A DNA stretch of 64,000 bases. Origin: a phage. The notes under the pieces were generated by a model that was not told where the DNA came from, searched no databases, and saw only the letters and a list, made by a program, of their open reading frames with translations. The number at the start of each line of letters is the position of its first letter. Within the stretch, counting starts at the first letter, position 1. This document shows positions 1-64,000 of this stretch, piece by piece. The stretch lies in the NCBI GenBank assembly GCA_032986305.1, contig GCA_032986305.1_3672.1. One strand, 5' to 3'. Both the position numbers and the translations under genes were made by a program.

Positions 1-1163
1 CTAAACTCTTCACCAAACTCTTTTACAATCTTCATCAGGTTCGGGTATGCCTTGATCAGCCGAGCAACAATCTTGTCACGCCCTTTACCGATAAGCAAGG
101 CATTTCCTAAGGCATTAGGTTTCATCATCGCCATAAAGACTGAGAATACAAAATCTCGGTTCTCGTCCTTGAAGTTTTCCCAAAGGAAATCGAGGAAGTT
201 TGCCACACAGCTAACAAGATCTTCGTCGGAGATACTTGCATTTTCCATCATATTACGAATAGCGATACAACCTTCAGATCCAAGAATCCACAAGATGTCT
301 GGCTGTTTAGGGCCTACGTATTCTTTGCAACCTCCTGCCATAATCCGACCGATTTCCGGTAAGTTGCGTTTCTTGGTGTGGTAAGTCCAGATCTCTACCG
401 CTGCAGTGTGACCAATAGCACCTTGCAGAAGAACACGGGCCATAGCGTCAGAAATAATACCGCTGTCAAAATCGTGCAAGATATCAGATGCAGCAACCCA
501 AGATCGCGGTGTGGCAAAAGATGGACAATTAATCTCAGCCATAGCCTCATAATTATCGATAGCTGATGGAACTCTTTTCAGATATCCAATTACAGAGGAG
601 TGCACCCCATTAAGGAATGCGTAGTCCTCAATAAACACCTCTGCATTACTTGTAACTTCTACAATGATAAAGCGGTTAGCCAGAGGGGCTTCAAGCGCCG
701 AAAGAACAGCACCATCTGTAGAACGGTTACCTGCAGCTACAAAAACAGAGCCCTTAGGGAATGCATAGGTGCCGCACTTGTGGTCGAGCATAATCTGCAT
801 TGCAACCTTTTGCAGATAGTTATCTGCATGAGTAAGCTCATCCAGAAAGATAATCCCGCTCCAGTCCGGATCTGCAGGCCAAAATTCTGGAATTGCAAAC
901 ACTGTACGTGTAGTTCCATCCGCTTCTACAGGGATAGGTAGCCCAGATAAGTCGGCAGGATCTTTATCCGACAGTCGCACGTCAACCAGGTTGTCATCTC
1001 GCTCACCGAACATATTATCGGCGATCTGCTTCATCACCTGGCTCTTCCCCACACCTATTGGTCCTAAAATCAGGACAGATCGGTTATGACGCTGGGCAAA
1101 CTGAATGATAGCTGGCAACTCACGGACAGTGATTTGACCACTTTCAAATACGTTTCTTGACAT
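1..1163 (-). CDS. MoxR-like AAA+ ATPase (AAA_5-type), partial: start at 1161-1163, 3' end runs off the window
   Basis: Hand translation of the minus strand from ATG 1163-1161 gives MSRNVFESGQITVRELPAIIQFAQRHNRSVLILGPIGVGKS (Walker A GPIGVGKS) and later IIFLDELTHAD (Walker B); no stop before position 1. Start overlaps the upstream stop (TAATG). Not in the ORF track because it has no in-window stop; plus ORFs 52-941 are its antisense shadows. Confidence 0.75.
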   Translation of the reverse strand, partial: MSRNVFESGQITVRELPAIIQFAQRHNRSVLILGPIGVGKSQVMKQIADNMFGERDDNLVDVRLSDKDPADLSGLPIPVEADGTTRTVFAIPEFWPADPDWSGIIFLDELTHADNYLQKVAMQIMLDHKCGTYAFPKGSVFVAAGNRSTDGAVLSALEAPLANRFIIVEVTSNAEVFIEDYAFLNGVHSSVIGYLKRVPSAIDNYEAMAEINCPSFATPRSWVAASDILHDFDSGIISDAMARVLLQGAIGHTAAVEIWTYHTKKRNLPEIGRIMAGGCKEYVGPKQPDILWILGSEGCIAIRNMMENASISDEDLVSCVANFLDFLWENFKDENRDFVFSVFMAMMKPNALGNALLIGKGRDKIVARLIKAYPNLMKIVKEFGEEF

Positions 1164-1468
1164 TAGTAAAAGTCCTCTACTTGTGTGTAAGTGTTTTCAA
1201 AGTTTTCCAAAACAGATGTCACATCGGATCTGTCAATATCGTACACAACTTCCCAGTTGTATGCAACCCTTTCTGCTGTCGCCTCTTCAGGACTTAGCCG
1301 CCTGCTGGGGTGAAAGAATGCTGGAGTGCACCTTCTTAGTTGTCTTCCGGTTTTCCCATAACAATATCTGTGGATAACTTTGTCAAAATTTAACTCTTTT
1401 TCTGCACAAAGTTCGTGTTTCTGGTATAACATGTTTATTACTCTTCTAAGCGGCATCCCTGCCCCCAT
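1163..1468 (-). CDS. hypothetical protein (101 aa)
   Basis: ORF in a compact co-oriented minus-strand array; its stop overlaps the ATPase start. Confidence 0.5.
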   Translation of the reverse strand: MGAGMPLRRVINMLYQKHELCAEKELNFDKVIHRYCYGKTGRQLRRCTPAFFHPSRRLSPEEATAERVAYNWEVVYDIDRSDVTSVLENFENTYTQVEDFY

Positions 1469-1471
1469 CTG

Positions 1472-1852
1472 CTAGAATGCAGTTCGAATCCAGACAAGGT
1501 TCTTATCTGCCCAATCATAGAGGCAAGTCATTGCGCTATTGAATTGCTCACACGGAGGATAATCTTCTTCCATCTGGCGCATAGCAGAGCCTTGCGGGTA
1601 AAGATCCCGTGCTGCAAGCCACGCATCGTAGTCATCCACGGTATCGAAGTAGTATACAACATCCTCCAGCTCAGGATCGAACTTTGAATTATCAGGATCC
1701 AGTTGTTCAGGGAACTTGGAGCGTAACTTGCCAGCCACAATGCTTGCCAACTCGCTAACATGCTTATTGTCCCACTCCACTAGTTTCCCGTCTTCAGTGA
1801 TGCGTCCTAACCACTGATCATGCAGGTCAACTGTTGTCTTCCACTGGGCCAT
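1472..1852 (-). CDS. hypothetical acidic protein (126 aa)
   Basis: ORF, D/E-rich, tightly packed with neighbours. Confidence 0.5.
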   Translation of the reverse strand: MAQWKTTVDLHDQWLGRITEDGKLVEWDNKHVSELASIVAGKLRSKFPEQLDPDNSKFDPELEDVVYYFDTVDDYDAWLAARDLYPQGSAMRQMEEDYPPCEQFNSAMTCLYDWADKNLVWIRTAF

Positions 1853-1854
1853 TA

Positions 1855-2112
1855 TCAGTTCACCTCTTCTTCTCGTTGTAGTTCAAGATACCCGTAGGTC
1901 TGGATATCTTGAAGGGTGTGGAACTCTCCATCTGCCGCTAAGGCACGAACAACTTGACACAAAACCTTATGAGGAACTTCATCCAGACCCAGATTCAGTG
2001 CAGGAAACACCTTATCTAAGTCAACAAAATAAACAAACTGTAGCTCACCAGCTTCAAAAGGTGTATCTTCAATAAACATCTTCTCGGCATTAGTCAAGAT
2101 CTGTACTTTCAT
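1855..2112 (-). CDS. hypothetical protein (85 aa)
   Basis: ORF, start abuts the stop of the upstream gene. Confidence 0.45.
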   Translation of the reverse strand: MKVQILTNAEKMFIEDTPFEAGELQFVYFVDLDKVFPALNLGLDEVPHKVLCQVVRALAADGEFHTLQDIQTYGYLELQREEEVN

Positions 2113-2468
2113 TATTCTACCTCCTCTTCTTTTTCTTCGGCATTAGTTTCAGTGCTACCCCACTCTGGAGTTTCCACCTCGATAGTAAACTCCCGCACTA
2201 CACGGTAATTACCCATGAAGCGCTCCACTTCGTCAAGGCTTACGGAGAGGCCATTGGCAACCAGGTCTGCAGCACCCTCTTCTACCAGGTAGTCCAGATT
2301 GGCTTCCAGAGCTTCAGGCTCAAACCCTGTCAATGCAATCAGATAACCTTCCCCTTCATCAGGGAGGACAATACAGCCCAACTGATTTTCTTTAAAAAGG
2401 CAGTGACCGTCATTATTGATTGGCTGTTCATTGCAGTAAATAGCTGCACGATAAGTAACTTTAGACAT
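2112..2468 (-). CDS. hypothetical highly acidic protein (118 aa)
   Basis: ORF with glutamate-rich C-terminus (EEKEEEVE). Confidence 0.5.
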   Translation of the reverse strand: MSKVTYRAAIYCNEQPINNDGHCLFKENQLGCIVLPDEGEGYLIALTGFEPEALEANLDYLVEEGAADLVANGLSVSLDEVERFMGNYRVVREFTIEVETPEWGSTETNAEEKEEEVE

Positions 2469-2480
2469 TGGTAGGCCTCC

Positions 2481-2759
2481 TTAGGCAACTGTCATTTTAC
2501 ATTCTTGAAATTTTAACACAAGACGGTGATTGTGTCTAGTGTCTAAAAAGATTTTTTCAACCATCAGGCACACGGTATAACCGTCCGTCTTGTTGACAAC
2601 AAAATCCCCAGGGTGAGGGAGAATGTCTCCGGGATTGGGGAAACATAACCCGCTCAAGAAGGCATCATAGGTGGTGGACTTAATGGATTTCCACACACTA
2701 TCTGCCTGAACACTCTCACCAACATAATATACACTACCACATGACTTCATCATAGTCAA
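2481..2759 (-). CDS. hypothetical protein (92 aa)
   Basis: ORF in the same array. Confidence 0.45.
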   Translation of the reverse strand: MTMMKSCGSVYYVGESVQADSVWKSIKSTTYDAFLSGLCFPNPGDILPHPGDFVVNKTDGYTVCLMVEKIFLDTRHNHRLVLKFQECKMTVA

Positions 2760-3655
2760 ATCTCCGCGTAAATTAAACTGGAATCAGTGTACTTCTTTAA
2801 CGGGTAAATATCCTGTCCATAGATGCCGTCATTAAACACCTCATCTACCCAAAGGCTACACTTATATCCCATCATCTCTAAAACACCCATCTCTTCTTCG
2901 GTAAACTTATCACCGCTCTTGCAAGATGTCAACACCTCATTCTGTACTCTTGATACCTCGAAGCGGTTATTGGCAATATCACTATTGGCAATCAAATACT
3001 CACCTAAAGGGTGTGCAGCATTAAAGATGCACAGTGGACGGTTGACGTAATAGTCTCCCGGTGTATAAAAATTGTTGAGATCCTTCACCAGAACATTCTT
3101 ATCAGTCACTTCATTTATAACATCATGCATATCACACATCTTTATATGTTTGAGGATTCCATCCCCCATCACAAAATAAAAACTTGCTGAGACACTCTCG
3201 GCATAGATCTTACTAGATCCGTTGTAGTTGTATTTTACGCGAATGCTTACAGGGGTTTTGCCTGTCGCGTTAGCCATCATCCAAAGGAACGGAAGTTCAA
3301 ACTTCTCCTCTGAGGAAACAAAAGGTGAAGTTGCCAGAGATCGGAAACCACCAGAGAAGTTGAAAGTTACAGAGCCGCTCCGGCGATATGATACCGCATA
3401 TTCTACTTTTATATCGACATAGCCGTTGGAGTAAGTGTGGCCTCCATTATCCAGATATGTCCACTTATCAGATCCGGATACCAGCCTACGCTCAATAACC
3501 TTCATTACTATAGGAATTAGCGGGTTGGTACAAACCGATTTTGAAGTAGCTTTATCATCCAAAGCCTCGTAAATTGCAGAAAGGATATCACCTGCTGAGA
3601 GATTGGTTGTGATATCTTGTTTCCACCGAGTGCTAAAGCTGTTAAGATTTGCCAT
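2756..3655 (-). CDS. hypothetical protein (299 aa)
   Basis: ORF track 2756..3697 trimmed to the Met (MANLNSF) that is preceded by AGGAG. Confidence 0.55.
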   Translation of the reverse strand: MANLNSFSTRWKQDITTNLSAGDILSAIYEALDDKATSKSVCTNPLIPIVMKVIERRLVSGSDKWTYLDNGGHTYSNGYVDIKVEYAVSYRRSGSVTFNFSGGFRSLATSPFVSSEEKFELPFLWMMANATGKTPVSIRVKYNYNGSSKIYAESVSASFYFVMGDGILKHIKMCDMHDVINEVTDKNVLVKDLNNFYTPGDYYVNRPLCIFNAAHPLGEYLIANSDIANNRFEVSRVQNEVLTSCKSGDKFTEEEMGVLEMMGYKCSLWVDEVFNDGIYGQDIYPLKKYTDSSLIYAEI

Positions 3656-3737
3656 GATTAAGTGCTCCTGTGTTCGTTTTCTTTCGAATGGGTGCACTAT
3701 ATCGTGGATTTATAGTAAAGTCAACACGTTTTTGAGG

Positions 3738-3766
3738 TTGACATCTGCCGAGGCACTTGATAAGAT
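3738..3766 (+). promoter_or_regulatory. sigma70-like promoter for the rightward early-like operon
   Basis: TTGACA (3738-3743), 17-nt spacer, TAAGAT (3761-3766); lies in the divergent intergenic region upstream of the 3798 start. Confidence 0.5.
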
Positions 3767-3797
3767 TTCTTCACCTACAGGGCACAAGAGACAACTT

Positions 3798-4787
3798 ATG
3801 AATCTTGAAAAATATTATACACCAGAAGAGTTAGAGCGCCTGCTCAAAAAATACAGACGCAAACAAAATAATGCACGGAAACGAGATATAGAGTTCAACC
3901 TGTCATGGGAAGAATACCTCCTATTTGGTAAAAAACTTTTAGGAGAGGGGGTATGCGACTATACCCTTATACCTTTCGACATGCACACAGATGAAAACGG
4001 GCTGGGGAATCCTTTCTACCCATCTCTGGAGCGGATAGATGATGAAGGTCCTTACGCAATTGATAACTGTTGTGTGGTAGGATTGAGGTGTAACTCTCTG
4101 AAAGACTGCCTGGTAGATAAAAAGACCGCAATCTTGATTAAAGACAAAACTGATCGAAAAATTGTCCAGCAGATGATGCTCCACCTGAGCGAAGAGCGCA
4201 TGGAGAAATTGAAAGGTGATTACACTTTTGAAGATTTCATCTTGCAATATGGGACGGAAGAGGATAAACTGGCACTCTTTGACGAAGAATGGGAGGAAGA
4301 TATGTCACCAATGCAGGATTTTAAAAACTTCATGGCTAACCGTGGAGCCAACAAGCACATTTCTGACATTGTAAACGAGCCTGCAGTAGAGGAGATTAAA
4401 GAAGTGGCGCAACAGGCTTACGAAGAGGAAAAAGAGCCTCAAGGGGACGAAGAAGAGCTCACAGAAGAGGTTCCTGCACTGCCTGACGATGTTGAGATTG
4501 CCAAAGCTTACACTTTCTATTGTCAGACGTTCTACGATGCAGGTATGAAAGTTGATCTGTCATTCAGTCAATTTAAGAGCACGTACATTCGAAAATGTTG
4601 TGCTTTAACTGGTGAGCGTCTCGGGGTCGGACTTAAACCACTATTAGTGACCGACTGGAATAAAGGTTTCACCAAGGGTAACTTTATGGTAGTATCTCCA
4701 ATTATGGAGAAAGCTATGACAGATCTTATGAAGACCACCCGCATGACAATGACCGAGTTGGCAGGTATTTTCAAGCACGTTAAATAA
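3798..4787 (+). CDS. protein with two tandem HNH_3-like modules separated by an acidic linker
   Basis: N-terminal ARKRDIEFNLSWEEY ... CDYTLIP ... PSLERIDDEGPYAIDNCCVV and C-terminal VDLSFSQF ... CALTGERL ... LVTDWNKGFTKGNFMVV repeat the same pattern. Start moved from 3603 to ATG 3798 (MNLEKYY), downstream of the promoter and clear of the leftward gene. Confidence 0.55.
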   Translation: MNLEKYYTPEELERLLKKYRRKQNNARKRDIEFNLSWEEYLLFGKKLLGEGVCDYTLIPFDMHTDENGLGNPFYPSLERIDDEGPYAIDNCCVVGLRCNSLKDCLVDKKTAILIKDKTDRKIVQQMMLHLSEERMEKLKGDYTFEDFILQYGTEEDKLALFDEEWEEDMSPMQDFKNFMANRGANKHISDIVNEPAVEEIKEVAQQAYEEEKEPQGDEEELTEEVPALPDDVEIAKAYTFYCQTFYDAGMKVDLSFSQFKSTYIRKCCALTGERLGVGLKPLLVTDWNKGFTKGNFMVVSPIMEKAMTDLMKTTRMTMTELAGIFKHVK

Positions 4788-4800
4788 TGACAGGGGGCCA

Positions 4801-6282
4801 ATGGCCCCTTCTGGAGTTTTAATGGATAGCAGAAGTTCAGAAATCATTGCCTCACAGAAAGATGATGCCCTGAGAATGTTGCAGGCTGCACGTATGTATC
4901 TCCTTGAAAAGCTGCCGTTTTATGGCACACTATTGTCAGGGTTGCAGTTCGTAGAAAACCACACATGGTGCTCCACCATGGCAACCGACCATAAACGCAT
5001 TTATTACAGTCCCGAGTTCATTATGGGGTTGGCTGATGAACGCAAGGCTATTCTTAAGGCTTCTCTAACTGACGAGCAGTTTGAGATGGCTGAGGTTTTC
5101 TATTCCCCAAAATCTGTGAAAGAGGTGGCCTTTCTTCTGTCGCATGAGGTGGGGCATATTATCTGTGATCACCTGGTCCGTGGTAAAAGCTTTGAGCCGG
5201 AACTGTTCAATATTGCTTGTGATCACGTTATCAACACAGGACTTGTGGTTGACTTTAGCAAACCTCCCTGTGTTTTCTTCCCGAAGGGGAAAAGCACTAC
5301 GTTCGTAAAAGGTAAGCCTTTTGGTTTCTTAGCCAGCTGCTACTGCGACATGAGGTTTCATGGATGGATTGCTGAGAACGTCTATGCAGTTCTTGATAAG
5401 CAAAGAGATCAGAATAACGGTAAAAATAAGAGCGGTAAAGGTGAGAACTCTCAAGGAGATAAGCGACAAACAGATGATCACATGAGTGGGAACGGTGGTA
5501 CCAGTGATGATCTTGGAAAGGCTATGGGGTATGATCAGCCACAACCTGTAATCAGCCAATCTGATAAAGATCAGGCCATGCAGGACTCTGGTGATATGCT
5601 GGAGGCAGCAATGCAAGCGTCCGGAGGCCGTTGCCCTGAGGCTGTGCGTGAGTTTGTCAAGAACAGGGGTAAGCCTGTAATCAACTATATAGACATCATT
5701 AAGCAACGCATGTTGTCTAAAAGAAAGGCCGAACTGACCTACAGAAAACCTGGTCGCCGATCTGGGTCTTTGACCAGCACAATGCGAAAAGTTGGGGCTA
5801 TAAACAAGAACCAGCACGTTATTGTTCCTGGTCGTAACCCGGAAAACACCATAGATATTGTGGTAGCTTTAGACGTTTCTGGCTCGATCTCTCAAAGAAC
5901 TTTAAAGAAAATGTTCAATGAAATCACCGGATTGTGCAATCTGTATAAAGAGTTTAAGGTTACAATGTTCTGTTGGTCAACTGAAGTCGGAGAGGTTAAA
6001 GTATATACTCGCGGCAACATAGACGAAATGATCAACTATGAGGTCCACTCAACATGGGGCACAACAGCTGCTTGCGTGTTCGAGTATCTGGATGCCAACA
6101 TACCGAATGCAAAAGATGTCATCGTCCTGACCGACCTATACTTTGAGCATAACTTTGAACAAAAGGCTGTTGACAACAAGTGGAAAAAGTACGATACTTT
6201 ATGGGTTCTCACTGAAGGGTATAATAAAAATTATATCCCGAGCTTTGGGAAAACTGTGGAATTAATCGAGTACGCTAAGTAA
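4801..6282 (+). CDS. metallopeptidase-like (HExxH) plus von Willebrand factor A domain protein, MoxR-partner type
   Basis: HEVGHIICDH motif in the N-terminal half, low-complexity linker, C-terminal IVVALDVSGSIS (DxSGS MIDAS motif). True start may be 4801 or the Met at about 4822. Confidence 0.75.
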   Translation: MAPSGVLMDSRSSEIIASQKDDALRMLQAARMYLLEKLPFYGTLLSGLQFVENHTWCSTMATDHKRIYYSPEFIMGLADERKAILKASLTDEQFEMAEVFYSPKSVKEVAFLLSHEVGHIICDHLVRGKSFEPELFNIACDHVINTGLVVDFSKPPCVFFPKGKSTTFVKGKPFGFLASCYCDMRFHGWIAENVYAVLDKQRDQNNGKNKSGKGENSQGDKRQTDDHMSGNGGTSDDLGKAMGYDQPQPVISQSDKDQAMQDSGDMLEAAMQASGGRCPEAVREFVKNRGKPVINYIDIIKQRMLSKRKAELTYRKPGRRSGSLTSTMRKVGAINKNQHVIVPGRNPENTIDIVVALDVSGSISQRTLKKMFNEITGLCNLYKEFKVTMFCWSTEVGEVKVYTRGNIDEMINYEVHSTWGTTAACVFEYLDANIPNAKDVIVLTDLYFEHNFEQKAVDNKWKKYDTLWVLTEGYNKNYIPSFGKTVELIEYAK

Positions 6283-6288
6283 GAGAGG

Positions 6289-6555
6289 ATGTTATTTATG
6301 GCAACAGAGGTAGTGATCAAAGCTGAACGCCCAGTTAAAAAAGCTATCAACACATTCCCTGTAGGAACAATTGTGAGCATGATCACAGAGTCAGGTCGTG
6401 TATCTACGCTACTGATTGTGAAATCTGCATGTTCTTCTTGTGTGTGGGCTTACGATCTGGACGAGAAAGAACTAAAAGATTTTGTTGGGGAGCTGAAAGC
6501 AACCGAGCTTGATGCTCGTATCGAAGTATTTGGTGAAACTATGGAGGAAGAGTAA
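6289..6555 (+). CDS. hypothetical protein (88 aa)
   Basis: ORF in a tightly packed plus-strand array. Confidence 0.4.
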   Translation: MLFMATEVVIKAERPVKKAINTFPVGTIVSMITESGRVSTLLIVKSACSSCVWAYDLDEKELKDFVGELKATELDARIEVFGETMEEE

Positions 6556-6818
6556 TGACCACAAAAATCACCATCGCAGAACCGAAAGCTAACACTCAAC
6601 CTATCGAAAAGTTTAAGTGCGGTGAGGTGGTAACATTCACACCAGATAATGAAGATGCTAAGATTTTCGCAATGGTCACAGCTGAGTGGATGTGTGACAA
6701 CACCACACAGGTACTACGTTTCGATACCTACCTCACAGATGAGATCCGAAACGATAAGATCGTGACAGGTGTGGACACTGAAATTATTTTCTACAAGAGC
6801 TTTTTAGAGGGTTTCTGA
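6555..6818 (+). CDS. hypothetical protein (87 aa)
   Basis: ORF, start overlaps upstream stop. Confidence 0.4.
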   Translation: MTTKITIAEPKANTQPIEKFKCGEVVTFTPDNEDAKIFAMVTAEWMCDNTTQVLRFDTYLTDEIRNDKIVTGVDTEIIFYKSFLEGF

Positions 6819-6819
6819 T

Positions 6820-7053
6820 ATGGCAAAAATTCGTAAATTATCCAGCAATCAGGTTGTGAAAGACTTTGAATCTGGAGAGATTCTGTATGTTCGTGATGCA
6901 GATGACGAAGGTGAAGATCTTGTTATGTTGGTGGGGCACGCTGAGGACGGATGCATCCAAGCTGTTTTTCTTGAAACAGCTATGGTGCACTGGATAGAGC
7001 TGGACTTGAAAGCACGAAAACCTAAAGCAGAAATCCTGATTTACGAAGATTAA
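6820..7053 (+). CDS. hypothetical protein (77 aa)
   Basis: ORF in array. Confidence 0.4.
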   Translation: MAKIRKLSSNQVVKDFESGEILYVRDADDEGEDLVMLVGHAEDGCIQAVFLETAMVHWIELDLKARKPKAEILIYED

Positions 7054-7069
7054 CAAAAAGGAGATAGCC

Positions 7070-7519
7070 GTGTTGAGCAAGCGTGAATGCGACAGCATTA
7101 GCCTGAATTCTTATAAGAAACAATGGTTTGGGGTAGAAGTTTGCCGACTGCGGCTAGGCTCCTACCTGAACTTCGTTTATTATGAGAGCGATAGTCGTAT
7201 CGTTTCTTATGAAGTGTTCTACACTAAGAACACCTTCGAACTGCGCCGTAAAGTGGATGGTGGGAGAACTACCACCCAGAATAATTGGGAAACTATCCTA
7301 CCTACAGATGTTATAGGAAGTCCCCTGAATGTATCTGAAGATGAAAATCTTATGGTTCATGCTATGATGGGACTTGACAGCTTAGAGCTGGCGATCTATG
7401 ATATGTCCATCGAAGCAGTTAAGCTGGACTACATCGAAAACACTTTAGAGGAAGGTATCAAGAAGTTTCTCAGTGAGAAATTAAAAGACCACTTTCATAA
7501 GGAGCTATATCTGTTATGA
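7070..7519 (+). CDS. hypothetical protein (149 aa, GTG start)
   Basis: AAGGAG precedes GTG at 7070. Confidence 0.45.
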   Translation: MLSKRECDSISLNSYKKQWFGVEVCRLRLGSYLNFVYYESDSRIVSYEVFYTKNTFELRRKVDGGRTTTQNNWETILPTDVIGSPLNVSEDENLMVHAMMGLDSLELAIYDMSIEAVKLDYIENTLEEGIKKFLSEKLKDHFHKELYLL

Positions 7520-7761
7520 AGACCCGTAAAGAACGTAACAAAATTTTACCTGGAGCTCTCGAACACCTGATGAAGTGCAGATCTATTTGGCACTCTGCCA
7601 AGGAAGGGCAGAAGGTGGTTGTGGTCAGTGACAATACCAACCCGTTTGGAGATTATACCACCATGATGGCCCCATATGTCTGTGATGGTGTTGTAGAAGT
7701 GGTGCCTTACAACGGTTTGCATGAACGGCACTTTGAAAGCACTTTGCTGGTGGAGCTATAG
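7516..7761 (+). CDS. hypothetical protein (81 aa)
   Basis: ORF, 4-nt overlap with upstream gene. Confidence 0.4.
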   Translation: MKTRKERNKILPGALEHLMKCRSIWHSAKEGQKVVVVSDNTNPFGDYTTMMAPYVCDGVVEVVPYNGLHERHFESTLLVEL

Positions 7762-7763
7762 TC

Positions 7764-8330
7764 ATGGCTGTCAATGTGGCTTACAACACAGGAAAGCTTG
7801 ACAGAGACATTGGGTGTCTTGTCCTTTCAGATACAGAAGAGTATTGGGGTTATGGGTTGCTGTCAGACCCACACCCGAGCAACCTTGTATCAACAGTGCT
7901 ATACCGCTACGACCCTGTGCCAACGGTACACGACAAAGACATTCACGACCTTCGGATCAAGTGTCTGGAAGATCTGCTGAACAATGGTTGCAATGATCTG
8001 CGGGTAGCCAAAGAGAAGCTTACAAACATTCACAAAGAGGAAGTGATGAGCACCCTCAGTAAGAGATCAGTGCACAAAAAGATGATGCTGAACTTTGCAA
8101 TGGGTATCTACATGGACGGGTATAAGGGAGGTGATCCGATTCTCAAGCTTCGCTGCCCAACACTGTGGGAAAGGGTGGTTGACAGTAAGGACGGCACTGC
8201 CCTGCTTGAGCTTCACACTGCAGGTTGGATATGGCGGTATGTTGATGGATACCCTCTATGGGCATGTGGGCCTGGGGAATTTGTTGACAGGCCTAGTGCG
8301 GTGGTGGACTTGCTATTGCAGTTTGAATAA
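7764..8330 (+). CDS. hypothetical protein (188 aa)
   Basis: ORF in array. Confidence 0.45.
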   Translation: MAVNVAYNTGKLDRDIGCLVLSDTEEYWGYGLLSDPHPSNLVSTVLYRYDPVPTVHDKDIHDLRIKCLEDLLNNGCNDLRVAKEKLTNIHKEEVMSTLSKRSVHKKMMLNFAMGIYMDGYKGGDPILKLRCPTLWERVVDSKDGTALLELHTAGWIWRYVDGYPLWACGPGEFVDRPSAVVDLLLQFE

Positions 8331-8385
8331 AAGTGAGATATAAGGTGTTCATGCACCTACTAACAATACAACAAGAGAGACTGAG

Positions 8386-8661
8386 ATGACGAAAGAAGAA
8401 GCTGACGTATTAGACTTTGCACTGGAGGCTACGCAAGAGGCTCTGGTGTTAGCTTGGAAAATGAACCAGCGTGCTGCAGAATGCAACCGCCGAATCAATG
8501 AGATCCTAAGTATGTCTATGTATGATTTCACCATGCATGCCGGAGAGATTCCTGAATTAACTGCTGAGATGAATGATCTTGACGATAAAATTAATATCAT
8601 TCTGAAGACAGCAGAAACAACTCACCAAACCGCCCGTAAATTTATCAACGAGAAGGTGTGA
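8386..8661 (+). CDS. hypothetical protein (91 aa)
   Basis: ORF in array. Confidence 0.4.
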   Translation: MTKEEADVLDFALEATQEALVLAWKMNQRAAECNRRINEILSMSMYDFTMHAGEIPELTAEMNDLDDKINIILKTAETTHQTARKFINEKV

Positions 8662-9128
8662 ATATGGACTACAGCTACTGCGGGGAAGAGGTCCCTTTTA
8701 ACTACAGCAATCTTACCACAAGCAATCCATATGAGACTCGCCACGGAACACACATCATTGCCATTGACTTTGATGGAACTTTTAATGCGAGCCCTTTCAT
8801 CTTCTCCCGCCTGATCAGGGATCTGAAGAAGGAGGGGTGGACAGTCTACCTTGTGACTTTCCGATTCATTACTCAAGACAATGTAGACATTGAGTATTGG
8901 CGCAAGGAGCTCGATGTTGGTGTGTTTTATACTGGTGGTGTTCAGAAGGCAGCCTATCTGGCGCAGTTTGATATATACCCAGATATCTGGATTGATGATT
9001 CTCCGGCATGTATTCCGGCTAAGAATCAGTTAGAGTTTGCAATGAAGGAGATCGAGTATAAGTCTGAGGCTAAGAGGAACGGATGGCCCTTTATTATTGA
9101 AGATTACCCAGATCCTGAACCGGAGTAA
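8658..9128 (+). CDS. HAD-superfamily hydrolase-like protein (possible nucleotidase)
   Basis: HIIAIDFDGTF matches HAD motif I (DxDGT); IWIDDSP resembles motif IV. Confidence 0.55.
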   Translation: MNMDYSYCGEEVPFNYSNLTTSNPYETRHGTHIIAIDFDGTFNASPFIFSRLIRDLKKEGWTVYLVTFRFITQDNVDIEYWRKELDVGVFYTGGVQKAAYLAQFDIYPDIWIDDSPACIPAKNQLEFAMKEIEYKSEAKRNGWPFIIEDYPDPEPE

Positions 9129-9133
9129 GAGCC

Positions 9134-9304
9134 ATGGGGCGAAGATATCATTACCTGATGTGGAAGTTATATCATGGTGCTGCTAAAGCTTACCGCACCG
9201 TGTTTAGTAATGACAATCACTGCATTATGTTACGCCTTGCCGCCATTGAACATCACAATGAGTGGATTCGTGCAATCGTAATAGGTGACAAAGATTTTAA
9301 GTAA
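9134..9304 (+). CDS. possible small protein (56 aa), below the ORF-track cutoff
   Basis: ATG 9134 preceded by GGAG; reads MGRRYHYLMWKLYHGAAKAYRTVFSNDNHCIMLRLAAIEHHNEWIRAIVIGDKDFK; fills an otherwise empty gap. Confidence 0.3.
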   Translation: MGRRYHYLMWKLYHGAAKAYRTVFSNDNHCIMLRLAAIEHHNEWIRAIVIGDKDFK

Positions 9305-9334
9305 AGTATTGCTTTCTAGATGGAGACTGATTAA

Positions 9335-9715
9335 ATGTGCAAGTGTAAATCCTATAATTGGAAAGTGAAAGGTGCCAAGCATCAAAATGTTATAGTTGAT
9401 GTGCCTAAAAAGCTCCGTGACGGCAAAAAACGTGTGTGCCTTGATAAGTGCATGGCTAAGCCTATCATGAGTCTATGGGCGGCAGGATTGAAAACTCTAA
9501 ACTGCTGCTGTGGTCATAACAAAGATGTTCCAAGTATCATTATCCCAGAAGATGCAGACCCTAAAGCTTATGCCAAAATACTGACCCGCTACCCCAGCAC
9601 CTTCCTGATCGGAAAATGGTGTCACGATGAACTTCAATGGTGGGTAGCATACGGTAGTATAGGTACTGCTTTTGGCTTTCCAGCTCTGTCAGAGCGCTAC
9701 GTCAAAGTGTCATAA
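9335..9715 (+). CDS. hypothetical cysteine-rich protein (126 aa)
   Basis: ORF with clustered Cys (CKCK, CLDKC, NCCCGH), possibly metal-binding. Confidence 0.45.
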   Translation: MCKCKSYNWKVKGAKHQNVIVDVPKKLRDGKKRVCLDKCMAKPIMSLWAAGLKTLNCCCGHNKDVPSIIIPEDADPKAYAKILTRYPSTFLIGKWCHDELQWWVAYGSIGTAFGFPALSERYVKVS

Positions 9716-9819
9716 TCGATTTTAAGGCCTCAAAAGAGGCCTGTGCCTTCATAAATTGCCCCACCATGTGCGATTACCCCCCTGAATAAAATACCCTCTC
9801 AGATCTCTTAAAATTAAGC

Positions 9820-9848
9820 TTGACACCAACACCAGATTTGTATAGGAT
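9820..9848 (+). promoter_or_regulatory. sigma70-like promoter
   Basis: TTGACA (9820-9825), 17-nt spacer, TAGGAT (9843-9848); AGGAG then ATG at 9879. Confidence 0.4.
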
Positions 9849-9878
9849 TATCTCACCAACAAAACAGAGGAGACTGCC

Positions 9879-10286
9879 ATGGAGAATCTTGCAAGTGTGA
9901 ATGTCGAAATTGTTAAACTAAAGTTCTTGGGCTTTCGAGACCCTTATTCTTTAACAGCTATACTAATGGACACTCACTTCACACCAGGTAAAGAGTACAC
10001 AGCCTTCCGTTATATTTGTGGAGATCACGAATCAGCTTATAGTGTGAATACAAACCTCGGCGAGGGATATTTCATCAGAGATATCACAGATCACTTATGG
10101 GGAATGTGGGAGTTGGTGGAAGAAGAGAATAAATCCCTTCCTAAAGAGATTTGGGTGCACACCTTCCACACAGGTAAGTTTGGAGGTACGGAACATAAGT
10201 CTATCCACTATGATGAAGAAAGTGCCATCAAACAACAAGCTGTGCTTGGTGGATCTGTAGAAAAATTTGTTAAATGCGAGGACTGA
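9879..10286 (+). CDS. hypothetical protein (135 aa)
   Basis: ORF with good RBS. Confidence 0.45.
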   Translation: MENLASVNVEIVKLKFLGFRDPYSLTAILMDTHFTPGKEYTAFRYICGDHESAYSVNTNLGEGYFIRDITDHLWGMWELVEEENKSLPKEIWVHTFHTGKFGGTEHKSIHYDEESAIKQQAVLGGSVEKFVKCED

Positions 10287-10289
10287 GAA

Positions 10290-10490
10290 ATGGCTGATTT
10301 TTGTAAAGATTGCTCTGAAGAGTTGTTTGGCTTTGACTGCAAAGATTTGGAAGGTCTGATCACTGAGGATCAGTGGAAGGAAGGCTATGCAGCACCTGTT
10401 ATTTGTGAAGGTTGTGGCTATACCTATGTTGACCATAAAGGTAAGCGCGTCAAGCCGTCTGAAGATGGGTCATGTTGGGAGTATTACTAA
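10290..10490 (+). CDS. small zinc-ribbon-like protein (66 aa)
   Basis: CKDC ... CEGC spacing typical of a zinc ribbon. Confidence 0.45.
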   Translation: MADFCKDCSEELFGFDCKDLEGLITEDQWKEGYAAPVICEGCGYTYVDHKGKRVKPSEDGSCWEYY

Positions 10491-10500
10491 CTATAAAAAG

Positions 10501-10530
10501 AAAGGGGCCAAACGGCCCCTTTTTATTTAC
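10501..10530. terminator. bidirectional rho-independent terminator at the convergent junction
   Basis: aaaggggcc-aaac-ggccccttt hairpin flanked by T-runs on both strands, between the plus array (ends 10490) and the minus giant gene (ends 10538). Confidence 0.65.
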
Positions 10531-10537
10531 CCCCTTG

Positions 10538-13500
10538 TTAACGAGAAAAGGTTGCGTAGGCTTCTAGACGATACTGCTGGTCACCAGGGAACATAACACC
10601 TATAGAGGCTGTCCCTAGAATCCTGCCTTCCTTTCCAGACTCCATTCTGAACCCTACCCATCCTGAACTCCTTGCAGCCTCGATGTTGTCGCTATACCCG
10701 AAAGTGGCAAGATCGTCAACACCAGCCCCAAACAGCAACTGAAGCTGACTTCTCGGAAGCCCTATAATTTCAGGAATATACGCACCAAAGTACACCATCT
10801 GCCCTACCTTAGGACCGCTGCCGTACTCCATCGGTTTGCTTGTAGAGAAAGTCTTCATACCAGAAGTACCTGCCGGACTAGGGTATGCCCCGTTTGTTGC
10901 TGTACCTATCCACATTCTCCACTGTGGTGCCATCTGTTTGACAGTAAAAGATGTTGAAGACGTTTTGCGCCCTGCATCATCAGTAACTACAAACTTTATG
11001 GTGACATTCCCAGTAGCTTTAAATGTTACCAGTCCTGTGGTGGCATCCACTGTTGCAATGTTGGTATTACTACTTTCCCAAGTCTTTCTAATCCCGGATA
11101 CGTTGGAAGGGGTAATAGAAGGTTCCTGCATCTGCAGTTTACCACCCACAATCCCTATGCCGTTGCCCGGATTATACAGCACACCAACCTCGTCTATAAT
11201 ATTCCCTGCTTTGAGACTATACTTCCTTGAGAAGTTGTAGGTTCCGTTATAAGTGTGTGTCCCTGAGAAGGTGACATCTGCCTTCCCGTAAGAGATGCAA
11301 ACCAAAGCATACTTCCTGTCAGGCAACGTTGCTCCAGTCTCCGGGTGAGTTTTACCCACCTGAAACACACTCGGGTCAGTGGAGTTGTGGCTATCACTAA
11401 CGGAGCTTGGACCACCCATCAGTTGTGACAAGCAATTCCTTACCCATGTCCAGTTATTATCACTGGAGAAGTCCACAGTCAAATCAAACACAACCCACTC
11501 ATTTGGCTTCCACACAGGTGTTGTAATGGACTTGCCTACACCACCCCCTTGGAGTGTTGCCGACTGTTCAGTGATCAGGGCCGCATAGGCCAGAGTTCCT
11601 AAACTCAGGGTCTGGCTTGCTGTCCTCACTACCTTAGAATCAGCATCTGTGAAGTTGTTGATAATCTGGAATGTGCCATAAGTGTTTTTACAGGTAATTC
11701 TGGCGTTCAGTGTGTCAATCTTCCTCACATCTGCCATAGCAGTGTTAGACACAGAGAAGTCAGAAGCTTTAGCTGAGTTTGCCGCAACAGCAGGATCAAC
11801 GTTAAGAGTTGCGTTGAACTGACAAGCTGGGGTAACCAGCAGCTTGTTATCACCTATTTGCTTCCATGCAACACTTTGAACAGGAAGATTCCATTTGATA
11901 CCTGAGAAAACTTTAGCAACCCTTGGCCCCAAAGCTCCAGTCCTGTTGTCTTTACAGCACATGGACATGGTGATCGTTGACGGGGTAGCCTGACCGAACA
12001 GTTGCTGTGCTTTTGCAGAGGACATGGTGTAGAAGTTGTCCTTAACAAACTCATCAGCAGCTAAAGATCCGTCAGCCCTCCACCACTGCACCTGGTACCC
12101 GGTCTTATCCCAGCCACCGACCTGCTTCAGGTCTTCCCAAGAGATTTCCAGATCCCCGGTGGTAGGATTGATTGCAGCAGTTCCTGGTGTTCCAGATGAC
12201 CATATTGGAATATCGAACCACGCTGGTTTAACAGATTGTACTGCGTTCGGTCCTATTGCAGCAGCAAGTTGCCGACCCATCAACACACGAGCATCTTTTA
12301 CCAAGCCCCATTCAATCATGGACCCGGAGTAGCCTTCTTTCTTGTAGGCTAAAGATCCGTTCAAATGGATAAGCCTACTGCAGTCGAAACCATACGCCCC
12401 GCCACCGTTAGGATCTGCAAAGTTAGTTATGATTCTATCCCTTATATTTTTCCATGCCCTGCCTCCAATCTCATAGTCATGGTCATAACATCTCTGCAGC
12501 GTTGTCCAGCAAATGATTGCCATTCTTCTGCCACCAGTAAACCCGAAAGCGCCGTCATTCAACTCTTTCCACAGATAGCAGTTAGTTGCCCACATAGCTC
12601 TGTGGATATTGAACCAGTTTATAGACTTAGCAGAATTGTCCCACTGAGTTCCAGGTAATTCAGGCCACACCGCATTCACCAGCATGTCCTCTGTGCCAGC
12701 ATCTACCAGGAAGCCCCTTACCTTCCTACCCATCCCTTCTCTGTCTTTAGCAATCCAATTGCCAAACAGCCTCAGTTTTGGACCATAAACAACATCTTCA
12801 GGGTGCTCAAAAGAGACATACTTCAAGTATACCGTAGGATCACCGTAGGTGCCATCACAAACACTTTTATGCATGTTCTCACCCAGGTCTAGACGAAGTC
12901 CTGTCACCACTTTAGATGTGTCGGTGAATTTGTCTGTTAAATCAAATTCATACCACCACCATCCGCCACCAAGCATAAATTTCTTGCACCGCGCAGTGTC
13001 TGTATCTGATATTCTCTTATCCCCTGCAAAAGGTGAGTCAGCAAACTGATAGTGCAGAGCAGTCTCAAATAGATGTGTTGAGGTTCCGTTTTCTGCAAGA
13101 ACTTGCCTACCTATTAAGTCACACTTAATGATCATCACAACACGCTTGTAGCCGTTTGTTATCGGAACCTGCATGGATATTGGTGTTCCGTCCATGTTCG
13201 ATCTTAGTGTGTTCATGATGATGTAAGGATCAACAGCATTGCCCAAAGTTTCAGGTCCTGGAATTATCTTGTACTTCTTGACCTGCCCCATGAATCTGTC
13301 ACTGGCGTAAGTTGCAGCCTCGAAGCAAGACCCACCACCAGGTAGTTCCCCTGGGCCCCAGAAAAATGCGCCATAACAGTTATAAAACCACTTGTTAGGG
13401 TCATATTTGTTCTTGAAGGTCTGAACCTCGTTAGCCTGTTTTGTCAAGAAAACCTGAGTATCTGTGAAGATTGCAGGGTTCACTCTTGCCTGTCGATCAG

Positions 13501-16174
13501 CATATCCAGGTTGGTTAAACCACTGATTGCAAGAATAGTCCCGCATATAGTCATAATCAGAGTATTTGTTGTTTGCATCCTCGTTCCAACACAAGTTCAG
13601 GTTGGTGCCTCCCATGCACACAATATACTCTTCAACATATTTATCGCTTCGGGCAGGAATTCCTATGAACCATCTGTTAACAGGCTCGTCCCAAGCGGTT
13701 CGTTCATCTTTAACGCAGATAGCAATCCAGTCATGTGTTCCTGTTTTCTTGCACACATCTCGTTTCATACCGTAGTAGAATTCTTTAGTATTTGGCTCAG
13801 GTGCGCTTATCAGGTAACTCCACGCCTGGTCTGCATAGGTTCCGTTGGTGCGAGGGTCATGATCAAAGGCATACATGATGATCCTTTCCCCACCAAGATG
13901 TTCGCCAAGAGTAACTTTGACATTCACATCGCCGTAACCGTTGCGAACAACATCCATATTGTCAATAGAGATGCCTCTAGGGGTGTAGGCAATTTTCAGC
14001 GAGCTATCCTCACTAGTGCCCCCAAGTGTGATCCCTATGTTGTTTGTTGTCCCATCGGCATACCTTACTGTAGCTTCCCAGCGTATTCCGAAATACCCTG
14101 CATCATGGCTGACAATTTTCAGTGTACGAGCACCAGAGTTAGGTTTTCCAGGATCAGGCCAAGGATCTGGATGTTCATGGACAGTCAACGATGTTCCGTT
14201 TTGCTCGTTGACCTGCAACATTTTACCGCCTCTGCCGTTAGGGTTGAACTCCCACAAGGCTTGTGTTTTCACAACATTGTCATACGTAGTACGTCTCTGA
14301 TCGTAGATCTCTTGAGTCACATCGTAGGTTACAGACCCGGCATCCATTCTATGGAGTCGTACCATATACGATGTATCGCCTTCTACAACAGGTTGAGCTG
14401 CGTTAAGCCCGAAGTATGCAGTATCGTTGACATGGAACTGTTTGTTTCTACCGACAGTATGCCACTTGCCGTTGGACGGATACGCAGGAACTATAGTGTT
14501 CCAGTTCAAAGTTCTTGTCGTATGGGTTCTGCCTGTGCCATGCTTGTCATGATAGGTTATTTTTACAGAGTACAGGCCACGTCTGTTAACATTTCTGTTA
14601 TATTGGGTAACAACAACTTCGTTGGCTCCACCGTGGTTCCAGTTGGTGGAGAATTGGTAATTTGCATCTGTAACAACCGTACCTGCAGCATTTACCAGTT
14701 CAATCTTGTCAATAATGAACGTAGCCCCCTCTGGCTGAGGCTTCAATTTCATCTTGACCGTGTCACCAATGTAAATATTGCTAACGCTGCTAACACCGTT
14801 AACGTCGAAAATATCATCAACACCCCAACTGTCTACCGGGACATTTTTATACCAATTCTCAGGAACCTCTGTGAACCCCTGACTATTAAGTCTGCCGCCA
14901 AACAGGTTATTAGATCCTGCAAAACTTCCCCTTGGGATGCCTGACCACCAAAGTTTGCCATTAACAACAGTAAAGGTTCCTAAAAAACCTTCTCTGTGAA
15001 TGCCTTGGAAATAAACACTTTCTGTCCAGCTAACTGGGAGGCGTTGCTCAACGTATTTGGCTGTGGCAAGAGCTTGATAGTGGATAAAATTGGCCCTAGG
15101 GCTATTGTTTGCAGATTGTGCGCCAATATCATTGCAAAGGTTGCGAGAGAATCCACGGTACTGCTTAGTACCATTGTTGAAGAAAATGCCACTTGTGCCG
15201 TACCCACGAGCCATTATTACCTCATGGGTGTAGGTGATATTCAAGGCACGCCATGTATCATCTCCCCAGACGTCTTGCCCGTAGAATACGTTAACAAGTT
15301 GCTGGTCATCAGGTCTGTGCATTCTTTGTGTTACAACCACTGCCCCGTTCGGACCGCACATGAACCCTTTCCACTCCTCATCTGTAGGAATGCCCCTCAA
15401 ATCGTCACGGGTAATCTGAGCAGGGGGCCAAACGAGAGTGTTTCTACTATTGTTTCTCAGAAAGTCATATCCAGCAATCCAGAAACCTCTAGGACCACCG
15501 AAAATAACAGAGTTATCATGCACCTCACAGTTAATGCTTGGGTTTTTCCAAGGACCTGTTTCAGGATTTTCCGATGTTTCACCAATCTTTACAGGGGTTG
15601 CATGCTGGTTTTTATCCACATGCAAAGATCCGTAGGTGTTGTTGCCAGATCCGTACAGGTGTAAAATGCCAGTGCCTTCTGCCTCTGCCATAACCCAGAC
15701 GGTGTTGTTAATACCGCCCATCACCTCAACAAGGCGCTCTGGGTGGGTGTCAAGGTGCAATCCTTTAACGATTTGTTCAGGAAGAGGTGTCCACTCCCTC
15801 ACACAAACATCATTACCGCCTGCAGCATCAGACCCAATAAGCCCTGCAGTACAGCCGATGTAGAAAAACTGATTATCAAAAGTTCGGATCACAAACGCAC
15901 GGTCTGCTCTCCACACATGATCAACGTTCCAGGCAGCCTCATTAGGGTAGTTTATCGTGTCAAGATCCCCAGTCCTACACTCCCCGAACCTGTTGTACCC
16001 TGTAATATTAAGCTGACCATTGTCAAAAAGTATAGCTAAGCTATTTACATAGGCTACTGTAGTGCTTGTACCGTCACTGTTGTCTATTGGGTATGACAGA
16101 ACAGCAAGTTCCTTAACTCCACCCCTCTTATCGAGGAAATGACGACCAAGTTTTAGCAAAGGGATTGGAAGCAT
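10538..16174 (-). CDS. giant tail fiber/virion protein (1878 aa) with RCC1-like repeats and a C-terminal Big_2 Ig-like domain
   Basis: N-terminal GYNRFGECRTGD and LYGSGNNTYGSLHVD resemble RCC1 propeller repeats; C-terminal NVSGIRKTWESSNTNIATVDATTGLVTFKATGNVTIKFVVTDDAGRKTSSTSFTVK is Big_2-like; RBS GGAG before ATG. Confidence 0.65.
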   Translation of the reverse strand: MLPIPLLKLGRHFLDKRGGVKELAVLSYPIDNSDGTSTTVAYVNSLAILFDNGQLNITGYNRFGECRTGDLDTINYPNEAAWNVDHVWRADRAFVIRTFDNQFFYIGCTAGLIGSDAAGGNDVCVREWTPLPEQIVKGLHLDTHPERLVEVMGGINNTVWVMAEAEGTGILHLYGSGNNTYGSLHVDKNQHATPVKIGETSENPETGPWKNPSINCEVHDNSVIFGGPRGFWIAGYDFLRNNSRNTLVWPPAQITRDDLRGIPTDEEWKGFMCGPNGAVVVTQRMHRPDDQQLVNVFYGQDVWGDDTWRALNITYTHEVIMARGYGTSGIFFNNGTKQYRGFSRNLCNDIGAQSANNSPRANFIHYQALATAKYVEQRLPVSWTESVYFQGIHREGFLGTFTVVNGKLWWSGIPRGSFAGSNNLFGGRLNSQGFTEVPENWYKNVPVDSWGVDDIFDVNGVSSVSNIYIGDTVKMKLKPQPEGATFIIDKIELVNAAGTVVTDANYQFSTNWNHGGANEVVVTQYNRNVNRRGLYSVKITYHDKHGTGRTHTTRTLNWNTIVPAYPSNGKWHTVGRNKQFHVNDTAYFGLNAAQPVVEGDTSYMVRLHRMDAGSVTYDVTQEIYDQRRTTYDNVVKTQALWEFNPNGRGGKMLQVNEQNGTSLTVHEHPDPWPDPGKPNSGARTLKIVSHDAGYFGIRWEATVRYADGTTNNIGITLGGTSEDSSLKIAYTPRGISIDNMDVVRNGYGDVNVKVTLGEHLGGERIIMYAFDHDPRTNGTYADQAWSYLISAPEPNTKEFYYGMKRDVCKKTGTHDWIAICVKDERTAWDEPVNRWFIGIPARSDKYVEEYIVCMGGTNLNLCWNEDANNKYSDYDYMRDYSCNQWFNQPGYADRQARVNPAIFTDTQVFLTKQANEVQTFKNKYDPNKWFYNCYGAFFWGPGELPGGGSCFEAATYASDRFMGQVKKYKIIPGPETLGNAVDPYIIMNTLRSNMDGTPISMQVPITNGYKRVVMIIKCDLIGRQVLAENGTSTHLFETALHYQFADSPFAGDKRISDTDTARCKKFMLGGGWWWYEFDLTDKFTDTSKVVTGLRLDLGENMHKSVCDGTYGDPTVYLKYVSFEHPEDVVYGPKLRLFGNWIAKDREGMGRKVRGFLVDAGTEDMLVNAVWPELPGTQWDNSAKSINWFNIHRAMWATNCYLWKELNDGAFGFTGGRRMAIICWTTLQRCYDHDYEIGGRAWKNIRDRIITNFADPNGGGAYGFDCSRLIHLNGSLAYKKEGYSGSMIEWGLVKDARVLMGRQLAAAIGPNAVQSVKPAWFDIPIWSSGTPGTAAINPTTGDLEISWEDLKQVGGWDKTGYQVQWWRADGSLAADEFVKDNFYTMSSAKAQQLFGQATPSTITMSMCCKDNRTGALGPRVAKVFSGIKWNLPVQSVAWKQIGDNKLLVTPACQFNATLNVDPAVAANSAKASDFSVSNTAMADVRKIDTLNARITCKNTYGTFQIINNFTDADSKVVRTASQTLSLGTLAYAALITEQSATLQGGGVGKSITTPVWKPNEWVVFDLTVDFSSDNNWTWVRNCLSQLMGGPSSVSDSHNSTDPSVFQVGKTHPETGATLPDRKYALVCISYGKADVTFSGTHTYNGTYNFSRKYSLKAGNIIDEVGVLYNPGNGIGIVGGKLQMQEPSITPSNVSGIRKTWESSNTNIATVDATTGLVTFKATGNVTIKFVVTDDAGRKTSSTSFTVKQMAPQWRMWIGTATNGAYPSPAGTSGMKTFSTSKPMEYGSGPKVGQMVYFGAYIPEIIGLPRSQLQLLFGAGVDDLATFGYSDNIEAARSSGWVGFRMESGKEGRILGTASIGVMFPGDQQYRLEAYATFSR

Positions 16175-16179
16175 TGTGT

Positions 16180-16214
16180 TCTCCAGATAAGAAAACCGCC
16201 CCGTCAGGAGCGGT
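16180..16214 (-). terminator. putative rho-independent terminator
   Basis: Minus-strand hairpin accgctcc-tgac-ggggcggt followed by TTTCTTATCTGG. Confidence 0.4.
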
Positions 16215-16222
16215 CAGATATA

Positions 16223-17968
16223 TTAACGTTGTGCAATAACCACATCCACAATATCACCAACACCACAATATGTCAATTGTAGCAAGGTAACGCTGTTGGC
16301 TTTGTTGTTAATGACAGGGGTAGCCGACAGTATGGCATATTTATCGTGCAAAGTCACGTTGTGGCCTACAGCATCTTGAATGACATAGATGATTGCAGTA
16401 AACGGGTAAGGTTTATCTTCAGCCGATGTTCCAGGCCATTGGCCTATTGTAAAATCCCCTTTCGCGTGGACAACATACATGCTGGCCTGCCCGTTAGGTG
16501 TCCATGTCCCACTAGATGCGTCAACCTCCTCTAAATCAAAATCTACCTTCCCTGCGTGGAAAGTAGGGGCAGTAATGGTTTTACCCGCCTCAATTTCTTG
16601 AGAGGTGGTTATCTTACCGCTGGAGTTAATGCCATTACAGACAAAGTTGACATTAGAGAAGTCTGGCAGCCACCCGGTCACTGTGCCGGATATTTCAAGG
16701 TTGTGAAGGTAGGTGGTGCCAGTCCCTGCTGCGTTTAAACTAACATCTCCATTTACCTGCAAGTTTCGGGTAACGTTGCAGTTTTCAGAGTTTGCAGTTG
16801 TTGCAGTTAAAGTGGTGGTGGTCAGCTCGGTAATTGTACCTTTATTGGCTGTAAGCCCTTCTCCTTCAAAAGTTGCACGCTCATTGACTCTTAGAGTATT
16901 CAGAGCTATATTTTGGATAGAGGCTGTACCTCGAATAACTACAGACCCGCCAACCTCCAAATCTCCATTTATCAATGCGTCACCCGTGCTTTCAATATAG
17001 CTAGGGTAGATCATGGTGCCATCGACAGAGTAGGTTATCCCTGTAACAGTACCTGTCACCTCAAGGTTCTTAACCCTGGTGGTCCCATCGACCTGCAATG
17101 TCGGTTCGGTTGCTGCCTTCATGGCATTACCACGAATGTACACGTAGTCAAAAAAGTTATTGCCTAAACCATCAAAATGCACATCGTTATTATTAGCCAC
17201 GGGTTTCCCAGAAGTTATAGTGTCAGCTATAATCCTGTGGGTGGACACTTCATGAGGTTGCAGCTCTGTGCTTCTCCAGTCTGCATGCTTAGGATCGCTC
17301 CACGCAAAAGTAAGTGTAGAAGTATTTGCCGTAAGGATTAGATTCCTGAAGCGTGCAGTAGAATCTGCTCCATTAACAGGTCCATGTAAGGTAAGGGTGC
17401 CCCCAACTATGGTGTTGGCGAGTTCTGTAAGACCTTTTACCACCAAAGACCCTACAGTAACTTTCATCCCCTCCATGGCTTCAAATATGCTATCAACATA
17501 GTCAACAACAAACTCTGTGTTTGCTATGGACTCTGACTTATCGTCCATTGGAGGTGTAGGTACTCGCGGGTCACCTTCGAACCTTGGGCTGTTAAGTTTT
17601 GCGTAGTATTTTGCCATTACTGCAGAGTCGGTATATAATCTCCAGTTTGGAGATTGTGAAGGATCTGCTGGCATTCTAACCGGGTTAGATTTTGATGCTG
17701 CGGGAGCGTACCACCACTGAGGGCCTGTGTCCCCTTTAAACTCATATAACTGGTTAAAAACTGTTGTGGATGCACCATACGCCCAAGGGATCGGCGGCGT
17801 TTTAAAATAAAGGGTGTCAAGCATGGCTTTTCGTACCGTAGGGATGGTGGTACCATCCTCTACGACAACTTCATCCACAGCGTTACCGTTGACAATCAGG
17901 TGCAAACGTTCAGAATCAACAATTACTTGATCTACCGCCTGCTCAAAGCTTGTCATGTCTTGCGCCAT
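16223..17968 (-). CDS. tail fiber protein (581 aa)
   Basis: Repetitive Gly/Thr/Asn-rich beta-type sequence; position within the fiber cluster. Confidence 0.55.
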   Translation of the reverse strand: MAQDMTSFEQAVDQVIVDSERLHLIVNGNAVDEVVVEDGTTIPTVRKAMLDTLYFKTPPIPWAYGASTTVFNQLYEFKGDTGPQWWYAPAASKSNPVRMPADPSQSPNWRLYTDSAVMAKYYAKLNSPRFEGDPRVPTPPMDDKSESIANTEFVVDYVDSIFEAMEGMKVTVGSLVVKGLTELANTIVGGTLTLHGPVNGADSTARFRNLILTANTSTLTFAWSDPKHADWRSTELQPHEVSTHRIIADTITSGKPVANNNDVHFDGLGNNFFDYVYIRGNAMKAATEPTLQVDGTTRVKNLEVTGTVTGITYSVDGTMIYPSYIESTGDALINGDLEVGGSVVIRGTASIQNIALNTLRVNERATFEGEGLTANKGTITELTTTTLTATTANSENCNVTRNLQVNGDVSLNAAGTGTTYLHNLEISGTVTGWLPDFSNVNFVCNGINSSGKITTSQEIEAGKTITAPTFHAGKVDFDLEEVDASSGTWTPNGQASMYVVHAKGDFTIGQWPGTSAEDKPYPFTAIIYVIQDAVGHNVTLHDKYAILSATPVINNKANSVTLLQLTYCGVGDIVDVVIAQR

Positions 17969-17977
17969 GATTTCTCC

Positions 17978-18244
17978 TTAAGCTTTTTGCTCTTCGTTTT
18001 TAACGTGGTCAGGGTGCTGGCAACCCCACCGGAGCGAGATGAATTTGCTAATAAGCTGGGGGCAGGCTACTGAAGGTGCGTATATCCACGCATACCATTC
18101 AGGAAGCGTATCATTGTACCCCATATGAATAAAAACCCCAGTCATCACTGCCATGCCTATGTTTGACCATAGCTTAGATTGGGACACTTTTGTAGGGTCA
18201 TCAGATGCTGCAACCAGTCCCCATAAAAACTGAGTTAATTTCAT
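17978..18244 (-). CDS. small predicted membrane protein (88 aa)
   Basis: Two hydrophobic segments (LWSNIGMAVMTGVFIHMGY; WYAWIYAPSVACPQLI) and a charged C-terminus. Confidence 0.4.
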   Translation of the reverse strand: MKLTQFLWGLVAASDDPTKVSQSKLWSNIGMAVMTGVFIHMGYNDTLPEWYAWIYAPSVACPQLISKFISLRWGCQHPDHVKNEEQKA

Positions 18245-18253
18245 TTACCCTCT

Positions 18254-19297
18254 TTAAGCATAAGATATGGTGATCCATTGACCGTTTACAAATTTTTGAA
18301 TAGCTCCAGTCCAATAGTCGCCCTGATACGGGTGTTTATAGGCGTAATTGCCGGAGCACATTACATGCCCAGGGTATACTCTTGATTCTCTGTAGGTGGT
18401 TCTGAAACGGTTTGCTATCCTTACATCTTCAACACCCCTACTAGGCATAGGAATAGTAAGGTTACCACTACTGTCTGCGCTACTACCATTTACCCTGCGG
18501 ACCACGTTTCTTCCACCAACTGTTGCATATTGACCTCTGGCGGTTTTATCGTTACAATCTACTCTTCCACCTATTTGAGCGCTTCCGCAGGATTGTTGTC
18601 CGTTAACAGCGGCTCTTGGTATTGTGACCGCATTGGCATTTGCAGAGGAACTTTTTGCATCGTTGCATTCAAGATTCCCTTGGATAGCCAGTCTTGCACG
18701 GTTGGCAGTTATAGCATTGAGCTTCATAGCCGAAAACACAGGCTGCCCACCAGAAGGTTGAAATCTCCAACGGAACCCGTCTATTTGGTGAGAAGGATCA
18801 TCAAGATCTGTGCCGTCAGCACCACCGATGTTGTCCATAATCCAGAAATCCATTGTCGTCTTGTCTGGAGTTATGGTGGTGTATATCGCCGCATTGTCTG
18901 TTGACGCGGATGCAAACTCGATTCTTTGAAGACCTAAAGTTTGAGTCTGGATCATTGTGTCTCCAGCCTTGTCAACATAAAGGTCATCCATTTCTTCAGG
19001 TGAGTATACATTGAGAACTTGACGTGCAGCAGCTTTGTCTGGAACGTCTGCCAGATTATTAGTGACCCTTAAGAATCTATTATCCCATCCTGGGACAACA
19101 TCTTCTGTTAAATGCTTTAACCACGCAGAAAGCATGTGAAGTTCAAAGTTAACAACTTCACATGCCACTCTTTGTGTCATATCCCAACCTTTCAATCTCT
19201 CTTCTTTTTTTGGTTGGGACTTATTCAATTCTCCCGTATTTTCAAGCACAACATCCTGATTGGCCCAAATATCAAGAGGGATAACTGGTTTAGTCAT
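18254..19297 (-). CDS. tail fiber protein, paralog A (347 aa)
   Basis: N-terminus PLDIWA and C-terminus QKFVNGQWITISYA shared with the 20312..21352 product; GDTM motif typical of fiber shafts; divergent central part. Confidence 0.6.
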   Translation of the reverse strand: MTKPVIPLDIWANQDVVLENTGELNKSQPKKEERLKGWDMTQRVACEVVNFELHMLSAWLKHLTEDVVPGWDNRFLRVTNNLADVPDKAAARQVLNVYSPEEMDDLYVDKAGDTMIQTQTLGLQRIEFASASTDNAAIYTTITPDKTTMDFWIMDNIGGADGTDLDDPSHQIDGFRWRFQPSGGQPVFSAMKLNAITANRARLAIQGNLECNDAKSSSANANAVTIPRAAVNGQQSCGSAQIGGRVDCNDKTARGQYATVGGRNVVRRVNGSSADSSGNLTIPMPSRGVEDVRIANRFRTTYRESRVYPGHVMCSGNYAYKHPYQGDYWTGAIQKFVNGQWITISYA

Positions 19298-19386
19298 CGC
19301 GTTCTCCTGAGAAAATTCCTTAGGACTATTTTAACACTTTAGAGAACAAAATGCAAGAACGGAGTCCTTTCCGTTCTGACCTTTGT

Positions 19387-19701
19387 TTACCTTTTACTAT
19401 GCTCTACAAGCATGTGCAAAATCTTTTGTACATCAGCTCGGATACCGGAGACATCTGTCCTGACATCCTGCTTAAGGTCGTTAATATCGGCCTCTAGCTT
19501 GCTTAACCGGGTCTCGATAACGGAATCAAGTTTATCTTTTGTAACCATACTGTTTTTCACTAAGATGAGGTCTTTCTCCAGTTCATCCAACCTCTTGGAA
19601 ATGCCTTTCCATTTGGTGTGCCACTGGTTGAAAGCCCATACACAGATCGGGACAACGGTACCCATGCAGATACCGTACAATGCCGCCAAATCCAACTCCA
19701 C
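19387..19701 (-). CDS. membrane-anchored coiled-coil protein (104 aa)
   Basis: N-terminal hydrophobic helix (LYGICMGTVVPICVWAF) then heptad-rich region. Confidence 0.4.
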   Translation of the reverse strand: MELDLAALYGICMGTVVPICVWAFNQWHTKWKGISKRLDELEKDLILVKNSMVTKDKLDSVIETRLSKLEADINDLKQDVRTDVSGIRADVQKILHMLVEHSKR

Positions 19702-19712
19702 AACACCTCCTC

Positions 19713-20297
19713 TTAGAGGGTAGGTCGCTCCGGGAAGAAAATGTCAGGGGCTTTAGATGTATCTATTTCAAGAAGTTTTACCCTGTACATTTTCAAATCT
19801 CTGATGTTACGTTTCTGGTCATCAGTAAGATCATATTCAAGGTCAATCATGTCTTGATAGGCACCAATTCTAGCAGTAGCCCAAGCAAGTTCTGTCTCTA
19901 TGACACCCTCTGCCTGTTGAACAAAGAATTCATTATCTGTGACAAATTCATCACCAACTAAACGCAAAGCGTCGTGGTGAAGCATAATGTTTTCTGGTAC
20001 CTCTTCTTTTTTGGCGATAACCACACGAAGACCTGGAGCAGGCCATAAGGCATCAGGTTCTTCTGTAGATGTCTTAAGAATTCCCTTCTCGTCAACAAGT
20101 AGGAAGATACAACCCGGATTTTCTTGTCGTAATGTTCGTGACTGCACATACCAATCGCCATCATCATTACGTAAAAAATACCCGGTGTATGCAGTGTAAT
20201 CCTCAACCTCTTGAGGGGTCAGCTCCTTGGTTTCCTTGTTGGCGTGGTATTCGCCAGATCCCGGTTGGTAAAGTTTAAACTCTTGAAGTATTTTCAT
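19713..20297 (-). CDS. tail fiber assembly chaperone (Tfa-like)
   Basis: C-terminal KMYRVKLLEIDTSKAPDIFFPERP resembles the Caudo_TAP signature; immediately follows a fiber gene. Confidence 0.6.
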   Translation of the reverse strand: MKILQEFKLYQPGSGEYHANKETKELTPQEVEDYTAYTGYFLRNDDGDWYVQSRTLRQENPGCIFLLVDEKGILKTSTEEPDALWPAPGLRVVIAKKEEVPENIMLHHDALRLVGDEFVTDNEFFVQQAEGVIETELAWATARIGAYQDMIDLEYDLTDDQKRNIRDLKMYRVKLLEIDTSKAPDIFFPERPTL

Positions 20298-20311
20298 GCT
20301 AGTCCTCCGAT

Positions 20312-21352
20312 CTATGCATAATTAACAGTGATCCATTGACCATTTACAAGTTTTTGTAAAGGTCCTGCCCAGTAGGTTGAACCACGCATCTCTTTTTTGT
20401 CACCGAAATGCCAGCCTGTGACAACGTAGCCGTTGCGGATGGGAGATTCAGAAACGCCGTCCACAAGTCTTGCACCGATTCTGATGTCTTGCACACCTGT
20501 CTGAGGGATAGTGATCGTTACATCACCGTTACCGTTAGCCGTCACTCCATTCACGGAGCGCACCACATTTCTGTTACCGACAACACAGTGCTGGCTTCTT
20601 ACAACCATACTGTCACAACTTGCACCACCATTAATATATACTGATCCAGCCGTCAACTGACTAGCCACATTACAGTTGGTGAATGTTGCTGTATTGCTGA
20701 TAGTAAGGTTATTGCACCTCATGTTATCGACAACTTCAACATTGCCGACCACTTTCAACAACGCACGGTTAGCCGTGATCGCGTTAAGGTACATCAAAGT
20801 GAACTCTGGATTAATATCCGGCTGAGTTGGCTGGAATCTCCAACGAAACGCATCTACTGTAGATGTACCACCATCATCAAACGACCCAATATTATCACTT
20901 AACCCGAAGTCGAGAGTTGTCTTATCTGGGCCAATAGTTGTCTCTATCCAAGCCTTATCTGTCTCGGCAGCTTTAAAGTTGATACGTTGCAAACCCAATG
21001 GGCCTGTCATTGTATCACCTGTAACTTTTACATACCTGGCGTCTGCCTCTTCCTTAGTAATAATCCCAAGGTTTCTACGGGCAACAGGAATGTTCAAAAG
21101 ATCACTCAAGTTATTATCACGTACCAGATAACGGCCTTCTTGAGCGGGGATCTGCTCGTCAGCAATGTATTTTGCCCAAGTTCCGAGCATATTGAAAATA
21201 TAGTTAAGTTCTTCACATGAGGGCTTTTGACCAAGATCCCAACCTTTTCTCCACAAATCATCAATCGGGCGTAGCCTGTTCTGTCTGTGGGTGTTAGGCA
21301 GAACCTGATCCTCCTCTGCCCAAATCTCTAATGGAAAACTAGGTTTTGACAT
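20312..21352 (-). CDS. tail fiber protein, paralog B (346 aa)
   Basis: Shares PLEIWA N-terminus, GDTMTG motif and QKLVNGQWITVNYA C-terminus with paralog A. Confidence 0.6.
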   Translation of the reverse strand: MSKPSFPLEIWAEEDQVLPNTHRQNRLRPIDDLWRKGWDLGQKPSCEELNYIFNMLGTWAKYIADEQIPAQEGRYLVRDNNLSDLLNIPVARRNLGIITKEEADARYVKVTGDTMTGPLGLQRINFKAAETDKAWIETTIGPDKTTLDFGLSDNIGSFDDGGTSTVDAFRWRFQPTQPDINPEFTLMYLNAITANRALLKVVGNVEVVDNMRCNNLTISNTATFTNCNVASQLTAGSVYINGGASCDSMVVRSQHCVVGNRNVVRSVNGVTANGNGDVTITIPQTGVQDIRIGARLVDGVSESPIRNGYVVTGWHFGDKKEMRGSTYWAGPLQKLVNGQWITVNYA

Positions 21353-21364
21353 TTTATCTCCTGA

Positions 21365-23437
21365 TTATGAGAAGTCTGGCGGGACAACATCTTCTACATA
21401 CCCTTTCAGAGCAACCTGCCCCATATGAAGCACGGTAGAATCTCTAGCGGTAACAGTGATGCTGTCAGACATTACTTGCGGGTATGCCCACACATACTGT
21501 TTTACCTCAGGGTATCTATACTCTATAGTTGCCATGTTTCCGCAAATACATCTCCATAAAAATTCTTGGTAATTCCTAGTTGGGTCGTATCCATATACCG
21601 GAGCAAGCTCTTTACTAGGAACGAACCCTGCAAGGTATTGTATTTCAGACGGTTGCCAACCTAACTTAACGATAGGTATGTTTACAGACTCTTTTGCCTT
21701 TTCAATACCTCCCTGCATCACCCAATCGTAGCACTCAGTGCAGAAGAAATCAAGAGCACCTGCTTCTTTTTTATATTGGTCAGCAAGGTTCAGCTTTTGC
21801 GTAAGCTCGGTTTCCATAATGGTTGGGAAAAACAGCAGAGCTGTCATCTGAGCTGATGCAGCGTGTGCCTTTATTGCCTTTGAAATGGCCGCAATACGAG
21901 CGCCAAGCTTACCACGACAAAATGCTACATACTTGTCGTAAACACCGCCTGTTTTAGGATCGTCAATAGTCCCAATATCTAAGGCATACTCGCCTGTCTC
22001 ATCATAAAACGCCTGTTTTGTAGGGTAATCATAAATACAAGGTCTACGAGTATCGGTATTGAACCACCACCACGGTTCACCAACCTGCATAATCACTGGC
22101 AGGTTGTTTCTCATAGCGGCTGATGCAAAATTCTTAAATACTGCAGTAAGGAAATTCATACCCTCTTCAATGGTTGGAGACAGGAGGTAGCTACAAGGTG
22201 TATATCCTGTTTTAGCGTAGTTATCATTCCAGTCTCTTTGTGTCCATTCCAACGGGCAGGCATCGCTGTAAAGCTCAAAACTTACAGACTGCATAACGTC
22301 GAAGTTATGTCGTTTGGCATTGTACATAAAATCATCATGCCATTTATAAGCTGCAGCGTTTAGCGCCCCTGTTCTGTTTATATACCATTGGGTTCCTGAC
22401 CATGTGTAGTCATAATAATGACTCATACCAACATAATGGTTTATGGTTCCAGTATAGCCCAGACGCTTGATATTGTTCAACACCCTTAAAGGAGATACGT
22501 TCCACATATCGTCATATGCGGTGCAGATCCCAACGTCGTGCTCTTTAACCTGAATATTGTTAAGTTGCATCATTTTCCAGCCCGTGTCTGGCTGAAGCAG
22601 ATCTAGGCGCAACTCACACTCTACATTTTCCGTTCTTGGGTCTGTGCTATTACTTACCCAGTCTTTAGGCATAAGCGGTATTAAAATCCTTCTCACCTGT
22701 CGAGGATCAACACCCATCATGTTGTTGTTCTGATCCATCCCGACGCAGTCCTCGAAATCAATATGAATCTCTGCAACATTCTTATCCTCTGAGATGCTGA
22801 CAGCATATTGAGCTAAAGGAACATAGATGATTGTGCCATCAACAAGGTCTACAGTCATAATCATCTTTTCAGGAGTGGAGAAGTTGCTGGCATTGGTTAT
22901 TGACATTCTGAACCAAAGCTTGGTGTTTCTCATCTCATAGTGATCATCAAACCCAATACCGAAATGGTCATACTTGTCAACTGTTTCCCAAATGCACCCA
23001 GCCATACCTCCATATGTTCTTGACACTAAACGGTTAATACAACAGTTGTCATCTGCAACAATACAGGTACTTTCAGTCTGCTGAGTGGTTGTAACCCAAT
23101 ATCTTGGGTGAAACATTCTCTCCTCAACAGTATCCCAGGATATCCTGTCAAGATTCTCATCTGAAACTATTGTACATTTCGCCCTTTGTGTCCCAATCAT
23201 TACCCCTTGAGATTTTGATGAAAACTCCATAAAGAAGCTTCTTGGCAACCTGTTGGGTAATTTGTCAACAATTTCCACTGGGATCTCAATACTGGTTGCC
23301 CCAACTGGGATAGTTACATCGCCCTCAACATGATTATAATCCCTACCAGGAACGGCAGTATCCTGAACTGTTCGGTAATGAAACTGTGCAGCCATTGTAG
23401 AGTAATCACGGTAAGGTTTAAAAACAGCTGTTGCCAT
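21365..23437 (-). CDS. large structural protein (690 aa), possible fiber or spike with enzymatic domain
   Basis: Long ORF in the fiber cluster; Trp/Tyr-rich C-terminal half; function not resolved. Confidence 0.45.
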   Translation of the reverse strand: MATAVFKPYRDYSTMAAQFHYRTVQDTAVPGRDYNHVEGDVTIPVGATSIEIPVEIVDKLPNRLPRSFFMEFSSKSQGVMIGTQRAKCTIVSDENLDRISWDTVEERMFHPRYWVTTTQQTESTCIVADDNCCINRLVSRTYGGMAGCIWETVDKYDHFGIGFDDHYEMRNTKLWFRMSITNASNFSTPEKMIMTVDLVDGTIIYVPLAQYAVSISEDKNVAEIHIDFEDCVGMDQNNNMMGVDPRQVRRILIPLMPKDWVSNSTDPRTENVECELRLDLLQPDTGWKMMQLNNIQVKEHDVGICTAYDDMWNVSPLRVLNNIKRLGYTGTINHYVGMSHYYDYTWSGTQWYINRTGALNAAAYKWHDDFMYNAKRHNFDVMQSVSFELYSDACPLEWTQRDWNDNYAKTGYTPCSYLLSPTIEEGMNFLTAVFKNFASAAMRNNLPVIMQVGEPWWWFNTDTRRPCIYDYPTKQAFYDETGEYALDIGTIDDPKTGGVYDKYVAFCRGKLGARIAAISKAIKAHAASAQMTALLFFPTIMETELTQKLNLADQYKKEAGALDFFCTECYDWVMQGGIEKAKESVNIPIVKLGWQPSEIQYLAGFVPSKELAPVYGYDPTRNYQEFLWRCICGNMATIEYRYPEVKQYVWAYPQVMSDSITVTARDSTVLHMGQVALKGYVEDVVPPDFS

Positions 23438-24123
23438 TAACCCTCCTGTCTAGTTGCGTTTACTGTAATACTTTCACAATAAATGGTTGTGGTGTCCCAA
23501 TCAGGTCTTACGTCAGGAACATATAGCAAAGTAGCCAGCCCACCAACTCCGAATTGGTTTTCTTCCCACACTGATCCGAAGCCAAGAGCTGTAGAGTCTC
23601 CTTCAAAACCAAAAGCTTGCCCTTGCGATTCTGTAAGACGCAAATGACAAGGCAATGGCAGCATATCTAAGATCTGATCGATAGACTGCAATATGTCAAA
23701 GCAAGTTTTTCTAATATTTATGTCAAACCTGAAGTTGTCTCCTTTCCACGTATCGAAATTGTCTCTTCCGAACAATTGTCGCAAGGTGGAGATGACATCT
23801 TCGCGAGTCCCGCCCCTTGATGCTGCGGCCTGCTGAATAATTAGTGTGGCACGAAAATCAGCATCTGAAAGTCCATTCCTAAGAATACCAAGTTGATTAC
23901 CAACTTCGTCAAGGTATCTTCCGCTGGCATTGTTAAGCAATCTTCCTTCAGCCAAACCTACCAGCATCTTATCAACATCCTCCAACCTTTTAAGGTATAC
24001 GGTTAAGAATGTAACTAAATTAACCTTCTCAGCCAGAAAATCTCCAGGCAGGTAGTCAAGACCTCCCTGAACAAAATCTGGCAGAGTGTGGATGTGATTA
24101 ACATCCGACTTAATCTCTGCCAT
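23437..24123 (-). CDS. hypothetical structural protein (228 aa), possibly baseplate-associated
   Basis: Start overlaps the stop of the putative baseplate J-like gene. Confidence 0.4.
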   Translation of the reverse strand: MAEIKSDVNHIHTLPDFVQGGLDYLPGDFLAEKVNLVTFLTVYLKRLEDVDKMLVGLAEGRLLNNASGRYLDEVGNQLGILRNGLSDADFRATLIIQQAAASRGGTREDVISTLRQLFGRDNFDTWKGDNFRFDINIRKTCFDILQSIDQILDMLPLPCHLRLTESQGQAFGFEGDSTALGFGSVWEENQFGVGGLATLLYVPDVRPDWDTTTIYCESITVNATRQEG

Positions 24124-24134
24124 ATCTCGCCGCC

Positions 24135-25625
24135 TTAAATAGTTTGTTGGAAAGTTATATTACTTTCGTCGAGGTCAAACACCTCGGTCATGTTCGCAAC
24201 GATATCGTTTGTCGTGTAAGCTTCATCAGAAGCTCCTACTGGTTTAACTTGAATTACCAGTCTATTAAATCTACCTATCGACACAGCAGCGGATGCAGCA
24301 CCGACCAATTGGATATTGTACAACGTATCTGCAACATCAAGTCCGTTAACAACCTGCAAAAGAGCCTCTACAATGGCATCTTTTTCGGTTGTGGAAAGCG
24401 CAGCGCCGGAATAGGTAATTCTTACATCTAGGCGGTAGGTATTTGCCCTGGAGTAATAAATTCTTTCAGTTTGACCGTCAGATGTAGTGATATCGTAGAA
24501 AATATTACCATAAGTCCTGTTCGTACAGGCTATAGTTTGGTAAAGTGCTTGGCAAATGTCCTCCGTTGCACCACCAAACACAACCACTTGGAACTTGTAA
24601 GGAGGTATACCTTTAGCATCAGTTTTATCGGTGTTGTTGGAGAACACTCTCACTTTCTCAACACCTTTTACCTCGCTTACAGCGCTAAGGATTGCAGGAC
24701 GGGTAGCCTTCGATGTTAACTGTTTTGTGCTGGAAGCTCTTAAGCGATACTCTGAGTCTTTTTCAACATCCCTTCCCTCATTGAATCTTTCTCGGTTGGT
24801 AAGCTTGATAAATCCACTGGGAGTAGGTGACATTGTTGTCACGGTTTCTGCCTCTCTTGACAGCTCACCAGCCTCGTTGGCGATAACATCTAGGGTGATA
24901 GTTCTTTCCCCTACAATCGGGGATACTCTGAAATCTACCCTACTATTAAGTCCAACTTGATCAAGATTCGAATTGTACCCTATCCACAACGTTCCTGTCA
25001 ACATATCGATCTGAATCAAATCGTCGTTCAACAGGGTTGTATTATCGACAATGAATTGCTTAATCTCTCCGTAAAAGCTTGGCAGATCAGAAGAGTCCAG
25101 AGCCTTATCTGTTAAAACCAGACTTTTTGTTTTGATACTTCCATCTGTCTGGTTGGTAATTTGAAAGTTGTATTTCCCAATTCTTAGATCTGGAGCGTTT
25201 ATCCTGTGAGCAATAAGATTCCCTGCTACCTGCACGTCATTGCTAAGAACAAAGTTCCCACTGTCTAATGTGTAAGTTTTGGAATCGTAAATCATGTTGT
25301 ACGGCACAGTTGTGTTGATCGTCAACTGGCAGGTACCTGATGATTTAGAACGGCCTCTTCGGTAAATACCCTGTCTTCCAAGAAGTTCATCTAGGTAAAT
25401 ACCTTCTGCCCCATACAGCGTCTGCGATGCGTATACAGATGCTGCCATAAGAATAAGTTGATACTCTCGCTCGTTGAAGATAGTGGTTAGCTTATCTGCA
25501 ACGGAGTTACTCTGTACGTTGAAGTTTTCGCCAAAAGCACGGATCAGGCTTTGCTTAGTTTCAACGATTAGGTCATTTAGGGTTGGTATAACGAAACCAG
25601 CCTCTGTCAATCCATACTTAGCCAC
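24135..25625 (-). CDS. baseplate J-like protein (putative)
   Basis: N-terminus MAKYGLTEAGFVIPTLNDLIVETKQSLIRAFGEN resembles the conserved start of gpJ/gp6/XkdT baseplate proteins. Confidence 0.5.
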   Translation of the reverse strand: MAKYGLTEAGFVIPTLNDLIVETKQSLIRAFGENFNVQSNSVADKLTTIFNEREYQLILMAASVYASQTLYGAEGIYLDELLGRQGIYRRGRSKSSGTCQLTINTTVPYNMIYDSKTYTLDSGNFVLSNDVQVAGNLIAHRINAPDLRIGKYNFQITNQTDGSIKTKSLVLTDKALDSSDLPSFYGEIKQFIVDNTTLLNDDLIQIDMLTGTLWIGYNSNLDQVGLNSRVDFRVSPIVGERTITLDVIANEAGELSREAETVTTMSPTPSGFIKLTNRERFNEGRDVEKDSEYRLRASSTKQLTSKATRPAILSAVSEVKGVEKVRVFSNNTDKTDAKGIPPYKFQVVVFGGATEDICQALYQTIACTNRTYGNIFYDITTSDGQTERIYYSRANTYRLDVRITYSGAALSTTEKDAIVEALLQVVNGLDVADTLYNIQLVGAASAAVSIGRFNRLVIQVKPVGASDEAYTTNDIVANMTEVFDLDESNITFQQTI

Positions 25626-25693
25626 GTCACTCCTCCGGTATGAAAATCTCTACAAGGTATTTTACCAAATTTTGTAACAATAGTCAATCTGAG

Positions 25694-25722
25694 CATAAAA
25701 ATAAACCCCGCCGAAGCGGGGC
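25694..25722 (-). terminator. rho-independent terminator
   Basis: Minus-strand hairpin gccccgc-ttcg-gcgggg followed by TTTATTTTTAT, directly after the 1279-aa gene. Confidence 0.65.
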
Positions 25723-25730
25723 TTTAAAGG

Positions 25731-28700
25731 TTAGTCGTGAGACTCGTTCCAAGGTCCTTGGAAGCTTGAGTTAGAACGGCTTACCACAACAGTAGGGCAG
25801 GATATTGCGACCCCTGTTACAGAAGACGTTGACCATGGTGTGTAGATTTCAACAACAATATCTATGGTTTGTTCACCAAGACCTGTTATCCCTACCGCAC
25901 ACATGCCGTTGTTGTCGTTTCCGTACTTCTTACCTGCAAGGATTTGATGTCCGGCTATCCAAACGTTGAGCTGGGAGCTGGCAAGAGTACCATTCAGTTT
26001 AAAGAAGAATGTTACGTTCTTACCCTGACCTGAAACGTTATCTACGTATCTCCACCTCCAACGGCAAACCCTTTGCTGGGAGTTATATACTGGAGCACAA
26101 TCCCCGTAAGTCCTGTGTGCAACAATTGCACCTTCGAACTGGTTAGCACGGATAACAGAAGCTTCTACACGACCACGGAAGGTACCTCCGGTTGCATCTA
26201 TGGTGCCCCTAAAGCTACCATTATTGGCATAAACATCCCCACGGAAGGTACCACTAGTGGCGTTAACTGCCCCTGTGAAGTTACCAGAACTAGCGTTGAT
26301 GTTGCCTTTCACCCACACATCCATAAATTGGGCGTGCCCGTTCTTGTTAATATACCAACCGTATTTATGGTACCCGTTGCCATCGTAGTTGTTTGACGAG
26401 ATTTCTTGTGCGATCTTGGCAGAGGAGATCGTGCCATTCTCTATAAAAGCGTCTTTCAAGAACGCTTGGTTGTTCTTGATTGCGAAAGCAAGGGTTGCTG
26501 TTCCATTTCCTGGGTTGTATACCGCAAAATTGTTTGCACTAACCATGAAGTAGGATTGAACTTGGCCTCCAGACCCTTCCATCCCCAACTGAATACCTGC
26601 AACATATTTATTCCCTGCGGAGTCTACCTGTATTTTTGTGCCCCATTGAGCATTTACTTTACCCTCTAAGTCGGTTACAGCCTTAGATGTTGTAGCTACT
26701 GCAGCCCTGATCTCAGACACATCCCCAACATCATCCATGATCTCCTGCTTAGCAACAGCAAGTTCTTGACGAATAGCTGACGCTGTGCCGTTGATAAGGT
26801 CCACAGTGGCTTTGTTGGTATCGGAAATTGTAGCATCCAGCGCTGTTTTTGTGGAGGTCAGTTTTCCATCCAAAGCATCAATCGCTTGCTTGTTGGTAGA
26901 AATCTCCCCACGTGCAGAAGTTATCTGCTCTGACAGTGCAGATGTTTTCTGATTCAGCAGGTCAGTGGTGGCCTTGTTGGTATTGGCAATCAAGGTGTTG
27001 AGGTCAGTTTTTGCGGTAGTTATCTTTCCGTCAAGGGTGGTATAGTTTTTAGATACCGTCGCGTTTGTCTGACTAATCTTTTGATCCAGAGTTTCAGATG
27101 TCCTGTTCAGAAGATCTACAGTGGCTTGGTTAGTGCTCAAGATGCTTGCGTCAAGTTCTGTTCTCTGAGTATTGATCTTACCATCCAGAGTTTTATCTCC
27201 GGCTAAATACCCGCTCTCAACTCCATCTATCTGCTCTACCAGCTCACCTTTGGCGGCAACCAATTTCTCATCTAAAGCCTCTGTCTTTTTGTTCAGAAGA
27301 TCAGTAGTTGCTTTATTGGTTGTCTCAATCAGAGATGCCAATCTTCCACTTTCAGTGTTCAGATCGTTGGTGAACTTGTTCTGTGCAGCAACAAGTTTCC
27401 TATCCAGCGCTGTGATATTGCCATTGACATCCTCAAACTTCTGAGTTGTCTCTGTAACTACCGCACCTATTCTGTCTCCAAGTTGCTGGAATGCCTCATC
27501 TACCCTACCATCCATGTATTTATTAAGCTCTGTGACACGATTTTCAACCCCTTCAATAGAGGAATCCAAAGTGCTCATCAACTCTTTATAAGTTTCTGTC
27601 TTTTTGAATTCAGCATCTATCTGAGGCATCAAATCCTCGATAGAGGTGTAGCAGCGTGCAGCGCATTCTACAAACTGAGAGCTACCAAAAGCGTTTGTGG
27701 TTCGAATATACCAATAATAAACCTTATCGTTCTGCAGGCCTTCAGATGTCCAAGTTGAACCAACACCCATACGGGTGGCGTTTGAAGTAATGGTTGCATC
27801 ACTGGTATCTGGCAATCTTGTCATCCCAGATGTCCAAAAGTCATACTGGGTGCTTACACTAGCCAAGTCTCTGCTGTGCGGGATCAAGGTGATAGCAAAG
27901 TATCCCTGCTTAACCTCTACAGAAACCGGAGCTTCAGGTGCCTGAATGTTAAACTCGCAGTACGCTTCTGGAGATACACCGCCTTTATAAGATGTTGCAA
28001 CCACGGTTGCTGTGTATGACCCTTTGGTCAATCCTTCTACGCGGACAAACTGCTCGACTGTTTGTGCTGTCCAAATAATCTCTCCGTTCTTTCTTACCTG
28101 CACAATGTTTTGAGCATAAGTCCCAACGTTGTCCCAAGCCAAAACACCGTGCGTCACTTCCCCAGCTTGAAGAACAGAGTATCTGAAGTTTTGCGGTTGA
28201 GCTACACCAGATGGAGATATCGGAATATTTACATCTCCAGAGTCTGGAAGTTGCCCTGTGGCATCATTCCACTCTTTAGCATCTTGACGGAGTTTTACCT
28301 TGACACCGCCCTTTTTGGTGAACTCCCATTCAAGAACCCTCATTTCTTGGCCTACTATACCAATACTTGGAAGGTCCATCGTAACGTAACGCCCAGGTTT
28401 AAATTTAAAACCTCGCATATTGCAGGTTACTTCAATAATCCTGCCAGCTCTGGCACGTCTTAAGAATATTGCAGAAACACGTTGAGCCTGATAAGGACTG
28501 GTAACAAAACGATAATCTATATCAATTATCTTTCTTTCTCCGTCCTTCTCCACCCACTCAGGAACGAACACTGATGGGAAGTCTGTTTCAGAATACCCTT
28601 TGGTTGGACTGGTGAATCTGCCAGTTATTGTGTTGGATCTTTTGTCAAATGAGGCTTCCGGATAGATCTTAACCTCACCACAGACACAGTCCTCACTAAG

Positions 28701-29570
28701 TGTCATTGTTGCCGGACCATAGTATGCACCAACTAGTAAACCATACTTACCAGCAACATAACTAAGATCTGCACCGCAAGCTTTCAGCATTTCTGCCATA
28801 ATACTTGCTGGGGCCTCATCCATGTCAAACTCACCATTAATGGTGTAACGACGCTCACTGGTTCCGTCTGCGTTTCTTACAGCCTCGTCACATATGTTGG
28901 CAGCTTCCTTGAAGGACTCCCAGTTGATAGTTTCGTCGGGACATTTGAGGTACGTTCTTAGATAGTCCAGAATCACCAAGGCAGCGTTATTGGTATACAC
29001 CTCCTTACTGATACGAGGATCATAACATTTTTTACCAACCTTGACGAGTGTAACGTTTGGCAACCCAAAAGGAAACTTGTTAGGGTCAAACTTGAAGCTG
29101 GCACGTAGCCAACTGATCCCTCTGCCTATCATGTCTGGTGACCATGAAGGGCAGTGTGTGCCCATGAAAGGATCAGAGGTTTTCCTGTCGTTATGTAACT
29201 CCCACGATACCAAATCGCCATACGAAGAAATAGGATTACCGTCGATAAGTATATCTTCTATGCCTTCCAAGGGATGATTAGCAAGAACAATAGCACAATG
29301 AAGGGTTCTGTCCCTGTCCTGCTCCAAAAACGCAAGCAATCCAGATGTGCGTGTCTTTCCATATACTACAGAGCAAGGTGCAGCAGAAGATCTGAGAAGC
29401 TTTTGTCTATCTTGCTGACTTCTGTAAGATTTGTTGCCCTCGAAAATCTTATCCAGAGTTCTGGTGGTAACAGTGTTCAGGCTGTCAGCCAGAGCTGCCT
29501 TGGATGCGTTCCAGTCATAACTTGAAGATCTTGCAGAAGCAACGATGTTATCAATCATTGCAATTGGCAT
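25731..29570 (-). CDS. lambda gpJ-like central tail fiber / tip attachment protein (1279 aa)
   Basis: Segments recalled as gpJ-like: YRFVTSPYQAQRVSAIFLRRARAGRIIEV, FN3-like YDFWTSG ... VYYWYIRTTNAFGSSQFVECAA, and KYVAGIQLGMEGSGGQVQSYFMVSANNFAVYNPGNGTATLAFAIKNNQAFLKDAFIENGTISSAKI; long coiled-coil in the middle. Confidence 0.65.
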   Translation of the reverse strand: MPIAMIDNIVASARSSSYDWNASKAALADSLNTVTTRTLDKIFEGNKSYRSQQDRQKLLRSSAAPCSVVYGKTRTSGLLAFLEQDRDRTLHCAIVLANHPLEGIEDILIDGNPISSYGDLVSWELHNDRKTSDPFMGTHCPSWSPDMIGRGISWLRASFKFDPNKFPFGLPNVTLVKVGKKCYDPRISKEVYTNNAALVILDYLRTYLKCPDETINWESFKEAANICDEAVRNADGTSERRYTINGEFDMDEAPASIMAEMLKACGADLSYVAGKYGLLVGAYYGPATMTLSEDCVCGEVKIYPEASFDKRSNTITGRFTSPTKGYSETDFPSVFVPEWVEKDGERKIIDIDYRFVTSPYQAQRVSAIFLRRARAGRIIEVTCNMRGFKFKPGRYVTMDLPSIGIVGQEMRVLEWEFTKKGGVKVKLRQDAKEWNDATGQLPDSGDVNIPISPSGVAQPQNFRYSVLQAGEVTHGVLAWDNVGTYAQNIVQVRKNGEIIWTAQTVEQFVRVEGLTKGSYTATVVATSYKGGVSPEAYCEFNIQAPEAPVSVEVKQGYFAITLIPHSRDLASVSTQYDFWTSGMTRLPDTSDATITSNATRMGVGSTWTSEGLQNDKVYYWYIRTTNAFGSSQFVECAARCYTSIEDLMPQIDAEFKKTETYKELMSTLDSSIEGVENRVTELNKYMDGRVDEAFQQLGDRIGAVVTETTQKFEDVNGNITALDRKLVAAQNKFTNDLNTESGRLASLIETTNKATTDLLNKKTEALDEKLVAAKGELVEQIDGVESGYLAGDKTLDGKINTQRTELDASILSTNQATVDLLNRTSETLDQKISQTNATVSKNYTTLDGKITTAKTDLNTLIANTNKATTDLLNQKTSALSEQITSARGEISTNKQAIDALDGKLTSTKTALDATISDTNKATVDLINGTASAIRQELAVAKQEIMDDVGDVSEIRAAVATTSKAVTDLEGKVNAQWGTKIQVDSAGNKYVAGIQLGMEGSGGQVQSYFMVSANNFAVYNPGNGTATLAFAIKNNQAFLKDAFIENGTISSAKIAQEISSNNYDGNGYHKYGWYINKNGHAQFMDVWVKGNINASSGNFTGAVNATSGTFRGDVYANNGSFRGTIDATGGTFRGRVEASVIRANQFEGAIVAHRTYGDCAPVYNSQQRVCRWRWRYVDNVSGQGKNVTFFFKLNGTLASSQLNVWIAGHQILAGKKYGNDNNGMCAVGITGLGEQTIDIVVEIYTPWSTSSVTGVAISCPTVVVSRSNSSFQGPWNESHD

Positions 29571-30007
29571 TAATACCTCCAGACATCAACAACGATAGAA
29601 TCTTTCATATCGAACGTAAAGATCCCTTTATCACCTTTCGCCCAAATCTGGTTGTTCCAAAACACACCAGCGGTGAGGCCGTTCAGACCTTCGAAAATAA
29701 CAATATCACCACGCTGGACCTGTTTAGGAGTATCCAGTCGAGTCAAAAAGAGATCAAAAACAGTAGGTAGGTGTGTGGTTTTGAAACGAAGCATGCACCA
29801 TCTCTTGCTTTCCAACTCTGTTTTATACGTTCCTTCAAAGTTAGAAAGAAAATCTGTTCCGTATTGGGCATCAACACACTTAGCAGCAAAAGTGCAACAA
29901 TCGTGGAATCCCCATTCAAACGGGACGGTGGCTTCTTCGTCAAATACTTTCCACAACCTTTCTTGCCAGTCTACTAAACGAGGATGTGTGCTCATTAAAC
30001 CTCCCAA
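29570..30007 (-). CDS. hypothetical protein (145 aa), possible peptidase-like tail-tip protein
   Basis: WGFHDCCTFAA and RGDIVIF are weakly NlpC/P60-like; no clear catalytic His. Confidence 0.35.
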   Translation of the reverse strand: MGGLMSTHPRLVDWQERLWKVFDEEATVPFEWGFHDCCTFAAKCVDAQYGTDFLSNFEGTYKTELESKRWCMLRFKTTHLPTVFDLFLTRLDTPKQVQRGDIVIFEGLNGLTAGVFWNNQIWAKGDKGIFTFDMKDSIVVDVWRY

Positions 30008-30561
30008 ATGATCGGGCGGCTCGCCACCTGATCTACATATTTAAAAAATCTGTCATTATCGTTTCTTGAACTATGGCTTTCCTCTGTGTATCGATAAGGA
30101 AAACCTCTTAACCAACTGTTGAAGATGGAAGAGATGGATATGGACAGAGCACTATTCTCCCCTGTCTGAATAGCCATGTCTGTTATAAGGCCGTCAAACA
30201 AGCCATTAGTTGTGACAGGTAAACCATTCTCCATAGCGGTGATATATAACGTGGCACGGCAACCAGAGTACTCCGTCTTCAGTAGATCGCCAACATATTT
30301 AGGATCAAACCCGTTCAATGTTGCTACCACAGATCCGAAGTTGGTGGCATCTTTCTCAGACACAGCAGTCAATGTTGCTGATCCACCTATCCCTATAAAA
30401 TGTTGCCCCTCAATAACCACAACACCAGTTCCTGAGCACACCCTGACAGTCCCTGTTGGCAGCTCTAGCTTTGCAGCAATTAAGATCTCAACACCATCAA
30501 GCTCTAGCTTTTCAAGAAATAAATTATCTAATGGCGCTCTTATCATCTTAGAAATCCTCAA
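29995..30561 (-). CDS. hypothetical protein (188 aa)
   Basis: ORF overlapping neighbours in the same orientation. Confidence 0.4.
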   Translation of the reverse strand: MRISKMIRAPLDNLFLEKLELDGVEILIAAKLELPTGTVRVCSGTGVVVIEGQHFIGIGGSATLTAVSEKDATNFGSVVATLNGFDPKYVGDLLKTEYSGCRATLYITAMENGLPVTTNGLFDGLITDMAIQTGENSALSISISSIFNSWLRGFPYRYTEESHSSRNDNDRFFKYVDQVASRPIIWEV

Positions 30562-31138
30562 AGAAGTTGATAACTATATTATCACCTTTCTGCATAGCAT
30601 CAACCTTTTGCTTAATTTTATAAAGATCTCGGATATGAAATCTACCCTTCGGAGATTGAGTTATTATTTTCATGGTATCCCCTGCGGCAATAGGTTTCCT
30701 AAGTCTTGGGGATATGTTTATAACAGCGGCCCCAACACCATCACTTCGTACTGAGGCTGTCACCACTTTCAACTCATCATTGACAGATATTTTATCCCCA
30801 GCTCTGGCTATATCCCTGTTAGGCTCCCAACCAACCGTCTTCAAAAAATCGTCGTTACCAGTTGGTCCAAGAGCGATTGGCTCGTTGGAGGTCACTGAAT
30901 GCCCATAAGCCTTGATAAGAAAAATATTTCCATCTTTGTAAACCTGATCAACAAAACTTTTAAGCTCCAACAACTGAGACTCGCTGATATTGGAAACCGT
31001 CAAAGTGCCTTTCCAGTTAGGCGTGGCATAGGTGACTTTTTGCGTCTTACCTGTAAACGGGCTTTTAAATGTAACGATGTCTGCCAGTAGCTCCAGTCTA
31101 ATATCTGGAAGGTATCTAGGCCTTTCCCATAAAAACAT
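30548..31138 (-). CDS. hypothetical protein (196 aa), possible minor tail protein
   Basis: ORF; weak resemblance to lambda gpM-like minor tail proteins, from memory only. Confidence 0.35.
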   Translation of the reverse strand: MFLWERPRYLPDIRLELLADIVTFKSPFTGKTQKVTYATPNWKGTLTVSNISESQLLELKSFVDQVYKDGNIFLIKAYGHSVTSNEPIALGPTGNDDFLKTVGWEPNRDIARAGDKISVNDELKVVTASVRSDGVGAAVINISPRLRKPIAAGDTMKIITQSPKGRFHIRDLYKIKQKVDAMQKGDNIVINFFEDF

Positions 31139-31200
31139 TGTGCCTCCCGGTTAACAATTATGATAGTTATTTTACCAGATTTTAAGTTAATACGCAATAC

Positions 31201-31226
31201 AAACAAAAAGCCCCCGCCGAAGCGAG
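31201..31226 (-). terminator. rho-independent terminator
   Basis: Minus-strand hairpin gccctcgc-ttcg-gcggggg followed by CTTTTTGTTT; loop and stem closely resemble the 25694-25722 terminator. Confidence 0.6.
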
Positions 31227-31235
31227 GGCAATACT

Positions 31236-31568
31236 TTAAAGTGCTTCCAAGGTAGATACTGATTGGTCGAACATGTTCAACCTTATCGGATCTACAACTT
31301 TTCCGCTTTTCGAGACGATGTTTTCTGCATCCTCGTCTAGAGCCAGAACGTTGACATAAAACAATTTACTTTTCTCGCAAACTGGGTAGACAACCATGTT
31401 GCCAAACTCGTCCTCGGCCTCATAAGTGTCTTCAGTTTCTGTGTAAATGAGCCCGACAACCTCTACAAGAAGGGTGTTTTGCAACACCTCATTCTCGTAA
31501 AAGCCGATTTCGTCCATGAAACCATTAAAATCCTCCCTGTCAGTAAACCCAAGGGTAAAAGTATTCAT
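31236..31568 (-). CDS. hypothetical acidic protein (110 aa)
   Basis: ORF, start overlaps the stop of the 1479-aa fiber gene. Confidence 0.4.
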   Translation of the reverse strand: MNTFTLGFTDREDFNGFMDEIGFYENEVLQNTLLVEVVGLIYTETEDTYEAEDEFGNMVVYPVCEKSKLFYVNVLALDEDAENIVSKSGKVVDPIRLNMFDQSVSTLEAL

Positions 31569-34500
31569 TATTCAACACTCTCCATCATAAGCTGGGTGTC
31601 TGTCAATGCAGAGTTCCAAACTCTTACATCTTTAATATGACCAAACAAATGTCTTTCTCCTGTCGCTGTTTGACCGCCGAGACGGATGAGAGCGCCTCCT
31701 GCCAGGAATTCCCAAGAAGATTGTGTTTCCGTGCTCACCAGACCGTTGGCAAAAGAGCAGGTTTTACCATCTTCTTTTATCCTGAACCCCATCTTCAACT
31801 TACGTGCTTTAGCCATCTCATAAACACGTCTGTTTGAACCACCAATATCGCAATATGGATAACCATCTTCTGCAATATTCGCTGCAGAGCCAAACCCCAT
31901 GATAAATGCAGCGCCGGATTGATGACCCTCTGTATCAATAACCCTAGGAGCTGCGTTAGGAGCTTTTCCCCAACCTCTCCAGTTGGCATCCACAGTAGCG
32001 GCGATGGTGAACGGTCTAGGTGCTAAATTATCAGTCATTGGGAATTTACAAAGGTCTGCTGCCCTAGTCACTGGTGAAGACCCTGTAGGGATAAACGAGG
32101 ACTCACAAGATCCTAACTCAAACTGAGGTATTGCGACGTCAATCCAATCCCCTGCGGCGTGTTGAGAACCCTCCGGCGGGGCAATCTGGAACTGGCACCC
32201 AATATTCATGTCAGAGGCCACTGCCTCAAACGTAGCAACAACCCTTATCCAAGCAGGTCCGGCTGTTTGCCATCTCTCAGCTTTTACTTTAATTCTCCCG
32301 GCTGCACCACCTGTTGTTTTAACTTCAAGTGTTGACAGGTTAACATAGGCATCACCCTGGAATACTGTGGTGGATCCGTTATACATGTCGAATCTTACAC
32401 GCAGTCTCTGGTGAGCTTTACCACCTCTTGCAATAATAGATCCAGTACAAAATTTCTCAGCACCTGTTACATCTGCACCTCGGGTGGCTGGAACTGTAGC
32501 CAGGTTTAACGCCGTTGTTTCTACACCGGATACGTTGCTTACTGTAAATCTTGCACCTTTTGTGCCGTTGGTGTTTGTTACAGTGTTGCCGACCGTAATC
32601 TGTGACTGGGCTCCCCATTTGCTCGGGTCTTCACTGTTAAGCATCAGATTTGTCCTTTGACCTTCAATGAGCAGACCATCTCTTTCGAAACGTGGTTGGT
32701 TTGCCTGTGCAACAGCCATGACACCGCGCTTAGTGAAATATGTTGCTGTAGAAGGTCTGGAGAACACCATCTCACCTTCACCTAGTACAGGTTTTAGATT
32801 AGAGGTTAAAGGCAACCACAGGTCAGGCATGACTGGGGCAGTTGTACTTTCTGGGAAGCTCGTTCTCTTCCAAGGGCTCCAGTTCATTCCGCTGCCAGTG
32901 TTATTATAGTACCTTTCCCACGTTCCCCCAAGATACATTTTATATATCTGGACACAACCTGTACCTTCGTTGGCAGAGTTTCTAAGCACGATCAGCGTAC
33001 CAGCCATCTGCTGCCCTGGTGGGTAGTGTCTTTCCGCTGTGGCGTTGGCATTTGCCTCTTGATGGTAAATACCTTCGCGATCCGCTTTGTAATCGTTAAG
33101 GTCACTAGTCCCCAACCCTTGACCACGGTGCTGAATAACTTTGTTCCACGCTCTGTGGTTACCCTGCTCTATGGAACGGGTGTACAGCTGATCTAAACGA
33201 CCTGCCATCTGGAAAGCATAGTTTCCAGAAAACGCCACAGACAGACCGCCAACAACCATCGAACCTTCTGGCCCGTTGACGTTGCCAGCCATTATTTTGG
33301 ACGGATTATTATTTCCGAACTGGTTGTTCCAGTCTGCACCTGTGTGGCATACAAAACCACCAGGGGCCGAGAAAGTACCGTCTTTGTTGAAATTGTAGAA
33401 TCTGTGAGCGGAACCTACAACATCACGAACAATAACTTGACCAGCTTCTGGAGTAGACCTGAACTCTGCTTGGCCTTGGAGGCCAGCACCATTGCCGCAT
33501 TTAGAGGTAAACGTACCGTTAGTCAGGTCATCTGTCCCATCCGATGCGCACTGGAATCCTGCATTAGAGAATAACGCCTTTCTAGGACTGCCGTAGCACA
33601 AATAATCAATACCGTCTGCCCATAGCTCGACTTTTGGCATGTTCATTTTGCTCATCACCGCATAGCGTTCAGCAGTGCCTATATAGTGCCACTGTGTGCC
33701 GCCACCAGTGTAGAACCCAGAGGTACCTTTGAAGTCAACAATAGGTCTGGTGTTGGTATTGTTATCTCCAAGAACAGCCAGATTTAAATCTGCTGACTGG
33801 AGAGGTGCAACGAACTTAACACCGTCCTGATTGTTTGTTACAGAGCCAACTTGATAATCTTGCTCTCTGGTAAACACTTCGACAACATTTCTACTTGCGT
33901 ATATGCTGACAGGGAAAGCACGAGCCTCTGCATAGAAAGCAACATACTCTTGTTTACCCCTTGTCGGAGCAACCATCCCAAGAAGTGCTTTTTCATTTTG
34001 ATAGAAATTCACTACCCCGTAGAAAGAGTCCCCTCTATCTGTCCAACCGCCAGTTCTATAGTGGCACTGTAAGGTGGCGCAGTTCATAGGGTCACCGCCA
34101 GATGACGATCTGGTGACTAAGGTAATATCAGTGCCAGTTGCTGGAGCATAATACGGATCTGTTCTAACGATGATTGGGTAATATTTCCCATCTTCCATCC
34201 CTGCAGTTCTTGGCAGTGTTAAGAAATCTTTGACACCCGCAGCTATAGGAACTTTGAACAGATTCTGAGCATCTGCCAGGGTTGTAGCCCCTGTACCACC
34301 TGCAGCTTGAGGTAAAGGCTCCCACTTGGCCTTCCGGTTGTTATAAACACCCCACTCAAGCGTTCCTTCACCTTGCTCGTCCATACCGCCATCCCAGATG
34401 ACCATCTTGGCGGCTTTCTTAGATCCCCAGAAACCTCTTTCTGCTCCTGAACTGCGGATCCATTCTCCAAGTCCCCAGTTTGCCATCTGACCGTTCAGAT

Positions 34501-36007
34501 CACCAACCTGCATATATTTAGGACAATCTAAGACCCCATCCTCACGGAAACCTAAATATCTATGAGTTTCAGATCCTTTTGCACCTTTGTGCAGGTGGAT
34601 TGTTAACCACGCCCTATTGTCGTTTCTTACCTCGGAGTAGATCCTATAACCATGTTCAAGAACACCATCGGTGTTATATTTATCCCCATGGAGAATACCT
34701 GAAGCAGATTTAACATCTCCTGAGTATTGAGCTAAGTAAAGGTGCCCGAAAGCAGGGGAGTTGTTTTTACCAAGGCCGATATGAGATCTGAAGGTGTCAT
34801 CATTCCGAGGTCTGACCATCGGCTGCCATGCAGTCCACTGGTTTGTGTTGGCCTGATAGGTTCTCAAATACCAAACATCCACGTTAGAGAATGGATAGTA
34901 TTCCTGACGACAGCCTGTGCCACCGTTAGCATTGTTCTGCCAAACAATCAGGTGACCAGCACCAGAACCTGCAGGATAACCATTTGCCTCAGTTGCATTA
35001 GCAGTCATCGGCTGGTAGTATATGCCGTCCTGATTACCAGTCAAGTTATTGATATTGAAATTTTCCTCAAGGGCTGCACGTTGCTTATAGAAAGCACCGA
35101 TATTGATACGGACTCCAGCAGCATCTCTGGCTCCTGTACCGCCTTGCTCTATAGCAAGAGGTTGCCACGAGGCTGTTTGTTGGTTCCACATACCCCAACG
35201 ACCTGCTGCATCAAGCTGCAAGTACCCTGCCGTGTTTAAATCATCTCCGGCACGGATAACTGTTCTTGTTGGGTTGTTTGCCTCCAGGCGTTTAAATTCA
35301 TCACGAAGTGCTATTCTTTTTGTTGTTGCTACACCGTTGGTTACTGCAATGGTATACATGGCTCCAGAGGTAGCGCCACGGAAAACACCATCAACAGTCG
35401 TAGTATCACGACGAGATACCACACCGTTCAGAAATTTTTCACCAGCTGCTTCAGAAGGGTAGTTAGTAGTTCTTCCCTCTTCAATAACTGCAGGACCAAC
35501 AAAGTTGACAAGGTGAATAACATCACCTACAGTATGCACTGTACCAAAATCTACCCGCTGTGCAAGCGCTTTAGCATCGTTGGCTGTCTGAACCGTAACA
35601 TCCATTACATCCTGTACAGACTGCCCCTCGGCTGTCATGATCATAGATGCGCCAATGGTAGACTCCAGCTCCTCCCTTAAGGACGGGTCTGTATACACCA
35701 TCCATGCAGCGTCGGTGATCCCACCGTCAGAGTATGGTGAAGACAGTGCAGGAACAGTATGTGGAAATTCGCCTTTCCAACGCAGGTAGAGGTCTTCCTC
35801 TTCGAAGTAGGCAAAATCCATTGGGCCGTTTAACTTACCACCTTCCTTAAAGGAGATTACATGAGAAACAGTCCCATCCACATGGACAACATCGCCAATT
35901 TTTACACGACGGGTCAGGTCTGGTTGTTGAACAACCAGGTAATCATCCTCTGTCACTGCGGTAGTGGCAGGAAGAGATTCAATTCTGACAACTTTAATAT
36001 CAGCCAT
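31568..36007 (-). CDS. long tail fiber protein (1479 aa) with shared N-terminal attachment domain
   Basis: N-terminal about 100 aa homologous to the 38642..39310 product (DDYLVVQQPD..TRRVKIGDVV / FKEGGKL..DFAY); internal GGTGATTLADAQNLFKV and QGGTGARDAAGVRINIG fiber-type repeats; AGGAG before ATG. Confidence 0.65.
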   Translation of the reverse strand: MADIKVVRIESLPATTAVTEDDYLVVQQPDLTRRVKIGDVVHVDGTVSHVISFKEGGKLNGPMDFAYFEEEDLYLRWKGEFPHTVPALSSPYSDGGITDAAWMVYTDPSLREELESTIGASMIMTAEGQSVQDVMDVTVQTANDAKALAQRVDFGTVHTVGDVIHLVNFVGPAVIEEGRTTNYPSEAAGEKFLNGVVSRRDTTTVDGVFRGATSGAMYTIAVTNGVATTKRIALRDEFKRLEANNPTRTVIRAGDDLNTAGYLQLDAAGRWGMWNQQTASWQPLAIEQGGTGARDAAGVRINIGAFYKQRAALEENFNINNLTGNQDGIYYQPMTANATEANGYPAGSGAGHLIVWQNNANGGTGCRQEYYPFSNVDVWYLRTYQANTNQWTAWQPMVRPRNDDTFRSHIGLGKNNSPAFGHLYLAQYSGDVKSASGILHGDKYNTDGVLEHGYRIYSEVRNDNRAWLTIHLHKGAKGSETHRYLGFREDGVLDCPKYMQVGDLNGQMANWGLGEWIRSSGAERGFWGSKKAAKMVIWDGGMDEQGEGTLEWGVYNNRKAKWEPLPQAAGGTGATTLADAQNLFKVPIAAGVKDFLTLPRTAGMEDGKYYPIIVRTDPYYAPATGTDITLVTRSSSGGDPMNCATLQCHYRTGGWTDRGDSFYGVVNFYQNEKALLGMVAPTRGKQEYVAFYAEARAFPVSIYASRNVVEVFTREQDYQVGSVTNNQDGVKFVAPLQSADLNLAVLGDNNTNTRPIVDFKGTSGFYTGGGTQWHYIGTAERYAVMSKMNMPKVELWADGIDYLCYGSPRKALFSNAGFQCASDGTDDLTNGTFTSKCGNGAGLQGQAEFRSTPEAGQVIVRDVVGSAHRFYNFNKDGTFSAPGGFVCHTGADWNNQFGNNNPSKIMAGNVNGPEGSMVVGGLSVAFSGNYAFQMAGRLDQLYTRSIEQGNHRAWNKVIQHRGQGLGTSDLNDYKADREGIYHQEANANATAERHYPPGQQMAGTLIVLRNSANEGTGCVQIYKMYLGGTWERYYNNTGSGMNWSPWKRTSFPESTTAPVMPDLWLPLTSNLKPVLGEGEMVFSRPSTATYFTKRGVMAVAQANQPRFERDGLLIEGQRTNLMLNSEDPSKWGAQSQITVGNTVTNTNGTKGARFTVSNVSGVETTALNLATVPATRGADVTGAEKFCTGSIIARGGKAHQRLRVRFDMYNGSTTVFQGDAYVNLSTLEVKTTGGAAGRIKVKAERWQTAGPAWIRVVATFEAVASDMNIGCQFQIAPPEGSQHAAGDWIDVAIPQFELGSCESSFIPTGSSPVTRAADLCKFPMTDNLAPRPFTIAATVDANWRGWGKAPNAAPRVIDTEGHQSGAAFIMGFGSAANIAEDGYPYCDIGGSNRRVYEMAKARKLKMGFRIKEDGKTCSFANGLVSTETQSSWEFLAGGALIRLGGQTATGERHLFGHIKDVRVWNSALTDTQLMMESVE

Positions 36008-36042
36008 TCTTTCTCCTGAAAGGGGGCAAACAGCCCCCTATG

Positions 36043-38640
36043 TTAAAGGTACAATCCACGGTATTGAGCATAAAGTCCCAGACCGCGAAGGATTTCGCCA
36101 GAGTGATAGCCTACCGGATCAGAAACTGCCCAGCAGCCGTTTAAAACATTATCCCCGTTAATGAAGTGGTGCTTTTGCAGTAACTTCACACAGGCTTCTA
36201 CAACAATATCTATTTGAGGTATTGTCTCTGAATACCCGCACAGACCTAGCCAGCAGCAACCTGCAAGCCATTCACCTACCACCCACATCCTGTCCCCTCT
36301 GTCTTGATAAGAATATCCACCAGAGGTGTTAAAGTCTGTAGGTAGATTTCCTGAGTGAGAGGACTGGAATCTGTTGAGGAACCATGCCCATTTCTGGCAG
36401 AACAGGAACAGTCTTTCATCAACAGGTTCTTTATGTTTCTTAAGCTCATATAGTGTGCGACACGCAGCAACAAAGGCTCTTGATTGGAGTTTAGAGTTAT
36501 CTACCATCTCCCACCAACCAGTCAACCCCTCATTACCTCTCTGCCATACGTAGCGGGATGCAACTGGTCCTTCTGTTTTAAATGTGTTATTATACCAAAC
36601 TTGGGAGTCGTACATAAATCCAATCGTATTTGCCAATCTTTGACGATCTATGTTTTCCGCACCCATACAGTAGACTACCGGATATTGCATTCCGGGGTAG
36701 GGCCAATTTGGCCTTTCCTCTAGAAGATAATTTTCCTTATCTATCACCTTTCCGGCAGGGAACACACCTGGAGTGTGTCTGTATGCGCCTTGCTTGTAGT
36801 TTCTGACATAGCAATCACCAACCTTGGCTGTTGATTCTGTCTTGCTTGCCATCCATACACTAAACCAGATCAGATAAGCATCCCTATCTGCAACATAAAA
36901 TTGTGGCAGCGTGTTGACGCAATACAGATCGAACAAGCCATTGCCTATCTGCCTGTCGCTCAGATTGAAATCTACAGAGGTAATTCCTTTAGGGTTAGCA
37001 AAGAAAGGTTTAATCTCATCTTCTGTGTGATGAGGTTGTGTTGGGTCTAGTTTAAAATCACCTAGGGTAAGAGTTTCTGTTATCCATTGTCCATTAGTGG
37101 CATATAGATCAGCATACCATAACCAACGGTCTTTGTCAAGAAATTTGACCCTTATCATCTCATCATCTGATCGATAAGTTACTGAGTTTAAAGAAATCTC
37201 TCTTCCAAAATTGAAAGTTACCTTGCCTCTTGCTATGTTGCAACGGGTGAAGTTGTCGGAGTGGTTATAAATGTCGGTATCATACTGCATACTAACACTA
37301 GCGCCACCGCTTACGACAATGTTTTCCTCTTTTGGTAAGAGATACGGGTTACCATCTTTACCAACCACCTCTACGAAATCAGTAACCTTGGCAACTGTCT
37401 CTGTTACCTCTGCCCCTCCAAAAGGGACACCTATCCTATACTGTTTTTTGTTATTGTTGCCATCGTTAAGGATGAAGTGTGGCTGGAACAGAACCCCTTC
37501 TCCTCCGAAATTCATAACAATTTCAGCATCTCTGCCTATCTTGTATGTAGTCCCTTTTTGAATTATTTCGCAAGGCTGACGTGCGTTCATTCTAAAATTG
37601 ATATACCCGTCGCTGTCCCTGCTCATGACAGGAACTGTTCCTGCGACTAGACAAGTACCATCTGTGAACGGTGCCTTAATTAACGTGGTCTTTCTAAACA
37701 GTTTGTCGTAGGCATTTATATCGCTGAAATTAAGCAGCTTATTATAAGACTGCTTAAACGCGGTGTAATACTTTTCCTCACCTGTCAAGGTGTAGAGTTG
37801 ATAACAAGCGTCACACCACATTTCTTCCCCGTCCAACTCTGGGGCTTGATTGTCTGCAACCACGTTTATAGGATTTACAATTACAGGGGATCCAGCAGGT
37901 ATCACTGATCCACCCTGCTCTTGTGGCAATCTCACACAGTAGGTTACCTTGTGGCTGCCTGTAACACCCTTATCCTGCAGTTGGATTGTGCCGAACTCTA
38001 CAGACGTATGACCGCTGTCGGCTATGCTACCGTTAGCCCAATAGCGATTACCATCCCATGCTATATACCACTCAACCCACCAACTTAACCCAGATGTTGT
38101 CCAATTTGGGTTAGCATCTGTGCCGCCGTAAACATCAGAGTCTACAGTGTTTCTTCCTAGCACACCGTTATACGCTTGGAATGCCTTATCTAGGTATTCA
38201 CCCCATGTCGGAGATCCGGCTGGGATTTTTCCTCTACCATTGGTAAAAGACACCACTACATCTTTAAACCCGCCATGTGATGGAACCCCATCTGTGGATA
38301 ATGGGTAGTGGGACAATCTTTGCATTTTACTTTCTACTGCATAGGCACCCAGAAGATGACTGTTGTAGGCTTCCCAAGCTTCTTTGGCCCTATCTAGGTA
38401 AAAATCGCTTTTTGATGCCCTGTATGCCTCAATGTACCCCAGAATCAACACAGCCTGAGCTTCATGCATTGCCCAATCATTATTTATCTTACTTCCTGAC
38501 CAACCTGACGCTATAAGTCCATCCTGGTTTACCAGTTTGTTCTGCGTGGGGAGATTGGTAATGCCTGTGTTGTTATCGAGGCACTTCCTGTGCCCCTCAA
38601 TCATCTGAAATACGTTATCAATGTTGTGTTGAATACGCAT
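36043..38640 (-). CDS. tailspike-like protein (865 aa), possible glycan depolymerase module
   Basis: No N-terminal attachment domain; Trp/Tyr-rich, possible glycoside-hydrolase-like regions (speculative); start overlaps the stop of the attachment-domain gene. Confidence 0.45.
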   Translation of the reverse strand: MRIQHNIDNVFQMIEGHRKCLDNNTGITNLPTQNKLVNQDGLIASGWSGSKINNDWAMHEAQAVLILGYIEAYRASKSDFYLDRAKEAWEAYNSHLLGAYAVESKMQRLSHYPLSTDGVPSHGGFKDVVVSFTNGRGKIPAGSPTWGEYLDKAFQAYNGVLGRNTVDSDVYGGTDANPNWTTSGLSWWVEWYIAWDGNRYWANGSIADSGHTSVEFGTIQLQDKGVTGSHKVTYCVRLPQEQGGSVIPAGSPVIVNPINVVADNQAPELDGEEMWCDACYQLYTLTGEEKYYTAFKQSYNKLLNFSDINAYDKLFRKTTLIKAPFTDGTCLVAGTVPVMSRDSDGYINFRMNARQPCEIIQKGTTYKIGRDAEIVMNFGGEGVLFQPHFILNDGNNNKKQYRIGVPFGGAEVTETVAKVTDFVEVVGKDGNPYLLPKEENIVVSGGASVSMQYDTDIYNHSDNFTRCNIARGKVTFNFGREISLNSVTYRSDDEMIRVKFLDKDRWLWYADLYATNGQWITETLTLGDFKLDPTQPHHTEDEIKPFFANPKGITSVDFNLSDRQIGNGLFDLYCVNTLPQFYVADRDAYLIWFSVWMASKTESTAKVGDCYVRNYKQGAYRHTPGVFPAGKVIDKENYLLEERPNWPYPGMQYPVVYCMGAENIDRQRLANTIGFMYDSQVWYNNTFKTEGPVASRYVWQRGNEGLTGWWEMVDNSKLQSRAFVAACRTLYELKKHKEPVDERLFLFCQKWAWFLNRFQSSHSGNLPTDFNTSGGYSYQDRGDRMWVVGEWLAGCCWLGLCGYSETIPQIDIVVEACVKLLQKHHFINGDNVLNGCWAVSDPVGYHSGEILRGLGLYAQYRGLYL

Positions 38641-38641
38641 C

Positions 38642-39310
38642 TTAGATAGCTCCTGCTATAATCAGTGCCCCGTACCAAGTTAGCCCGTTGTCGTAGGTTT
38701 CTAACTTGAAAATATCTGTTGCACCAGCTGTAAATGTTAGGATAGGATCTCTTCCGTATGCCCATTTAACATTATCAGGCCAATAGACTTTGTTGCCTCC
38801 AGAGGTCTGAGTAATGCATACGGTTATAGTTCTCGCCACCCCTTCAAGGCCTTCTGTTTGATTTTCAAAAGAGATTGTGGTATTTGAAGTTAGTCGAACT
38901 TTAAAAGTGTCCGCAACTTCAAGATCCATATCAAGCTGACCACCAATAGATCCGTAATCAACTATTCTGCCAGAAGAAGTTGCAGCAAGCTCCCCAAAAA
39001 CAGACCAGGCTTTTGCAGACACACCCCCAGCACCCTCTACAGTAGAGTCTGGAAGGATTATTTTAGGATAATCCCCGTTCCACGTGTAGTAGCGCTTGGT
39101 CTCTGGGTCATAAGCAAAGTCCTTCTTGCTCTTAAGATAACCACCCTCTGTGAAATAGACTATTTTGGTAATGCTGAGATCGTTGACAACATCGTCAATC
39201 TTAGCCTTTCTTGTCCCATCAGTCTGATTGACAACCAAGAAGTCATCACTCAGGACTGTTTCTGCATCTTCAAGATCTGGAATTGGTATTGTAGGATAAG
39301 CTACAGCCAT
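38642..39310 (-). CDS. fiber attachment-domain protein (222 aa)
   Basis: Homologous to the N-terminus of the 1479-aa fiber; directly upstream of the 865-aa gene. Confidence 0.5.
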   Translation of the reverse strand: MAVAYPTIPIPDLEDAETVLSDDFLVVNQTDGTRKAKIDDVVNDLSITKIVYFTEGGYLKSKKDFAYDPETKRYYTWNGDYPKIILPDSTVEGAGGVSAKAWSVFGELAATSSGRIVDYGSIGGQLDMDLEVADTFKVRLTSNTTISFENQTEGLEGVARTITVCITQTSGGNKVYWPDNVKWAYGRDPILTFTAGATDIFKLETYDNGLTWYGALIIAGAI

Positions 39311-39319
39311 GATTTCTCC

Positions 39320-40036
39320 TTAGTTAACATCAATAGCACGACCAGACTGGTTGGCAATAGCCTCATCATTAGAGGTAGCAATAACACCAGAGTATTCGCG
39401 CTCATCTGGAGCAAGCGTCCAGGTATTGCGGTTAATGGTTTGTTCTGCCTCGGTCATCAGCAGATCTTTATCCTGAGTCAACAGAGAGCCGACAGGGATC
39501 GGGTTTTCCATCTCAGGACCAGCATACTGGTTCCACCATGTGGCATCTCCGGTTCTAGGCAACCTGAAGTTGATCAGGTAATACAGTTTATTAGCCCACT
39601 TAATCCAACCTTCATCATCACATAGAGAGGTTGTCCCAGAATCAGGTTGTGGATAGGTAAACTGATCAAGACCTACGAAAGCAAGTCTTACAATCTCGTT
39701 CTCCTTGGTAACAACCTCAAAGAACGCTTGATATGTTCTCGATCTTCGATCCATGGTAGATTGGAAGTTTATGATGTTTAGCACATCCGGCTCTTGTCTT
39801 GCCACTTCCATAATCTTGTTATCAAGAACAGTCTTCATGACTTTCTTGCTAAGAAAGTCCATATAAGGGAAGCCAAACAATTCGTCAAAGTACCAGCTCC
39901 CTTTCCAGGTATTAAACCTCATCCACAGGCGCTGGCGCAGACTTACTTGGTTCGAGTCTATCAACTTAAGACCTTTGTCTATCGCCAAATCGCCTGTCTG
40001 TGGGTCCATCAATATATCACTATAAAGCGTAGCCAT
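39320..40036 (-). CDS. gp25/gpW-like baseplate wedge protein with C-terminal extension
   Basis: MATLYSDI ... SLRQRLWMRFNTWKGSWYFDELFGFPY ... ARQEPDV fits the gp25 family pattern (T4 gp25 also begins LYSDI; EPRI-like motif). Confidence 0.55.
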   Translation of the reverse strand: MATLYSDILMDPQTGDLAIDKGLKLIDSNQVSLRQRLWMRFNTWKGSWYFDELFGFPYMDFLSKKVMKTVLDNKIMEVARQEPDVLNIINFQSTMDRRSRTYQAFFEVVTKENEIVRLAFVGLDQFTYPQPDSGTTSLCDDEGWIKWANKLYYLINFRLPRTGDATWWNQYAGPEMENPIPVGSLLTQDKDLLMTEAEQTINRNTWTLAPDEREYSGVIATSNDEAIANQSGRAIDVN

Positions 40037-40048
40037 GCAAGCCCTCTA

Positions 40049-40726
40049 TTAGTGCGGTCCACTTGTCTCACCATCAGGGCAAGAGTGGGTATGACCTTTA
40101 TATTCTGCATAGAATGAGTCCAAATCCACACCAGCAGCAGTTATGATTCTGCCCGATGGGTCTATTGTGGCACCATTCATTCTAATATTTCCGTCCACAG
40201 CAGCTCGTAAATTGGCAGCTCCGTTGGTGAAAGAAAACTCCCCGCTGCTGTCGCACCGTAATGTCCCACCGGGTGTTTGAAGCTCAAAATCACCAGAAGG
40301 TGTAAGCTTAAAATAAACCCTATCATTCCATAACTCTACATTATCAGGATCGATCTGCAGAGCGTTAGAGTCTGAATGAACAGAGGTTATTGCCCACCCT
40401 GGAAACAGGCCGTGAGTTTGTTGATCATCATTATTGTTTTCATTTCTCTCTGAAAACTGCAATCCTACAACATCTCCAGCCTTAATAGGAAGTGTTAACC
40501 TTGCCTTCCCACTGTTTGCAGACATCACCTGGATTGGCACATCATAGATAAGAGGGTATCTCTCAACATCTCCGTCATCAAACGTGGTTTCAGCTATTGG
40601 CTGCACTGCTGCGGAGGGGATACTGTAATCTACACTGACAACTCTGGCCCTGATACTGGTGTGGTAGTCCCTCATTATTTTTTCTATAAAGGATCTTACA
40701 GCAGCATCTTTCCTATTTATTGCCAT
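40049..40726 (-). CDS. baseplate central spike protein (P2 gpV-like)
   Basis: C-terminal YKGHTHSCPDGETSGPH matches the gpV apex HxH motif (P2 gpV ends HTHKHPGDSGGTTGSP); N-terminal OB-fold-like region. Confidence 0.65.
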   Translation of the reverse strand: MAINRKDAAVRSFIEKIMRDYHTSIRARVVSVDYSIPSAAVQPIAETTFDDGDVERYPLIYDVPIQVMSANSGKARLTLPIKAGDVVGLQFSERNENNNDDQQTHGLFPGWAITSVHSDSNALQIDPDNVELWNDRVYFKLTPSGDFELQTPGGTLRCDSSGEFSFTNGAANLRAAVDGNIRMNGATIDPSGRIITAAGVDLDSFYAEYKGHTHSCPDGETSGPH

Positions 40727-41724
40727 TATACCTCCTCAGTTTTGTCAACAACTCCACCCACTGTTTCCCCAAGGCCAAGCTCTGTAGTGTAATCACCACC
40801 TTCTATGGTGCCCTTATGATGCACTGTGATCACCTTATAGAAGCCTGTGTACTGCCTGCTTTTAAGATAAATGGTGGACTCTGGGAGGATAGCTCCGTTG
40901 AGACATGTGGTTACAGTAAGACCAACATCCTCTCTCGGGTTTTTCTTTTTCTTACTTGTGCCACCTTTCGCAGCAGCTTTAGCTTTTCGTTTTTTAGCAG
41001 GTTCTGGGTTTTTAGGAGTAGGTGATCCGTGCATCCCAGATTCTGCACTTATTTCAAACACAGAATCCTTGAACCTTTTTCCAACCTTGGTCCAATACAA
41101 AGCCCCATCCTGAACGCTAAACGTCGAGTTGGTCAGCCTTGCAAACCTGCGGAGGTTCTCTGCAGTGTTTCCAGAGAAAGCCATAGAGTATTGCAAAGTC
41201 TGGTTTCCAAAACCAACAACCCTACCTTTTGGCAAGTTCATATCCTTCAGTAGGTCATTAAGCACAGAGTTCAGAGGTGTACCTTTCTGATAAGATCTTG
41301 TGCTTTGGCACTTAATGATGTTCTCAGTGCCATCCCCAAAGATGAACTTAGTTTTTCTGGTCGGGCCTTCCCATCTGTCCTCAACAAACTCTACAGTTCC
41401 AGAGAATATCAACTGGTTCTCATTATCATAGCCAGCCTCAAACATAACTGCAAGAGCATCAGCTTGATGCATATCTAGATAGTTAACTGTATCGTCAGAC
41501 AGGTTGTAAACTGTCACATAGCCTTTGTTTGGCTCTTTGGTATTGTCCTTTTGTATGTCAAACTCTATATTGGCAGCACCAGTGTCCGAACTAATCTCAT
41601 AAACTCCGGAATCACTCTCTCCTTTCTTTTCAACAGATTTTGGGATATTGGTTTTTGATTTACCGCCATGTTCTACAGGACGACCAAACAATAATCGCCA
41701 TGTTCTACGTCTGTACTCTGCCAT
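40726..41724 (-). CDS. putative baseplate hub protein (332 aa)
   Basis: Position between tape measure and spike; lysine-rich internal tract; assignment by gene order only. Confidence 0.4.
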   Translation of the reverse strand: MAEYRRRTWRLLFGRPVEHGGKSKTNIPKSVEKKGESDSGVYEISSDTGAANIEFDIQKDNTKEPNKGYVTVYNLSDDTVNYLDMHQADALAVMFEAGYDNENQLIFSGTVEFVEDRWEGPTRKTKFIFGDGTENIIKCQSTRSYQKGTPLNSVLNDLLKDMNLPKGRVVGFGNQTLQYSMAFSGNTAENLRRFARLTNSTFSVQDGALYWTKVGKRFKDSVFEISAESGMHGSPTPKNPEPAKKRKAKAAAKGGTSKKKKNPREDVGLTVTTCLNGAILPESTIYLKSRQYTGFYKVITVHHKGTIEGGDYTTELGLGETVGGVVDKTEEV

Positions 41725-42104
41725 TATTCTAACCCTTGCTGTTCCTTGTAAAGATCAACTGGGGTACCGTATACAAGTTGCAGCTCAGACCTTGCTCCAA
41801 GGTTGTATCTTCCAACCCTTCCCCAATATTGATCGTCTTTAAACGACAGCACCATCAATCTACCTTTCGGTAAATCGTCTCTGTAATGCAGTCCGTCTAG
41901 AATATCTTGACAAGCTGTTACTTTTCTAGTTACTAAAGGGCTGTCACCTACCGGACCAAGAGATAACCACCAGGACTCATCCCTCTCATTCCATTGCATA
42001 CGCATTTCATACGTCTCATTGTCTAAAACAACACGCATGGTTTGATCAGGAAAGCCGTCAATGTCCCACACAAAGGTGATTATGCACCAATCTTTAAGTT
42101 CCAT
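41724..42104 (-). CDS. hypothetical tail protein (126 aa)
   Basis: ORF with start/stop overlap to neighbours. Confidence 0.4.
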   Translation of the reverse strand: MELKDWCIITFVWDIDGFPDQTMRVVLDNETYEMRMQWNERDESWWLSLGPVGDSPLVTRKVTACQDILDGLHYRDDLPKGRLMVLSFKDDQYWGRVGRYNLGARSELQLVYGTPVDLYKEQQGLE

Positions 42105-42117
42105 TACACGCTCCCCC

Positions 42118-43029
42118 TTATTTTCCGTTAACTTTGTTGTAGTTTCCCTGCTCAGATGGGACTATGGTAGAAGGTCTTCCATATTCCTGATAATACCAAT
42201 CAGCAGCAGATTGGGTAACACCGTTTTCATCCGTCCACATCATAGATTTGTATGGCTGCCACTCTTCTGCGGCATTTGTGGATGCAGTGTCTGCAAATGC
42301 CCCTGTGTCCCTCTTGTTACCTACGTTACTGCCATTCTTACAGTCGTTGACAGCACCTTTTTGCTGGGTCTTGCCTACTTTCTTAGGGTTGCTGTATACA
42401 GTTGCATTAACAACCTTGTTCAAGTAGAATGTGCGGAACTCTGTAAGTTCTACATCAAACACCATCGCAGCACCTTCACCAACAGACTTGTTGGCAGAAA
42501 GGCTGGTTATGATGTAGTTCTCAAGGAGTCTTTCCTCGGTAACCAAAGAAACCAACTGGCGCTTATTAATGATCTCAGTCAAAGCCTCCAGTGCAGCGCC
42601 CGGTCGCATAGATGCTGCAGGGTTTTTAGAGTCAGTATTCCTGTCAATGTAGTTTTGCTCATAGATTATATGTGGTGATGTATTTACCCTGCCAGTAAAA
42701 GAAAATACACCATCTTTAATTACAGCGTGGTCTGACAGGGTAGATTTATCTTCCACCGCAAAATCAGTCTTATCAACAGTATGTTTGAAAGAGTAGTTCT
42801 CAATCTGATCGAAGATGATGGCAAGATCGTTAGTAAAGTTTTTACCCTTCATCTCCGTATTGCGACCACCATAGTTAAGACCGCTGACAAACATAGTGTA
42901 CTTTACATCGCTTTCAGTTTGCTGTTCTGCCTTTTCAGCCTTTGGAGATTTAACCTCTTGAGGCTTGTACAGGTCTTTTTCATCAACTATATTGCTTGGC
43001 ATAACCTCTCCAGGACACTCCGATACCAT
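42118..43029 (-). CDS. hypothetical tail protein (303 aa)
   Basis: First ORF downstream of the tape measure gene; start may be the internal Met (MPSNIV). Confidence 0.4.
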   Translation of the reverse strand: MVSECPGEVMPSNIVDEKDLYKPQEVKSPKAEKAEQQTESDVKYTMFVSGLNYGGRNTEMKGKNFTNDLAIIFDQIENYSFKHTVDKTDFAVEDKSTLSDHAVIKDGVFSFTGRVNTSPHIIYEQNYIDRNTDSKNPAASMRPGAALEALTEIINKRQLVSLVTEERLLENYIITSLSANKSVGEGAAMVFDVELTEFRTFYLNKVVNATVYSNPKKVGKTQQKGAVNDCKNGSNVGNKRDTGAFADTASTNAAEEWQPYKSMMWTDENGVTQSAADWYYQEYGRPSTIVPSEQGNYNKVNGK

Positions 43030-43035
43030 CTAAAT

Positions 43036-43064
43036 ATTGTATCATAAAATAGCCGTTTTTACAA
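43036..43064 (-). promoter_or_regulatory. sigma70-like promoter (minus strand)
   Basis: Minus strand TTGTAA, 17-nt spacer, TACAAT; lies between the tape-measure terminator and the next gene. Confidence 0.4.
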
Positions 43065-43067
43065 CAC

Positions 43068-43097
43068 CGATAAAATAAAGGGGGCCGGAGCCCCCCT
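43068..43097 (-). terminator. rho-independent terminator after tape measure gene
   Basis: Minus-strand GC hairpin (ggggggc-tcc-ggccccc) followed by TTTATTTTAT. Confidence 0.55.
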
Positions 43098-43109
43098 GTG
43101 TGCTGTTTA

Positions 43110-45452
43110 TTACCAAAGATCTGTTGACATAAAGTTAATATCTTTGTTATTCTCCCACTCAAGTTTTGCATCAAGTATTTTGCTAAACTCCCCCTCATCT
43201 ATTGAAATCGTGATTTTGCCATCACTGATCTCTAAAGGTAGCATTTCCATAGTTCTTAATTGAGAAGCAAAACCAGGACCACCCGGCAACGGAAGAGTCC
43301 CTCCCGGTAAGGTGTCCAAAGGATCAACAAACCCGTTACCTCCCGATATGATATCTTTGCGAATCATATCGCTGATAGTATCCAGTTGCTGATTTCTCTC
43401 ACTCAGCGGGTTGAAACGGTCATTAAATAACTCCCCGGCACTTAATATTGTACCGATAATACCAAGCTTCCCAAGCAGGCCAACTTTACCGCCAGGTGTC
43501 TTGAGGCCACCTCCCCCTTTTCCTGCCGCACCACCACCACCAGATCCTTCTGTGGTAGCTGCACCTGCACCTGCTGCTCCAGCTGCGCCTCTTATAGAAC
43601 TAAGGAATTTGAAGGTTTTTACAAGCATAGATGCCATGACAAAACCTTTTGTCAGGGCGTTCACTACCAGCATGATGGCAGCAGCAAACCCTGCCCATTT
43701 AGCATAGCTAAAGGTGTCATTAAGCTCTTCAGAATATTCCTTCGTCTTAGCTGTTATGAATCCCCATTTAATCCCCCATTCAAGGAAAAACATGCGGATC
43801 TTGACTATGGTATTGTTTAGTTCACCAACTACCCAGTTGAGGCCTCTCATAAACCCGCTAACAAAATCACCAGAGGCATCCCACACAAATTGCAAAGTCT
43901 CACCTGTGCGAATCAGTGTATAATAGAACTCTGTTAATTCATCAGCCCAACGGGTGAACAGCTTCTGACGAGATAGTTCGATGAAGGTTTTCAGCCTGTT
44001 TTCTGCCAGTACGTTAGACTTCTGCATTCTTTCATAACCAGCTGCAGATGCCTCGTTCATGTACTTAGCCACATACTTCATGATCTTGGCTGTTTTAACC
44101 TCACCTTTCTTCATCATGTCCATGAACTGATCCATGGATAGTTCAGAAAGACCAAAAGCCTCTTTGGTGGCTTTGATAAAAGGTTCGTATGCACCAGGCA
44201 ATGCTTCAGCAAGTTGTTGCTTCAGTTCTTCGGACATTACCTGTCCTTTACCGAGCATTTGCTGGATTGCCATGATGCCACGCTGGTATTTTACCTCATC
44301 GGCACCGTAAGCAGCAGCATACTGTGAGTATGCAGAGAATAGCTCATGCACCTCTTGATTTGTCATCTGGTTTTTGGCGTTTACCGCCATCTGGGCGTAA
44401 CCTTGAAGACCAGATTTGAGATCAAAACCAAGACGCATAGCCTCTTGCTGGACAAACGCAACCTCACTGTTGGCTTTGTTTGGATCTCCAGTAACAGCAG
44501 TAAGAGCAGCACTTGCCCCCTCCATCATGTGACCAGATCTGTTCACAGCAGTAAATCCAGAGAAAGCCGTATACGCAGCTGTTGCATTAATAACAGATCT
44601 ACGTAAGTCTCTCATGGCATCGCCTAGTGTAAGCGTTTGGCTGGTGGCGCTTTTAAATCCAGACTGCAGCGCTGACAGGTGGGCGTTAAAGGTTGACTTT
44701 TTCATCTCCCCGCGAGCAAACCTGGACTCTAACTCTGAGTATCCTGGCAAGCTTCCACGGAATCCGGCTCCATACTTGGCAGAAAGTCTTATCGCAGAGT
44801 TGTAGAGGTGGGTTCTCCTTGCCTCACGATCCGACATAAGCCTATTATCCATACCAGCTTTACTGTCTCTTCTTAGCTGTCTATGATAACGATTCATAGC
44901 GGCTGTTTGAGCTTTCACAAGGTTAGGGTCGGAAGCCACACCACCCATATTAGGGTTACCTGGGATATACTTGAAAGATTTGGCATTAGCCAGAACTCTT
45001 GCCTTGGGTGCCTTATAACCGCCGTAAGACACTGGTGTAGATTTGGCAGCCTTTTTGGCCTCTTTAGCTTGCTGCTGGTAGAACTTACGCATCCTAGCCA
45101 TTTCTGGATTTTTAGCGGTAAGATTACCCACAGCTTGTTTGCGTCTCGCGTTCTCCCTACGTTCTATTGCAGCCCTTACTGCAGCCTCTTTCTTGGCTTG
45201 TGCTACGCTCTCCCTGTGCAGTTTAGCATTTGCCTGAGATTGCTGTCTGGCAACCCGTTGCATTGTTTGCTGGGTTTTAACAGCCACTGCCTGCCATCTA
45301 CTCATTGGGTTGGCTGAGTTAAAATCCTCGCCAAGTTTCCTGAACTCCCTCCCAATACTGCGAATTTTCTCTACAGCTTTTTTGTAGGAGGAGTTCTCTA
45401 TCTCAAAGCCAATCTTGTTGACTGTTGTGGCAACTATTTTGTTTGTAGCCAT
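43110..45452 (-). CDS. tail tape measure protein (780 aa)
   Basis: Alpha-helical/coiled-coil N-terminal two thirds, Gly-rich hydrophobic segments near the C-terminus (GGGGAAGKGGGGLKTPGGKVGLLGKLGIIGTILSAG); follows the chaperone genes. Confidence 0.7.
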   Translation of the reverse strand: MATNKIVATTVNKIGFEIENSSYKKAVEKIRSIGREFRKLGEDFNSANPMSRWQAVAVKTQQTMQRVARQQSQANAKLHRESVAQAKKEAAVRAAIERRENARRKQAVGNLTAKNPEMARMRKFYQQQAKEAKKAAKSTPVSYGGYKAPKARVLANAKSFKYIPGNPNMGGVASDPNLVKAQTAAMNRYHRQLRRDSKAGMDNRLMSDREARRTHLYNSAIRLSAKYGAGFRGSLPGYSELESRFARGEMKKSTFNAHLSALQSGFKSATSQTLTLGDAMRDLRRSVINATAAYTAFSGFTAVNRSGHMMEGASAALTAVTGDPNKANSEVAFVQQEAMRLGFDLKSGLQGYAQMAVNAKNQMTNQEVHELFSAYSQYAAAYGADEVKYQRGIMAIQQMLGKGQVMSEELKQQLAEALPGAYEPFIKATKEAFGLSELSMDQFMDMMKKGEVKTAKIMKYVAKYMNEASAAGYERMQKSNVLAENRLKTFIELSRQKLFTRWADELTEFYYTLIRTGETLQFVWDASGDFVSGFMRGLNWVVGELNNTIVKIRMFFLEWGIKWGFITAKTKEYSEELNDTFSYAKWAGFAAAIMLVVNALTKGFVMASMLVKTFKFLSSIRGAAGAAGAGAATTEGSGGGGAAGKGGGGLKTPGGKVGLLGKLGIIGTILSAGELFNDRFNPLSERNQQLDTISDMIRKDIISGGNGFVDPLDTLPGGTLPLPGGPGFASQLRTMEMLPLEISDGKITISIDEGEFSKILDAKLEWENNKDINFMSTDLW

Positions 45453-45506
45453 GCTTTCCTCATAATAAAAAGGGCCAGATCCCAGAAAAGGAATCCGGCC
45501 CTTAGA

Positions 45507-45755
45507 TTATCCTCTCCTGCGTTTAGCTTTCGCAGCAGCTGCGGCAGCCTTCTGCTCCCGCTCCATTTCCCTGTTTTGGACGGTATCTAGGAATTCTTCG
45601 ATATCAAGATACTCACAGAGCTTCAGGAAATACGCCATATCTGCAAGATTTAGCGATTCAAAATTTTCCCCTTTGAAATTCTTGAGCACCCTGCACCAAA
45701 GAAAGTCGAACCAGTTAAGTGAACTGTTCTTGGCTGCCCACTCACTGGCCCTCAC
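45507..45755 (-). CDS. hypothetical protein (82 aa), possible chaperone extension
   Basis: ORF in the -1 frame relative to the upstream chaperone ORF and open across its stop; no convincing slippery heptamer found. Confidence 0.35.
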   Translation of the reverse strand: MRASEWAAKNSSLNWFDFLWCRVLKNFKGENFESLNLADMAYFLKLCEYLDIEEFLDTVQNREMEREQKAAAAAAKAKRRRG

Positions 45756-45766
45756 AACAACCTTGC

Positions 45767-46240
45767 TTATTCCTGCTCTTCCGGAGTCTGATCCAGATTG
45801 TTCACCTGCTGGATCATACCCATCTGCTGTAACATCTCCAGAAGGCTTCCTAAACCGTCTTGTGTGAAAAAACAGCCGTAGTTAACCTCCAGAACCTTAC
45901 CTGCCAGCTTAATCATCTCTAGCAGATGCCCTGCAAACACAACATCAGGGTTAAGCTTATCCACACCATCCACGGTAATATCTTCGAACAAGATTTTAAA
46001 TAACTCTTCAATAGAGTTGTCATCAAGTTCTTGGAACAGGTAAGCCAGGGCTGTAGGAAGGACCTCTGCCATATTCTGACCGCCTGAGAGAATAGATCCA
46101 CCGATAGCACCTAGCGGGACAGCCACAATCTTACCGATTTTAGGCATGTTTTTCATTGCTTTCATCGGTCCCCAGTGGGTGATCACAAAGTTGTGCCCTG
46201 CTAAATCAATCTCTGTTGTAGGTCTAAAATTTATAGCCAT
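45767..46240 (-). CDS. tail assembly chaperone (putative)
   Basis: 157-aa protein with acidic C-terminus, between tube and tape measure genes. Confidence 0.5.
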   Translation of the reverse strand: MAINFRPTTEIDLAGHNFVITHWGPMKAMKNMPKIGKIVAVPLGAIGGSILSGGQNMAEVLPTALAYLFQELDDNSIEELFKILFEDITVDGVDKLNPDVVFAGHLLEMIKLAGKVLEVNYGCFFTQDGLGSLLEMLQQMGMIQQVNNLDQTPEEQE

Positions 46241-46283
46241 TTTATAGCATCCTTATTAGTCATGTTGTGCACCATATTTGTGT

Positions 46284-46312
46284 ATTTTACCATGATTATG
46301 GTGCATTGTCAA
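46284..46312 (-). promoter_or_regulatory. sigma70-like promoter overlapped by an inverted repeat
   Basis: Minus strand TTGACA, 17-nt spacer, TAAAAT; the spacer and -10 are embedded in the inverted repeat tgcaccata (46268-46276) / tatggtgca (46297-46305). Confidence 0.5.
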
Positions 46313-46351
46313 TTTAACCTTTCAAGCAATTCAAGAACGTGTGTCAAAACC

Positions 46352-46384
46352 ATAAAAGCAAAAAGCCCCACCCGAAGGTGAGGC
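46352..46384 (-). terminator. rho-independent terminator after tube gene
   Basis: Minus-strand hairpin gcctcacc-ttcg-ggtggggc followed by TTTTTGCTTTT. Confidence 0.6.
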
Positions 46385-46402
46385 TTATGCTAAAGTGTGC
46401 CC

Positions 46403-46876
46403 TTAGATAATACCTGCAAGACCTGCGAGGCCAGTAAGAGCACCAGTGATGTTATCACGGTTGAGCCATGCATCCAGAATACCGATATCCCAGTCCAATT
46501 GACCTACTTCGGTTCCGTAAGTCAGGTCAGGCTGTTTCTGGATCCAACCAATTGTGGAAATACCAGGACCCTGGCTACCTTCCAGCAGAACCGGGAAGAA
46601 TACCAGGCCAGTAATCGATGCCTGTTTCTGCCAGTCAGAAAGGTAAGCGTTCCATACAGAAGTGTTCTGCAAAGATACAGTCATAACACCAGATTGGTTA
46701 CGAGACAGGGCCGCAGACATTTCGCCATCCACACCAACGTGAGGGTAGATGTTATCTTCATTTCTTGAAACAACGATCTTGGTGTCAGCAGCGAAGCCAG
46801 TGACACGCTGCTGCATCAGGTACAGTTTGACCTTTTTAGGGTCATAAGCATAAGGAGTTAAAATTTGAGTTTCCAT
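46403..46876 (-). CDS. tail tube protein (putative)
   Basis: 157-aa protein immediately after the putative sheath gene and before a strong terminator; assignment by synteny. Confidence 0.5.
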   Translation of the reverse strand: METQILTPYAYDPKKVKLYLMQQRVTGFAADTKIVVSRNEDNIYPHVGVDGEMSAALSRNQSGVMTVSLQNTSVWNAYLSDWQKQASITGLVFFPVLLEGSQGPGISTIGWIQKQPDLTYGTEVGQLDWDIGILDAWLNRDNITGALTGLAGLAGII

Positions 46877-46886
46877 CTAGTCTTCC

Positions 46887-48263
46887 TTATTCAGTCATTG
46901 CAACAGCATTGGTGGATTTAGAACCAACTTTGTCCAGAAGGACGTTGATCCGGATACGAACGAAGTGCAGGGCGTTGTTATACACCAGTTCTACTTTCAC
47001 ACCTTCCAGAACACGAGCAGCCAACTGATTGGTTGGGATCTCTGCACGTTTAGGAACTGTGATGATCGGGTCGTAGAACACATTGTTGTCTTCGTCAAAA
47101 CCTGTCAGGATCGCGCCATTCTTAATGCCAGTATTGATCGGGTTGTTCATCAGAACAGACTTGATAACCGGAAGATCATCATCAGACATCTTCATGCTTA
47201 AACCCATATTAGAGCGACGATGCATGTACCCAAACATAGATTCTTCAGATCTGAACTTGATCCAGTGTGCAAAACGAATAGCGTCTGCATACTGACCTGA
47301 AGCACACTTGCCTTCCCAGAAAGCGCCAACACCGTTAATCATTCTGTAGAAGTTAACGTGGTTTTCCCAAATCGCCATACGCTGAGTTAAAGTCAGAGAT
47401 GGTGCAATCACACCAGGCATCTGTTTTAAATGCAAGCTGTCGCCATAGGACGGATCGTTAGATGCCATAGCGCCTATGATACCACCCTCTGGAAAATCTT
47501 TATCAGCACGAGGATCGTACATGCCAACACTGTCATATTGTGCAGCCATCAGTTTGGTGGCGATGTTATTATCTTTACCCGTCACATCTTCTGCAGTAGA
47601 GTAGACATGCAGCTTGTAGTTAGCCTGAGCCCACTTAGCACATGCTTCAATGTCGGTGTGGTCTTCATGGCACAGGAAGTACCAATTGTCACGCTCAGCA
47701 TTGATCTTATCAACTACTGTAGAAGGTTTTTCAGCATTGGCGATATTTTTGATTGTATAGTTACCAGTATGGTAACCAACAGTACAGTCACCAGTGATGG
47801 TGATAACACCATCGGCAGCCTCTACAGTGATATCGTCCAAGTTATCATCTGCTTCGATCTTAGTCTTCATTGACTCTGCAATCTGAGTTGCACCTGTTCC
47901 ACCAGAGATAGGTACTATCAAAGAAGTATTGTAGCTACCTTTTGCAATAGTCATTACGACATCGGTATCAGCTGCGGCAGCAATACCTTTAAAATCTACA
48001 GTGGTCTTTTCTTTGGCCTGTCTGCCGATCATAACGTATTGTGGAGGGAATACACCACCAAAAGCTTTTGCTGCAAACTCATACGCTGCAGAGCCTTGTG
48101 CGAAACCATCTTCCACCATCTGATCCAGCTCTGCATATACGCGAGCTCGCTCAGTAAAGTTGTTGTGGATAGCGATGAACAGGGGAGTTTCGAAACCTAC
48201 AGTGTCAATAGGCTGGGTTCCGAGGTTAACTGTAACATCTACCACTTTATCTAAATATGGCAT
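46887..48263 (-). CDS. tail sheath protein (putative)
   Basis: 458-aa protein with strongly biased codon usage, located between neck genes and tube gene; contractile tail supported by gpV-like spike and gp25-like protein; no direct motif confirmation. Confidence 0.5.
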   Translation of the reverse strand: MPYLDKVVDVTVNLGTQPIDTVGFETPLFIAIHNNFTERARVYAELDQMVEDGFAQGSAAYEFAAKAFGGVFPPQYVMIGRQAKEKTTVDFKGIAAAADTDVVMTIAKGSYNTSLIVPISGGTGATQIAESMKTKIEADDNLDDITVEAADGVITITGDCTVGYHTGNYTIKNIANAEKPSTVVDKINAERDNWYFLCHEDHTDIEACAKWAQANYKLHVYSTAEDVTGKDNNIATKLMAAQYDSVGMYDPRADKDFPEGGIIGAMASNDPSYGDSLHLKQMPGVIAPSLTLTQRMAIWENHVNFYRMINGVGAFWEGKCASGQYADAIRFAHWIKFRSEESMFGYMHRRSNMGLSMKMSDDDLPVIKSVLMNNPINTGIKNGAILTGFDEDNNVFYDPIITVPKRAEIPTNQLAARVLEGVKVELVYNNALHFVRIRINVLLDKVGSKSTNAVAMTE

Positions 48264-48335
48264 TTGTTTCCTCTTAATATCTGTGCACGGATATCAAACA
48301 CGCAGTGTAATCATTACACTACACAATTATAACGA

Positions 48336-48887
48336 TTACTGACCACTGTCTGTAACCGCTTTACCAGAATTGGGTGAAGGGAAGTGTGTGGTTATTTCAG
48401 CCTTAATTCCCTGAAGATCCTCAAAAGCCCCAATGTCTGTTTCAACAAACCTTACGTTAAATGTCAGCATCACAGTGGCTCTATTTTCATACGTCTGCTT
48501 ATTCAACGGCACTCTTTGAGGTGAGATTGTTGAATTGTTAGAGTAGGCAAAGCACGATCCCAGAGGGAAATACTTGTCATAAAACATTGGAAGGTTTATT
48601 GCTTGCAATACTCTGCTAAGTGCAGCATATGCCCTGCCACGATAAGCTGTTAGCAGATAGGTAACAGTGTAGCTGTGGGTGACATAAGCATTACCCTCTG
48701 CATCTTGAAACTCATTATCTTCCCAAGTGGTAGGATTGATCGCCAAGGTTTGTAAAAGTACAAACTCACCTTCCGGCTTCGGTATGGTAGAGCTTTCTGC
48801 CAGAACTACAGTTCTTCCTGTGGCAACCTTGACAAGCTTAGCAATGGTTGTTTCAAGATCAGAAAAAACTTTTTCGAAAGCTTCCAT
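48336..48887 (-). CDS. hypothetical neck / head-tail joining protein (183 aa)
   Basis: ORF between head and tail modules. Confidence 0.4.
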   Translation of the reverse strand: MEAFEKVFSDLETTIAKLVKVATGRTVVLAESSTIPKPEGEFVLLQTLAINPTTWEDNEFQDAEGNAYVTHSYTVTYLLTAYRGRAYAALSRVLQAINLPMFYDKYFPLGSCFAYSNNSTISPQRVPLNKQTYENRATVMLTFNVRFVETDIGAFEDLQGIKAEITTHFPSPNSGKAVTDSGQ

Positions 48888-49312
48888 CAGTTTTCTCCTT
48901 CAGGCTCTTCTACCACAAAAAATCTATATCTCCCACCACCAGAGGTAACATATGCATCGCATTTTAAAACGGTAAACCATTTCAAGTCACCACGGATGTC
49001 AGGAAGTTGAATTTGATCAGCCATTGCATATGTTCCTTCATCTGGACTATACAACTTGGTTGAGGAGTAAACTGTAAAAGCCTCGTACTGTCTGTCACCT
49101 TCAGGGTTTATTTGAGAGGAGTAATCTTTGGCTGCCCTTCCTGTCAACGGCTGCACAACACACTCTAAGACATCAAACTCTTCATACTCAAGTTCTAACC
49201 CCTCGTTGGCAAAAGGGCCACCAACTGTTTTGTTATACACTCTGTGGCGACCTTTGAATGTTTTACGAGGTATTAGTCTGTTCTTTCCTATCAGCTTATA
49301 ACCTGCTGCCAC
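48887..49312 (-). CDS. hypothetical neck protein (141 aa)
   Basis: ORF, overlapping start/stop with neighbour. Confidence 0.4.
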   Translation of the reverse strand: MAAGYKLIGKNRLIPRKTFKGRHRVYNKTVGGPFANEGLELEYEEFDVLECVVQPLTGRAAKDYSSQINPEGDRQYEAFTVYSSTKLYSPDEGTYAMADQIQLPDIRGDLKWFTVLKCDAYVTSGGGRYRFFVVEEPEGEN

Positions 49313-49328
49313 TCAACCCCCTTATTTT

Positions 49329-49799
49329 TTACTGTCCGATTTTAAAGGTTGCAGATTCAAGCAGCACATCGTAATGCCGCATAGCCTCGTTGAAGCCTTT
49401 CTCTTGTGCCCACTGCTCGCTAACAGTAGGATTACTAAACTGCCCAGCCTCAATAACAAACTGGATAGCTTTGGCCCCTGTGTCCCCCATCTGCTTAAGA
49501 ATAGCCTCTGCACTTGATCCTCTAGCCATAGCTCTCAACAATTTTTCTGTCAAGGTCTGTAGTTGAGTGCTGTGAAATGCAAAGGCTGTCTCCATGAAAT
49601 TGCGAACAGGCAGCCCGTTCCAACCGAAGTTGTGAATGGCTGCCAATGTTGCCATATTTAAGCCTGACGGGTGAGGTTCGTCATAAAAGCCGTAGGTTAT
49701 TGTTTTACTTTCAAGTCTCACAAGTTCTTTGTAGAAGCGATCTAAACGCTTTAGGTTGAACCTTGTTTGACATCTAACCTTTAGCATTATATCCCTCAC
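49329..49799 (-). CDS. hypothetical neck protein (156 aa)
   Basis: ORF between head and tail modules. Confidence 0.4.
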   Translation of the reverse strand: MRDIMLKVRCQTRFNLKRLDRFYKELVRLESKTITYGFYDEPHPSGLNMATLAAIHNFGWNGLPVRNFMETAFAFHSTQLQTLTEKLLRAMARGSSAEAILKQMGDTGAKAIQFVIEAGQFSNPTVSEQWAQEKGFNEAMRHYDVLLESATFKIGQ

Positions 49800-49840
49800 T
49801 AATGTATTTTACCACAAAGATACATCAAAAGCAACAATTT

Positions 49841-50461
49841 TTAAAAACTGCGTTTGCGTCTTGGGTGGCGAGGAGGTTGGTTATTTAGACCACTGATAGG
49901 TGTAATACCCTGGACATCGAACGGCCCGTTGCTGTTTTCATTAAATTTAACCCGAATTCCTTCATCTACACGAACACCACCAATGATAATCATTCTGCTG
50001 TAAGCATCTAGCTCAGAATCTACATAGTCTGGGTGTGCCAGCAGCCAATCAAGGAAATCTTTCCATTGAGCGTAGGAAGATCCGCCACGAATCTCTATGG
50101 TCTCATCACCTATTTTTTCCAGACGGGAAGTTATACTTGCATTACCGCTGGACACTTCCTGCATCATCAGCCACCGCACAAGTTGCACAAGCACATTGTA
50201 CTTAAGCAGAGGTAGCTTATCAGGATCTGCCGGATAATTTAGTTTCAACTTCTCCATGTCAAGGAATGTTTTAATTACCTCATCAGGGAGAGTTTCCTCA
50301 TCAACATTGCCGAGCAACAACCTCATAATATTAATAAGAGGTTGGTCTGGATCAGGTTCCGGAAGTACAGGATCTTCTTTTGGTGGTTCTTCTGGGGTAT
50401 CGACTACACCATTATGGTTAGGCGGGGACGGGATAATCTCTTCATCTTCATACCATGCCAT
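49841..50461 (-). CDS. hypothetical head completion protein (206 aa)
   Basis: ORF track 49841..50518 trimmed to Met (MAWYEDEE) preceded by GAGG and located after the upstream terminator. Confidence 0.45.
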   Translation of the reverse strand: MAWYEDEEIIPSPPNHNGVVDTPEEPPKEDPVLPEPDPDQPLINIMRLLLGNVDEETLPDEVIKTFLDMEKLKLNYPADPDKLPLLKYNVLVQLVRWLMMQEVSSGNASITSRLEKIGDETIEIRGGSSYAQWKDFLDWLLAHPDYVDSELDAYSRMIIIGGVRVDEGIRVKFNENSNGPFDVQGITPISGLNNQPPRHPRRKRSF

Positions 50462-50474
50462 TTGAAAATACCTC

Positions 50475-50510
50475 GTAAAAATAAAGCCCCATTCCTGATT
50501 TGGAAGGGGC
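50475..50510 (-). terminator. putative rho-independent terminator
   Basis: Minus-strand imperfect hairpin gccccttcc..ggaatgggg followed by CTTTATTTTTAC. Confidence 0.45.
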
Positions 50511-50520
50511 CTTAACAAAA

Positions 50521-51360
50521 TTATGCCAGTGCAGCCTCAAAATCTTTCATCATATTTTGGAAAGTTTTTGCCTTACTTAAGGTAACACCGTGCTCTTTGG
50601 CGAAGGTTTGGAGTGCATCTTTTGAACCACTTTTGTCATCTTCGTTGTTAAGAGCTGCAGCCTGCTGCAGTATGGCATCAATATCATTGTGAGAAGATCT
50701 TGATTCTTGTGCCTGTTCAGGCTCCTGCTCAGCACCTCCTGGTGCAGCCGGATCTGGAGATTCCTCACCACCAGGTTCAGTAGGACCTACAGGCGGCTCC
50801 GGCTCTGGTTCAGGCGGTGGAGCTATCGTAGAGACAAGTCCAAGATTTACAACCTGAGAACGTTTCTTAGGCCACTCAATGGTGAAAGTTTGGGTATCTT
50901 CTTCATAAACAACGTTGCATTGCTCATCGTTTATGGTCACTTTTTTGGGCATCCCTTCAGGGTCCCACAGATGACCTTCTGCTACGGAAACCTTGAAAGC
51001 AGCATCTACCTCTTTAAACACCGAAGGAGTGAGTGTAATATTGACATCACCGCTTTGAAGTGTTAAAGTGCTTTCATCAAGATTTTCTGTGAAGAACAGA
51101 AGAATAACACCCATACGGATGGTTGAAATGCCTGTATCAATTGGCAGGCCTGTGTGTTTTGCAATCTTCTCGAAGAAGTCTACAATCGTTCTGCATGGAT
51201 AGTGAACACTTCCAATAACGAACTCTGTTGGTGGAAGCAGGGCTGATAAACCAACATTGATTTCTGGATTGTATTGTGCTAAAAATTGATAAAAACTTAA
51301 CTGATTGTTGAAAACTCTTAATAGAGGATCATACTCGACTGGATATACGGCTCTCTTCAC
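50521..51360 (-). CDS. hypothetical head-associated protein (279 aa, GTG start) with Pro/Glu-rich linker
   Basis: ORF following the capsid terminator; AGGAG before GTG; PPPEPEPEPP linker. Confidence 0.45.
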   Translation of the reverse strand: MKRAVYPVEYDPLLRVFNNQLSFYQFLAQYNPEINVGLSALLPPTEFVIGSVHYPCRTIVDFFEKIAKHTGLPIDTGISTIRMGVILLFFTENLDESTLTLQSGDVNITLTPSVFKEVDAAFKVSVAEGHLWDPEGMPKKVTINDEQCNVVYEEDTQTFTIEWPKKRSQVVNLGLVSTIAPPPEPEPEPPVGPTEPGGEESPDPAAPGGAEQEPEQAQESRSSHNDIDAILQQAAALNNEDDKSGSKDALQTFAKEHGVTLSKAKTFQNMMKDFEAALA

Positions 51361-51381
51361 GGGACACTCCTGTTAAACCCT

Positions 51382-51417
51382 AATAAATAAAAAAGGGGAG
51401 GGGAGAACCCCCTCCCC
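51382..51417 (-). terminator. strong rho-independent terminator after major capsid gene
   Basis: Minus-strand hairpin ggggaggggg-ttct-cccctcccc followed by TTTTTTATTTATT. Confidence 0.7.
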
Positions 51418-51441
51418 ATATGGGATGAATCACATTAGTGA

Positions 51442-52452
51442 TTATTCACTTTTCAGAGTTACTTTAACAACCAGCTCTGGGCGGGTGTTAACTGCCAGCA
51501 TGGAAGTTTCAGATTCGATTTTCTGTTCTCTCAGGTAGGCAGAGTGTTTATACCACATATACAGCTCTTGAGCTGGGGTATTTGCATCTTCCAGAGTGTC
51601 AGCCGGAGCAAAGTGCAGCTGGAACATCTGATCGATACCCATAGGCATCAGACGAGCCTCACCGTCCGGAATGTTGCCAGAGATGTCTTCGATGAAGGTC
51701 ATACCCTTGTGTTCAAACACACGGTAAATGCTCTGTTCACCACCTGCACCCAGACGACGACGCAGCGGTTCCTGAGAAGAGCTGTAGTAGGTGTAAGCCA
51801 GCTCTACCAGCGGGTGATGAACCAGTGCTGAGAAGAATTTCGGAGAGCACAGCGCGATGATGTTATAAGCACCAGCGTTGTCACCAGCCTGCAGAGCAAT
51901 GTGCAGACGTGCATCTTCGATTACTTCCATCGGGTCCTGTGCTGCATTTTTAGGATCGATTTCGATAGATTTCTGGGAAACGCCCCACAGTTTGTAATAG
52001 TCATACTGACAGGTGGTGTCGCCAGGGGCATATGATTTACCCAGAACTGCAGCAAACAGCGCTTTTTCACGCAGAGTTTCGTGGGTCAGACGGATACGAC
52101 GAACCACACGGGTAACTACGTCCTGAACAGTTTTCGGTGCATCAGGGGTGAAGTAGCGACGGAAGTTCTGAACATCTGCAGCGGTGATGCCTTTATCCAG
52201 CGGGAAGAACGGGATGTTCAGGTTTTTGATCTGAGCACGTTCGCTACCAACGTAGTTACGTTCACCACCACGGCGACGTGCAGCAATATCACCAACCACT
52301 TCATCTGCACGTTCAATCTGTGCGATTGTTGAGGTGCCTAGATGAGTTTCAAACAGATCCATACCAGTGATCAGTCGGAATTGGCGCGGAACCAGTTCAA
52401 GAGTAGCACCTAAATCAACAATACCAAAATCATCTTTACGGGTGTTAGCCAT
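51442..52452 (-). CDS. major capsid protein, lambda gpE-like
   Basis: Segments ARRRGGERNYVGS and TRVVRRIRLTHETLREKALFAAVLGKSY align by eye with lambda gpE (RSRGGSTSEF; RRRRIIMQNMRDEELAIAQVEEMQAVSAVLKGKY); highly biased codon usage; start trimmed to MANTRK with GGAGA RBS. Confidence 0.8.
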   Translation of the reverse strand: MANTRKDDFGIVDLGATLELVPRQFRLITGMDLFETHLGTSTIAQIERADEVVGDIAARRRGGERNYVGSERAQIKNLNIPFFPLDKGITAADVQNFRRYFTPDAPKTVQDVVTRVVRRIRLTHETLREKALFAAVLGKSYAPGDTTCQYDYYKLWGVSQKSIEIDPKNAAQDPMEVIEDARLHIALQAGDNAGAYNIIALCSPKFFSALVHHPLVELAYTYYSSSQEPLRRRLGAGGEQSIYRVFEHKGMTFIEDISGNIPDGEARLMPMGIDQMFQLHFAPADTLEDANTPAQELYMWYKHSAYLREQKIESETSMLAVNTRPELVVKVTLKSE

Positions 52453-52498
52453 TATTTTCTCCAAATAACTTTAAAATTTATTTCCCAAAGATCTAGGA

Positions 52499-52873
52499 TT
52501 ATTCCTGAACTTTGTTGCCTTTGGCTTCAAGCGCTGCCAGAACTGCTTCAGCTGCCGCTGTGCCGCCAGCAACTTTCAAATGAGCTTTAGCGAAGGTTAC
52601 ACCGCGAACAGCAACAACCAGCTTGTACTTCTCGCCAACTTTCAGCGGTTCTGCAAGATTTACACGACCAGCAGAGTCGGGCAGAAGCGCACGGTCAACC
52701 AGCACACCAAAGGTGTCTGAACCATCTTGATTAGCCAGAGTACCGGTTTTGGTAACTACTGCGCCAGCAACGTGATCAGCAGTGAGAGTGATTTCAATTT
52801 CTTTAAAGTTGAAACCTGCATCGCTAGAATCAACTTTGCCGAGCACGATATCAGAATATTGAGTGGTGATCAT
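52499..52873 (-). CDS. head decoration protein (putative, gpD position)
   Basis: 124-aa protein between scaffold and major capsid genes; assignment by synteny only. Confidence 0.45.
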   Translation of the reverse strand: MITTQYSDIVLGKVDSSDAGFNFKEIEITLTADHVAGAVVTKTGTLANQDGSDTFGVLVDRALLPDSAGRVNLAEPLKVGEKYKLVVAVRGVTFAKAHLKVAGGTAAAEAVLAALEAKGNKVQE

Positions 52874-52894
52874 TATTTTCCCCTATTAAACAAA

Positions 52895-53875
52895 TTATTT
52901 ATTGGATTCTTTACGTGCGCGAGCCAGAGCTTTAGCGACGTTTTCAGCAATAATGTCTTCAGCAGATTTAGCAATGTCGTCCACCACGACATCACCATCT
53001 TTACCTTGCTCTGTGGTTGCGAACTCTTCTTTAGCTTTTTCAACTTTAGCTTCCAGTTCAGCAATACGAGCTTGAGCTTTTTCCAGCAATTCAACAACAG
53101 GGGCGTTAGCTTTATCCAGCATGAATTCGACCAGAGGTGCGTGGTCTTCTTCAGTGGTGAAGCTTAACGCCTGAGCTTTTTCCAGCATTTTAGCTTTTTC
53201 AACTTCTACCTGAGCCTTGATGATTTCTTCAGCTTTTTCATTGGTAGCTTTCAGTTCTTCGAACTGTTTCAGCAGGTCCAGGTACTCTTGAGACTTGGTT
53301 ACGTCTTCCACCGGATTCTCCTCGGTATTTGCGGATTTATCAACATTGTCCACAGCGTCTGTAACAACTTCTTCTGTGGTTTCCTGTGCCGCTTTAATAA
53401 GTTTCCCTTCTTCATCGAAGAGATCAGCGGTCATCTGCTCAAAAACTTGTTGGGTTTTCAACAGAGTGTATTGGTCAACAATACTTAAATCTTTACCTTC
53501 TTTAGCAGCTTTGTGAATGGTTACGTTATCACAACGTTCTTCTAACCACTGCACACAAGCCTCTGCATCAGCCTGTGCCCACTCCCAATCTGGGTGTTCT
53601 TTTGCCCAAGCTTCTTCCTCAATCTCGAACCCAAGCAGGTGAGCCAGTGCCTTAGCATCGTCATACCACATATCGAAAAAACGACGCAGGTATTCTTCAA
53701 AGCTAAGTTCAACAGTAACTTGGCGAAGAGCCTTAACGATATCCTCTGTTAACTGCTCGGGCTTAAGATCGCTCTTCATTAAAAGAGATACAGGCCTATT
53801 GTTAGCGCTATAGCCTTGCGCCTTGTGGCACAGGGCAATCCCTTTCTCTTTAATAGTGATTGTTTTTTCAGACAT
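52895..53875 (-). CDS. scaffolding protein (putative)
   Basis: Acidic, highly alpha-helical/coiled-coil (EEL, KEL, AEL repeats); located between XkdF-like and capsid genes. Confidence 0.5.
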   Translation of the reverse strand: MSEKTITIKEKGIALCHKAQGYSANNRPVSLLMKSDLKPEQLTEDIVKALRQVTVELSFEEYLRRFFDMWYDDAKALAHLLGFEIEEEAWAKEHPDWEWAQADAEACVQWLEERCDNVTIHKAAKEGKDLSIVDQYTLLKTQQVFEQMTADLFDEEGKLIKAAQETTEEVVTDAVDNVDKSANTEENPVEDVTKSQEYLDLLKQFEELKATNEKAEEIIKAQVEVEKAKMLEKAQALSFTTEEDHAPLVEFMLDKANAPVVELLEKAQARIAELEAKVEKAKEEFATTEQGKDGDVVVDDIAKSAEDIIAENVAKALARARKESNK

Positions 53876-54294
53876 TACTCATTGCCCTCTTCTACAACAC
53901 TGATCCCGAAGTTTACGTTGGTGATCTCGCCAGTTTCTTCATCAACATTGCCAGTTGCCTGAATGCTTAGTCCACCAACAATGCCAGCCTTCTTAGCTTC
54001 CCATAATTCAGGATTGTTGTATTTAACTTTAGCAACCCAAGAGCCAGCCTTGATGACCTGCTCAGTACCAATTACCACAACATCAAACTCTTCTTGAATC
54101 CACGTCTTTTCAATAGTGAATGCATCTGTGGAGGTCAAGTGGAAAAGGTTTTCAGAAACTAGGCCTGCGGCGTATGCTGCGTCCCAATTATCTTTAGCCT
54201 TTTTGATGGTGTCTTTACTCATCCACTCACCGTGAGCGTCTTTAGTGTCCGGTTCGTAGATGATTTCGTAGGAAATCATTTCTTCCTGTGGCAT
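53875..54294 (-). CDS. XkdF-like putative prohead serine protease domain protein
   Basis: EIIYEPDTKDAHGEWMSKDTIKKAKDNW and KAGSWVAKVKYNNPELWEAKKAGIVGGLSIQATG match the XkdF family pattern as recalled; ORF track start 54447 trimmed to Met 54294 (alternative 54306) to avoid overlap with portal. Confidence 0.55.
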   Translation of the reverse strand: MPQEEMISYEIIYEPDTKDAHGEWMSKDTIKKAKDNWDAAYAAGLVSENLFHLTSTDAFTIEKTWIQEEFDVVVIGTEQVIKAGSWVAKVKYNNPELWEAKKAGIVGGLSIQATGNVDEETGEITNVNFGISVVEEGNE

Positions 54295-54361
54295 CTTATT
54301 CCCCATGTGGATTATTTTATCACGCCAAAGGAGGTTTTGCAACCCCCTGTGTTGATAATTT

Positions 54362-55918
54362 TTAATTTTCCATGTTGGATATGGAATTATCTCTGGTTGA
54401 TGACATCTTAGAAGTGCCGTTGCCAGTGGATCCTGCAGCCATTCCATCGCCAGCCCTACTGATGTCCTGGCCCAAGAGCTTCATTAGCTCTTCCTGATCC
54501 ATGTCCTCGTCAAATCTTTCATCAAACCCACCTACTTCAAGAATCTTATTAATTACTGCAGGAGTTTTTGGCAAGTAACCTACAGCACCGATCCTCTGGA
54601 CAAACTTGGAGAAGCTCTCCATGTCCACCTCTTCAATCAGGCCAGGTTTCAGTTTAGGCATATCATCATCTTCAAGGATGATACCATTCAATGCCAGAAG
54701 CTGTGGAATAAGATCTTTATTGAAGGCCTCAGTGATAATATCTATATCACGCTGAACAAAATGACCATGGATAGACTGTTTTGACTCAGACAGAGAGAAG
54801 GATCCGACGTTATCGTTACCGAGGTTAATAAAGCCAGCACCGAAACGGTCAAGAATCGCCTTCTTACGGGCATCAATCAAATCTTTAGTTGAATACTGCT
54901 TGCCCATACCGTCAACCCCCTTCAGGGTCATGGAGTAAAGCTCTTTACCAGACTTATCTCTATCAGACGGAAGTATAAAGAAACTTTGCTCCCCACTATG
55001 GGCGTTTGCTGCGTCAAGCATAAGATCTGCAACCATTCTCCCTTCCATTGAATTCGGGTCAATACTGGCCTTGTTCAAAATATTGGAAGGAATTTTCAGC
55101 TCAAGCACACCACCAAGGTCTTTGGAACAGCCAACAACCTCAAGGTTTTCAATCAAAACTTTCTCACGGAAAGATCTGTAGCAACCTATCATCGGTGACA
55201 CACCTGCAGGGTTAGATTCTGTTCCTGACAGAGTCATGAGCATAAGCTTTTTAGCAGGGATGAAAATTTCAGGCTCATTAAAGCCTTTTGAAGGCATTGC
55301 AGCAAGAGGTCCAGCCCAGCGTGCATTCTGAGTGTTTAGAAATGCATTAGGTGACTGATAAATACCTGTCAGTGTTCTACTATTCTTGTCAAAGACAAAC
55401 GGCTCTGATCTGGACAGACTGGCCTGAGGTCGGAATGCAATTTTATCAATAAGGAGCATCCCGGCATATTTACCTTCTTTCTCTCTGCGGTATACTTTCT
55501 CAAACAGTGAAAAACCATACTCGTTAAAGGTAGCTGCGCTTCTTGCAATATCCCGAAGGGTTTGTTGGTTTGCTAAATTACGCAAAGAATACTCTATAAG
55601 CTCGGCAGCTTTCTTAGAGTCTTCACTTTTAACATTATAAAGGATCTTAAAATCATTGAATGCTTTCGTGATGAAAACATATTTTGTATCTAAGGCAGTA
55701 GCAACTGTGGAATCACATTTCATAGTCTCCACTGTGGCAATCAGCTGAGGCCAACGCAATTCCTCAACCATCATAGATTGCGATTCTGCCATGATTTGGG
55801 AAAGTGCGCCAGAACCGATCTCACTCATACGAACATTATGAGTTGGTGCGCCTGCGTTCCCAGATTTATTCACAGTTTTGGCTGTGGCGTTGTGTTTCCT
55901 GCGGTTCTTTTTGGACAC
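54362..55918 (-). CDS. portal protein
   Basis: 518-aa protein immediately downstream of terminase, with acidic C-terminus; size, position and composition typical of portal. Confidence 0.7.
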   Translation of the reverse strand: MSKKNRRKHNATAKTVNKSGNAGAPTHNVRMSEIGSGALSQIMAESQSMMVEELRWPQLIATVETMKCDSTVATALDTKYVFITKAFNDFKILYNVKSEDSKKAAELIEYSLRNLANQQTLRDIARSAATFNEYGFSLFEKVYRREKEGKYAGMLLIDKIAFRPQASLSRSEPFVFDKNSRTLTGIYQSPNAFLNTQNARWAGPLAAMPSKGFNEPEIFIPAKKLMLMTLSGTESNPAGVSPMIGCYRSFREKVLIENLEVVGCSKDLGGVLELKIPSNILNKASIDPNSMEGRMVADLMLDAANAHSGEQSFFILPSDRDKSGKELYSMTLKGVDGMGKQYSTKDLIDARKKAILDRFGAGFINLGNDNVGSFSLSESKQSIHGHFVQRDIDIITEAFNKDLIPQLLALNGIILEDDDMPKLKPGLIEEVDMESFSKFVQRIGAVGYLPKTPAVINKILEVGGFDERFDEDMDQEELMKLLGQDISRAGDGMAAGSTGNGTSKMSSTRDNSISNMEN

Positions 55919-55939
55919 AAGCTTTACCCCTCAAAACAG

Positions 55940-55971
55940 TATAACAAAATAGCCCTCGTGTTAGAGGGCTA
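55940..55971 (-). terminator. putative terminator/attenuator between terminase and portal
   Basis: Minus-strand hairpin agccctc-taacac-gagggct followed by ATTTTGTTAT. Confidence 0.4.
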
Positions 55972-56020
55972 GTATCTCCGATTACTCTATTCTACCACAT
56001 CTAATTAAGATTGGCAACAC

Positions 56021-56801
56021 TTAGATAAAACGCTTGAACATAGAAGGTGATGAGATTGATGGAATCACACAAGGAAGTGCTACCTCCTCTTTCTCCAGGA
56101 AATTAATTGCAGAAGCTACACAGTCAGCCCAGTCGTCTTTTCTGTTAAATGTTGATCTTTCCCCGTTGAATTTTTCAAGTTCAGTCAGAAATGCTTCCAG
56201 AGTATCAGGATGGAAACTGGATTTTACAATCCTAACCATTCCTTGTTGGGCAAGATTGGCAAAAGGTGAGAACCTTGTCAGTTTAGATTTGTTGGAAGGC
56301 ATTGGGTCTTCTTCAACCCTAAACCCTTCGGCGAGCAAGGATCTGGAGGATGTTAAGAACTCACTCTTACCTGCCTGACCGGGGTCCACAGAGAATACGA
56401 TTATACAATCATCACCATCAAACTGCGCCTGTTTCCTGATGATCACATCTCGTTCACCAGCCTTTTTACAGAACTTGCCTTCCAGACCTGTGGAATACCT
56501 CCCGTCATCCACGTTTTCAGGACAATAATCCCCTGACAGGTAATAAAAGCCGTCGCTATCTTTACTTACCTTAACACTGGCGGTAAAGTCAGGAAATTTA
56601 TTACCGGAAGTTCTGTCGGTTCCTGCCTTATCCCATGCCCTGCAAGATACTGATCCAAGGGGTACTCTATCGGCATCACGAAGGAAAGATCTTTGAAAAT
56701 AGTTTGCACCCTCAGGCTTTGCAAACCAGTTGCCATGAAGAAGCTGGGCTTTTTCAAGCTCGGGCAGACCTTCAAGAAAAGCAAGGTATTCTGGGTTGTC
56801 T
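56021..56801 (-). CDS. terL: terminase large subunit, exon 2 (nuclease domain)
   Basis: Begins with the conserved DNPEYLAFLEG ... LLHGNW region that in contiguous TerL proteins follows the ATPase domain; reading frame is open upstream into the intron with no ATG (ORF-track start 56806 is TTG). Splice junction predicted, uncertain by 1-3 nt. Confidence 0.7.
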
Positions 56802-57804
56802 CTCAAGCAGACAGGATTATCGAATCCTTATATTCAAAGGTGGTCGCAACACCACCTTCCGCACCTTTACGTGCTGCTGCATGTTACCATGCAGAGTAGA
56901 CTATATCACCACCCATTTCAGGGTGCTTCGCTTTTCGAGCGCCATAAGCTTGCGCCCTACTCCCTCTCGGGATAGTCGTTGAACTACATTACCAATCGTA
57001 ATTGTTTGAAATATAGGTGTAAGTCTTACGGTCTTTTATTCCTTTAACAACACTAAAACTTACTCCCCACTTCTTAGCTATTTTATTTACACACAAGACC
57101 TTATCACTAAGATCCTCGCAGATACCTATTATCTTGTGCTCACTTATCCGATTAGAGGTTGGCACTTTTCTAAAGTTAAACTCTTTAGAAATATCTGGGT
57201 ATACTGAGCCATTCTTTATACCACTTACAAGTGGTTGATTGACACCAAACATTTCACAAATGTCTTTTACCCTTGCGCCTTGCTCTAACAGCCTACATAT
57301 TTCAAGAGCAGTGGCATCATCCAGGGACCTGTATTTATTGACATAGTCCTTTTTAAGTCCCATTTCATGAGCGTGATGTGTGTTTTCCTCAGGCGTTGTC
57401 CACTCAAGGTTCCATGCGGCGTTATTCAACTTATTACCATCTAGGTGGTTTACTTGAGTTTTCACGCTGGGATTGTCATTATCAACAAAAGTCATAGCAA
57501 TCACTCTGTGAACGAGCACTTGGAACTTTTTACCGTCCTCGCACAAAGTTACCATAGCATAGCCAGTCTTTTTCTGCACATTAGGATGGAGGAATTTATT
57601 AGAATACAGACTGTAAATTCTGCCATCGTATGTAGCACAATAATGATTGTAGCCTAAAAAGCCTAAATTTTTCATTTCAAACATCTCCCTACTACAGGTT
57701 CGGAAGGGTAATTATAGCTGCTGATTGTCCGTTTAGCAATCGGATTTCCCAGCAATTAACGAAGTTATTCGACGTGCATTTCTGCACGAAGCCACTATCA
57801 TTTA
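56802..57804 (-). mobile_element. group I intron (about 1.0 kb) with HNH homing endonuclease ORF in a peripheral loop
   Basis: Minus-strand core elements: P-like AATTGCTGGGAAA (plus 57745-57757), Q-like AATCAGCAGC (57717-57726), R-like GTTCAACGACTATC (56974-56987), S-like GATATAGTC (about 56893-56905); P/Q and R/S are mutually complementary. Predicted P1: exon CCAU pairs with intron GUGG; intron ends in G. Confidence 0.7.
56989..57684 (-). CDS. HNH homing endonuclease (intron-encoded)
   Basis: QVNHLDGNKLNNAAWNLEWTTPEENTHH is an HNH motif; own RBS (GGGAG) and stop; lies between intron Q and R elements. Confidence 0.8.
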   Translation of the reverse strand: MFEMKNLGFLGYNHYCATYDGRIYSLYSNKFLHPNVQKKTGYAMVTLCEDGKKFQVLVHRVIAMTFVDNDNPSVKTQVNHLDGNKLNNAAWNLEWTTPEENTHHAHEMGLKKDYVNKYRSLDDATALEICRLLEQGARVKDICEMFGVNQPLVSGIKNGSVYPDISKEFNFRKVPTSNRISEHKIIGICEDLSDKVLCVNKIAKKWGVSFSVVKGIKDRKTYTYISNNYDW

Positions 57805-58547
57805 ATGGTTGCGCCTATAAACGAGAATGACAACGGTCTTGGCTTGATCTCCACACCCAGTCCGTTAACCGTGGTGTATTTCTCTATCAACTCTTCTTTA
57901 GAGTCTCCCCAAATAAATTCACCGTCGCGTCGGATAAAATATCTTTTCTTACCGCATTTCTCCGGATCTGGATACCCTTCATCGTCCAACCACCATCTAA
58001 CCAGTTTGGCAAGCATGTGTTCTGAATCGGGGTTACAGCTGATAACCATTCTTGATGGATACTTTGACTGAGATCGCAGACGAGACATCAGATAGTCTAT
58101 CTGCTCCCATTCGAACTGCGTTCCCTCATCGAAGCAAACCATGGTGTACTCAAGCCCTTGATGGTTAAGCTTATCTTGTACATACTCCATGTGGCAGTAT
58201 TTTACAACAGCTCCCTTTTTGCTCCTATCCCACTTGCCAGTGTTCGGATCAAACCGTGGAAAAATGAACTTATGATCCTTCTCTCTGAACTTTGGCTTAA
58301 TGTTTTCAGGCAGATCACTATAAATAGCTACTGCTTTAGGCCATAGTCCACCCTCACCTTCCAACTGTGGGGTTGTTCTTCGGAACATAACCACAGAGCT
58401 GTGGGGGTCATCAATAATTTTAAGCGGCATCAACTGCAAGAGGAACGACTTGCCAGACCCTGCGGCACCGCCGATTACCAAAATATCTGCATCATTTTCG
58501 AGGATCATCTTCTGCTTTTCAGAACACGGTCCGTAAATCTTAGACAT
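57805..58547 (-). CDS. terL: terminase large subunit, exon 1 (ATPase domain)
   Basis: Walker A VIGGAAGSGKS, Walker B MVCFDEGTQFEW; AAGGAGAG RBS; in-frame TGA at 57798-57800 lies in the intron. Joined exons give a 507-aa product. Confidence 0.8.
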
Positions 58548-58834
58548 TAACCTCTCTCCTTTGGAAAAAGTGTTCTAATATAGTCTTGCAAAATGATCAA
58601 TTTAGCTCTATCATTGCTACAAGACAGATTATTATCCCTCATAATGCCAGAGTTCACTGCATCTGGCGCACCTTTCTTCAAAGGCATAGCTTTAGCAGGT
58701 GGTTTCATGGCACCTTCCGGGGGCTTAACAATCAACCTTCCTACATCTGGAGGGTCAATCTTGTATTCTTTCTCAACACTGGTTGCACACCCACATAATA
58801 ACAAGCACGCAATAAACAGTGTAGCAACTCTCAT
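58547..58834 (-). CDS. o-spanin (Rz1-like outer membrane lipoprotein)
   Basis: Signal peptide with lipobox-like LLCGC, proline-rich mature region; start overlaps i-spanin stop. Confidence 0.6.
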   Translation of the reverse strand: MRVATLFIACLLLCGCATSVEKEYKIDPPDVGRLIVKPPEGAMKPPAKAMPLKKGAPDAVNSGIMRDNNLSCSNDRAKLIILQDYIRTLFPKERG

Positions 58835-59229
58835 CGATCCTCCTGATTGATACTCTCATTATAAATATCTATAAGCTGATCAGGAAGTGTTGACTTCTTA
58901 CCTTCAGGTGATTGGAGGTAGATAATCTGCTTTTCTCTACCTTCCCTCTCAGCCATATTTAATTTATCCTGCAGATCAGAAAGAGATTTTTCAAGGTTTT
59001 TAACCTCCTCTGCGTGGCCCATTTTAATTTTGTCGGCCTGCTTTTGTTGCTGATCAAGGATCCGTTCCCACTTTAACTCTGTTGCTGACACACCCTCTTG
59101 GTAGGCATCATTAAGCTTAGAGTTAAACCAATACACGGCCCCAAGATAAGCTGCACCTATAGCCGCTGCAAAAACTAAACCTTTTATGATCCCTCTATAC
59201 CTACTCAGCCATGTTAAACCTGAAATCAT
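58831..59229 (-). CDS. i-spanin (Rz-like inner membrane protein)
   Basis: N-terminal transmembrane helix (IKGLVFAAAIGAAYLGAVYWF) followed by coiled-coil periplasmic domain; gene overlaps o-spanin. Confidence 0.6.
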   Translation of the reverse strand: MISGLTWLSRYRGIIKGLVFAAAIGAAYLGAVYWFNSKLNDAYQEGVSATELKWERILDQQQKQADKIKMGHAEEVKNLEKSLSDLQDKLNMAEREGREKQIIYLQSPEGKKSTLPDQLIDIYNESINQEDR

Positions 59230-59242
59230 TTTAAGGCTCCAG

Positions 59243-59282
59243 AAACGAAAAAACCCCGCAGCTATACAGCTAACGGGGCGGG
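59243..59282 (-). terminator. putative terminator
   Basis: Minus-strand hairpin ccccg..cgggg followed by TTTTTTCGTTT. Confidence 0.4.
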
Positions 59283-59334
59283 TTAAAATTGAGTAACCTA
59301 AATAGATCGAAACTAACTAAAAGGAGACTAATAC

Positions 59335-59604
59335 TTATCGAGGCACTCGGTGGATGATTCTAACAGTAACTGCATTTTCATTCATCAAGTATGCATCTAC
59401 ATCTCTGTAAATATAAAACTTCTGCTCACTATCAACAACACAAGCTACCGCCCCTTCAGAGTTGTCTTCAAAAAAGACCACCACTGCATCGCAGCTGAGT
59501 TCATGATATGACTCTCGAAGATTTACAGCCAGAGGATTGAAATCGTCACGAAAATCTACAGTATTTGTTGGATTTACACGCTCTACAATTTTAAGTGTAT
59601 ACAT
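59335..59604 (-). CDS. hypothetical protein (89 aa)
   Basis: ORF track 59335..59694 trimmed to Met (MYTLKIV) because the upstream part overlaps tRNA-Pro. Confidence 0.35.
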   Translation of the reverse strand: MYTLKIVERVNPTNTVDFRDDFNPLAVNLRESYHELSCDAVVVFFEDNSEGAVACVVDSEQKFYIYRDVDAYLMNENAVTVRIIHRVPR

Positions 59605-59650
59605 TTTAAAGGTTCCTTTTGTGTGTATATGTTTAAAGTATAACTGAAAG

Positions 59651-59727
59651 TGGTCTCCACGGAGTGATTCGAACACTCGACCTCCTGATCCCAAATCAGG
59701 CGCTCTACCAAGCTGAGCTACGCGGAG
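59651..59727 (-). tRNA. tRNA-Pro (anticodon TGG)
   Basis: Manual fold: acceptor CTCCGCG/CGTGGAG, D-arm TAGCTCAGCTTGGTAGAGC, anticodon loop TTTGGGA, T-arm GAGTGTTCGAATCACTC, encoded CCA. Confidence 0.75.
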
Positions 59728-59738
59728 TATTTACTATT

Positions 59739-59813
59739 TGGTGGCCCTGGGTGGAATTGAACCACCGTCTGGCGATTATGAGTCGCTTGCTTGAACCTTC
59801 CAGCTACAGGGCC
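59739..59813 (-). tRNA. tRNA-Met (anticodon CAT; Ile-lysidine type not excluded)
   Basis: Manual fold: acceptor GGCCCTG/CAGGGCC, anticodon loop CTCATAA, T-loop GGTTCAATTCC, encoded CCA. Confidence 0.7.
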
Positions 59814-59814
59814 T

Positions 59815-59890
59815 TGGTGCTGATGGCAGGACTTGAACCTGCAACCTATTGATTACAAATCAATTGCACTACCAATTGTGCTACATCAGC
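59815..59890 (-). tRNA. tRNA-Thr (anticodon TGT)
   Basis: Manual fold: acceptor GCTGATG/CATCAGC, D-arm GCACAATTGGTAGTGC, anticodon arm ATTGA-TTTGTAA-TCAAT, T-arm GCAGGTTCAAGTCCTGC, CCA. Confidence 0.8.
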
Positions 59891-59895
59891 AAAAA

Positions 59896-59994
59896 GGTGC
59901 TAGGCGGTGGAATCGAACCACCTATGTATTCAACGACTACCTCGTCTATTTTCAGGATTAAAAATCCTCGCCCTTGCCAAAGGGCTTACCTAGC
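59896..59994 (-). tRNA. atypical tRNA-like gene (about 99 nt; canonical reading of the loop would give anticodon TTT)
   Basis: Good acceptor (GCTAGGT/GCCTAGC), D-arm (GCCC-TTTGGCAA-GGGC) and T-arm (GGTGG-TTCGATT-CCACC), but about 30 nt separate the anticodon stem from the T-arm; CCA not encoded. Confidence 0.45.
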
Positions 59995-60092
59995 TCAGTA
60001 TGTTGACCATGTTGCTAGTCGGCGATGACGACTGTAACATTTGATAATCCGGTTCTGCTTCCGGCTTTCGCTTAATTACAAGGTCAACAATG

Positions 60093-60183
60093 TGGCGGAG
60101 AGTAATGGAATCGAACCATCATCGAGTCATCCTCAATGGGACGGTTTTCAAGACCGCTTGAGCACCATTGCTCCCTACCCTCC
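60093..60183 (-). tRNA. tRNA-Ser (anticodon TGA), long variable arm
   Basis: Manual fold: acceptor GGAGGGT/ACTCTCC, anticodon arm GCGGT-CTTGAAA-ACCGT, long variable arm, T-loop TTCGATT, CCA. Confidence 0.65.
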
Positions 60184-60297
60184 TTTATAAATTATACTGA
60201 TAATGACACTGATTTTCGAGCAGTTAGTGACTAGTATAAACGACGATAAATATCAATGCCATTATCTGTATTATTTACGCATCTAAAAATATAAATT

Positions 60298-60384
60298 TGG
60301 TGGGGAGTGGTGGAGTCGAACCACCCGAGTCGCAATGACAATAGATTTACAGTCTACACCGCTACCTCTACGGGATAACTCCCC
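60298..60384 (-). tRNA. tRNA-Tyr (anticodon GTA), long variable arm
   Basis: Manual fold: acceptor GGGGAGT/ACTCCCC, anticodon arm GTAGA-CTGTAAA-TCTAT, variable arm, T-arm GGTGGTTCGACTCCACC, CCA. Confidence 0.7.
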
Positions 60385-60388
60385 AATT

Positions 60389-60463
60389 TGGCACCCCGTA
60401 CTGGACTCGAACCAGTGTCAACGGCTTAGAAGGCCGCTGCTTTATCCACTAAGCTAACAGGGC
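60389..60463 (-). tRNA. tRNA-Arg (anticodon TCT)
   Basis: Manual fold: acceptor GCCCTGT/ACGGGGT, D-arm GCTT-AGTGGATA-AAGC, anticodon arm GCGGC-CTTCTAA-GCCGT, T-arm ACTGGTTCGAGTCCAGT, CCA. Confidence 0.75.
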
Positions 60464-60559
60464 ACTGGGTGGCTTTCTTTTACACCTTAGCCGCCAGAAA
60501 AGGTGGGAGACCATGTTTACAATATTACACTGTTAAGCAAAGTTTGTCAAGAAAATATT

Positions 60560-60898
60560 TTAGCTATTGCTAACAGGCTGTATTTCTGTAGTAAATGGCA
60601 TAAAAGGTGCTGGTTTTTCAGCCTCTTCCACTACCATCTCTTCCTCTTCACCAAACATCTCATCATATTCTTCCTGCATTCGGTCTGCCTTATCAAGAAC
60701 ATACTCTGCAATGCTTTGACGAATATTTTGTTTGGTTTTCGGGTCCAACATCAGCTCTCTTAAAACTTTGTGAGCTTCTGGAACCATCGCTATAAAAGAT
60801 TCCTTCATATCAAGGATGTTCTTCTCTAGCTGAATGGCGTTGGACTCCTCTTTCAGAGGTCTGCCTCTACGGCGACGCTTTTTAGTTGTATCCGCCAT
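60560..60898 (-). CDS. hypothetical basic/acidic protein (112 aa)
   Basis: ORF track 60560..61018 trimmed to Met (MADTTKKRRRRGRP) preceded by GGAGG and the promoter at 60927-60955. Confidence 0.45.
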   Translation of the reverse strand: MADTTKKRRRRGRPLKEESNAIQLEKNILDMKESFIAMVPEAHKVLRELMLDPKTKQNIRQSIAEYVLDKADRMQEEYDEMFGEEEEMVVEEAEKPAPFMPFTTEIQPVSNS

Positions 60899-60926
60899 GT
60901 TTCCTCCATTATCACGTGATAGGTGG

Positions 60927-60955
60927 ATTTTATCATAGCAAATACTGATTGTCAA
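60927..60955 (-). promoter_or_regulatory. sigma70-like promoter
   Basis: Minus strand TTGACA (60950-60955), 17-nt spacer, TAAAAT (60927-60932). Confidence 0.55.
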
Positions 60956-60960
60956 GTTCG

Positions 60961-61200
60961 CCGCAGGGTGGTATTCCCTGCGACTTGTCCAGCGTCCTGG
61001 ACCAGCAAGACCCAACAAGTGGGTTACCAGAGGCCTATTACCCGCGCTTCGGCTCGACCTTGTTACAGGTTGGCTGGGGTCACATCGTCATGTGCTGGCT
61101 GCCCCTACCATTTTAAGTGTGGTGCACTATCAAGCCCTCTAAGGGGAACTCAGCCTTCTCCGAACCCTGTTTCAAAGCATCCAGAGATAAAGCCATCAAA
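60961..61200. other. GC-rich structured island A (candidate structured RNA or foreign insert)
   Basis: About 240 bp of high GC in an AT-rich context with consecutive hairpins (cgcaggg-tggtatt-ccctgcg; gtccag-cgtc-ctggac; gcgc-ttcg-gc); no convincing coding potential. Confidence 0.3.
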
Positions 61201-61244
61201 TTCATCTTTAAATTGGATATTCATCATGATACACGAAAACAACC

Positions 61245-61487
61245 TCATTGTAAAGCACAAATAAATAAAACATACTTAATTTGTTTGTTATCAGGCTCAG
61301 GGTAGAAGTAGAAGATCTTGCTATCACCGATCTGAACACCACCATCCCAACAACATAGCCCATAACCTGTATTCATACAAGCTAAGTCGTTGGCAAAATC
61401 TATTGCATCATCCAGTGCACGAAATTCACCTTCATCTTCTAAATAATCCTCATTCATGGAACGAAAAACGAGCTTAACCTTAAACAT
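61245..61487 (-). CDS. hypothetical protein (80 aa)
   Basis: ORF in minus-strand array. Confidence 0.4.
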   Translation of the reverse strand: MFKVKLVFRSMNEDYLEDEGEFRALDDAIDFANDLACMNTGYGLCCWDGGVQIGDSKIFYFYPEPDNKQIKYVLFICALQ

Positions 61488-61563
61488 AGCATTACCTGTA
61501 GACCTCGTAAGTTAAAATTGCATCACATCATATTGCAGATCTTATCAGGTAACACTATTTTTG

Positions 61564-61773
61564 TCAACAGATTCCGGCCTTATCCTTCCTGTCTGCGTAT
61601 TCTTTAATCGCAACCTCATCTGCATTAGTGACCAGGTCTTCAAAGTAACTCTCAAGCTCCTCGTCAATGTCAGGAGACCAGCCCTTTTTCCTGTCAGTGT
61701 GAATCGCAGACTTGTTAAACTTAGTACAGTTCTTTGCTACCGGATTGTTCATTAAGCACCCCTCAGCGTTCAT
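61564..61773 (-). CDS. hypothetical protein (69 aa)
   Basis: ORF overlapping upstream gene stop. Confidence 0.35.
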   Translation of the reverse strand: MNAEGCLMNNPVAKNCTKFNKSAIHTDRKKGWSPDIDEELESYFEDLVTNADEVAIKEYADRKDKAGIC

Positions 61774-62341
61774 AGTAAATCTTATTTAACATTACCTCAT
61801 CCTTTGCAGAAAGGATATCTAGATATGCATCACCGAATCTACCTGCAACAACCTCTGCATGATACATCACTTCGTTAATATCGTCAAGAGGGATAACTGG
61901 ATGACCGTATCTCTCTGAGTATTGTCTCAGAGTGCGATGTAGGGAGTCATCATCATAGGCAGACTTTTTAATATCGCAAACACGACGAATAGCCTTGATG
62001 TCGAAAAACCCTGTACGATACCAACCAAGAAAAAGGTTTCGTGCAGTGTCAACATCTACATCAATACCATTAAGAACCTTATCTACAAGATAGCTGTCAT
62101 CCTTTGGACCAGCTTCCTTAGTGCGAATGTAGTTGCCATCTTTTCCAGGTGACATCTCCTTCTCATCACCAACCTGCATGCCATCATTTGGCGGTGTTAG
62201 CCACTTATCCGGATGCTTACGATCACGAGCGTTAGAATGATTACGCTGGAAACCAGGCTTCCACTTGAAAGTTTTCTCCATCTGTTCTTCATTCTGATAA
62301 CGTTTTGCAATCTTTTCACGGTCATCTTTGCGTGAACCCAT
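61763..62341 (-). CDS. hypothetical protein (192 aa)
   Basis: ORF with AGGAGG RBS. Confidence 0.45.
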   Translation of the reverse strand: MGSRKDDREKIAKRYQNEEQMEKTFKWKPGFQRNHSNARDRKHPDKWLTPPNDGMQVGDEKEMSPGKDGNYIRTKEAGPKDDSYLVDKVLNGIDVDVDTARNLFLGWYRTGFFDIKAIRRVCDIKKSAYDDDSLHRTLRQYSERYGHPVIPLDDINEVMYHAEVVAGRFGDAYLDILSAKDEVMLNKIYYER

Positions 62342-62460
62342 AGCTGCCTCCTCTTCAAGTTATAGAAAAACTCACTGTATCACTTTGTAACGAGCTTTTC
62401 TATCAAACTGGTGCGATTGCATTACCTGGTATAGTTTATATAGCTGTGGAGCGATTTAGG

Positions 62461-62700
62461 GGCCTTCTTGTCAGTTTCCACACATAAACTTCATCCAAGC
62501 TCGCGCGGGAGGCTCTCAACCGACTCCTTACGGCGCTGGCAAGCTTTCGTCGGTGGTCCACATCAGTGCTCGGCCTTTGGCCTGCGCTATCGCTTCGCTC
62601 CCACACATGTTAACAGACCTGCATGTATGCACTTCTGTTATTGTGTGCACCAAGGAGGCCCGGCATCTCGCCCCTCGTAGGCGAGTGCCAATGAAGGGCC
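62461..62700. other. GC-rich structured island B (candidate structured RNA or foreign insert)
   Basis: About 240 bp of high GC directly upstream (minus sense) of the 61763..62341 gene; multiple potential stems; only an implausible 70-aa plus ORF. Confidence 0.3.
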
Positions 62701-62844
62701 GACACTACCTATAGTAAGTAATAATTTTAAAACATGGTACTTAGGATCTAGTATATTCTACATAAGTTAAGTATATGTACTTAGTACCATAAGTACTAGA
62801 TCTTTTATTTTTTATTATTTAGTTATTTTAGTTATATTCTTTAT
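62701..62844. other. AT-rich tract with short inverted repeats (candidate DNA-unwinding or regulatory region)
   Basis: Very AT-rich 140 bp containing gtacttag / tactag-type inverted repeats, adjacent to the palindrome array. Confidence 0.35.
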
Positions 62845-62928
62845 GTGTCCGTATCACGGACAGTTAGTGTCCGTATTACGGACAGATGTGTCCGCGTGAC
62901 GGACAGTAGTGTCCGTATCACGGACAGT
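62845..62928. repeat. array of four 18-bp palindromic sites (TGTCCG-N6-CGGACA) at 21-22 bp spacing
   Basis: tgtccgtatcacggacag (x2), tgtccgtattacggacag, tgtccgcgtgacggacag; perfect half-site symmetry; spacing of about two helical turns. Confidence 0.8.
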
Positions 62929-63001
62929 TACTGACCTCTGTTCCAGAGCGAACATAAAACATACGAATCCTTATAGTACAGATATTTAAGTTTTTACTGG
63001 T

Positions 63002-63352
63002 CTAACCAGTTGTTGACATTCGAATAACCTCTTCTGGTGGCAAAACTTTGGAAAATGTACATCTTTTACCTCTCCCTTGTGTGGATATTTCAACCACTCC
63101 TGCACATTCTAAAGTTTTAACACACGCTGCTGCTTTTGTTTTCTTTATCCCAACATCTGCTGCAATTTTCCTTGTGCTGGGTGTGAAGCGTGAATTTCCT
63201 CCAAGCTTATACCAGTTGTGCAGGTAGCAGTATACGATCTTGTCATATAAGTCAAGAACAACAACCTCCCCAGTTGTGTCATTCAAAACTTTTGACATAG
63301 ACAGTATTTCAAGGGGGACTTTAAGATATAGCAGCTTATCCCCATCTTTCAT
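63002..63352 (-). CDS. putative winged-helix DNA-binding protein (116 aa)
   Basis: Segment TRKIAADVGIKKTKAAACVKTLECAGVVEI has HTH-like character; gene lies directly beside the palindrome array. Confidence 0.4.
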   Translation of the reverse strand: MKDGDKLLYLKVPLEILSMSKVLNDTTGEVVVLDLYDKIVYCYLHNWYKLGGNSRFTPSTRKIAADVGIKKTKAAACVKTLECAGVVEISTQGRGKRCTFSKVLPPEEVIRMSTTG

Positions 63353-63399
63353 ATCTCCTGATTCTCCTTGTGTGGCAATTTTCTTTAAAATAGCAGGGA

Positions 63400-63954
63400 T
63401 TACTCCCCGCTGTCAATAGCAAGACTCATTGCAATACGGTATGCCTCTTCTAATGGTAAGAGTCTCCCCCACACATCCCAACCGACATCAAACTGCCTGC
63501 CAAACAACTGCTGTGTGGTTCCGTGAGCATGACCGAACAGTTGGACTGATCCGTGAGGCTTTCTGTTCCACTTTGCAAACTGGTAATGGCTCATACAGAT
63601 CAAATTCTTGTTGTGGCGAAGCTCGTAATAATCTACAACCTCATGACCGAACTCTTTCATAATTCTGACAGTCGTCCTTGTGTCATGGTTACCACGAACA
63701 AGAATAATATGTCCGTTCAACATATTTAGAACATCTGGGAGCAATTTGTTGATATTCTTATCATTAGTGCACGCAATATCTCCCAAGTGAAACACAGTGT
63801 CTGCAGGTGACACAACAGAGTTCCACTTGGTGATGATTCCCGCATTCATACTGTCAAGATTGTGATCATACTGAGATCTGTGTTTTTGACATGAATCGAA
63901 CTCCATGACCCGCTGGTGGAGAAAGTGTGTGTCGCTTGTTACAAAGTATTTCAT
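63400..63954 (-). CDS. calcineurin-like metallophosphoesterase (Ser/Thr phosphatase-like)
   Basis: Motifs SDTHF (DxH), GDIACTND (GDxxD), VRGNHD (GNHD/E), GHAHG. Confidence 0.7.
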   Translation of the reverse strand: MKYFVTSDTHFLHQRVMEFDSCQKHRSQYDHNLDSMNAGIITKWNSVVSPADTVFHLGDIACTNDKNINKLLPDVLNMLNGHIILVRGNHDTRTTVRIMKEFGHEVVDYYELRHNKNLICMSHYQFAKWNRKPHGSVQLFGHAHGTTQQLFGRQFDVGWDVWGRLLPLEEAYRIAMSLAIDSGE

Positions 63955-64000
63955 ACATTCCTCATTTAAGTTTAATGCAGTTTTTAAGCTGGCGTTCCAT

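Follow-up and report, generated by a model that had tools for sequence, protein, structure and literature searches.

N4-like phages (Schitoviridae) share a core pair of genes, gp24 for an AAA ATPase and gp25 for a vWFA protein, which are core genes carried on middle transcripts. Iyer et al. (2021, Viruses 13:63) also described a MoxR ATPase and a metallopeptidase-vWA protein as 'chaperone-cochaperone' partners in jumbo phages of group 2.2. Cryo-EM and mutagenesis of the NorQ/NorD system furnish a mechanistic template, and in NorD/CbbO-type vWA partners a beta-hairpin 'finger' from the vWA domain enters the ATPase pore. A literature search found no experimental work on any member of the family of modules considered here, which is distributed over hundreds of phages and many bacteria.

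The window analysed is a 64,000-nt stretch of a Vequintavirus (rV5-like coliphage), 96-97% identical to public genomes, and it carries the rV5-type copy of this two-gene module, in which a MoxR-like AAA+ motor is paired with a putative zinc-peptidase/vWA protein. A preliminary description of the same DNA had recognised the pair and had treated it as uncharted. The observation is genuine and its core reading, including the statement that no function is established, is supported. The pair is nevertheless annotated in near-identical rV5-type genomes, as "MoxR ATPase" (rV5 gene 4) and "metal-dependent peptidase / DUF2201_N" (rV5 gene 12), it corresponds to the N4 gp24/gp25 core pair, and its jumbo-phage counterpart was covered in 2021. 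The finding thus holds but is not new. The reading preferred here, with a probability of about 0.6, is that both genes encode one conserved machine, the rV5-group version of N4 gp24/gp25, that would remodel and cleave a non-virion client in the cytoplasm before the late phase.

Two proteins with intact catalytic motifs

The features of the two genes are as follows.

3-1163, minus strand: MoxR-like AAA+ ATPase (rV5 gene 4, N4 gp24 homologue), assigned from translation, homology and fold
1041-1064, minus strand: Walker A GPIGVGKS (aa 34-41), with G37, G39, K40 and S41 invariant in 52 sequences
888-941, minus strand: predicted helix-2-insert beta-hairpin (aa 75-92), from the secondary structure of the model
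822-854, minus strand: Walker B IIFLDELTHAD (aa 104-114), with D108 and E109 invariant in 52 sequences
498-737, minus strand: candidate sensor 1 (AAGNR, aa 143-147), arginine finger (LANRF, aa 161-165) and sensor 2 (ATPRSW, aa 217-222), from conservation
4822-6282, plus strand: putative zincin-like metallopeptidase / vWA (MIDAS) partner, 486 aa (rV5 gene 12, N4 gp25 homologue)
5143-5235, plus strand: predicted zinc site, HEVGHIICDH (aa 108-117, nt 5143-5172) and NIACDHVIN, from conservation
5737-5766, plus strand: conserved Y-x-R-P-x-R-R motif (TYRKPGRRSG) immediately N-terminal of the vWA domain
5872-6135, plus strand: full MIDAS, composed of DVSGS (aa 351-355, nt 5872-5886), T414 in STWGTT and D438 in VLTD, from conservation

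The ATPase reading frame crosses the left edge of the window, with 387 of its 394 aa inside and the C-terminal 7 aa beyond, and the protein is 99% identical to a 394-aa protein. The Walker A, Walker B, HExxH and DVSGS motifs all lie where the preliminary description had placed them, and their residues are invariant in the 52 homologues of the ATPase and the 48 of the partner. The label 'AAA_5-type' given to the ATPase did not hold. A Pfam scan returned only weak P-loop matches, with neither PF07728 (AAA_5) nor PF07726 (AAA_3) at E <= 0.01, and none of the NCBIfam MoxR-type models is matched directly. Proteins of ~360 aa bearing PF07726/PF07728 are matched at E~1e-45, their own precomputed AAA_3/AAA_5 matches being weak, and N4 gp24 scores 20.4 bits against the AAA_5/AAA_3 models at a 22-bit cut-off.

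More distant comparisons place the ATPase in the MoxR class. Its family profile finds the AAA ring of midasin as the best PDB match (E 2.3e-10), and the predicted model (pLDDT 86) comprises an alpha/beta core and a lid domain; the top 14 PDB matches of that model in Foldseek are NorQ/CbbQ (CbbQ2) structures (E 2e-8 to 4e-7). The helix-2 insert is a mark of the MoxR/midasin/dynein clade. In the model this insert takes the form of two strands, 75-81 and 84-90, that lie after beta2 and before the Walker B strand; a short hairpin (aa 129-134) also precedes the sensor-1 strand. Residues N146, R147, N163, R164 and R220 are invariant among the 52 sequences, such that conservation and the predicted core together supply the full AAA+ set of Walker A/B, sensor 1, arginine finger and sensor 2, although the last three roles are assigned by analogy. 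By transitive homology, the midasin profile match and the predicted fold, the ATPase is MoxR-like.

The partner probably starts at ATG 4822, which has GGAG 6 nt upstream and yields a protein of 486 aa, like its relatives; ATG 4801 is a less likely start. Both Pfam domains of the partner pass their gathering thresholds: PF13203 (DUF2201_N, a putative metallopeptidase domain) at 98.5 bits (E 6.5e-28; threshold 23.2 bits) and PF09967 (DUF2201, VWA-like) at 43.7 bits (E 3.6e-11; threshold 26.4 bits) over aa 353-488 of the 493-aa ORF. Profile searches consequently upheld the peptidase/vWA half of the earlier domain assignments and not the AAA_5 half. In the zinc region, all 48 sequences retain H108, E109, H112, H117, A132 and D134. 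Weak profile matches link this region to selecase MJ1213, through its HExxH helix (E 0.009), and to the M48 peptidases BepA/HtpX (E 0.07-0.5). The top PDB fold matches of the partner include no peptidase and no convincing solved structure for the N-terminal domain; 'peptidase' is therefore a putative label, taken from the name of the Pfam family and from the invariance of the HExxH-H-D residues.

The C-terminal half of the assignment is more direct. D351, S353, S355, T414 and D438 are invariant in the 48 sequences, giving the DxSxS...T...D pattern of a MIDAS on a Rossmann-like vWA fold, and profile alignment places the DxSGS strand onto the MIDAS of the integrin I-domain. Arginines R312 and R313 of the motif preceding this domain are almost invariant across phage and bacterial homologues. 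Structure prediction bore out the MoxR/vWA reading of the two proteins, the ATPase model leading to NorQ/CbbQ and the C-terminal domain of the partner to NorD-VWA, Rea1-MIDAS and BchD. The longest Foldseek alignment of the partner, with NorD-VWA, spans 228 columns and is at most suggestive of a NorD-type pore 'finger'.

Genomic coupling of the two genes

In all 70 testable viral contigs from IMG/VR, nearly all of them from one aquatic clade, plus L007, the two genes are adjacent on the same strand with the ATPase first. The ATPase gene also lies upstream on the same strand in 78/78 testable bacterial loci, 67 of which have the genes within 400 nt, 10 a gap of ~0.4-2 kb and 1 a single fused ORF. 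Coupling of a MoxR-clade ATPase to a vWA gene is found in the window as well, with the partner here 3.6 kb off on the opposite strand; of the lineages examined, the rV5 group alone splits the pair across divergent sigma-70-type promoters. Among 50,697 phage genomes, the counts for ATPase and partner agree closely by genus (Escherichia, 214 versus 211; Pseudomonas, 102 versus 104; Pectobacterium, 26 versus 26; Cronobacter, 17 versus 17), and the divergence of one protein tracks that of the other (Spearman 0.76 over 142 loci, which are not independent). Because adjacency is strict elsewhere, genus distributions match and divergence is parallel, the two genes belong together and their coupling in genomes is obligate; the preliminary description had likewise treated the MoxR ATPase and the HExxH/vWA-MIDAS protein as a pair.

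No third gene common to all lineages was found. The neighbours of the pair are dCTP deaminase and rIIA genes in N4 and 5'-3' exonuclease and thymidylate synthase genes in the aquatic clade. In Sulfurivermis the adjacent pair has ferrochelatase and thioredoxin genes nearby, and a thioredoxin-like ORF recurs in 25/81 bacterial loci. The surroundings of the bacterial homologues appear to be of a housekeeping kind, and the ancestral client need not concern infection.

Such neighbours bear on a reading in which the pair would insert metal into, or activate, a phage enzyme of nucleotide metabolism or replication without proteolysis, the HExxH serving as a metal-handling site, on the model of NorQD (Fe into NOR), CbbQO (Rubisco reactivation) and CobST. 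The dCTP deaminase, thymidylate synthase and exonuclease genes beside the phage pairs, the ferrochelatase gene of Sulfurivermis, the thioredoxin-type genes of the bacterial loci and the place of NorQ and CbbQ as closest structural relatives of the ATPase all fit such a chaperone. However, the general-base Glu of the HExxH is invariant in 48/48 sequences, as expected for hydrolysis and not for metal delivery, no enzyme gene constantly neighbours the pair across lineages, and in rV5-type phages the pair lies away from nucleotide-metabolism genes. Activation without proteolysis is accordingly very improbable.

Early-type setting and proposed mechanism

Two features outside the module define its setting.

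3696-3766, both strands: back-to-back sigma-70-type promoters of the two divergent units, from sequence match
3798-4787, plus strand: homologue of an Srd-like anti-sigma factor (rV5 gene 11), from PHROG matches to Srd anti-sigma factor and sigma-70 decoy families

The earlier reading of divergent, early-like operons is borne out by these promoters, which have the form TTGACA-17-(TG)TAAGAT on the plus strand (3738-3766) and TTGACT-17-TATAGT on the minus strand (3724-3696) and correspond to the predicted, published rV5 promoters P011 (+) and P010 (-). Over the whole 9-kb region, promoter-like sites number 21 versus 15.6 +/- 4.0 in shuffles, which is no excess. The gene 11 homologue, whose rV5 product gp11 is regarded as a probable Srd homologue in the rV5 paper, opens the rightward unit directly 5' of the partner gene. 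On the other side, the ATPase gene is penultimate in the predicted leftward operon and not, as had been proposed, its last gene: in rV5 it is followed by gene 3 and then by predicted terminator t003, past which the transcript may extend into the genes for the cell-wall hydrolase, rIIA and rIIB. The small proteins around the pair are acidic, as noted earlier, with pI 4.0-4.7 for most. The late-promoter motif of the rV5 paper belongs to genes 27-66 and is absent from the ATPase and partner genes. Judged from the sequence, such a context for expression points to a role that precedes the late phase and lies outside the virion.

The same context has been set against a role in virion assembly, in which the pair would fold or assemble head or tail proteins as a chaperone and trim them as a protease. 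Such a role was put forward by Iyer et al. (2021) for T4-related jumbo phages with this architecture, the p618/p892 pair of Acidianus two-tailed virus provides a precedent, and deletion of an island of phage 0305phi8-36 containing MoxR-like orf66 and chaperonin-like orf063 causes a growth defect. In PA5oct, EST35_0335, which is homologous to the ATPase of the window (E 3e-42), is noted 'ESI-MS/MS' from the virion proteome, which argues for some particle association and against a pre-late, non-virion activity. The PA5oct list of 93 proteins, however, expressly takes in 'virion-unrelated enzymes', and the partner is not flagged. The 'MS evidence' label of the rV5 gene table is given to neither gp4 nor gp12, gp24/25 of N4 belong to the middle class, and bacteria that make no virions retain the same pair. 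With sigma-70-type promoters, Srd and rII neighbours and a distant morphogenesis block added to these points, a virion-assembly role is unlikely.

A second possibility suggested by the setting is a protease of host takeover or anti-defence, in which a conserved host protein, such as one of defence, transcription or the nucleoid, would be captured by the MIDAS adaptor, extracted by the motor and destroyed by the peptidase. The early-type site among small acidic proteins, beside an Srd-like anti-sigma factor and rIIA/rIIB, is consistent with this proposal, as are the presence of rIIA near the N4 pair and the invariant catalytic Glu. Anti-defence genes tend to be patchy and fast-evolving, whereas this is a core module in phages of very different hosts and in free-living bacteria, which is unusual for such genes. 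No similarity to PADLOC defence families or known counter-defence families was seen: against PADLOC models, the ATPase gave no more than background at the P-loop (E >= 7.5e-4, alignments of about 30-47 aa) and the partner nothing. This proposal, which is quite unlikely as framed, overlaps the preferred reading and differs from it only in naming a host client.

The preferred reading, that of a conserved remodelling and cleavage machine, places its activity before the late phase, in the cytoplasm and on a non-virion client because both genes lie behind host-type sigma-70 promoters in a divergent early region. The ATPase, a divergent member of the MoxR class, would form a presumed hexameric ring, onto which the vWA domain of the partner would dock if the analogy to NorQ/NorD, CbbQ/CbbO and midasin holds. 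The partner may be viewed as an enzyme that also serves as adaptor: a zincin-type metallopeptidase domain at the N-terminus is joined through a disordered linker rich in Gly, Asp and Lys to a compact vWA domain containing a full MIDAS, the metal of which could grip an acidic residue or peptide of the client. ATP hydrolysis would then pull or twist the partner and thereby remodel the client, followed by probable cleavage by the attached peptidase with its invariant catalytic Glu. The client may be a host or phage protein that is processed or removed in takeover or replication.

Comparison with known systems

NorQ/NorD and CbbQ/CbbO, of the MoxR 'CGN' group, are the best structural matches of the ATPase and share with the phage pair a full MIDAS and genetic coupling of ATPase and vWA genes. 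In sequence the phage proteins are no more than about 16-21% identical to these, an additional helical region of ~110 aa is present at the C-terminus of the phage ATPase, and the phage partner contains a putative zincin domain where NorD and CbbO have N-terminal domains of their own; metal insertion is not indicated. The p618 (MoxR) and p892 (vWA) proteins of Acidianus two-tailed virus also constitute a virus-encoded pair, with an experimentally supported interaction, and the likeness is one of architecture. Unlike the rV5-type pair, they lack a peptidase domain, belong to an archaeal virus and have a role in extracellular tail growth.

Bacterial AAA_5 + DUF2201 operons (Sulfurivermis, Sedimenticola, Thiohalophilus, Sulfuricella) contain the same families in the same order, in a chromosomal location. 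A third conserved gene of ~374 aa, of no known family, lies 3' of the pair in 49/81 bacterial loci, and the rV5 paper reports sulfur-oxidiser proteins as the best BLAST matches of gp4 and gp12. The pair of group 2.2 jumbo phages has the same two-protein architecture as the rV5-type pair, and tblastn with either protein finds, among others, jumbo phages of 286-381 kb. A virion-assembly role has been proposed for the jumbo-phage pair, whereas the region that holds the rV5-group copy is of early type and no support for particle association comes from the rV5 virion proteome.

The N4 pair is homologous to the rV5-type pair in both proteins. The ATPase matches N4 gp24 with BLASTP E 3e-28 and 27% identity over 355 aa (hhalign probability 99.9%), and the partner matches N4 gp25 with tblastn E 4e-10 over 84% of the query, both proteins matching the same two Pfam domains. 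The N4 genes are adjacent and co-directional, whereas those of the rV5 type flank divergent promoters on opposite strands, and the rV5-type proteins are longer (394 and 486 aa versus 352 and 380 aa). The two pairs nonetheless possess an identical motif set and, as far as the promoters of the rV5-type copy suggest, expression ahead of the late genes.

Gene content, promoters and public annotation

Within the window, nucleotides 1-6282 align at 90-99% identity with 122 phage records, almost all of which come from rV5-like Vequintavirus coliphages. In the equivalent stretch of Escherichia phage BP9, genes are already annotated as 'MoxR-like ATPase' and 'metal-dependent peptidase', and in the 2013 rV5 genome paper gene 4 (394 aa) is entered as 'MoxR - ATPase' and the product of gene 12 as a conserved hypothetical protein carrying PF13203 DUF2201_N. 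These two genes, referred to here as the ATPase and its partner, contain all of the catalytic and metal-binding motifs named in the preliminary description.

Features of the locus
3-1163, minus strand: ATPase gene, 387 aa, cut by the left window edge (394 aa in relatives)
822-854, minus strand: Walker B motif of the ATPase, IIFLDELTHAD
1041-1064, minus strand: Walker A motif of the ATPase, GPIGVGKS
3696-3766, divergent: back-to-back sigma-70-like promoters, intergenic
4822-6282, plus strand: partner gene, 486 aa as in relatives; likely start ATG 4822, with GGAG 6 nt upstream
5143-5172, plus strand: zinc-peptidase-like motif of the partner, HEVGHIICDH
5872-5886, plus strand: MIDAS motif of the partner, DVSGS

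The promoters correspond to the published P010 and P011 of rV5 and bear out the earlier proposal of divergent, early-like operons. The ATPase had been placed at the end of the leftward operon; it is instead the penultimate gene, since a terminator, t003, is predicted downstream of gene 3 in the rV5 paper. First in the rightward unit comes an Srd-like anti-sigma homologue, and immediately downstream of it lies the partner gene. Neighbouring products had been described as small and acidic, and acidity holds for most of them. The Srd-like homologue (rV5 gp11, 3798-4787) also matches PHROGs with the names HNH endonuclease and endonuclease VII across the first ~110 residues, and has a long acidic C-terminal part without a family match. 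Between its stop codon and the partner's ribosome-binding site lies a GC-rich hairpin (GGGGGCC-AAU-GGCCCC, 4793-4808), which resembles the stems of rV5 terminators and could reduce read-through into the partner gene. The 43-nt stretch has a predicted energy of -16.1 kcal/mol, which is no clear improvement on shuffled sequences (z -1.8), and an attenuator is therefore not claimed. Upstream of the ATPase, the stop codon of the adjoining rV5 gene 5 (1163-1468) and the ATPase start share nucleotides (TAATG). The PHROG of gene 5 is labelled 'ATPase', yet its product measures only ~90-100 aa and lacks any P-loop match.

Public records of the locus are uneven. Sixteen unannotated GenBank entries (MG0656xx, 141-143 kb) carry the name 'Campylobacter phage' and the host Campylobacter jejuni and are ~97% identical to window 1-6282; the host given appears to be either mislabelled or due to a contaminant. 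The partner gene is variously called 'HNH endonuclease', 'anti-sigma factor', 'DNA repair ATPase', 'tail protein' and 'IgG-like domain protein', and PHROG 1314, which matches it, itself bears the name 'HNH endonuclease'. A DUF2201_N plus vWA architecture agrees with none of these labels, and the first four were rejected as being without any sequence support. In the reference rV5 record, the partner gene is split into gp12 (441 aa) and gp13 (81 aa), probably by a frameshift or sequencing error, given that the window and most relatives carry a single intact ORF of 486 aa. An alternative start at ATG 4801 is less likely than ATG 4822, which has the GGAG and yields the length seen in relatives.

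Assignment of the two proteins

The ATPase had been called AAA_5-type, a label that the Pfam HMM search did not sustain: no AAA_5 or AAA_3 match was obtained at E <= 0.01, only weak P-loop matches. Single-sequence scans against Pfam, NCBIfam and PDB sequences likewise gave P-loop-level matches to Clp/AAA families and nothing better, and the label was therefore set aside in favor of profile and fold evidence. A large group of proteins of ~360 aa match the ATPase at E~1e-45, and weak precomputed AAA_3/AAA_5 matches are recorded for them. A profile of the ATPase family, searched against the PDB, retrieves the AAA ring of midasin first (E 2.3e-10), and the 14 best PDB matches to the AlphaFold model (pLDDT 86) are NorQ and CbbQ2. 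The model additionally contains a β-hairpin insert following helix 2 (aa 75-90) and, ahead of the sensor-1 strand, a second, short hairpin, both marks of the MoxR/midasin/dynein clade, as well as a further helical region of ~110 aa at the C-terminus. Across an alignment of 52 homologues, the Walker A/B residues, N146/R147, N163/R164 and R220 are invariant. Although the curated AAA_5 model goes unmatched, four lines of evidence (homologues, profile, fold and hairpins) agree and support assignment to a divergent MoxR-class ATPase outside that model.

For the partner, the assignment as a putative metallopeptidase with a vWA domain was supported by Pfam matches to DUF2201_N (E 6.5e-28) and DUF2201 (E 3.6e-11), which argue that its motifs did not arise by chance. 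An alignment of 48 homologues, with identity down to ~20%, leaves H108, E109, H112, H117, A132, D134, D351, S353, G354, S355, G413, T414 and D438 invariant, a pattern that reads as a zinc site plus a complete DxSxS-T-D MIDAS site. The predicted structure (pLDDT 82) comprises a helical N-terminal domain with the HExxH helix, a disordered linker rich in Gly, Asp and Lys (aa 201-228), and a compact vWA domain. A single-sequence search of the PDB found no match to the partner, and its N-terminal domain has no convincing solved relative, with weak profile matches to the HExxH helix of selecase and M48 peptidases. Foldseek returns the NorD vWA domain, complexed with NorQ, as second-best match and longest alignment. 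The invariant HExxH-H-D residues suggest that the partner is a peptidase. Some 30 residues ahead of the first vWA strand, a Y-x-R-P-x-R-R motif (window 5740-5760, aa 307-313) is nearly invariant across phage and bacterial homologues and is a candidate pore-binding element or self-cleavage site.

Coupling of the two genes across phages and bacteria

Related loci on 80 viral contigs were collected with the ATPase alignment. A DUF2201 gene is present in 70, lying directly downstream of the ATPase on the same strand in 68; the two exceptions are rV5-group loci, in which the pair is split. Nine of the 10 contigs without a DUF2201 match end at or just past the ATPase gene, and the tenth has a 359-aa ORF after the ATPase that the DUF2201 profile does not match. 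The similar IMG/VR and metagenome loci, 79 in number, belong to one clade and were therefore given the weight of one lineage, without treating each as an independent confirmation. The same layout recurs independently in a locus of 36% identity (L007), in coliphage N4 (gp24 then gp25), in several cultured phages (by coordinates), in Sulfurivermis, and in sulfur-oxidizing proteobacteria, where all 78 testable loci have it. Only in the rV5 group (the window, L005 and L006) do the genes stand apart on opposite strands, flanking divergent promoters. Among 50,697 sequenced phage genomes, ~670-790 (~1.3-1.5%) carry the module, and the genus counts of ATPase and partner nearly coincide; the two proteins also diverge in parallel. 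Gene adjacency elsewhere, matching counts and parallel divergence together support the earlier suggestion that the ATPase and vWA protein are a pair.

A search for a third gene conserved across lineages found none. In 49 of 81 loci from sulfur-oxidizing proteobacteria (L086-L165, L002), the pair is followed on the same strand, ~1.4 kb downstream of the DUF2201 gene start, by a gene of ~374 aa that matches nothing in Pfam or NCBIfam and could be a bacterial client or cofactor. A thioredoxin-like ORF (~124 aa) recurs in the flanks of 25 of the 81 loci; in Sulfurivermis it lies upstream of the pair. One open frame in a Nitrosomonadales MAG (L154, 4981-7248) matches both ATPase and DUF2201 profiles, as either a natural fusion or an assembly artifact. 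In Pseudomonas phage PA5oct (L166/L167, 234078-239264), three small genes and a putative homing endonuclease lie between ATPase and partner.

Possible activity and relation to known systems

The best mechanistic template for the pair is NorQ/NorD, in which a finger of the vWA domain occludes the pore of the hexamer, and ATP hydrolysis causes a linker in the partner to twist. NorD MIDAS mutants still bind NorQ, yet the client enzyme, cNOR, stays inactive, which points to a role for the MIDAS in client binding. By analogy, the phage proteins may divide labor in the same way, and the attached zincin domain would add cleavage of the captured client, as suggested by the invariant catalytic Glu of the partner. 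A rival reading makes the pair a metal-insertion chaperone that acts without proteolysis.

The pair would act before the late phase and outside the virion. N4 gp24 and gp25, among the 14 core genes of N4-like phages and with function listed as unknown, are middle transcripts, and neither rV5 gp4 nor gp12 has mass spectrometric evidence as a virion protein in the rV5 gene table. The virion-assembly chaperone-protease proposed by Iyer et al. (2021) is a competing view. In PA5oct, the ATPase homologue carries a flag for detection by ESI-MS/MS, which counts against activity outside the virion; the partner is unflagged, and the same protein list includes acknowledged non-virion enzymes. A third rival, a protease directed at the host for takeover or anti-defense, finds no link to defense systems in a PADLOC search with the pair.

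A more speculative reading, to which a probability of roughly one in five is attached, is that gp4/gp12 (N4 gp24/gp25) might be a self-contained ATP-dependent protease assembled in trans from an AAA+ motor and a MIDAS-guided zincin. Phages as unlike each other as N4-like podoviruses, rV5-like myoviruses and jumbo phages would employ it in early or mid-infection, either to eliminate a single, highly conserved protein of the host or to process a replication or transcription factor of the phage. If so, it would represent a general, so far unrecognized step of the lytic program, and the split across divergent promoters in the rV5 group would let the subunits be dosed separately (~6:1).

Literature searches on DUF2201 with MoxR, rV5 with MoxR, and DUF2201 alone returned nothing relevant; a CRISPRi-ART paper and a phage transposon-mutagenesis preprint do not mention the module, and a paper on O177 Vequintavirus contributed no information. 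The finding holds but is not new: near-identical genomes already carry annotations for these genes, the pair is the same as N4 gp24/gp25, and the combination of MoxR with a peptidase-vWA protein in phages was described in 2021 (Iyer et al. 2021). The locus reveals no new kind of system, its sole new detail being the separation of the genes in the rV5 group. Identifying the client would reveal what a widespread phage gene pair and its bacterial counterparts do, and would extend the MoxR-vWA chaperone theme by a protease-coupled variant.

Follow-up and report, generated by a model that had tools for sequence, protein, structure and literature searches.

The DNA mimics Ocr (T7 gp0.3) and ArdA are small, early and strongly acidic proteins, and large lytic phages carry small accessory orphan genes in their early regions (e.g. 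the non-essential early genes of T4, some of them anti-defence genes) that are clustered, translationally coupled, dispensable and lineage-restricted. MoxR-type AAA+ ATPases are known with a VWA partner (e.g. RavA-ViaA, CbbQ-CbbO and NorQ-NorD). The closest counterparts of the genes described here are those of the phages rV5 and Bas54 (MaxBurger), in both of which they are annotated as hypothetical proteins; their listing as such goes back to the publication of the rV5 genome, a sister phage's genome-wide transposon screen has already scored them as dispensable, and finding them is in itself ordinary. The outcome reported here is instead mainly corrective: the glutamate codons of the acidic tail first noticed are those of a ribosome-binding site, the run is one old family joined by four genus-specific orphans, and the idea of DNA mimicry is at odds with the sensitivity to restriction-modification (RM) systems known for these phages.

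The window, that is the whole stretch of 64,000 nt that was analysed, belongs to Vequintavirus (rV5-like E. coli myophages) and is 95-97% identical to rV5-like phages. A sequence-only reading had pointed to five small ORFs beside an AAA+ ATPase and had proposed them as candidate anti-restriction DNA mimics or inhibitors of host machinery. We found the five ORFs in place, all on the minus strand (1163-1468, 1472-1852, 1855-2112, 2112-2468 and 2481-2759), and the adjoining gene does encode a P-loop AAA-type ATPase, named MoxR in deposited records, which scores below the Pfam thresholds for AAA. The ORFs are orthologues of rV5 gp5-gp9 (rv5_gp005-009) and of Bas54 bas54_0062-0058, which they match in order and length at 79-98% identity (Table 1). 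They show no difference of substance from these counterparts; the window carries a minority allele of the 89-aa gene.

Table 1. The five-gene run and neighbouring features in the window.
Feature	Position	Strand	Remarks
P-loop AAA-type ATPase, depositors' label MoxR (rV5 gp4 / bas54_0063)	1..1163	-	387 of 394 codons lie in the window
89-aa protein (rV5 gp5 / bas54_0062)	1163..1432	-	pI 5.6; genus-restricted; two allele groups
126-aa acidic protein (rV5 gp6 / bas54_0061)	1472..1852	-	pI 4.31, net -13
85-aa acidic protein (rV5 gp7 / bas54_0060)	1855..2112	-	pI 4.31, net -10; genus-restricted
118-aa protein (rV5 gp8 / bas54_0059)	2112..2468	-	pI 4.05, net -20; genus-restricted orphan
EEKEEEVE tail codons of the 118-aa protein	2115..2138	-	contain GAGGAGG (2126-2120)
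90-aa near-neutral protein (rV5 gp9 / bas54_0058)	2481..2753	-	pI 6.8; genus-restricted
299-aa gene, first of the leftward operon (rV5 gp10)	2756..3655	-	annotated 'putative alpha 1-3 fucosyltransferase'
Sigma-70-like promoter TTGACT-17-TATAGT	3696..3724	-	faces the leftward operon; 10 of 12 matches
DUF2201_N metallopeptidase-like + VWA-like protein	4801..6282	+	divergent operon; context, outside the five-gene run

The five ORFs are genuine, conserved genes

Each gene has homologues in 116-118 phage records, a figure that rises to 180 for the 126-aa protein, and each product gave a full-length profile match to a PHROG (13164, 6318, 13124, 12908 and 12847; E = 7e-58 to 1.7e-79), all of them rV5-like hypothetical proteins without known function. 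Purifying selection acts on all five genes (dN/dS of 0.05-0.22, with dS up to 1.4, against one diverged relative). The absence of any family assignment or known domain is what one would expect of non-functional or mis-called reading frames, but it is extremely improbable that these ORFs are such: the substitution pattern refutes it, the frames are kept in ~117 genomes, each of the five has its own Shine-Dalgarno site, and the 126-aa product yields a confident structural model. We therefore regard all five as genuine conserved genes and not as chance ORFs. The name 'ATPase' attached to phrog_13164 is unsupported, because the 89-aa protein has neither a P-loop nor an AAA/ATPase family match in Pfam or NCBIfam.

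Initiation further upstream, at the ATG at 1468, would make the gp5 orthologue 101 aa long (pI 6.3); its start is most likely M13 (position 1432, 89 aa), because the phrog_13164 match covers residues 13-101 of the longer form and the gp5-type gene is annotated as 270 nt in BP9, Bas54 and rV5. For the gp9 orthologue, the most likely start is the ATG at 2753, which is also the one annotated in relatives and gives 90 aa, and the TTG at 2759 called by the ORF finder is probably not its start. Overlapping start and stop codons had been described along the run; they are confined to two junctions, both TAATG (118-aa to 85-aa gene, and 89-aa gene to ATPase), whereas the remaining junctions are spaced by 2, 2, 12 and 3 nt (the last by ~39 nt with the 89-aa start). 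Translation looks coupled at a minimum of two junctions.

The run follows the 299-aa gene, for which a Pfam search returned no match, and the sigma-70-like promoter upstream of it is identical in a diverged Vequintavirus locus (L009). Bidirectional promoters have been described between genes 10 and 11 of rV5 (PMC3606486). The neighbours in the leftward operon are of early type (Srd-like, rIIA/rIIB), and the operon also includes early genes with housekeeping roles, among them rIIA/B and a helicase. The label 'early-like' given to this operon is in keeping with these promoters and the early-type neighbours, from which we infer the timing; our literature search returned no Vequintavirus transcriptome or transcript data for early expression. 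The leftward operon is probably early and sigma-70-driven.

Acidity of the run

Several of the products had been called strongly acidic, which is true of three of the five, the 126-, 85- and 118-aa proteins (pI 4.05-4.31; net charge of -0.10 to -0.17 per residue), but not of the 90-aa protein (pI 6.8) or the 89/101-aa protein (pI 5.6/6.3). The acidity of the run is not exceptional for this phage: the median pI of the window proteome is 5.2, and because 22% of the small ORFs have a pI <4.5, high negative charge does not discriminate DNA mimics. Per residue, the 118-aa protein is the most acidic small ORF of the window.

The EEKEEEVE tail of that protein had been offered as the example of strong acidity. 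The GAGGAGG within its codons is the Shine-Dalgarno site of the 85-aa gene, 7 nt before the ATG, and in two relatives the tail is frameshifted to a basic KKKKRR (P0006) or missing (P0007); the last 14 residues carry -6 of the net -20. The Shine-Dalgarno site of the 126-aa gene (GAGGTG, 1866-1861) likewise lies within the REEEVN codons at the C-terminus of the 85-aa protein. In part the five proteins share their negative charge with the proteome at large; at the C-termini it is a by-product of GAG-rich ribosome-binding sites that serve the downstream genes. The negative charge of the run is no evidence of DNA mimicry.

Comparison with anti-restriction DNA mimics

If the 118-, 126- or 85-aa protein, or more than one of them, were an Ocr/ArdA-type mimic, it would sit in the DNA-binding groove of restriction or defence proteins and shield unmodified DNA. 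Ocr and ArdA resemble the 118-aa protein in size and charge density, and known DNA mimics span the pI and charge-per-residue range of the three acidic proteins, whose genes are probably expressed early; yet one third of the net charge of the 118-aa protein falls in its tail, which is not conserved and whose codons form the ribosome-binding site of the following gene, and more than a fifth of the phage's small ORFs are equally acidic. Sequence and profile searches placed none of the five proteins in Ocr, ArdA, KlcA/ArdB or other anti-restriction families: at E <= 1, Pfam gave no family for the 118-, 126-, 85- and 101-aa proteins, while its sole match for the 90-aa protein was a spurious one to a lipase, NCBIfam gave no match for any of the five, and none matched a PDB sequence below E = 0.05.

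Structure prediction, which had been suggested as a check against known DNA mimics, gave one confident model. The 126-aa model is mostly helical (pLDDT 94.6) and found no match in the PDB with Foldseek (best E = 2, TM <= 0.40); having no PDB match at E < 1, it therefore resembles no solved mimic, and against BFVD it matched only unnamed members of its own family. The AlphaFold2 model of the 118-aa protein, built with 7 close homologues, reached a pLDDT of 58, a confidence too low to exclude any fold, at which Foldseek is uninformative. Indirect evidence on protection from restriction is negative: these genes are present in the Vequintavirinae of the BASEL collection, and that group is reported to be 'exceptionally susceptible' to RM systems (PMC8594841). 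Neither K-12 nor CFE311 requires the orthologues (see below). Our literature search returned no anti-defence assignment for any of the five genes. Taken with the acidity that the 126-aa family retains at 27-38% identity, which speaks for mimicry, we judge an Ocr/ArdA-type function to be very unlikely.

One widespread family and four genus-restricted genes

The 126-aa protein belongs to an acidic, Trp-rich family found across the Vequintavirinae and in two other viral contigs, with 28-38% identity outside the genus. Acidity runs through the whole family (pI 4.09-5.02 across 45 members); seven aromatic residues are conserved, and there is a C-terminal motif, F-N-x2-M-x3-Y-D-W-x-D-x-N-x-V-W. The conserved acidity, the aromatic residues, the motif and the PDB-unmatched predicted fold are what the idea of charge mimicry for this family draws on: the family would be a new class of phage inhibitor directed against a conserved host nucleic-acid-binding or defence protein, and the genus-specific 118-aa protein, which has a divergent allele, would, separately, block or trigger a defence system with which it is engaged in an arms race. 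We consider this proposal unlikely; were the family to prove to have a host target, an uncharacterised fold would, speculatively, join the list of phage effectors.

In contrast to the gp6 family, homologues of gp5, gp7, gp8 and gp9 were found in Vequintavirus only. For gp8, an exhaustive HMMER profile search of 1.84 billion representative proteins and a word-indexed search of 5.8 billion proteins both returned its own cluster only. What occupies the gp7-gp9 slot in other genera is unrelated: mostly basic proteins, together with DUF7202, a zinc-binding protein and one that is HD-like. We considered the 90-, 118- and 85-aa proteins as diverged forms of the slot proteins of Seunavirus, Klebsiella phages and Av-05 and rejected this, as there is no similarity. 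No paralogues of the five proteins were found elsewhere in the window. On this distribution of homologues, an old family and four orphan genes specific to the genus make up the run, which is not one system.

Dispensability and the MoxR/VWA module

Because the Bas54 copies are direct orthologues, the published essentiality data apply to the window genes. In the Bas54 transposon screen, all five orthologues were non-essential on K-12, with 89-100% of TA sites hit. On CFE311, a uropathogenic E. coli isolate, bas54_0058-0062 were not depleted (log2FC of +0.24 to +0.79, q >= 0.89), whereas the ATPase and the VWA protein bas54_0055 were (log2FC of -7.23 and -2.20, respectively), and the MoxR ATPase is reported as an anti-defence gene against the defence system DS-28 (10.1101/2025.11.20.689424). 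The five Bas54 orthologues are thus not needed where the MoxR ATPase counters DS-28. These fitness data cover K-12 and one clinical isolate, CFE311; CFE303 was left out, since its sheet carries the CFE311 command line.

The locus resembles MoxR-VWA systems in pairing a MoxR-labelled ATPase with a DUF2201_N/VWA-like protein, both of which are depleted on CFE311. The DUF2201_N + VWA-like protein, whose orthologue is bas54_0055, is the expected partner of a MoxR-type ATPase. The 126- and 89-aa proteins might then be adaptors, substrates or regulators of this ATPase/VWA-metallopeptidase module in counter-defence: the stop codon of the 89-aa gene and the start codon of the ATPase overlap, and the order 126-aa homologue, small 72-89-aa protein (in most genera), ATPase recurs in every Vequintavirinae-type locus examined (n=24). 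Synteny within a subfamily can, however, be inherited without functional linkage. The locus differs from MoxR-VWA systems in that the ATPase is required where the small acidic proteins are not, and in the score of the ATPase itself, which falls below the Pfam AAA thresholds. On CFE311, where the ATPase is indispensable, insertions in bas54_0061 and bas54_0062 were not depleted, and the more distant viral contigs L021 and L024 keep a member of the 126-aa family with no ATPase within 4 kb. We found a cofactor role for the small proteins improbable in view of the published transposon data and of the family members that occur without the ATPase. In loci of the Klebsiella-phage type, the small gene between the 126-aa homologue and the ATPase is missing.

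A proposed mixed set of accessory genes

We reasoned that the five genes encode mixed, unrelated accessory proteins of a probably early operon that bind host factors and are conditionally useful, a reading to which we assign a probability of roughly 50%. The run lies behind gp10 in the leftward, probably early, sigma-70-driven operon that continues into the MoxR-like ATPase and rIIA/rIIB. Within it, gp6 represents an old acidic Trp-rich family kept throughout the Vequintavirinae and also in phages without the ATPase; gp5, immediately upstream of the ATPase, is a fast-evolving gene detectable within the genus only; and gp7, gp8 and gp9 are genus-confined orphans filling a slot that sister genera fill with unrelated, mostly basic proteins. 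The proteins would work singly and early in infection, each binding and modulating a host protein (a defence component or a housekeeping factor). Each would be useful on particular hosts only, and this would account for the dispensability of all five on laboratory E. coli. Early timing, host-protein binding and host-specific benefit are what we infer here, and conditional usefulness is an assumption, since the readable published data cover K-12 and one clinical isolate. The generic half of the sequence-only reading, small accessory genes that may act on the host, is compatible with the evidence.

The run resembles the small accessory orphan genes of large lytic phages, such as the non-essential early genes of T4, in being clustered, translationally coupled, dispensable, lineage-restricted and close to Srd-like and rIIA/rIIB genes; it differs in that the sole anti-defence phenotype of the locus belongs to the ATPase and not to the small genes. 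Strong purifying selection and near-universal presence in the genus could equally fit a role inside the phage, in which the five proteins would tune transcription, replication or assembly with small effects and without acting on host proteins. The housekeeping early genes in the same operon and the conservation of the 126-aa family over a large evolutionary distance also accord with such a role, to which we give perhaps half the credence of host-acting accessory functions. Against it, transposon saturation was high with no fitness class below 'non-essential', and sister genera that share the core machinery have unrelated genes in place of gp7-gp9.

Host-acting accessory functions, for their part, fit the laboratory dispensability, the replacement of the gp7-gp9 slot, and the islands of allelic divergence that we found in gp8 (118 aa) and gp5 (89 aa), which suggest outward-facing selection and so argue against a phage-internal role. 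A rare divergent allele of gp8 has 72% identity, and the gp5 of the window is itself a minority allele, with 79% identity to the Bas54 copy and at least 95% to 35/117 records.

A conserved locus of rV5-like phages encodes five genuine small proteins

The first 8 kb of the window matched 122 phage records at 90–97% identity, almost all of them Escherichia phages of the genus Vequintavirus (rV5-like myophages), and annotated relatives have the same gene order: rIIB, rIIA, a cell-wall hydrolase, a hypothetical gene, a MoxR-labelled ATPase, five small hypothetical genes and a 299-aa gene on one strand, and a Srd-like gene and a DUF2201_N/VWA-like 'metallopeptidase' gene on the divergent strand. 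Because relatives keep this order, the five ORFs are orthologues of rV5 gp5–gp9; they correspond to bas54_0062–0058 of the BASEL phage Bas54 (MaxBurger; 79–98% amino-acid identity), and the BASEL phages of this group carry all five. We also found 16 GenBank 'Campylobacter phage' records (MG0656xx, host stated as Campylobacter jejuni) that are 95–97% identical to window 1–8000; this host label looks doubtful.

Features of the locus and related genes (window positions unless a contig is named; the five small ORFs as in the ORF list)
Feature	Position	Strand	Remark
MoxR-labelled ATPase	1–1163	−	across divergent promoters from the DUF2201_N/VWA-like protein
89/101-aa ORF	1163–1468	−	
126-aa ORF	1472–1852	−	
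GAGGTG of 126-aa gene	1861–1866	−	
85-aa ORF	1855–2112	−	
118-aa ORF	2112–2468	−	
EEKEEEVE codons	2115–2138	−	
90-aa ORF	2481–2759	−	
Only intergenic region	3656–3803		
Leftward promoter			TTGACT-17-TATAGT; sigma-70-like, 10/12; faces leftward operon
Rightward promoter			TTGACA-17-TAAGAT; sigma-70-like, 10/12; faces rightward
Srd-like gene	3804–4787	+	
DUF2201_N/VWA-like 'metallopeptidase'	4801–6282	+	far side of divergent promoters
Tandem small ORFs	6289–7053	+	88, 87 and 77 aa
118-aa gene, L009/L010	5001–5339		
126-aa-family gene, L021	4001–4309		102 aa
126-aa-family gene, L024	4001–4354		117 aa

The ORFs are genuine: each has a full-length match to a single small PHROG (5/5; none of known function), dN/dS against a diverged Vequintavirus contig (L012) is 0.05–0.22 at dS 0.33–1.43 for all five, and GGAG, AAGGAGG, GAGGAGG, GAGGTG and GAGGA motifs precede the start codons. 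Relatives' annotations and PHROG profiles shift the start of the 90-aa ORF to 2753 (ATG), and the ORF next to the ATPase gene probably begins at 1432, giving 89 aa. The overlapping start and stop codons proposed in the sequence-only reading exist at two TAATG junctions (118-aa to 85-aa, and 89-aa to ATPase), but the remaining junctions have spacers of 2–12 nt; that before the 89-aa gene is 3 nt, or ~39 nt if its M13 start is used.

The only intergenic region contains two back-to-back promoters, both identical in the diverged Vequintavirus contig L009; for rV5, promoters firing in both directions have been reported between genes 10 and 11 (PMC3606486). Given that promoter-like sites overall are as numerous as expected from shuffling, and that we found no transcriptome for the genus Vequintavirus in the literature, early expression of the small-gene operon is something we reasonably infer rather than report as a result.

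Acidity and the glutamate-rich tails

The same reading had called several of the proteins strongly acidic, which holds for the 126-aa (pI 4.31, net −13), 85-aa (pI 4.31, net −10) and 118-aa (pI 4.05, net −20) proteins but not for the 90-aa (pI 6.8) and 89/101-aa (pI 5.6/6.3) proteins. Per residue, no small ORF of the window is more acidic than the 118-aa one. In a crude whole-window gene call, however, the median pI is 5.2, 40% of proteins lie below pI 5 and 22% of small ORFs below pI 4.5; the proteome is thus acidic in general, and three acidic small proteins in a row are unremarkable.

The eye-catching feature of the run, the EEKEEEVE tail of the 118-aa protein (encoded by GAAGAAAAAGAAGAGGAGGTAGAA), has a trivial explanation. 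Its codons contain a GAGGAGG Shine-Dalgarno site 7 nt ahead of the ATG of the 85-aa gene, and the GAGGTG Shine-Dalgarno site of the 126-aa gene is similarly embedded in the codons for REEEVN, at the end of the 85-aa protein; these acidic C-termini are downstream genes' ribosome-binding sites translated as Glu codons. Nor is the tail, which contributes −6 of the net −20, conserved at the protein level: a frameshift gives one homologue (P0006) a Lys/Arg tail instead (...KKKKRR), and a second homologue stops short of it. The proposal that these are DNA-mimic or anti-restriction proteins has charge as its sole support and several independent lines of evidence against it, and we regard it as very improbable. 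Maffei et al. describe the BASEL Vequintavirinae, the group that carries these genes, as 'exceptionally susceptible' to restriction-modification systems (PMC8594841).

One ancient family and a genus-specific cassette

Among 5.8 billion proteins, the 118-aa protein forms only 8 clusters, with identities of 72% or more. The 117 phage records in which it occurs are all Vequintavirus, and when 1.84 billion representative proteins were searched exhaustively with its profile, no relatives appeared beyond its own cluster. The 85-, 90- and 89-aa proteins are also restricted to Vequintavirus (116–118 records). The 126-aa protein has tblastn hits in 180 records, among them phages of Klebsiella, Salmonella, Cronobacter, Proteus and Enterobacter (28–38% identity), and a profile search added 45 further clusters. 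This family keeps its acidity (pI 4.09–5.02), together with aromatic residues that are invariant or nearly so and a motif at the C-terminus, F-N..M...Y-D-W.D.N.V-W.

Loci of Seunavirus, Avunavirus and Klebsiella phages retain the frame: the VWA protein, Srd-like gene and divergent promoters, then a ~300–340-aa gene, the 126-aa homologue, in most loci a 72–80-aa gene, and the ATPase. The place of the 90-, 118- and 85-aa genes is taken by other proteins, mostly of pI 7–10 (including HD-like 165–170-aa, zinc-binding, DUF7202 and basic 166-aa proteins), none similar to the window's. Because relatives keep the frame but fill the slot with unrelated proteins, the run is composite, made up of one ancient family, a positional counterpart and, in a slot that varies, a cassette specific to the genus. 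Alleles vary as well within the genus: in contigs L009/L010 the 118-aa gene is divergent (72% amino-acid identity, saturated dS) beside upstream neighbours that are 97–100% identical, a pattern resembling a recombination island. Across 117 records, the 89-aa gene falls into two allele groups (~79% vs. at least 95% identity).

AlphaFold2, given a 45-sequence alignment, modelled the 126-aa family as five helices with a short strand at either end (pLDDT 94.6, pTM 0.86). Foldseek found no PDB fold match to this model (best E = 2, TM ≤ 0.40) and, in BFVD, solely members of the family or its distant relatives, all of them unnamed viral proteins. The 118-aa model, built from close homologues only, reached pLDDT 58, and a structure search with it was uninformative; profile or sequence searches matched none of the five proteins to PDB chains.

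Transposon data separate the small genes from the ATPase

Gene essentiality has been mapped in Bas54 by HIDEN-SEQ (10.1101/2025.11.20.689424): bas54_0058–0062 are all 'non-essential', with 89–100% of TA sites hit. When K-12 is compared with the uropathogenic isolate CFE311, bas54_0063, the MoxR ATPase, is lost (log2FC −7.23), and the preprint validates this gene as anti-defence, acting against the predicted system DS-28. The five small genes are undepleted (+0.24 to +0.79, q ≥ 0.89); polar effects of insertions are, the authors argue, not widespread. That the small proteins are cofactors of the ATPase, as synteny and TAATG coupling might suggest, is contradicted by these data and by two viral contigs (L021 and L024) that keep a shorter 126-aa-family member but lack a MoxR-like ATPase within 4 kb of it; we consider such a role improbable. 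A 638-aa helicase-like ORF precedes the gene in L024, and in L021 it is flanked by an HD-like gene on one side and a possible macro-domain-like gene on the other (these last two named by eye).

We favour, at a probability of about 0.5, a series of accessory proteins that are independent of one another, dispensable and probably early, and that bind host proteins and are useful on particular hosts only. Each would act on its own, most plausibly by binding a host protein, and would pay off only on those hosts; the set is mixed, some proteins being ancient and some lineage-specific. A phage-internal role is possible, if clearly the weaker bet. The picture is ordinary for a large lytic phage, and the run is real, yet already catalogued and partly tested by others.

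The VWA orthologue bas54_0055 is also depleted in CFE311 in the HIDEN-SEQ table (−2.20, q 0.009), while the preprint text names the ATPase and bas54_0140 only (10.1101/2025.11.20.689424); since bas54_0063 and bas54_0055 are both depleted, the data fit a MoxR–VWA pair jointly countering DS-28. In Extended Data Table 8 of that preprint, sheet Data S6 is labelled K-12 vs. CFE303, yet both its command line and its values are those of the CFE311 comparison, making it a duplicate of sheet S7.

Annotation of neighbouring genes

The MoxR label derives from the depositors' annotation and the VWA neighbour: Pfam AAA scores of the ATPase ORF (window 3–1163) are sub-threshold (best AAA_14, 20.3 bits vs. 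a cut-off of 27), and its PDB matches are weak and confined to the Walker A region. The 89-aa protein (1163–1432, minus strand; RefSeq rv5_gp005, phrog_13164) carries the name 'ATPase' although it has no P-loop, the Srd-like and DUF2201/VWA proteins are each 'HNH endonuclease' in RefSeq and PHROGs, and the name 'fucosyltransferase' of the 299-aa gp10 lacks Pfam support; these names are annotation spill-overs. Directly after the VWA gene lie three tandem small ORFs with no Pfam match, the 88- and 87-aa products having a pI of ~4.5–4.7.

Follow-up and report, generated by a model that had tools for sequence, protein, structure and literature searches.

The gene examined here lies on the minus strand of a 64,000-nucleotide stretch of phage DNA (the window; GenBank assembly GCA_032986305.1, contig GCA_032986305.1_3672.1), where a complete ORF encoding 1878 amino acids occupies positions 10538–16174. 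It begins with ATG, a GGAG Shine-Dalgarno sequence is present at 16181–16184, 6 nt 5′ of the start, and its product matches phrog_15684 over the full length. Compared with the copy in phage JohannBauhin, 325 codons of the gene differ synonymously and 86 non-synonymously, and third codon positions account for 358 of the 468 substitutions. From this synonymous excess, we conclude that the ORF is real and is under strong purifying selection along its 5.6 kb. A BLAST search of the protein against itself did not find internal repeats, and the two short motifs quoted in a preliminary description of this locus are located at aa 59–70 (GYNRFGECRTGD) and aa 173–187 (LYGSGNNTYGSLHVD).

The gene closes a long minus-strand structural block, in agreement with the preliminary description, which had called it the last gene of the late operon and had placed a bidirectional terminator at its end. 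Immediately downstream, at 10501–10522, there is a symmetric hairpin (AAAAAGAAAGGGGCCAAACGGCCCCTTTTTATTT) with A- and T-runs on its flanks; this is a bidirectional intrinsic terminator between the gene and the convergent plus-strand genes, which end at 10490. The terminator pair t026/t027 is annotated at the equivalent site downstream of gp27 in phage rV5 (PMC3606486). A further terminator-like hairpin, absent from the preliminary description, is found on the minus strand at 16194–16215 (CCGCTCC-TGAC-GGGGCGG followed by TTTTCTTAT), between the upstream gene for a 581-aa fibre and the ribosome-binding site of the gene; its rV5 counterpart is t028, with a deltaG of -12.4 kcal/mol. The nearest upstream late-promoter-like motif (TGTTAAAATA, minus strand, 19327–19336) is equivalent to rV5 P030, and no late promoter was found intervening between it and the gene. 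A transcript reading through to the gene would probably be driven from this motif. Because the gene sits behind a terminator-like hairpin and lacks a promoter of its own, expression by read-through is probable, and this would fit a low copy number of the protein.

Judged by its sequence, the gene is the orthologue of gp27 of the Vequintavirus phage rV5, and thus an already catalogued gene. The same gene is found at the same position in rV5, in O157 typing phage 4 and, in BASEL genomes, as bas53_0040 and bas54_0041; rV5 gp27 also has 1878 aa, the Bas54 copy has 1875 aa, and the rV5 terminator pair downstream is the same. These Vequintavirus orthologues share 92–94% nucleotide identity with our gene (80–95% over all matching records) and differ from it only allelically. 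More than 100 deposited genomes contain the gene, with a best match of 94.4% nucleotide identity, and it is full-length in 108 of the 121 matching phage records. Lineages down to 40% identity keep it full-length and in the same synteny, including the 40%-identical relative P0015, where it occupies the same position. The orthologue is split in several deposited genomes, and a metagenomic relative has an in-frame TGA at codon 558. Public records of the orthologues name an Ig, Big_2 or intimin domain, and an N-terminal RCC1-like domain is not among the annotations seen. The finding of the preliminary description is thus correct and not surprising, in that it refines the annotation of a known gene rather than revealing a new system. 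Statements about "gp27" in the papers on phage LL12 were set aside, as in the LL12 numbering this name probably denotes the adjoining 581-aa fibre, and the orthologue there is labelled "hypothetical protein."

Published data on the orthologues bear on where the protein is found and whether it is needed. In MudPIT analysis of rV5 virions, gp27 (1878 aa, 208 kDa) was represented by 3 peptides and 9 spectra with 3.1% coverage (PMC3606486 Table S5), and the proposal that our gene encodes a virion protein is borne out through this orthologue. The HIDEN-SEQ preprint (10.1101/2025.11.20.689424) places bas54_0041, the orthologue of our gene, among the tail-fibre genes in which disruptive transposon insertions are tolerated on E. 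coli K-12; the protein is thus reported to be dispensable on that host. The passages on cryo-EM of Bas49 and Bas54 describe only three fibres resolved near the baseplate and do not assign this protein to any of them.

No part of the protein is better conserved than the N-terminal domain (aa 1–450; 14825–16174, minus strand), which has seven blade motifs anchored at G59, G107, G175, A234, G299, G341 and G412. We took RCC1 membership to be defined by the curated gathering thresholds of PF00415 and PF13540 for the repeat and PF25390 for the RCC1-like domain. A Pfam search with the whole protein gave no RCC1 match at E<=10, and a search with the N-terminal 450 aa alone gave RCC1_2 at 12.9 bits against a 22-bit cut-off (E 0.1), below threshold; orthologues match PF25390 at E 1e-4 to 3e-3, far under its 150-bit cut-off. 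The domain is, however, homologous over about 420 aa to the propeller of the phrog_11922 "tail protein" of Phapecoctavirus, Seunavirus and Justusliebigvirus (P0017–P0022, 588–891 aa), with an hhalign probability of 99.9% (E 6e-34, 382 aligned columns) and phmmer E-values of 1e-14 to 7e-22. The P0017-type proteins do pass PF00415 (22.1–31.4 bits against 21.7), and P0017–P0022 match phrog_4219 "regulator of chromosome condensation" at E 1e-30 to 1e-34. The two motifs quoted in the preliminary description fall on columns that are invariant between our family and these Pfam-RCC1-positive tail proteins, so they are not chance resemblances. Taken together, the profile comparisons argue that the N-terminus is homologous to bona fide RCC1-positive proteins and in this sense belongs to the RCC1-like domain superfamily. 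The proposal of RCC1-like repeats thus stands as profile-profile homology, while the protein itself scores under the threshold of every RCC1 profile. An AlphaFold2 model of aa 1–570 built on a 21-sequence family alignment has a mean pLDDT of 50.6, and the propeller is probably seven-bladed. A word-indexed homologue search with the N-terminal profile returned essentially only family fragments, and a literature search on RCC1 in phage tail proteins found nothing relevant.

The propeller is followed by an Ig-like beta-sandwich (aa 451–565; 14480–14824, minus strand) that is predicted to be all-beta with a pLDDT of roughly 50–80. Foldseek matched it to single Ig domains with a target TM of about 0.5; there is also a weak PKD_4 match (E 0.039), and orthologues have weak Bact_surface_Ig-like matches. 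Beyond it lies a family-restricted central region with no assignable fold (aa 566–1330; 12185–14479, minus strand). An exhaustive phmmer search with aa 1–1200 against 1.84 billion representatives found nothing outside the family past residue ~200, and no relatives were detectable outside the family for residues ~560–1430 (~870 aa). Pfam searches with the whole protein and with segments gave no match in aa 566–1330, and a PDB sequence search gave none for the central region. An AlphaFold2 model of aa 451–1650, built on a 16-sequence family alignment, has a mean pLDDT of 47.4, and Foldseek against the PDB returned only generic multi-beta-sandwich matches with TM <0.25 (multi-Ig, transglutaminase and N4-tail), which we left uninterpreted. 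Outside a few islands, the low confidence of both AlphaFold models does not allow conclusions about domains, and the number of blades and of domains is therefore provisional. One better-predicted island is a beta-sandwich at aa ~966–1125 (12800–13279, minus strand). The Trp/Cys-rich segment that follows it (aa ~1126–1330; 12185–12799, minus strand) is conserved and is predicted to be helical at very low confidence (pLDDT <40); the motifs GTEDMLVN, NWFNxHRAMW, CWTxLxRCY and EGYSGSMIEWG are invariant there across homologues that are 35–50% identical over the segment. A reading of its "ICWTTL" as a transglutaminase or papain-like Cys-His site was dropped because no invariant His follows the Cys.

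The lineages diverge in the remainder of the protein. A beta domain at aa 1331–1433 (11876–12184, minus strand; pLDDT 58–76) is weakly fn3-like, with a match below threshold (E 0.039). The next segment (aa 1434–1585; 11420–11875, minus strand) has been replaced in, or cannot be aligned to, the more distant lineage, where BLASTP coverage stops at 1433 and resumes at 1585 and identity falls to 12–38%. The C-terminal module (aa 1586–1878; 10541–11419, minus strand) is about 37% identical in that lineage and contains the Big_2 domain (PF02368) anticipated by the preliminary description, at aa 1682–1733 (10976–11131, minus strand), with a Pfam score of 33.5 bits against a gathering threshold of 22.8 (E 4.1e-8). 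The module matches phrog_215 (E 8.8e-47) and an intimin Ig domain in the PDB (E 0.003), and PF26918 Ig_Eae is precomputed on orthologues. PDB sequence searches with the single sequence and with a family profile gave weak Ig-domain matches only, and a word-indexed search with the C-terminal 293 aa returned essentially only family fragments. The "head and packaging" label of phrog_215 was not used as evidence for a capsid location, as this family gathers generic Big_2 proteins and split gp27 fragments. Conservation thus runs in a gradient, with the N-terminus most conserved and the C-terminal third swapped or divergent. Among isolated Vequintaviruses, the C-terminus falls into two allele groups (95–99% and 84–90%) and is fairly conserved, being less variable than a typical specificity-determining tip.

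The architecture therefore reads as an RCC1-like propeller of ~450 aa, an Ig-like domain, ~870 aa that are family-specific, mostly beta-rich and weakly fn3-like at their end, a lineage-variable segment and a Big_2 module. We propose, with roughly even chances of being right, that Vequintavirus gp27 is a low-abundance accessory virion adhesin that is docked via its propeller and is not needed for an infective particle. The propeller would most likely serve as the docking site by which the protein is held on the baseplate or the tail-fibre network, because no other part is shared with the shorter proteins that end the operon in sister phage groups. The chain of beta-sandwiches and the variable C-terminal module would project outwards, where they would probably bind, weakly and reversibly, to glycans or proteins on the surface of certain natural hosts. 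Such contacts would aid adsorption on those hosts and would be dispensable on E. coli K-12. The docking and binding ends are assigned from conservation patterns; alternatively, the propeller may itself bind a ligand as a conserved head. Phage therapy and biocontrol make use of rV5-like phages for their broad host range, which has been attributed to an unusually complex tail-fibre set. The gene examined here encodes the largest protein of that tail-fibre locus, with a propeller common to shorter locus-end proteins in sister phage groups, and three results narrow what it may do: it starts with an RCC1-like propeller, it has no classical fibre or enzyme signatures, and it is dispensable on K-12.

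A more conventional reading is that gp27 is a classical trimeric lateral tail fibre, one of the three Vequintavirinae fibre sets, whose distal end sets host range. In its favour, some Bas54 lateral fibre genes are reported to be conditionally essential on clinical isolates in the preprint cited above (10.1101/2025.11.20.689424). The BASEL annotation is "lateral tail fiber protein with intimin domain," in keeping with the position in the fibre locus, and in the BASEL paper rV5 gp27 is taken to be the last of the large genes for lateral tail fibres, with moderate allelic variation; its authors nevertheless call the assignment of genes to fibres unclear. The conserved N-terminus and divergent C-terminus would also suit a fibre, but the N-terminus has a predicted globular propeller fold, and this fold occurs as a single-chain domain. 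Moreover, neither the whole protein nor its segments matched a coiled coil, beta-helix, collar, T4 gp34-37-type or intramolecular-chaperone (S74) domain in Pfam or PHROGs, and the models predict a string of beta-sandwiches with a low-confidence helical patch, without long helices. The gene is followed by the convergent terminator and not by a chaperone gene; the only fibre-assembly protein of the locus (Caudo_TAP) is encoded at 19713–20297, adjoining the short-fibre genes. The low mass-spectrometric coverage of rV5 gp27 (3.1%) also argues against this reading. We therefore consider the trimeric fibre unlikely, and the "giant fiber" of the preliminary description is not sustained, as neither recognisable trimeric-fibre modules nor an adjoining chaperone were found.

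Two bolder, related readings are less likely again. The propeller may be a hitherto unrecognised, exchangeable virion-docking adaptor of the end-of-operon proteins of Vequintavirinae and Stephanstirmvirinae, which bear differing modules, or the ~870-aa central region may be a new glycan-acting or glycan-binding domain. This region is found nowhere else and has invariant Glu, His, Cys and Trp motifs.

It is improbable that gp27 is a Hoc-like Ig-domain decoration of the capsid, neck or tail tube, by which the particle would stick non-specifically to mucus or glycans instead of recognising a host. Ig-like domains, Big_2 among them, infectivity without the protein, and the phrog_215 label "structural protein with Ig domain" (PHROGs class head and packaging) would be expected of such a protein, but that label probably derives from the split gp27 fragments and generic Big_2 proteins, and the gene belongs to the tail-fibre locus instead of grouping with the head genes. 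High abundance is typical of decoration proteins, but the coverage of gp27 was only 3.1%, and the known decoration proteins are far smaller than 208 kDa.

It is distinctly improbable that gp27 is an enzyme carried by the virion, whether one that depolymerises or modifies polysaccharide or one that hydrolyses the cell wall, with its catalytic domain at aa ~1126–1330. The dense invariant Glu, Asp, His, Cys and Trp motifs of this segment and the glycosidase- or deacetylase-type domains borne by neighbouring fibre proteins of the locus make it conceivable, but the conserved Trp and Cys are equally explicable as a structural core and AlphaFold confidence is <40 there. No glycoside hydrolase, lyase, esterase or peptidase family emerged from Pfam, PHROGs, the PDB sequence profile or the fold search, and the earlier suggestion that the protein may degrade surface polysaccharide thus loses its footing, as neither the whole protein nor its segments matched a glycosidase, lyase or esterase family. 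Least credible is that the 3 peptides are lysate carry-over from a decaying or non-structural late gene, as its dispensability and its nonsense or split alleles might suggest, given the strong purifying selection over 5.6 kb, the full-length gene in 108 of 121 matching phage records with the same synteny down to 40% identity, and the related RCC1-like proteins that are bona fide virion proteins of W70 (PMC11370258).

Among related systems, gp27 can be compared with the phrog_11922 proteins, in which a propeller is likewise followed by Ig or Big_2 domains. In Phapecoctavirus ESCO25, the one genome examined, the gene for this protein is also the last of the tail-fibre operon, ahead of convergent genes. 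The phrog_11922 proteins pass Pfam RCC1, which ours does not; they are about 1000 aa shorter, without the central region, and have unrelated C-termini, e.g., DUF285, so that only the propeller and Big_2 are common to the Phapecoctavirus protein and ours. In the same phage subfamily, Septuagintavirus W70 has three RCC1-like proteins in its virions by mass spectrometry, for which its authors suggested a DNA-packaging role; we did not find supporting evidence for that role (PMC11370258). These proteins (phrog_4219) place a propeller in virions, but they stand alone as single-domain proteins of about 40 kDa that are encoded elsewhere in the genome, and they can be likened to gp27 only via the P0017-type propeller. 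The wider RLD superfamily (RCC1, RCC2, HERC2 RLDs, UVR8, Kti13/ATS1, RPGR), whose Pfam thresholds our protein does not reach, consists of nuclear or cytosolic regulators, whereas gp27 is set in an extracellular phage particle; because a Ran or GTPase-type partner is inconceivable there, RLD function cannot be transferred to it. In Staphylococcus phage phi11, the receptor-binding trimer Gp45 has a five-bladed propeller in its distal platform. Both phages thus have a propeller in a tail-associated protein, that of gp27 being N-terminal, RCC1-like and probably seven-bladed, a likeness by description only. Ig-like domains are displayed on phage particles, as in T4 Hoc; in gp27, Ig is a small part of 208 kDa and the gene is among fibre and not head genes. 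Lastly, the Big_2 domain passes its threshold and aligns to the Ig domains of intimin, and by analogy with the Big_2 and intimin-invasin Ig adhesins, weak surface or glycan adhesion is the likely role of gp27 too.

The open reading frame occupies 10538..16174 on the minus strand, with an ATG start and 1878 codons, and a GGAG ribosome-binding site lies 6 bases 5′ of the ATG. Comparison with the orthologue in phage JohannBauhin gives 325 synonymous against 86 non-synonymous codon differences, with 358 of the 468 substitutions at third positions; by this measure, the frame is a genuine gene held under purifying selection. By megablast, the gene is present in 121 deposited phage records, 108 of them with at least 80% of the gene covered, almost all E. 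coli Vequintavirus (rV5-like myoviruses), with a top identity of 94.4%. About 15–20 "Campylobacter phage" records (GenBank MG065635–MG065690, host C. jejuni) are ∼92–94% identical to the gene, and their C. jejuni host assignment looks doubtful. The protein is the orthologue of rV5 gp27, an 1878-aa, 208-kDa "conserved hypothetical protein" with Big_2 (PMC3606486), and of BASEL bas53_0040 and bas54_0041, annotated as "lateral tail fiber protein with intimin domain." Its full-length PHROGs family, phrog_15684, has its function listed as unknown.

The preliminary description quoted two RCC1-like motifs, and both are present, at residues 59–70 and 173–187; the RCC1 assignment itself failed when Pfam was applied directly to this protein but stood by way of its relatives. 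Searched with the full-length protein at E ≤ 10, Pfam returned no RCC1 family, and RCC1_2 remained below threshold in residues 1–450 alone (12.9 bits versus a 22-bit cut-off), with the match at residues 47–64, the site of the first motif. An exhaustive phmmer search of residues 1–1200 against 1.84 billion representative proteins gave only eight matches, five of which are 588–891-aa proteins sharing the N-terminal ∼200 residues. These five are members of phrog_11922 ("tail protein"), also carry Big_2 domains, and exceed the Pfam RCC1 threshold (22.1–31.4 bits versus 21.7) at the equivalent of the second motif. They also match the RCC1-like domain PF25390 over residues ∼40–360 (E 4e-12 to 8e-9), to which 12 of 15 homologues of our protein show weak matches (best E 1e-4). 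Profile–profile alignment (hhalign) of residues 1–450 with residues 1–416 of the relatives (probability 99.9%, E 6e-34) shows, at the level of sequence, homology across the whole N-terminal domain, and positions invariant in both families fall on repeating glycine-rich turns. With a low-confidence AlphaFold model of the N-terminus as query, the sole Foldseek match at E ≤ 0.001 was HERC2 RLD2. We conclude that residues 1–450 are a divergent RCC1-like domain, presumably folded as a propeller and the most conserved part of the protein; it is probably seven-bladed, a provisional count.

The C-terminal Big_2 domain that had been proposed is borne out by Pfam (33.5 bits versus a 22.8-bit cut-off, residues 1682–1733), and its nearest PDB sequence match is an intimin Ig domain. 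A further Ig-like sandwich at residues ∼451–565 is indicated by predicted structure and weak matches, residues 1331–1433 are weakly fn3-like, residues 1434–1585 are replaced in a more distant lineage, and the C-terminal module (1586–1878) has only ∼37% identity there. In isolated Vequintaviruses, two allele groups of the C-terminus can be told apart (95–99% and 84–90% identity).

As had been described, the gene ends the minus-strand structural block, and 3′ of it lies a bidirectional terminator opposite convergent plus-strand genes: a symmetric GC hairpin at 10501–10522 with flanking A- and T-runs, whose rV5 equivalent is annotated as the pair t026/t027 (PMC3606486). The preliminary description lacked a second terminator-like hairpin (16194–16215, minus strand), the equivalent of rV5 t028 (PMC3606486), between the upstream fibre gene and the ribosome-binding site. 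Because this hairpin is directly 5′ and the stretch from it to the ATG is free of late-promoter motifs (the nearest is at 19327–19336), the gene, which is the largest in the locus, seems from sequence to depend on terminator read-through, and its product would therefore be of low abundance. Its neighbours make up the tail-fibre locus already known from Vequintavirus and include short fibres, a Caudo_TAP chaperone, an N4-type NCTSP TIM-barrel protein, and a lambda-J-like protein. The upstream 581-aa fibre gene (16223–17968, minus strand) has no match in the Pfam copy searched. The newer families PF26208 and PF26209 (Phage_phiTE_241_N/C) are present in its orthologues and connect it with a protein of phiTE, a phage that has been studied structurally. 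Also on the minus strand, a 690-aa protein (21365–23437) combines Calx-beta with N4-type non-contractile tail sheath N-terminal and TIM-barrel domains, and a 1279-aa protein (25731–29570) has lambda-J-type Ig_J and Phage_Tail_Tip domains, in contrast to the myovirus nature of the phage.

The reading with the best support, to which we give about even chances, is a low-copy accessory adhesin, in which the conserved propeller would dock to the baseplate or fibre network and, in this orientation, the Ig-rich remainder would contact surface structures, the putative ligands, of particular natural hosts. What is shown so far is the domain architecture, the detection in virions, and the dispensability. 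Disruptive insertions are tolerated in bas54_0041 (HIDEN-SEQ preprint, 10.1101/2025.11.20.689424), so infective virions can be made on E. coli K-12 without an intact copy of the gene. Consistent with dispensability, a metagenomic relative (Logan SRR22133733 contig, 7001–12628) has one in-frame TGG-to-TGA change at codon 558, and the gene is annotated as two CDS in YP-6, ECP26, phita32, and APCEc02; possible explanations are natural knock-outs, read-through sites, or sequencing errors.

A classical trimeric fibre is unlikely. In the BASEL paper, gp27 comes last in the count of large lateral tail-fibre genes and varies moderately between alleles; the authors stress that gene-to-fibre correspondence is not established. 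Cryo-EM of Bas49 and Bas54 resolved only three fibres near the baseplate versus nine annotated fibre genes. A Hoc-like decoration protein is distinctly improbable. We think it very unlikely that the protein is a virion-borne enzyme with its activity in the central region, where residues ∼566–1330 had no relatives outside the family within the phmmer search (residues 1–1200), no Pfam profile matches (whole protein and segments), no PDB sequence matches, and no meaningful match in a fold search. Within that region, a β-sandwich at ∼966–1125 is moderately well predicted (AlphaFold), and the least explained stretch of the protein is the Trp/Cys-rich segment at ∼1126–1330 (12185–12799, minus strand), strongly conserved with many invariant residues (GTEDMLVN, NWFNxHRAMW, CWTxLxRCY, EGYSGSMIEWG), of very low AlphaFold confidence (below 40), and with no homologue detectable outside the family. 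That the protein is non-structural is scarcely credible. As the virion-protein proposal implied, rV5 gp27 has been seen in virion MudPIT (three peptides, 3.1% coverage; PMC3606486).

Much about the gene is already known: it is in >100 public genomes, its product has been seen in virions, and it is dispensable. The increments here are small, namely the assignment of the N-terminus to RCC1-like tail/virion proteins and ∼870 central residues for which phmmer (residues 1–1200) found no relative outside the family. This phage subfamily already has catalogued examples of both RCC1-plus-Big_2 tail proteins and RCC1-like virion proteins. In W70, a related phage of the Vequintavirinae, three stand-alone ∼40-kDa RCC1-like proteins (phrog_4219) were found in virions by MS, and their authors proposed, by analogy of name, a possible role in DNA condensation (PMC11370258). 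In a metagenomic relative 40% identical to our protein, the locus is fully syntenic. Phapecoctavirus ESCO25 has instead an 891-aa propeller plus Big_2 protein at the corresponding position, the end of the fibre operon ahead of the convergent genes, and thus the propeller is the constant element and what comes after it is exchangeable.
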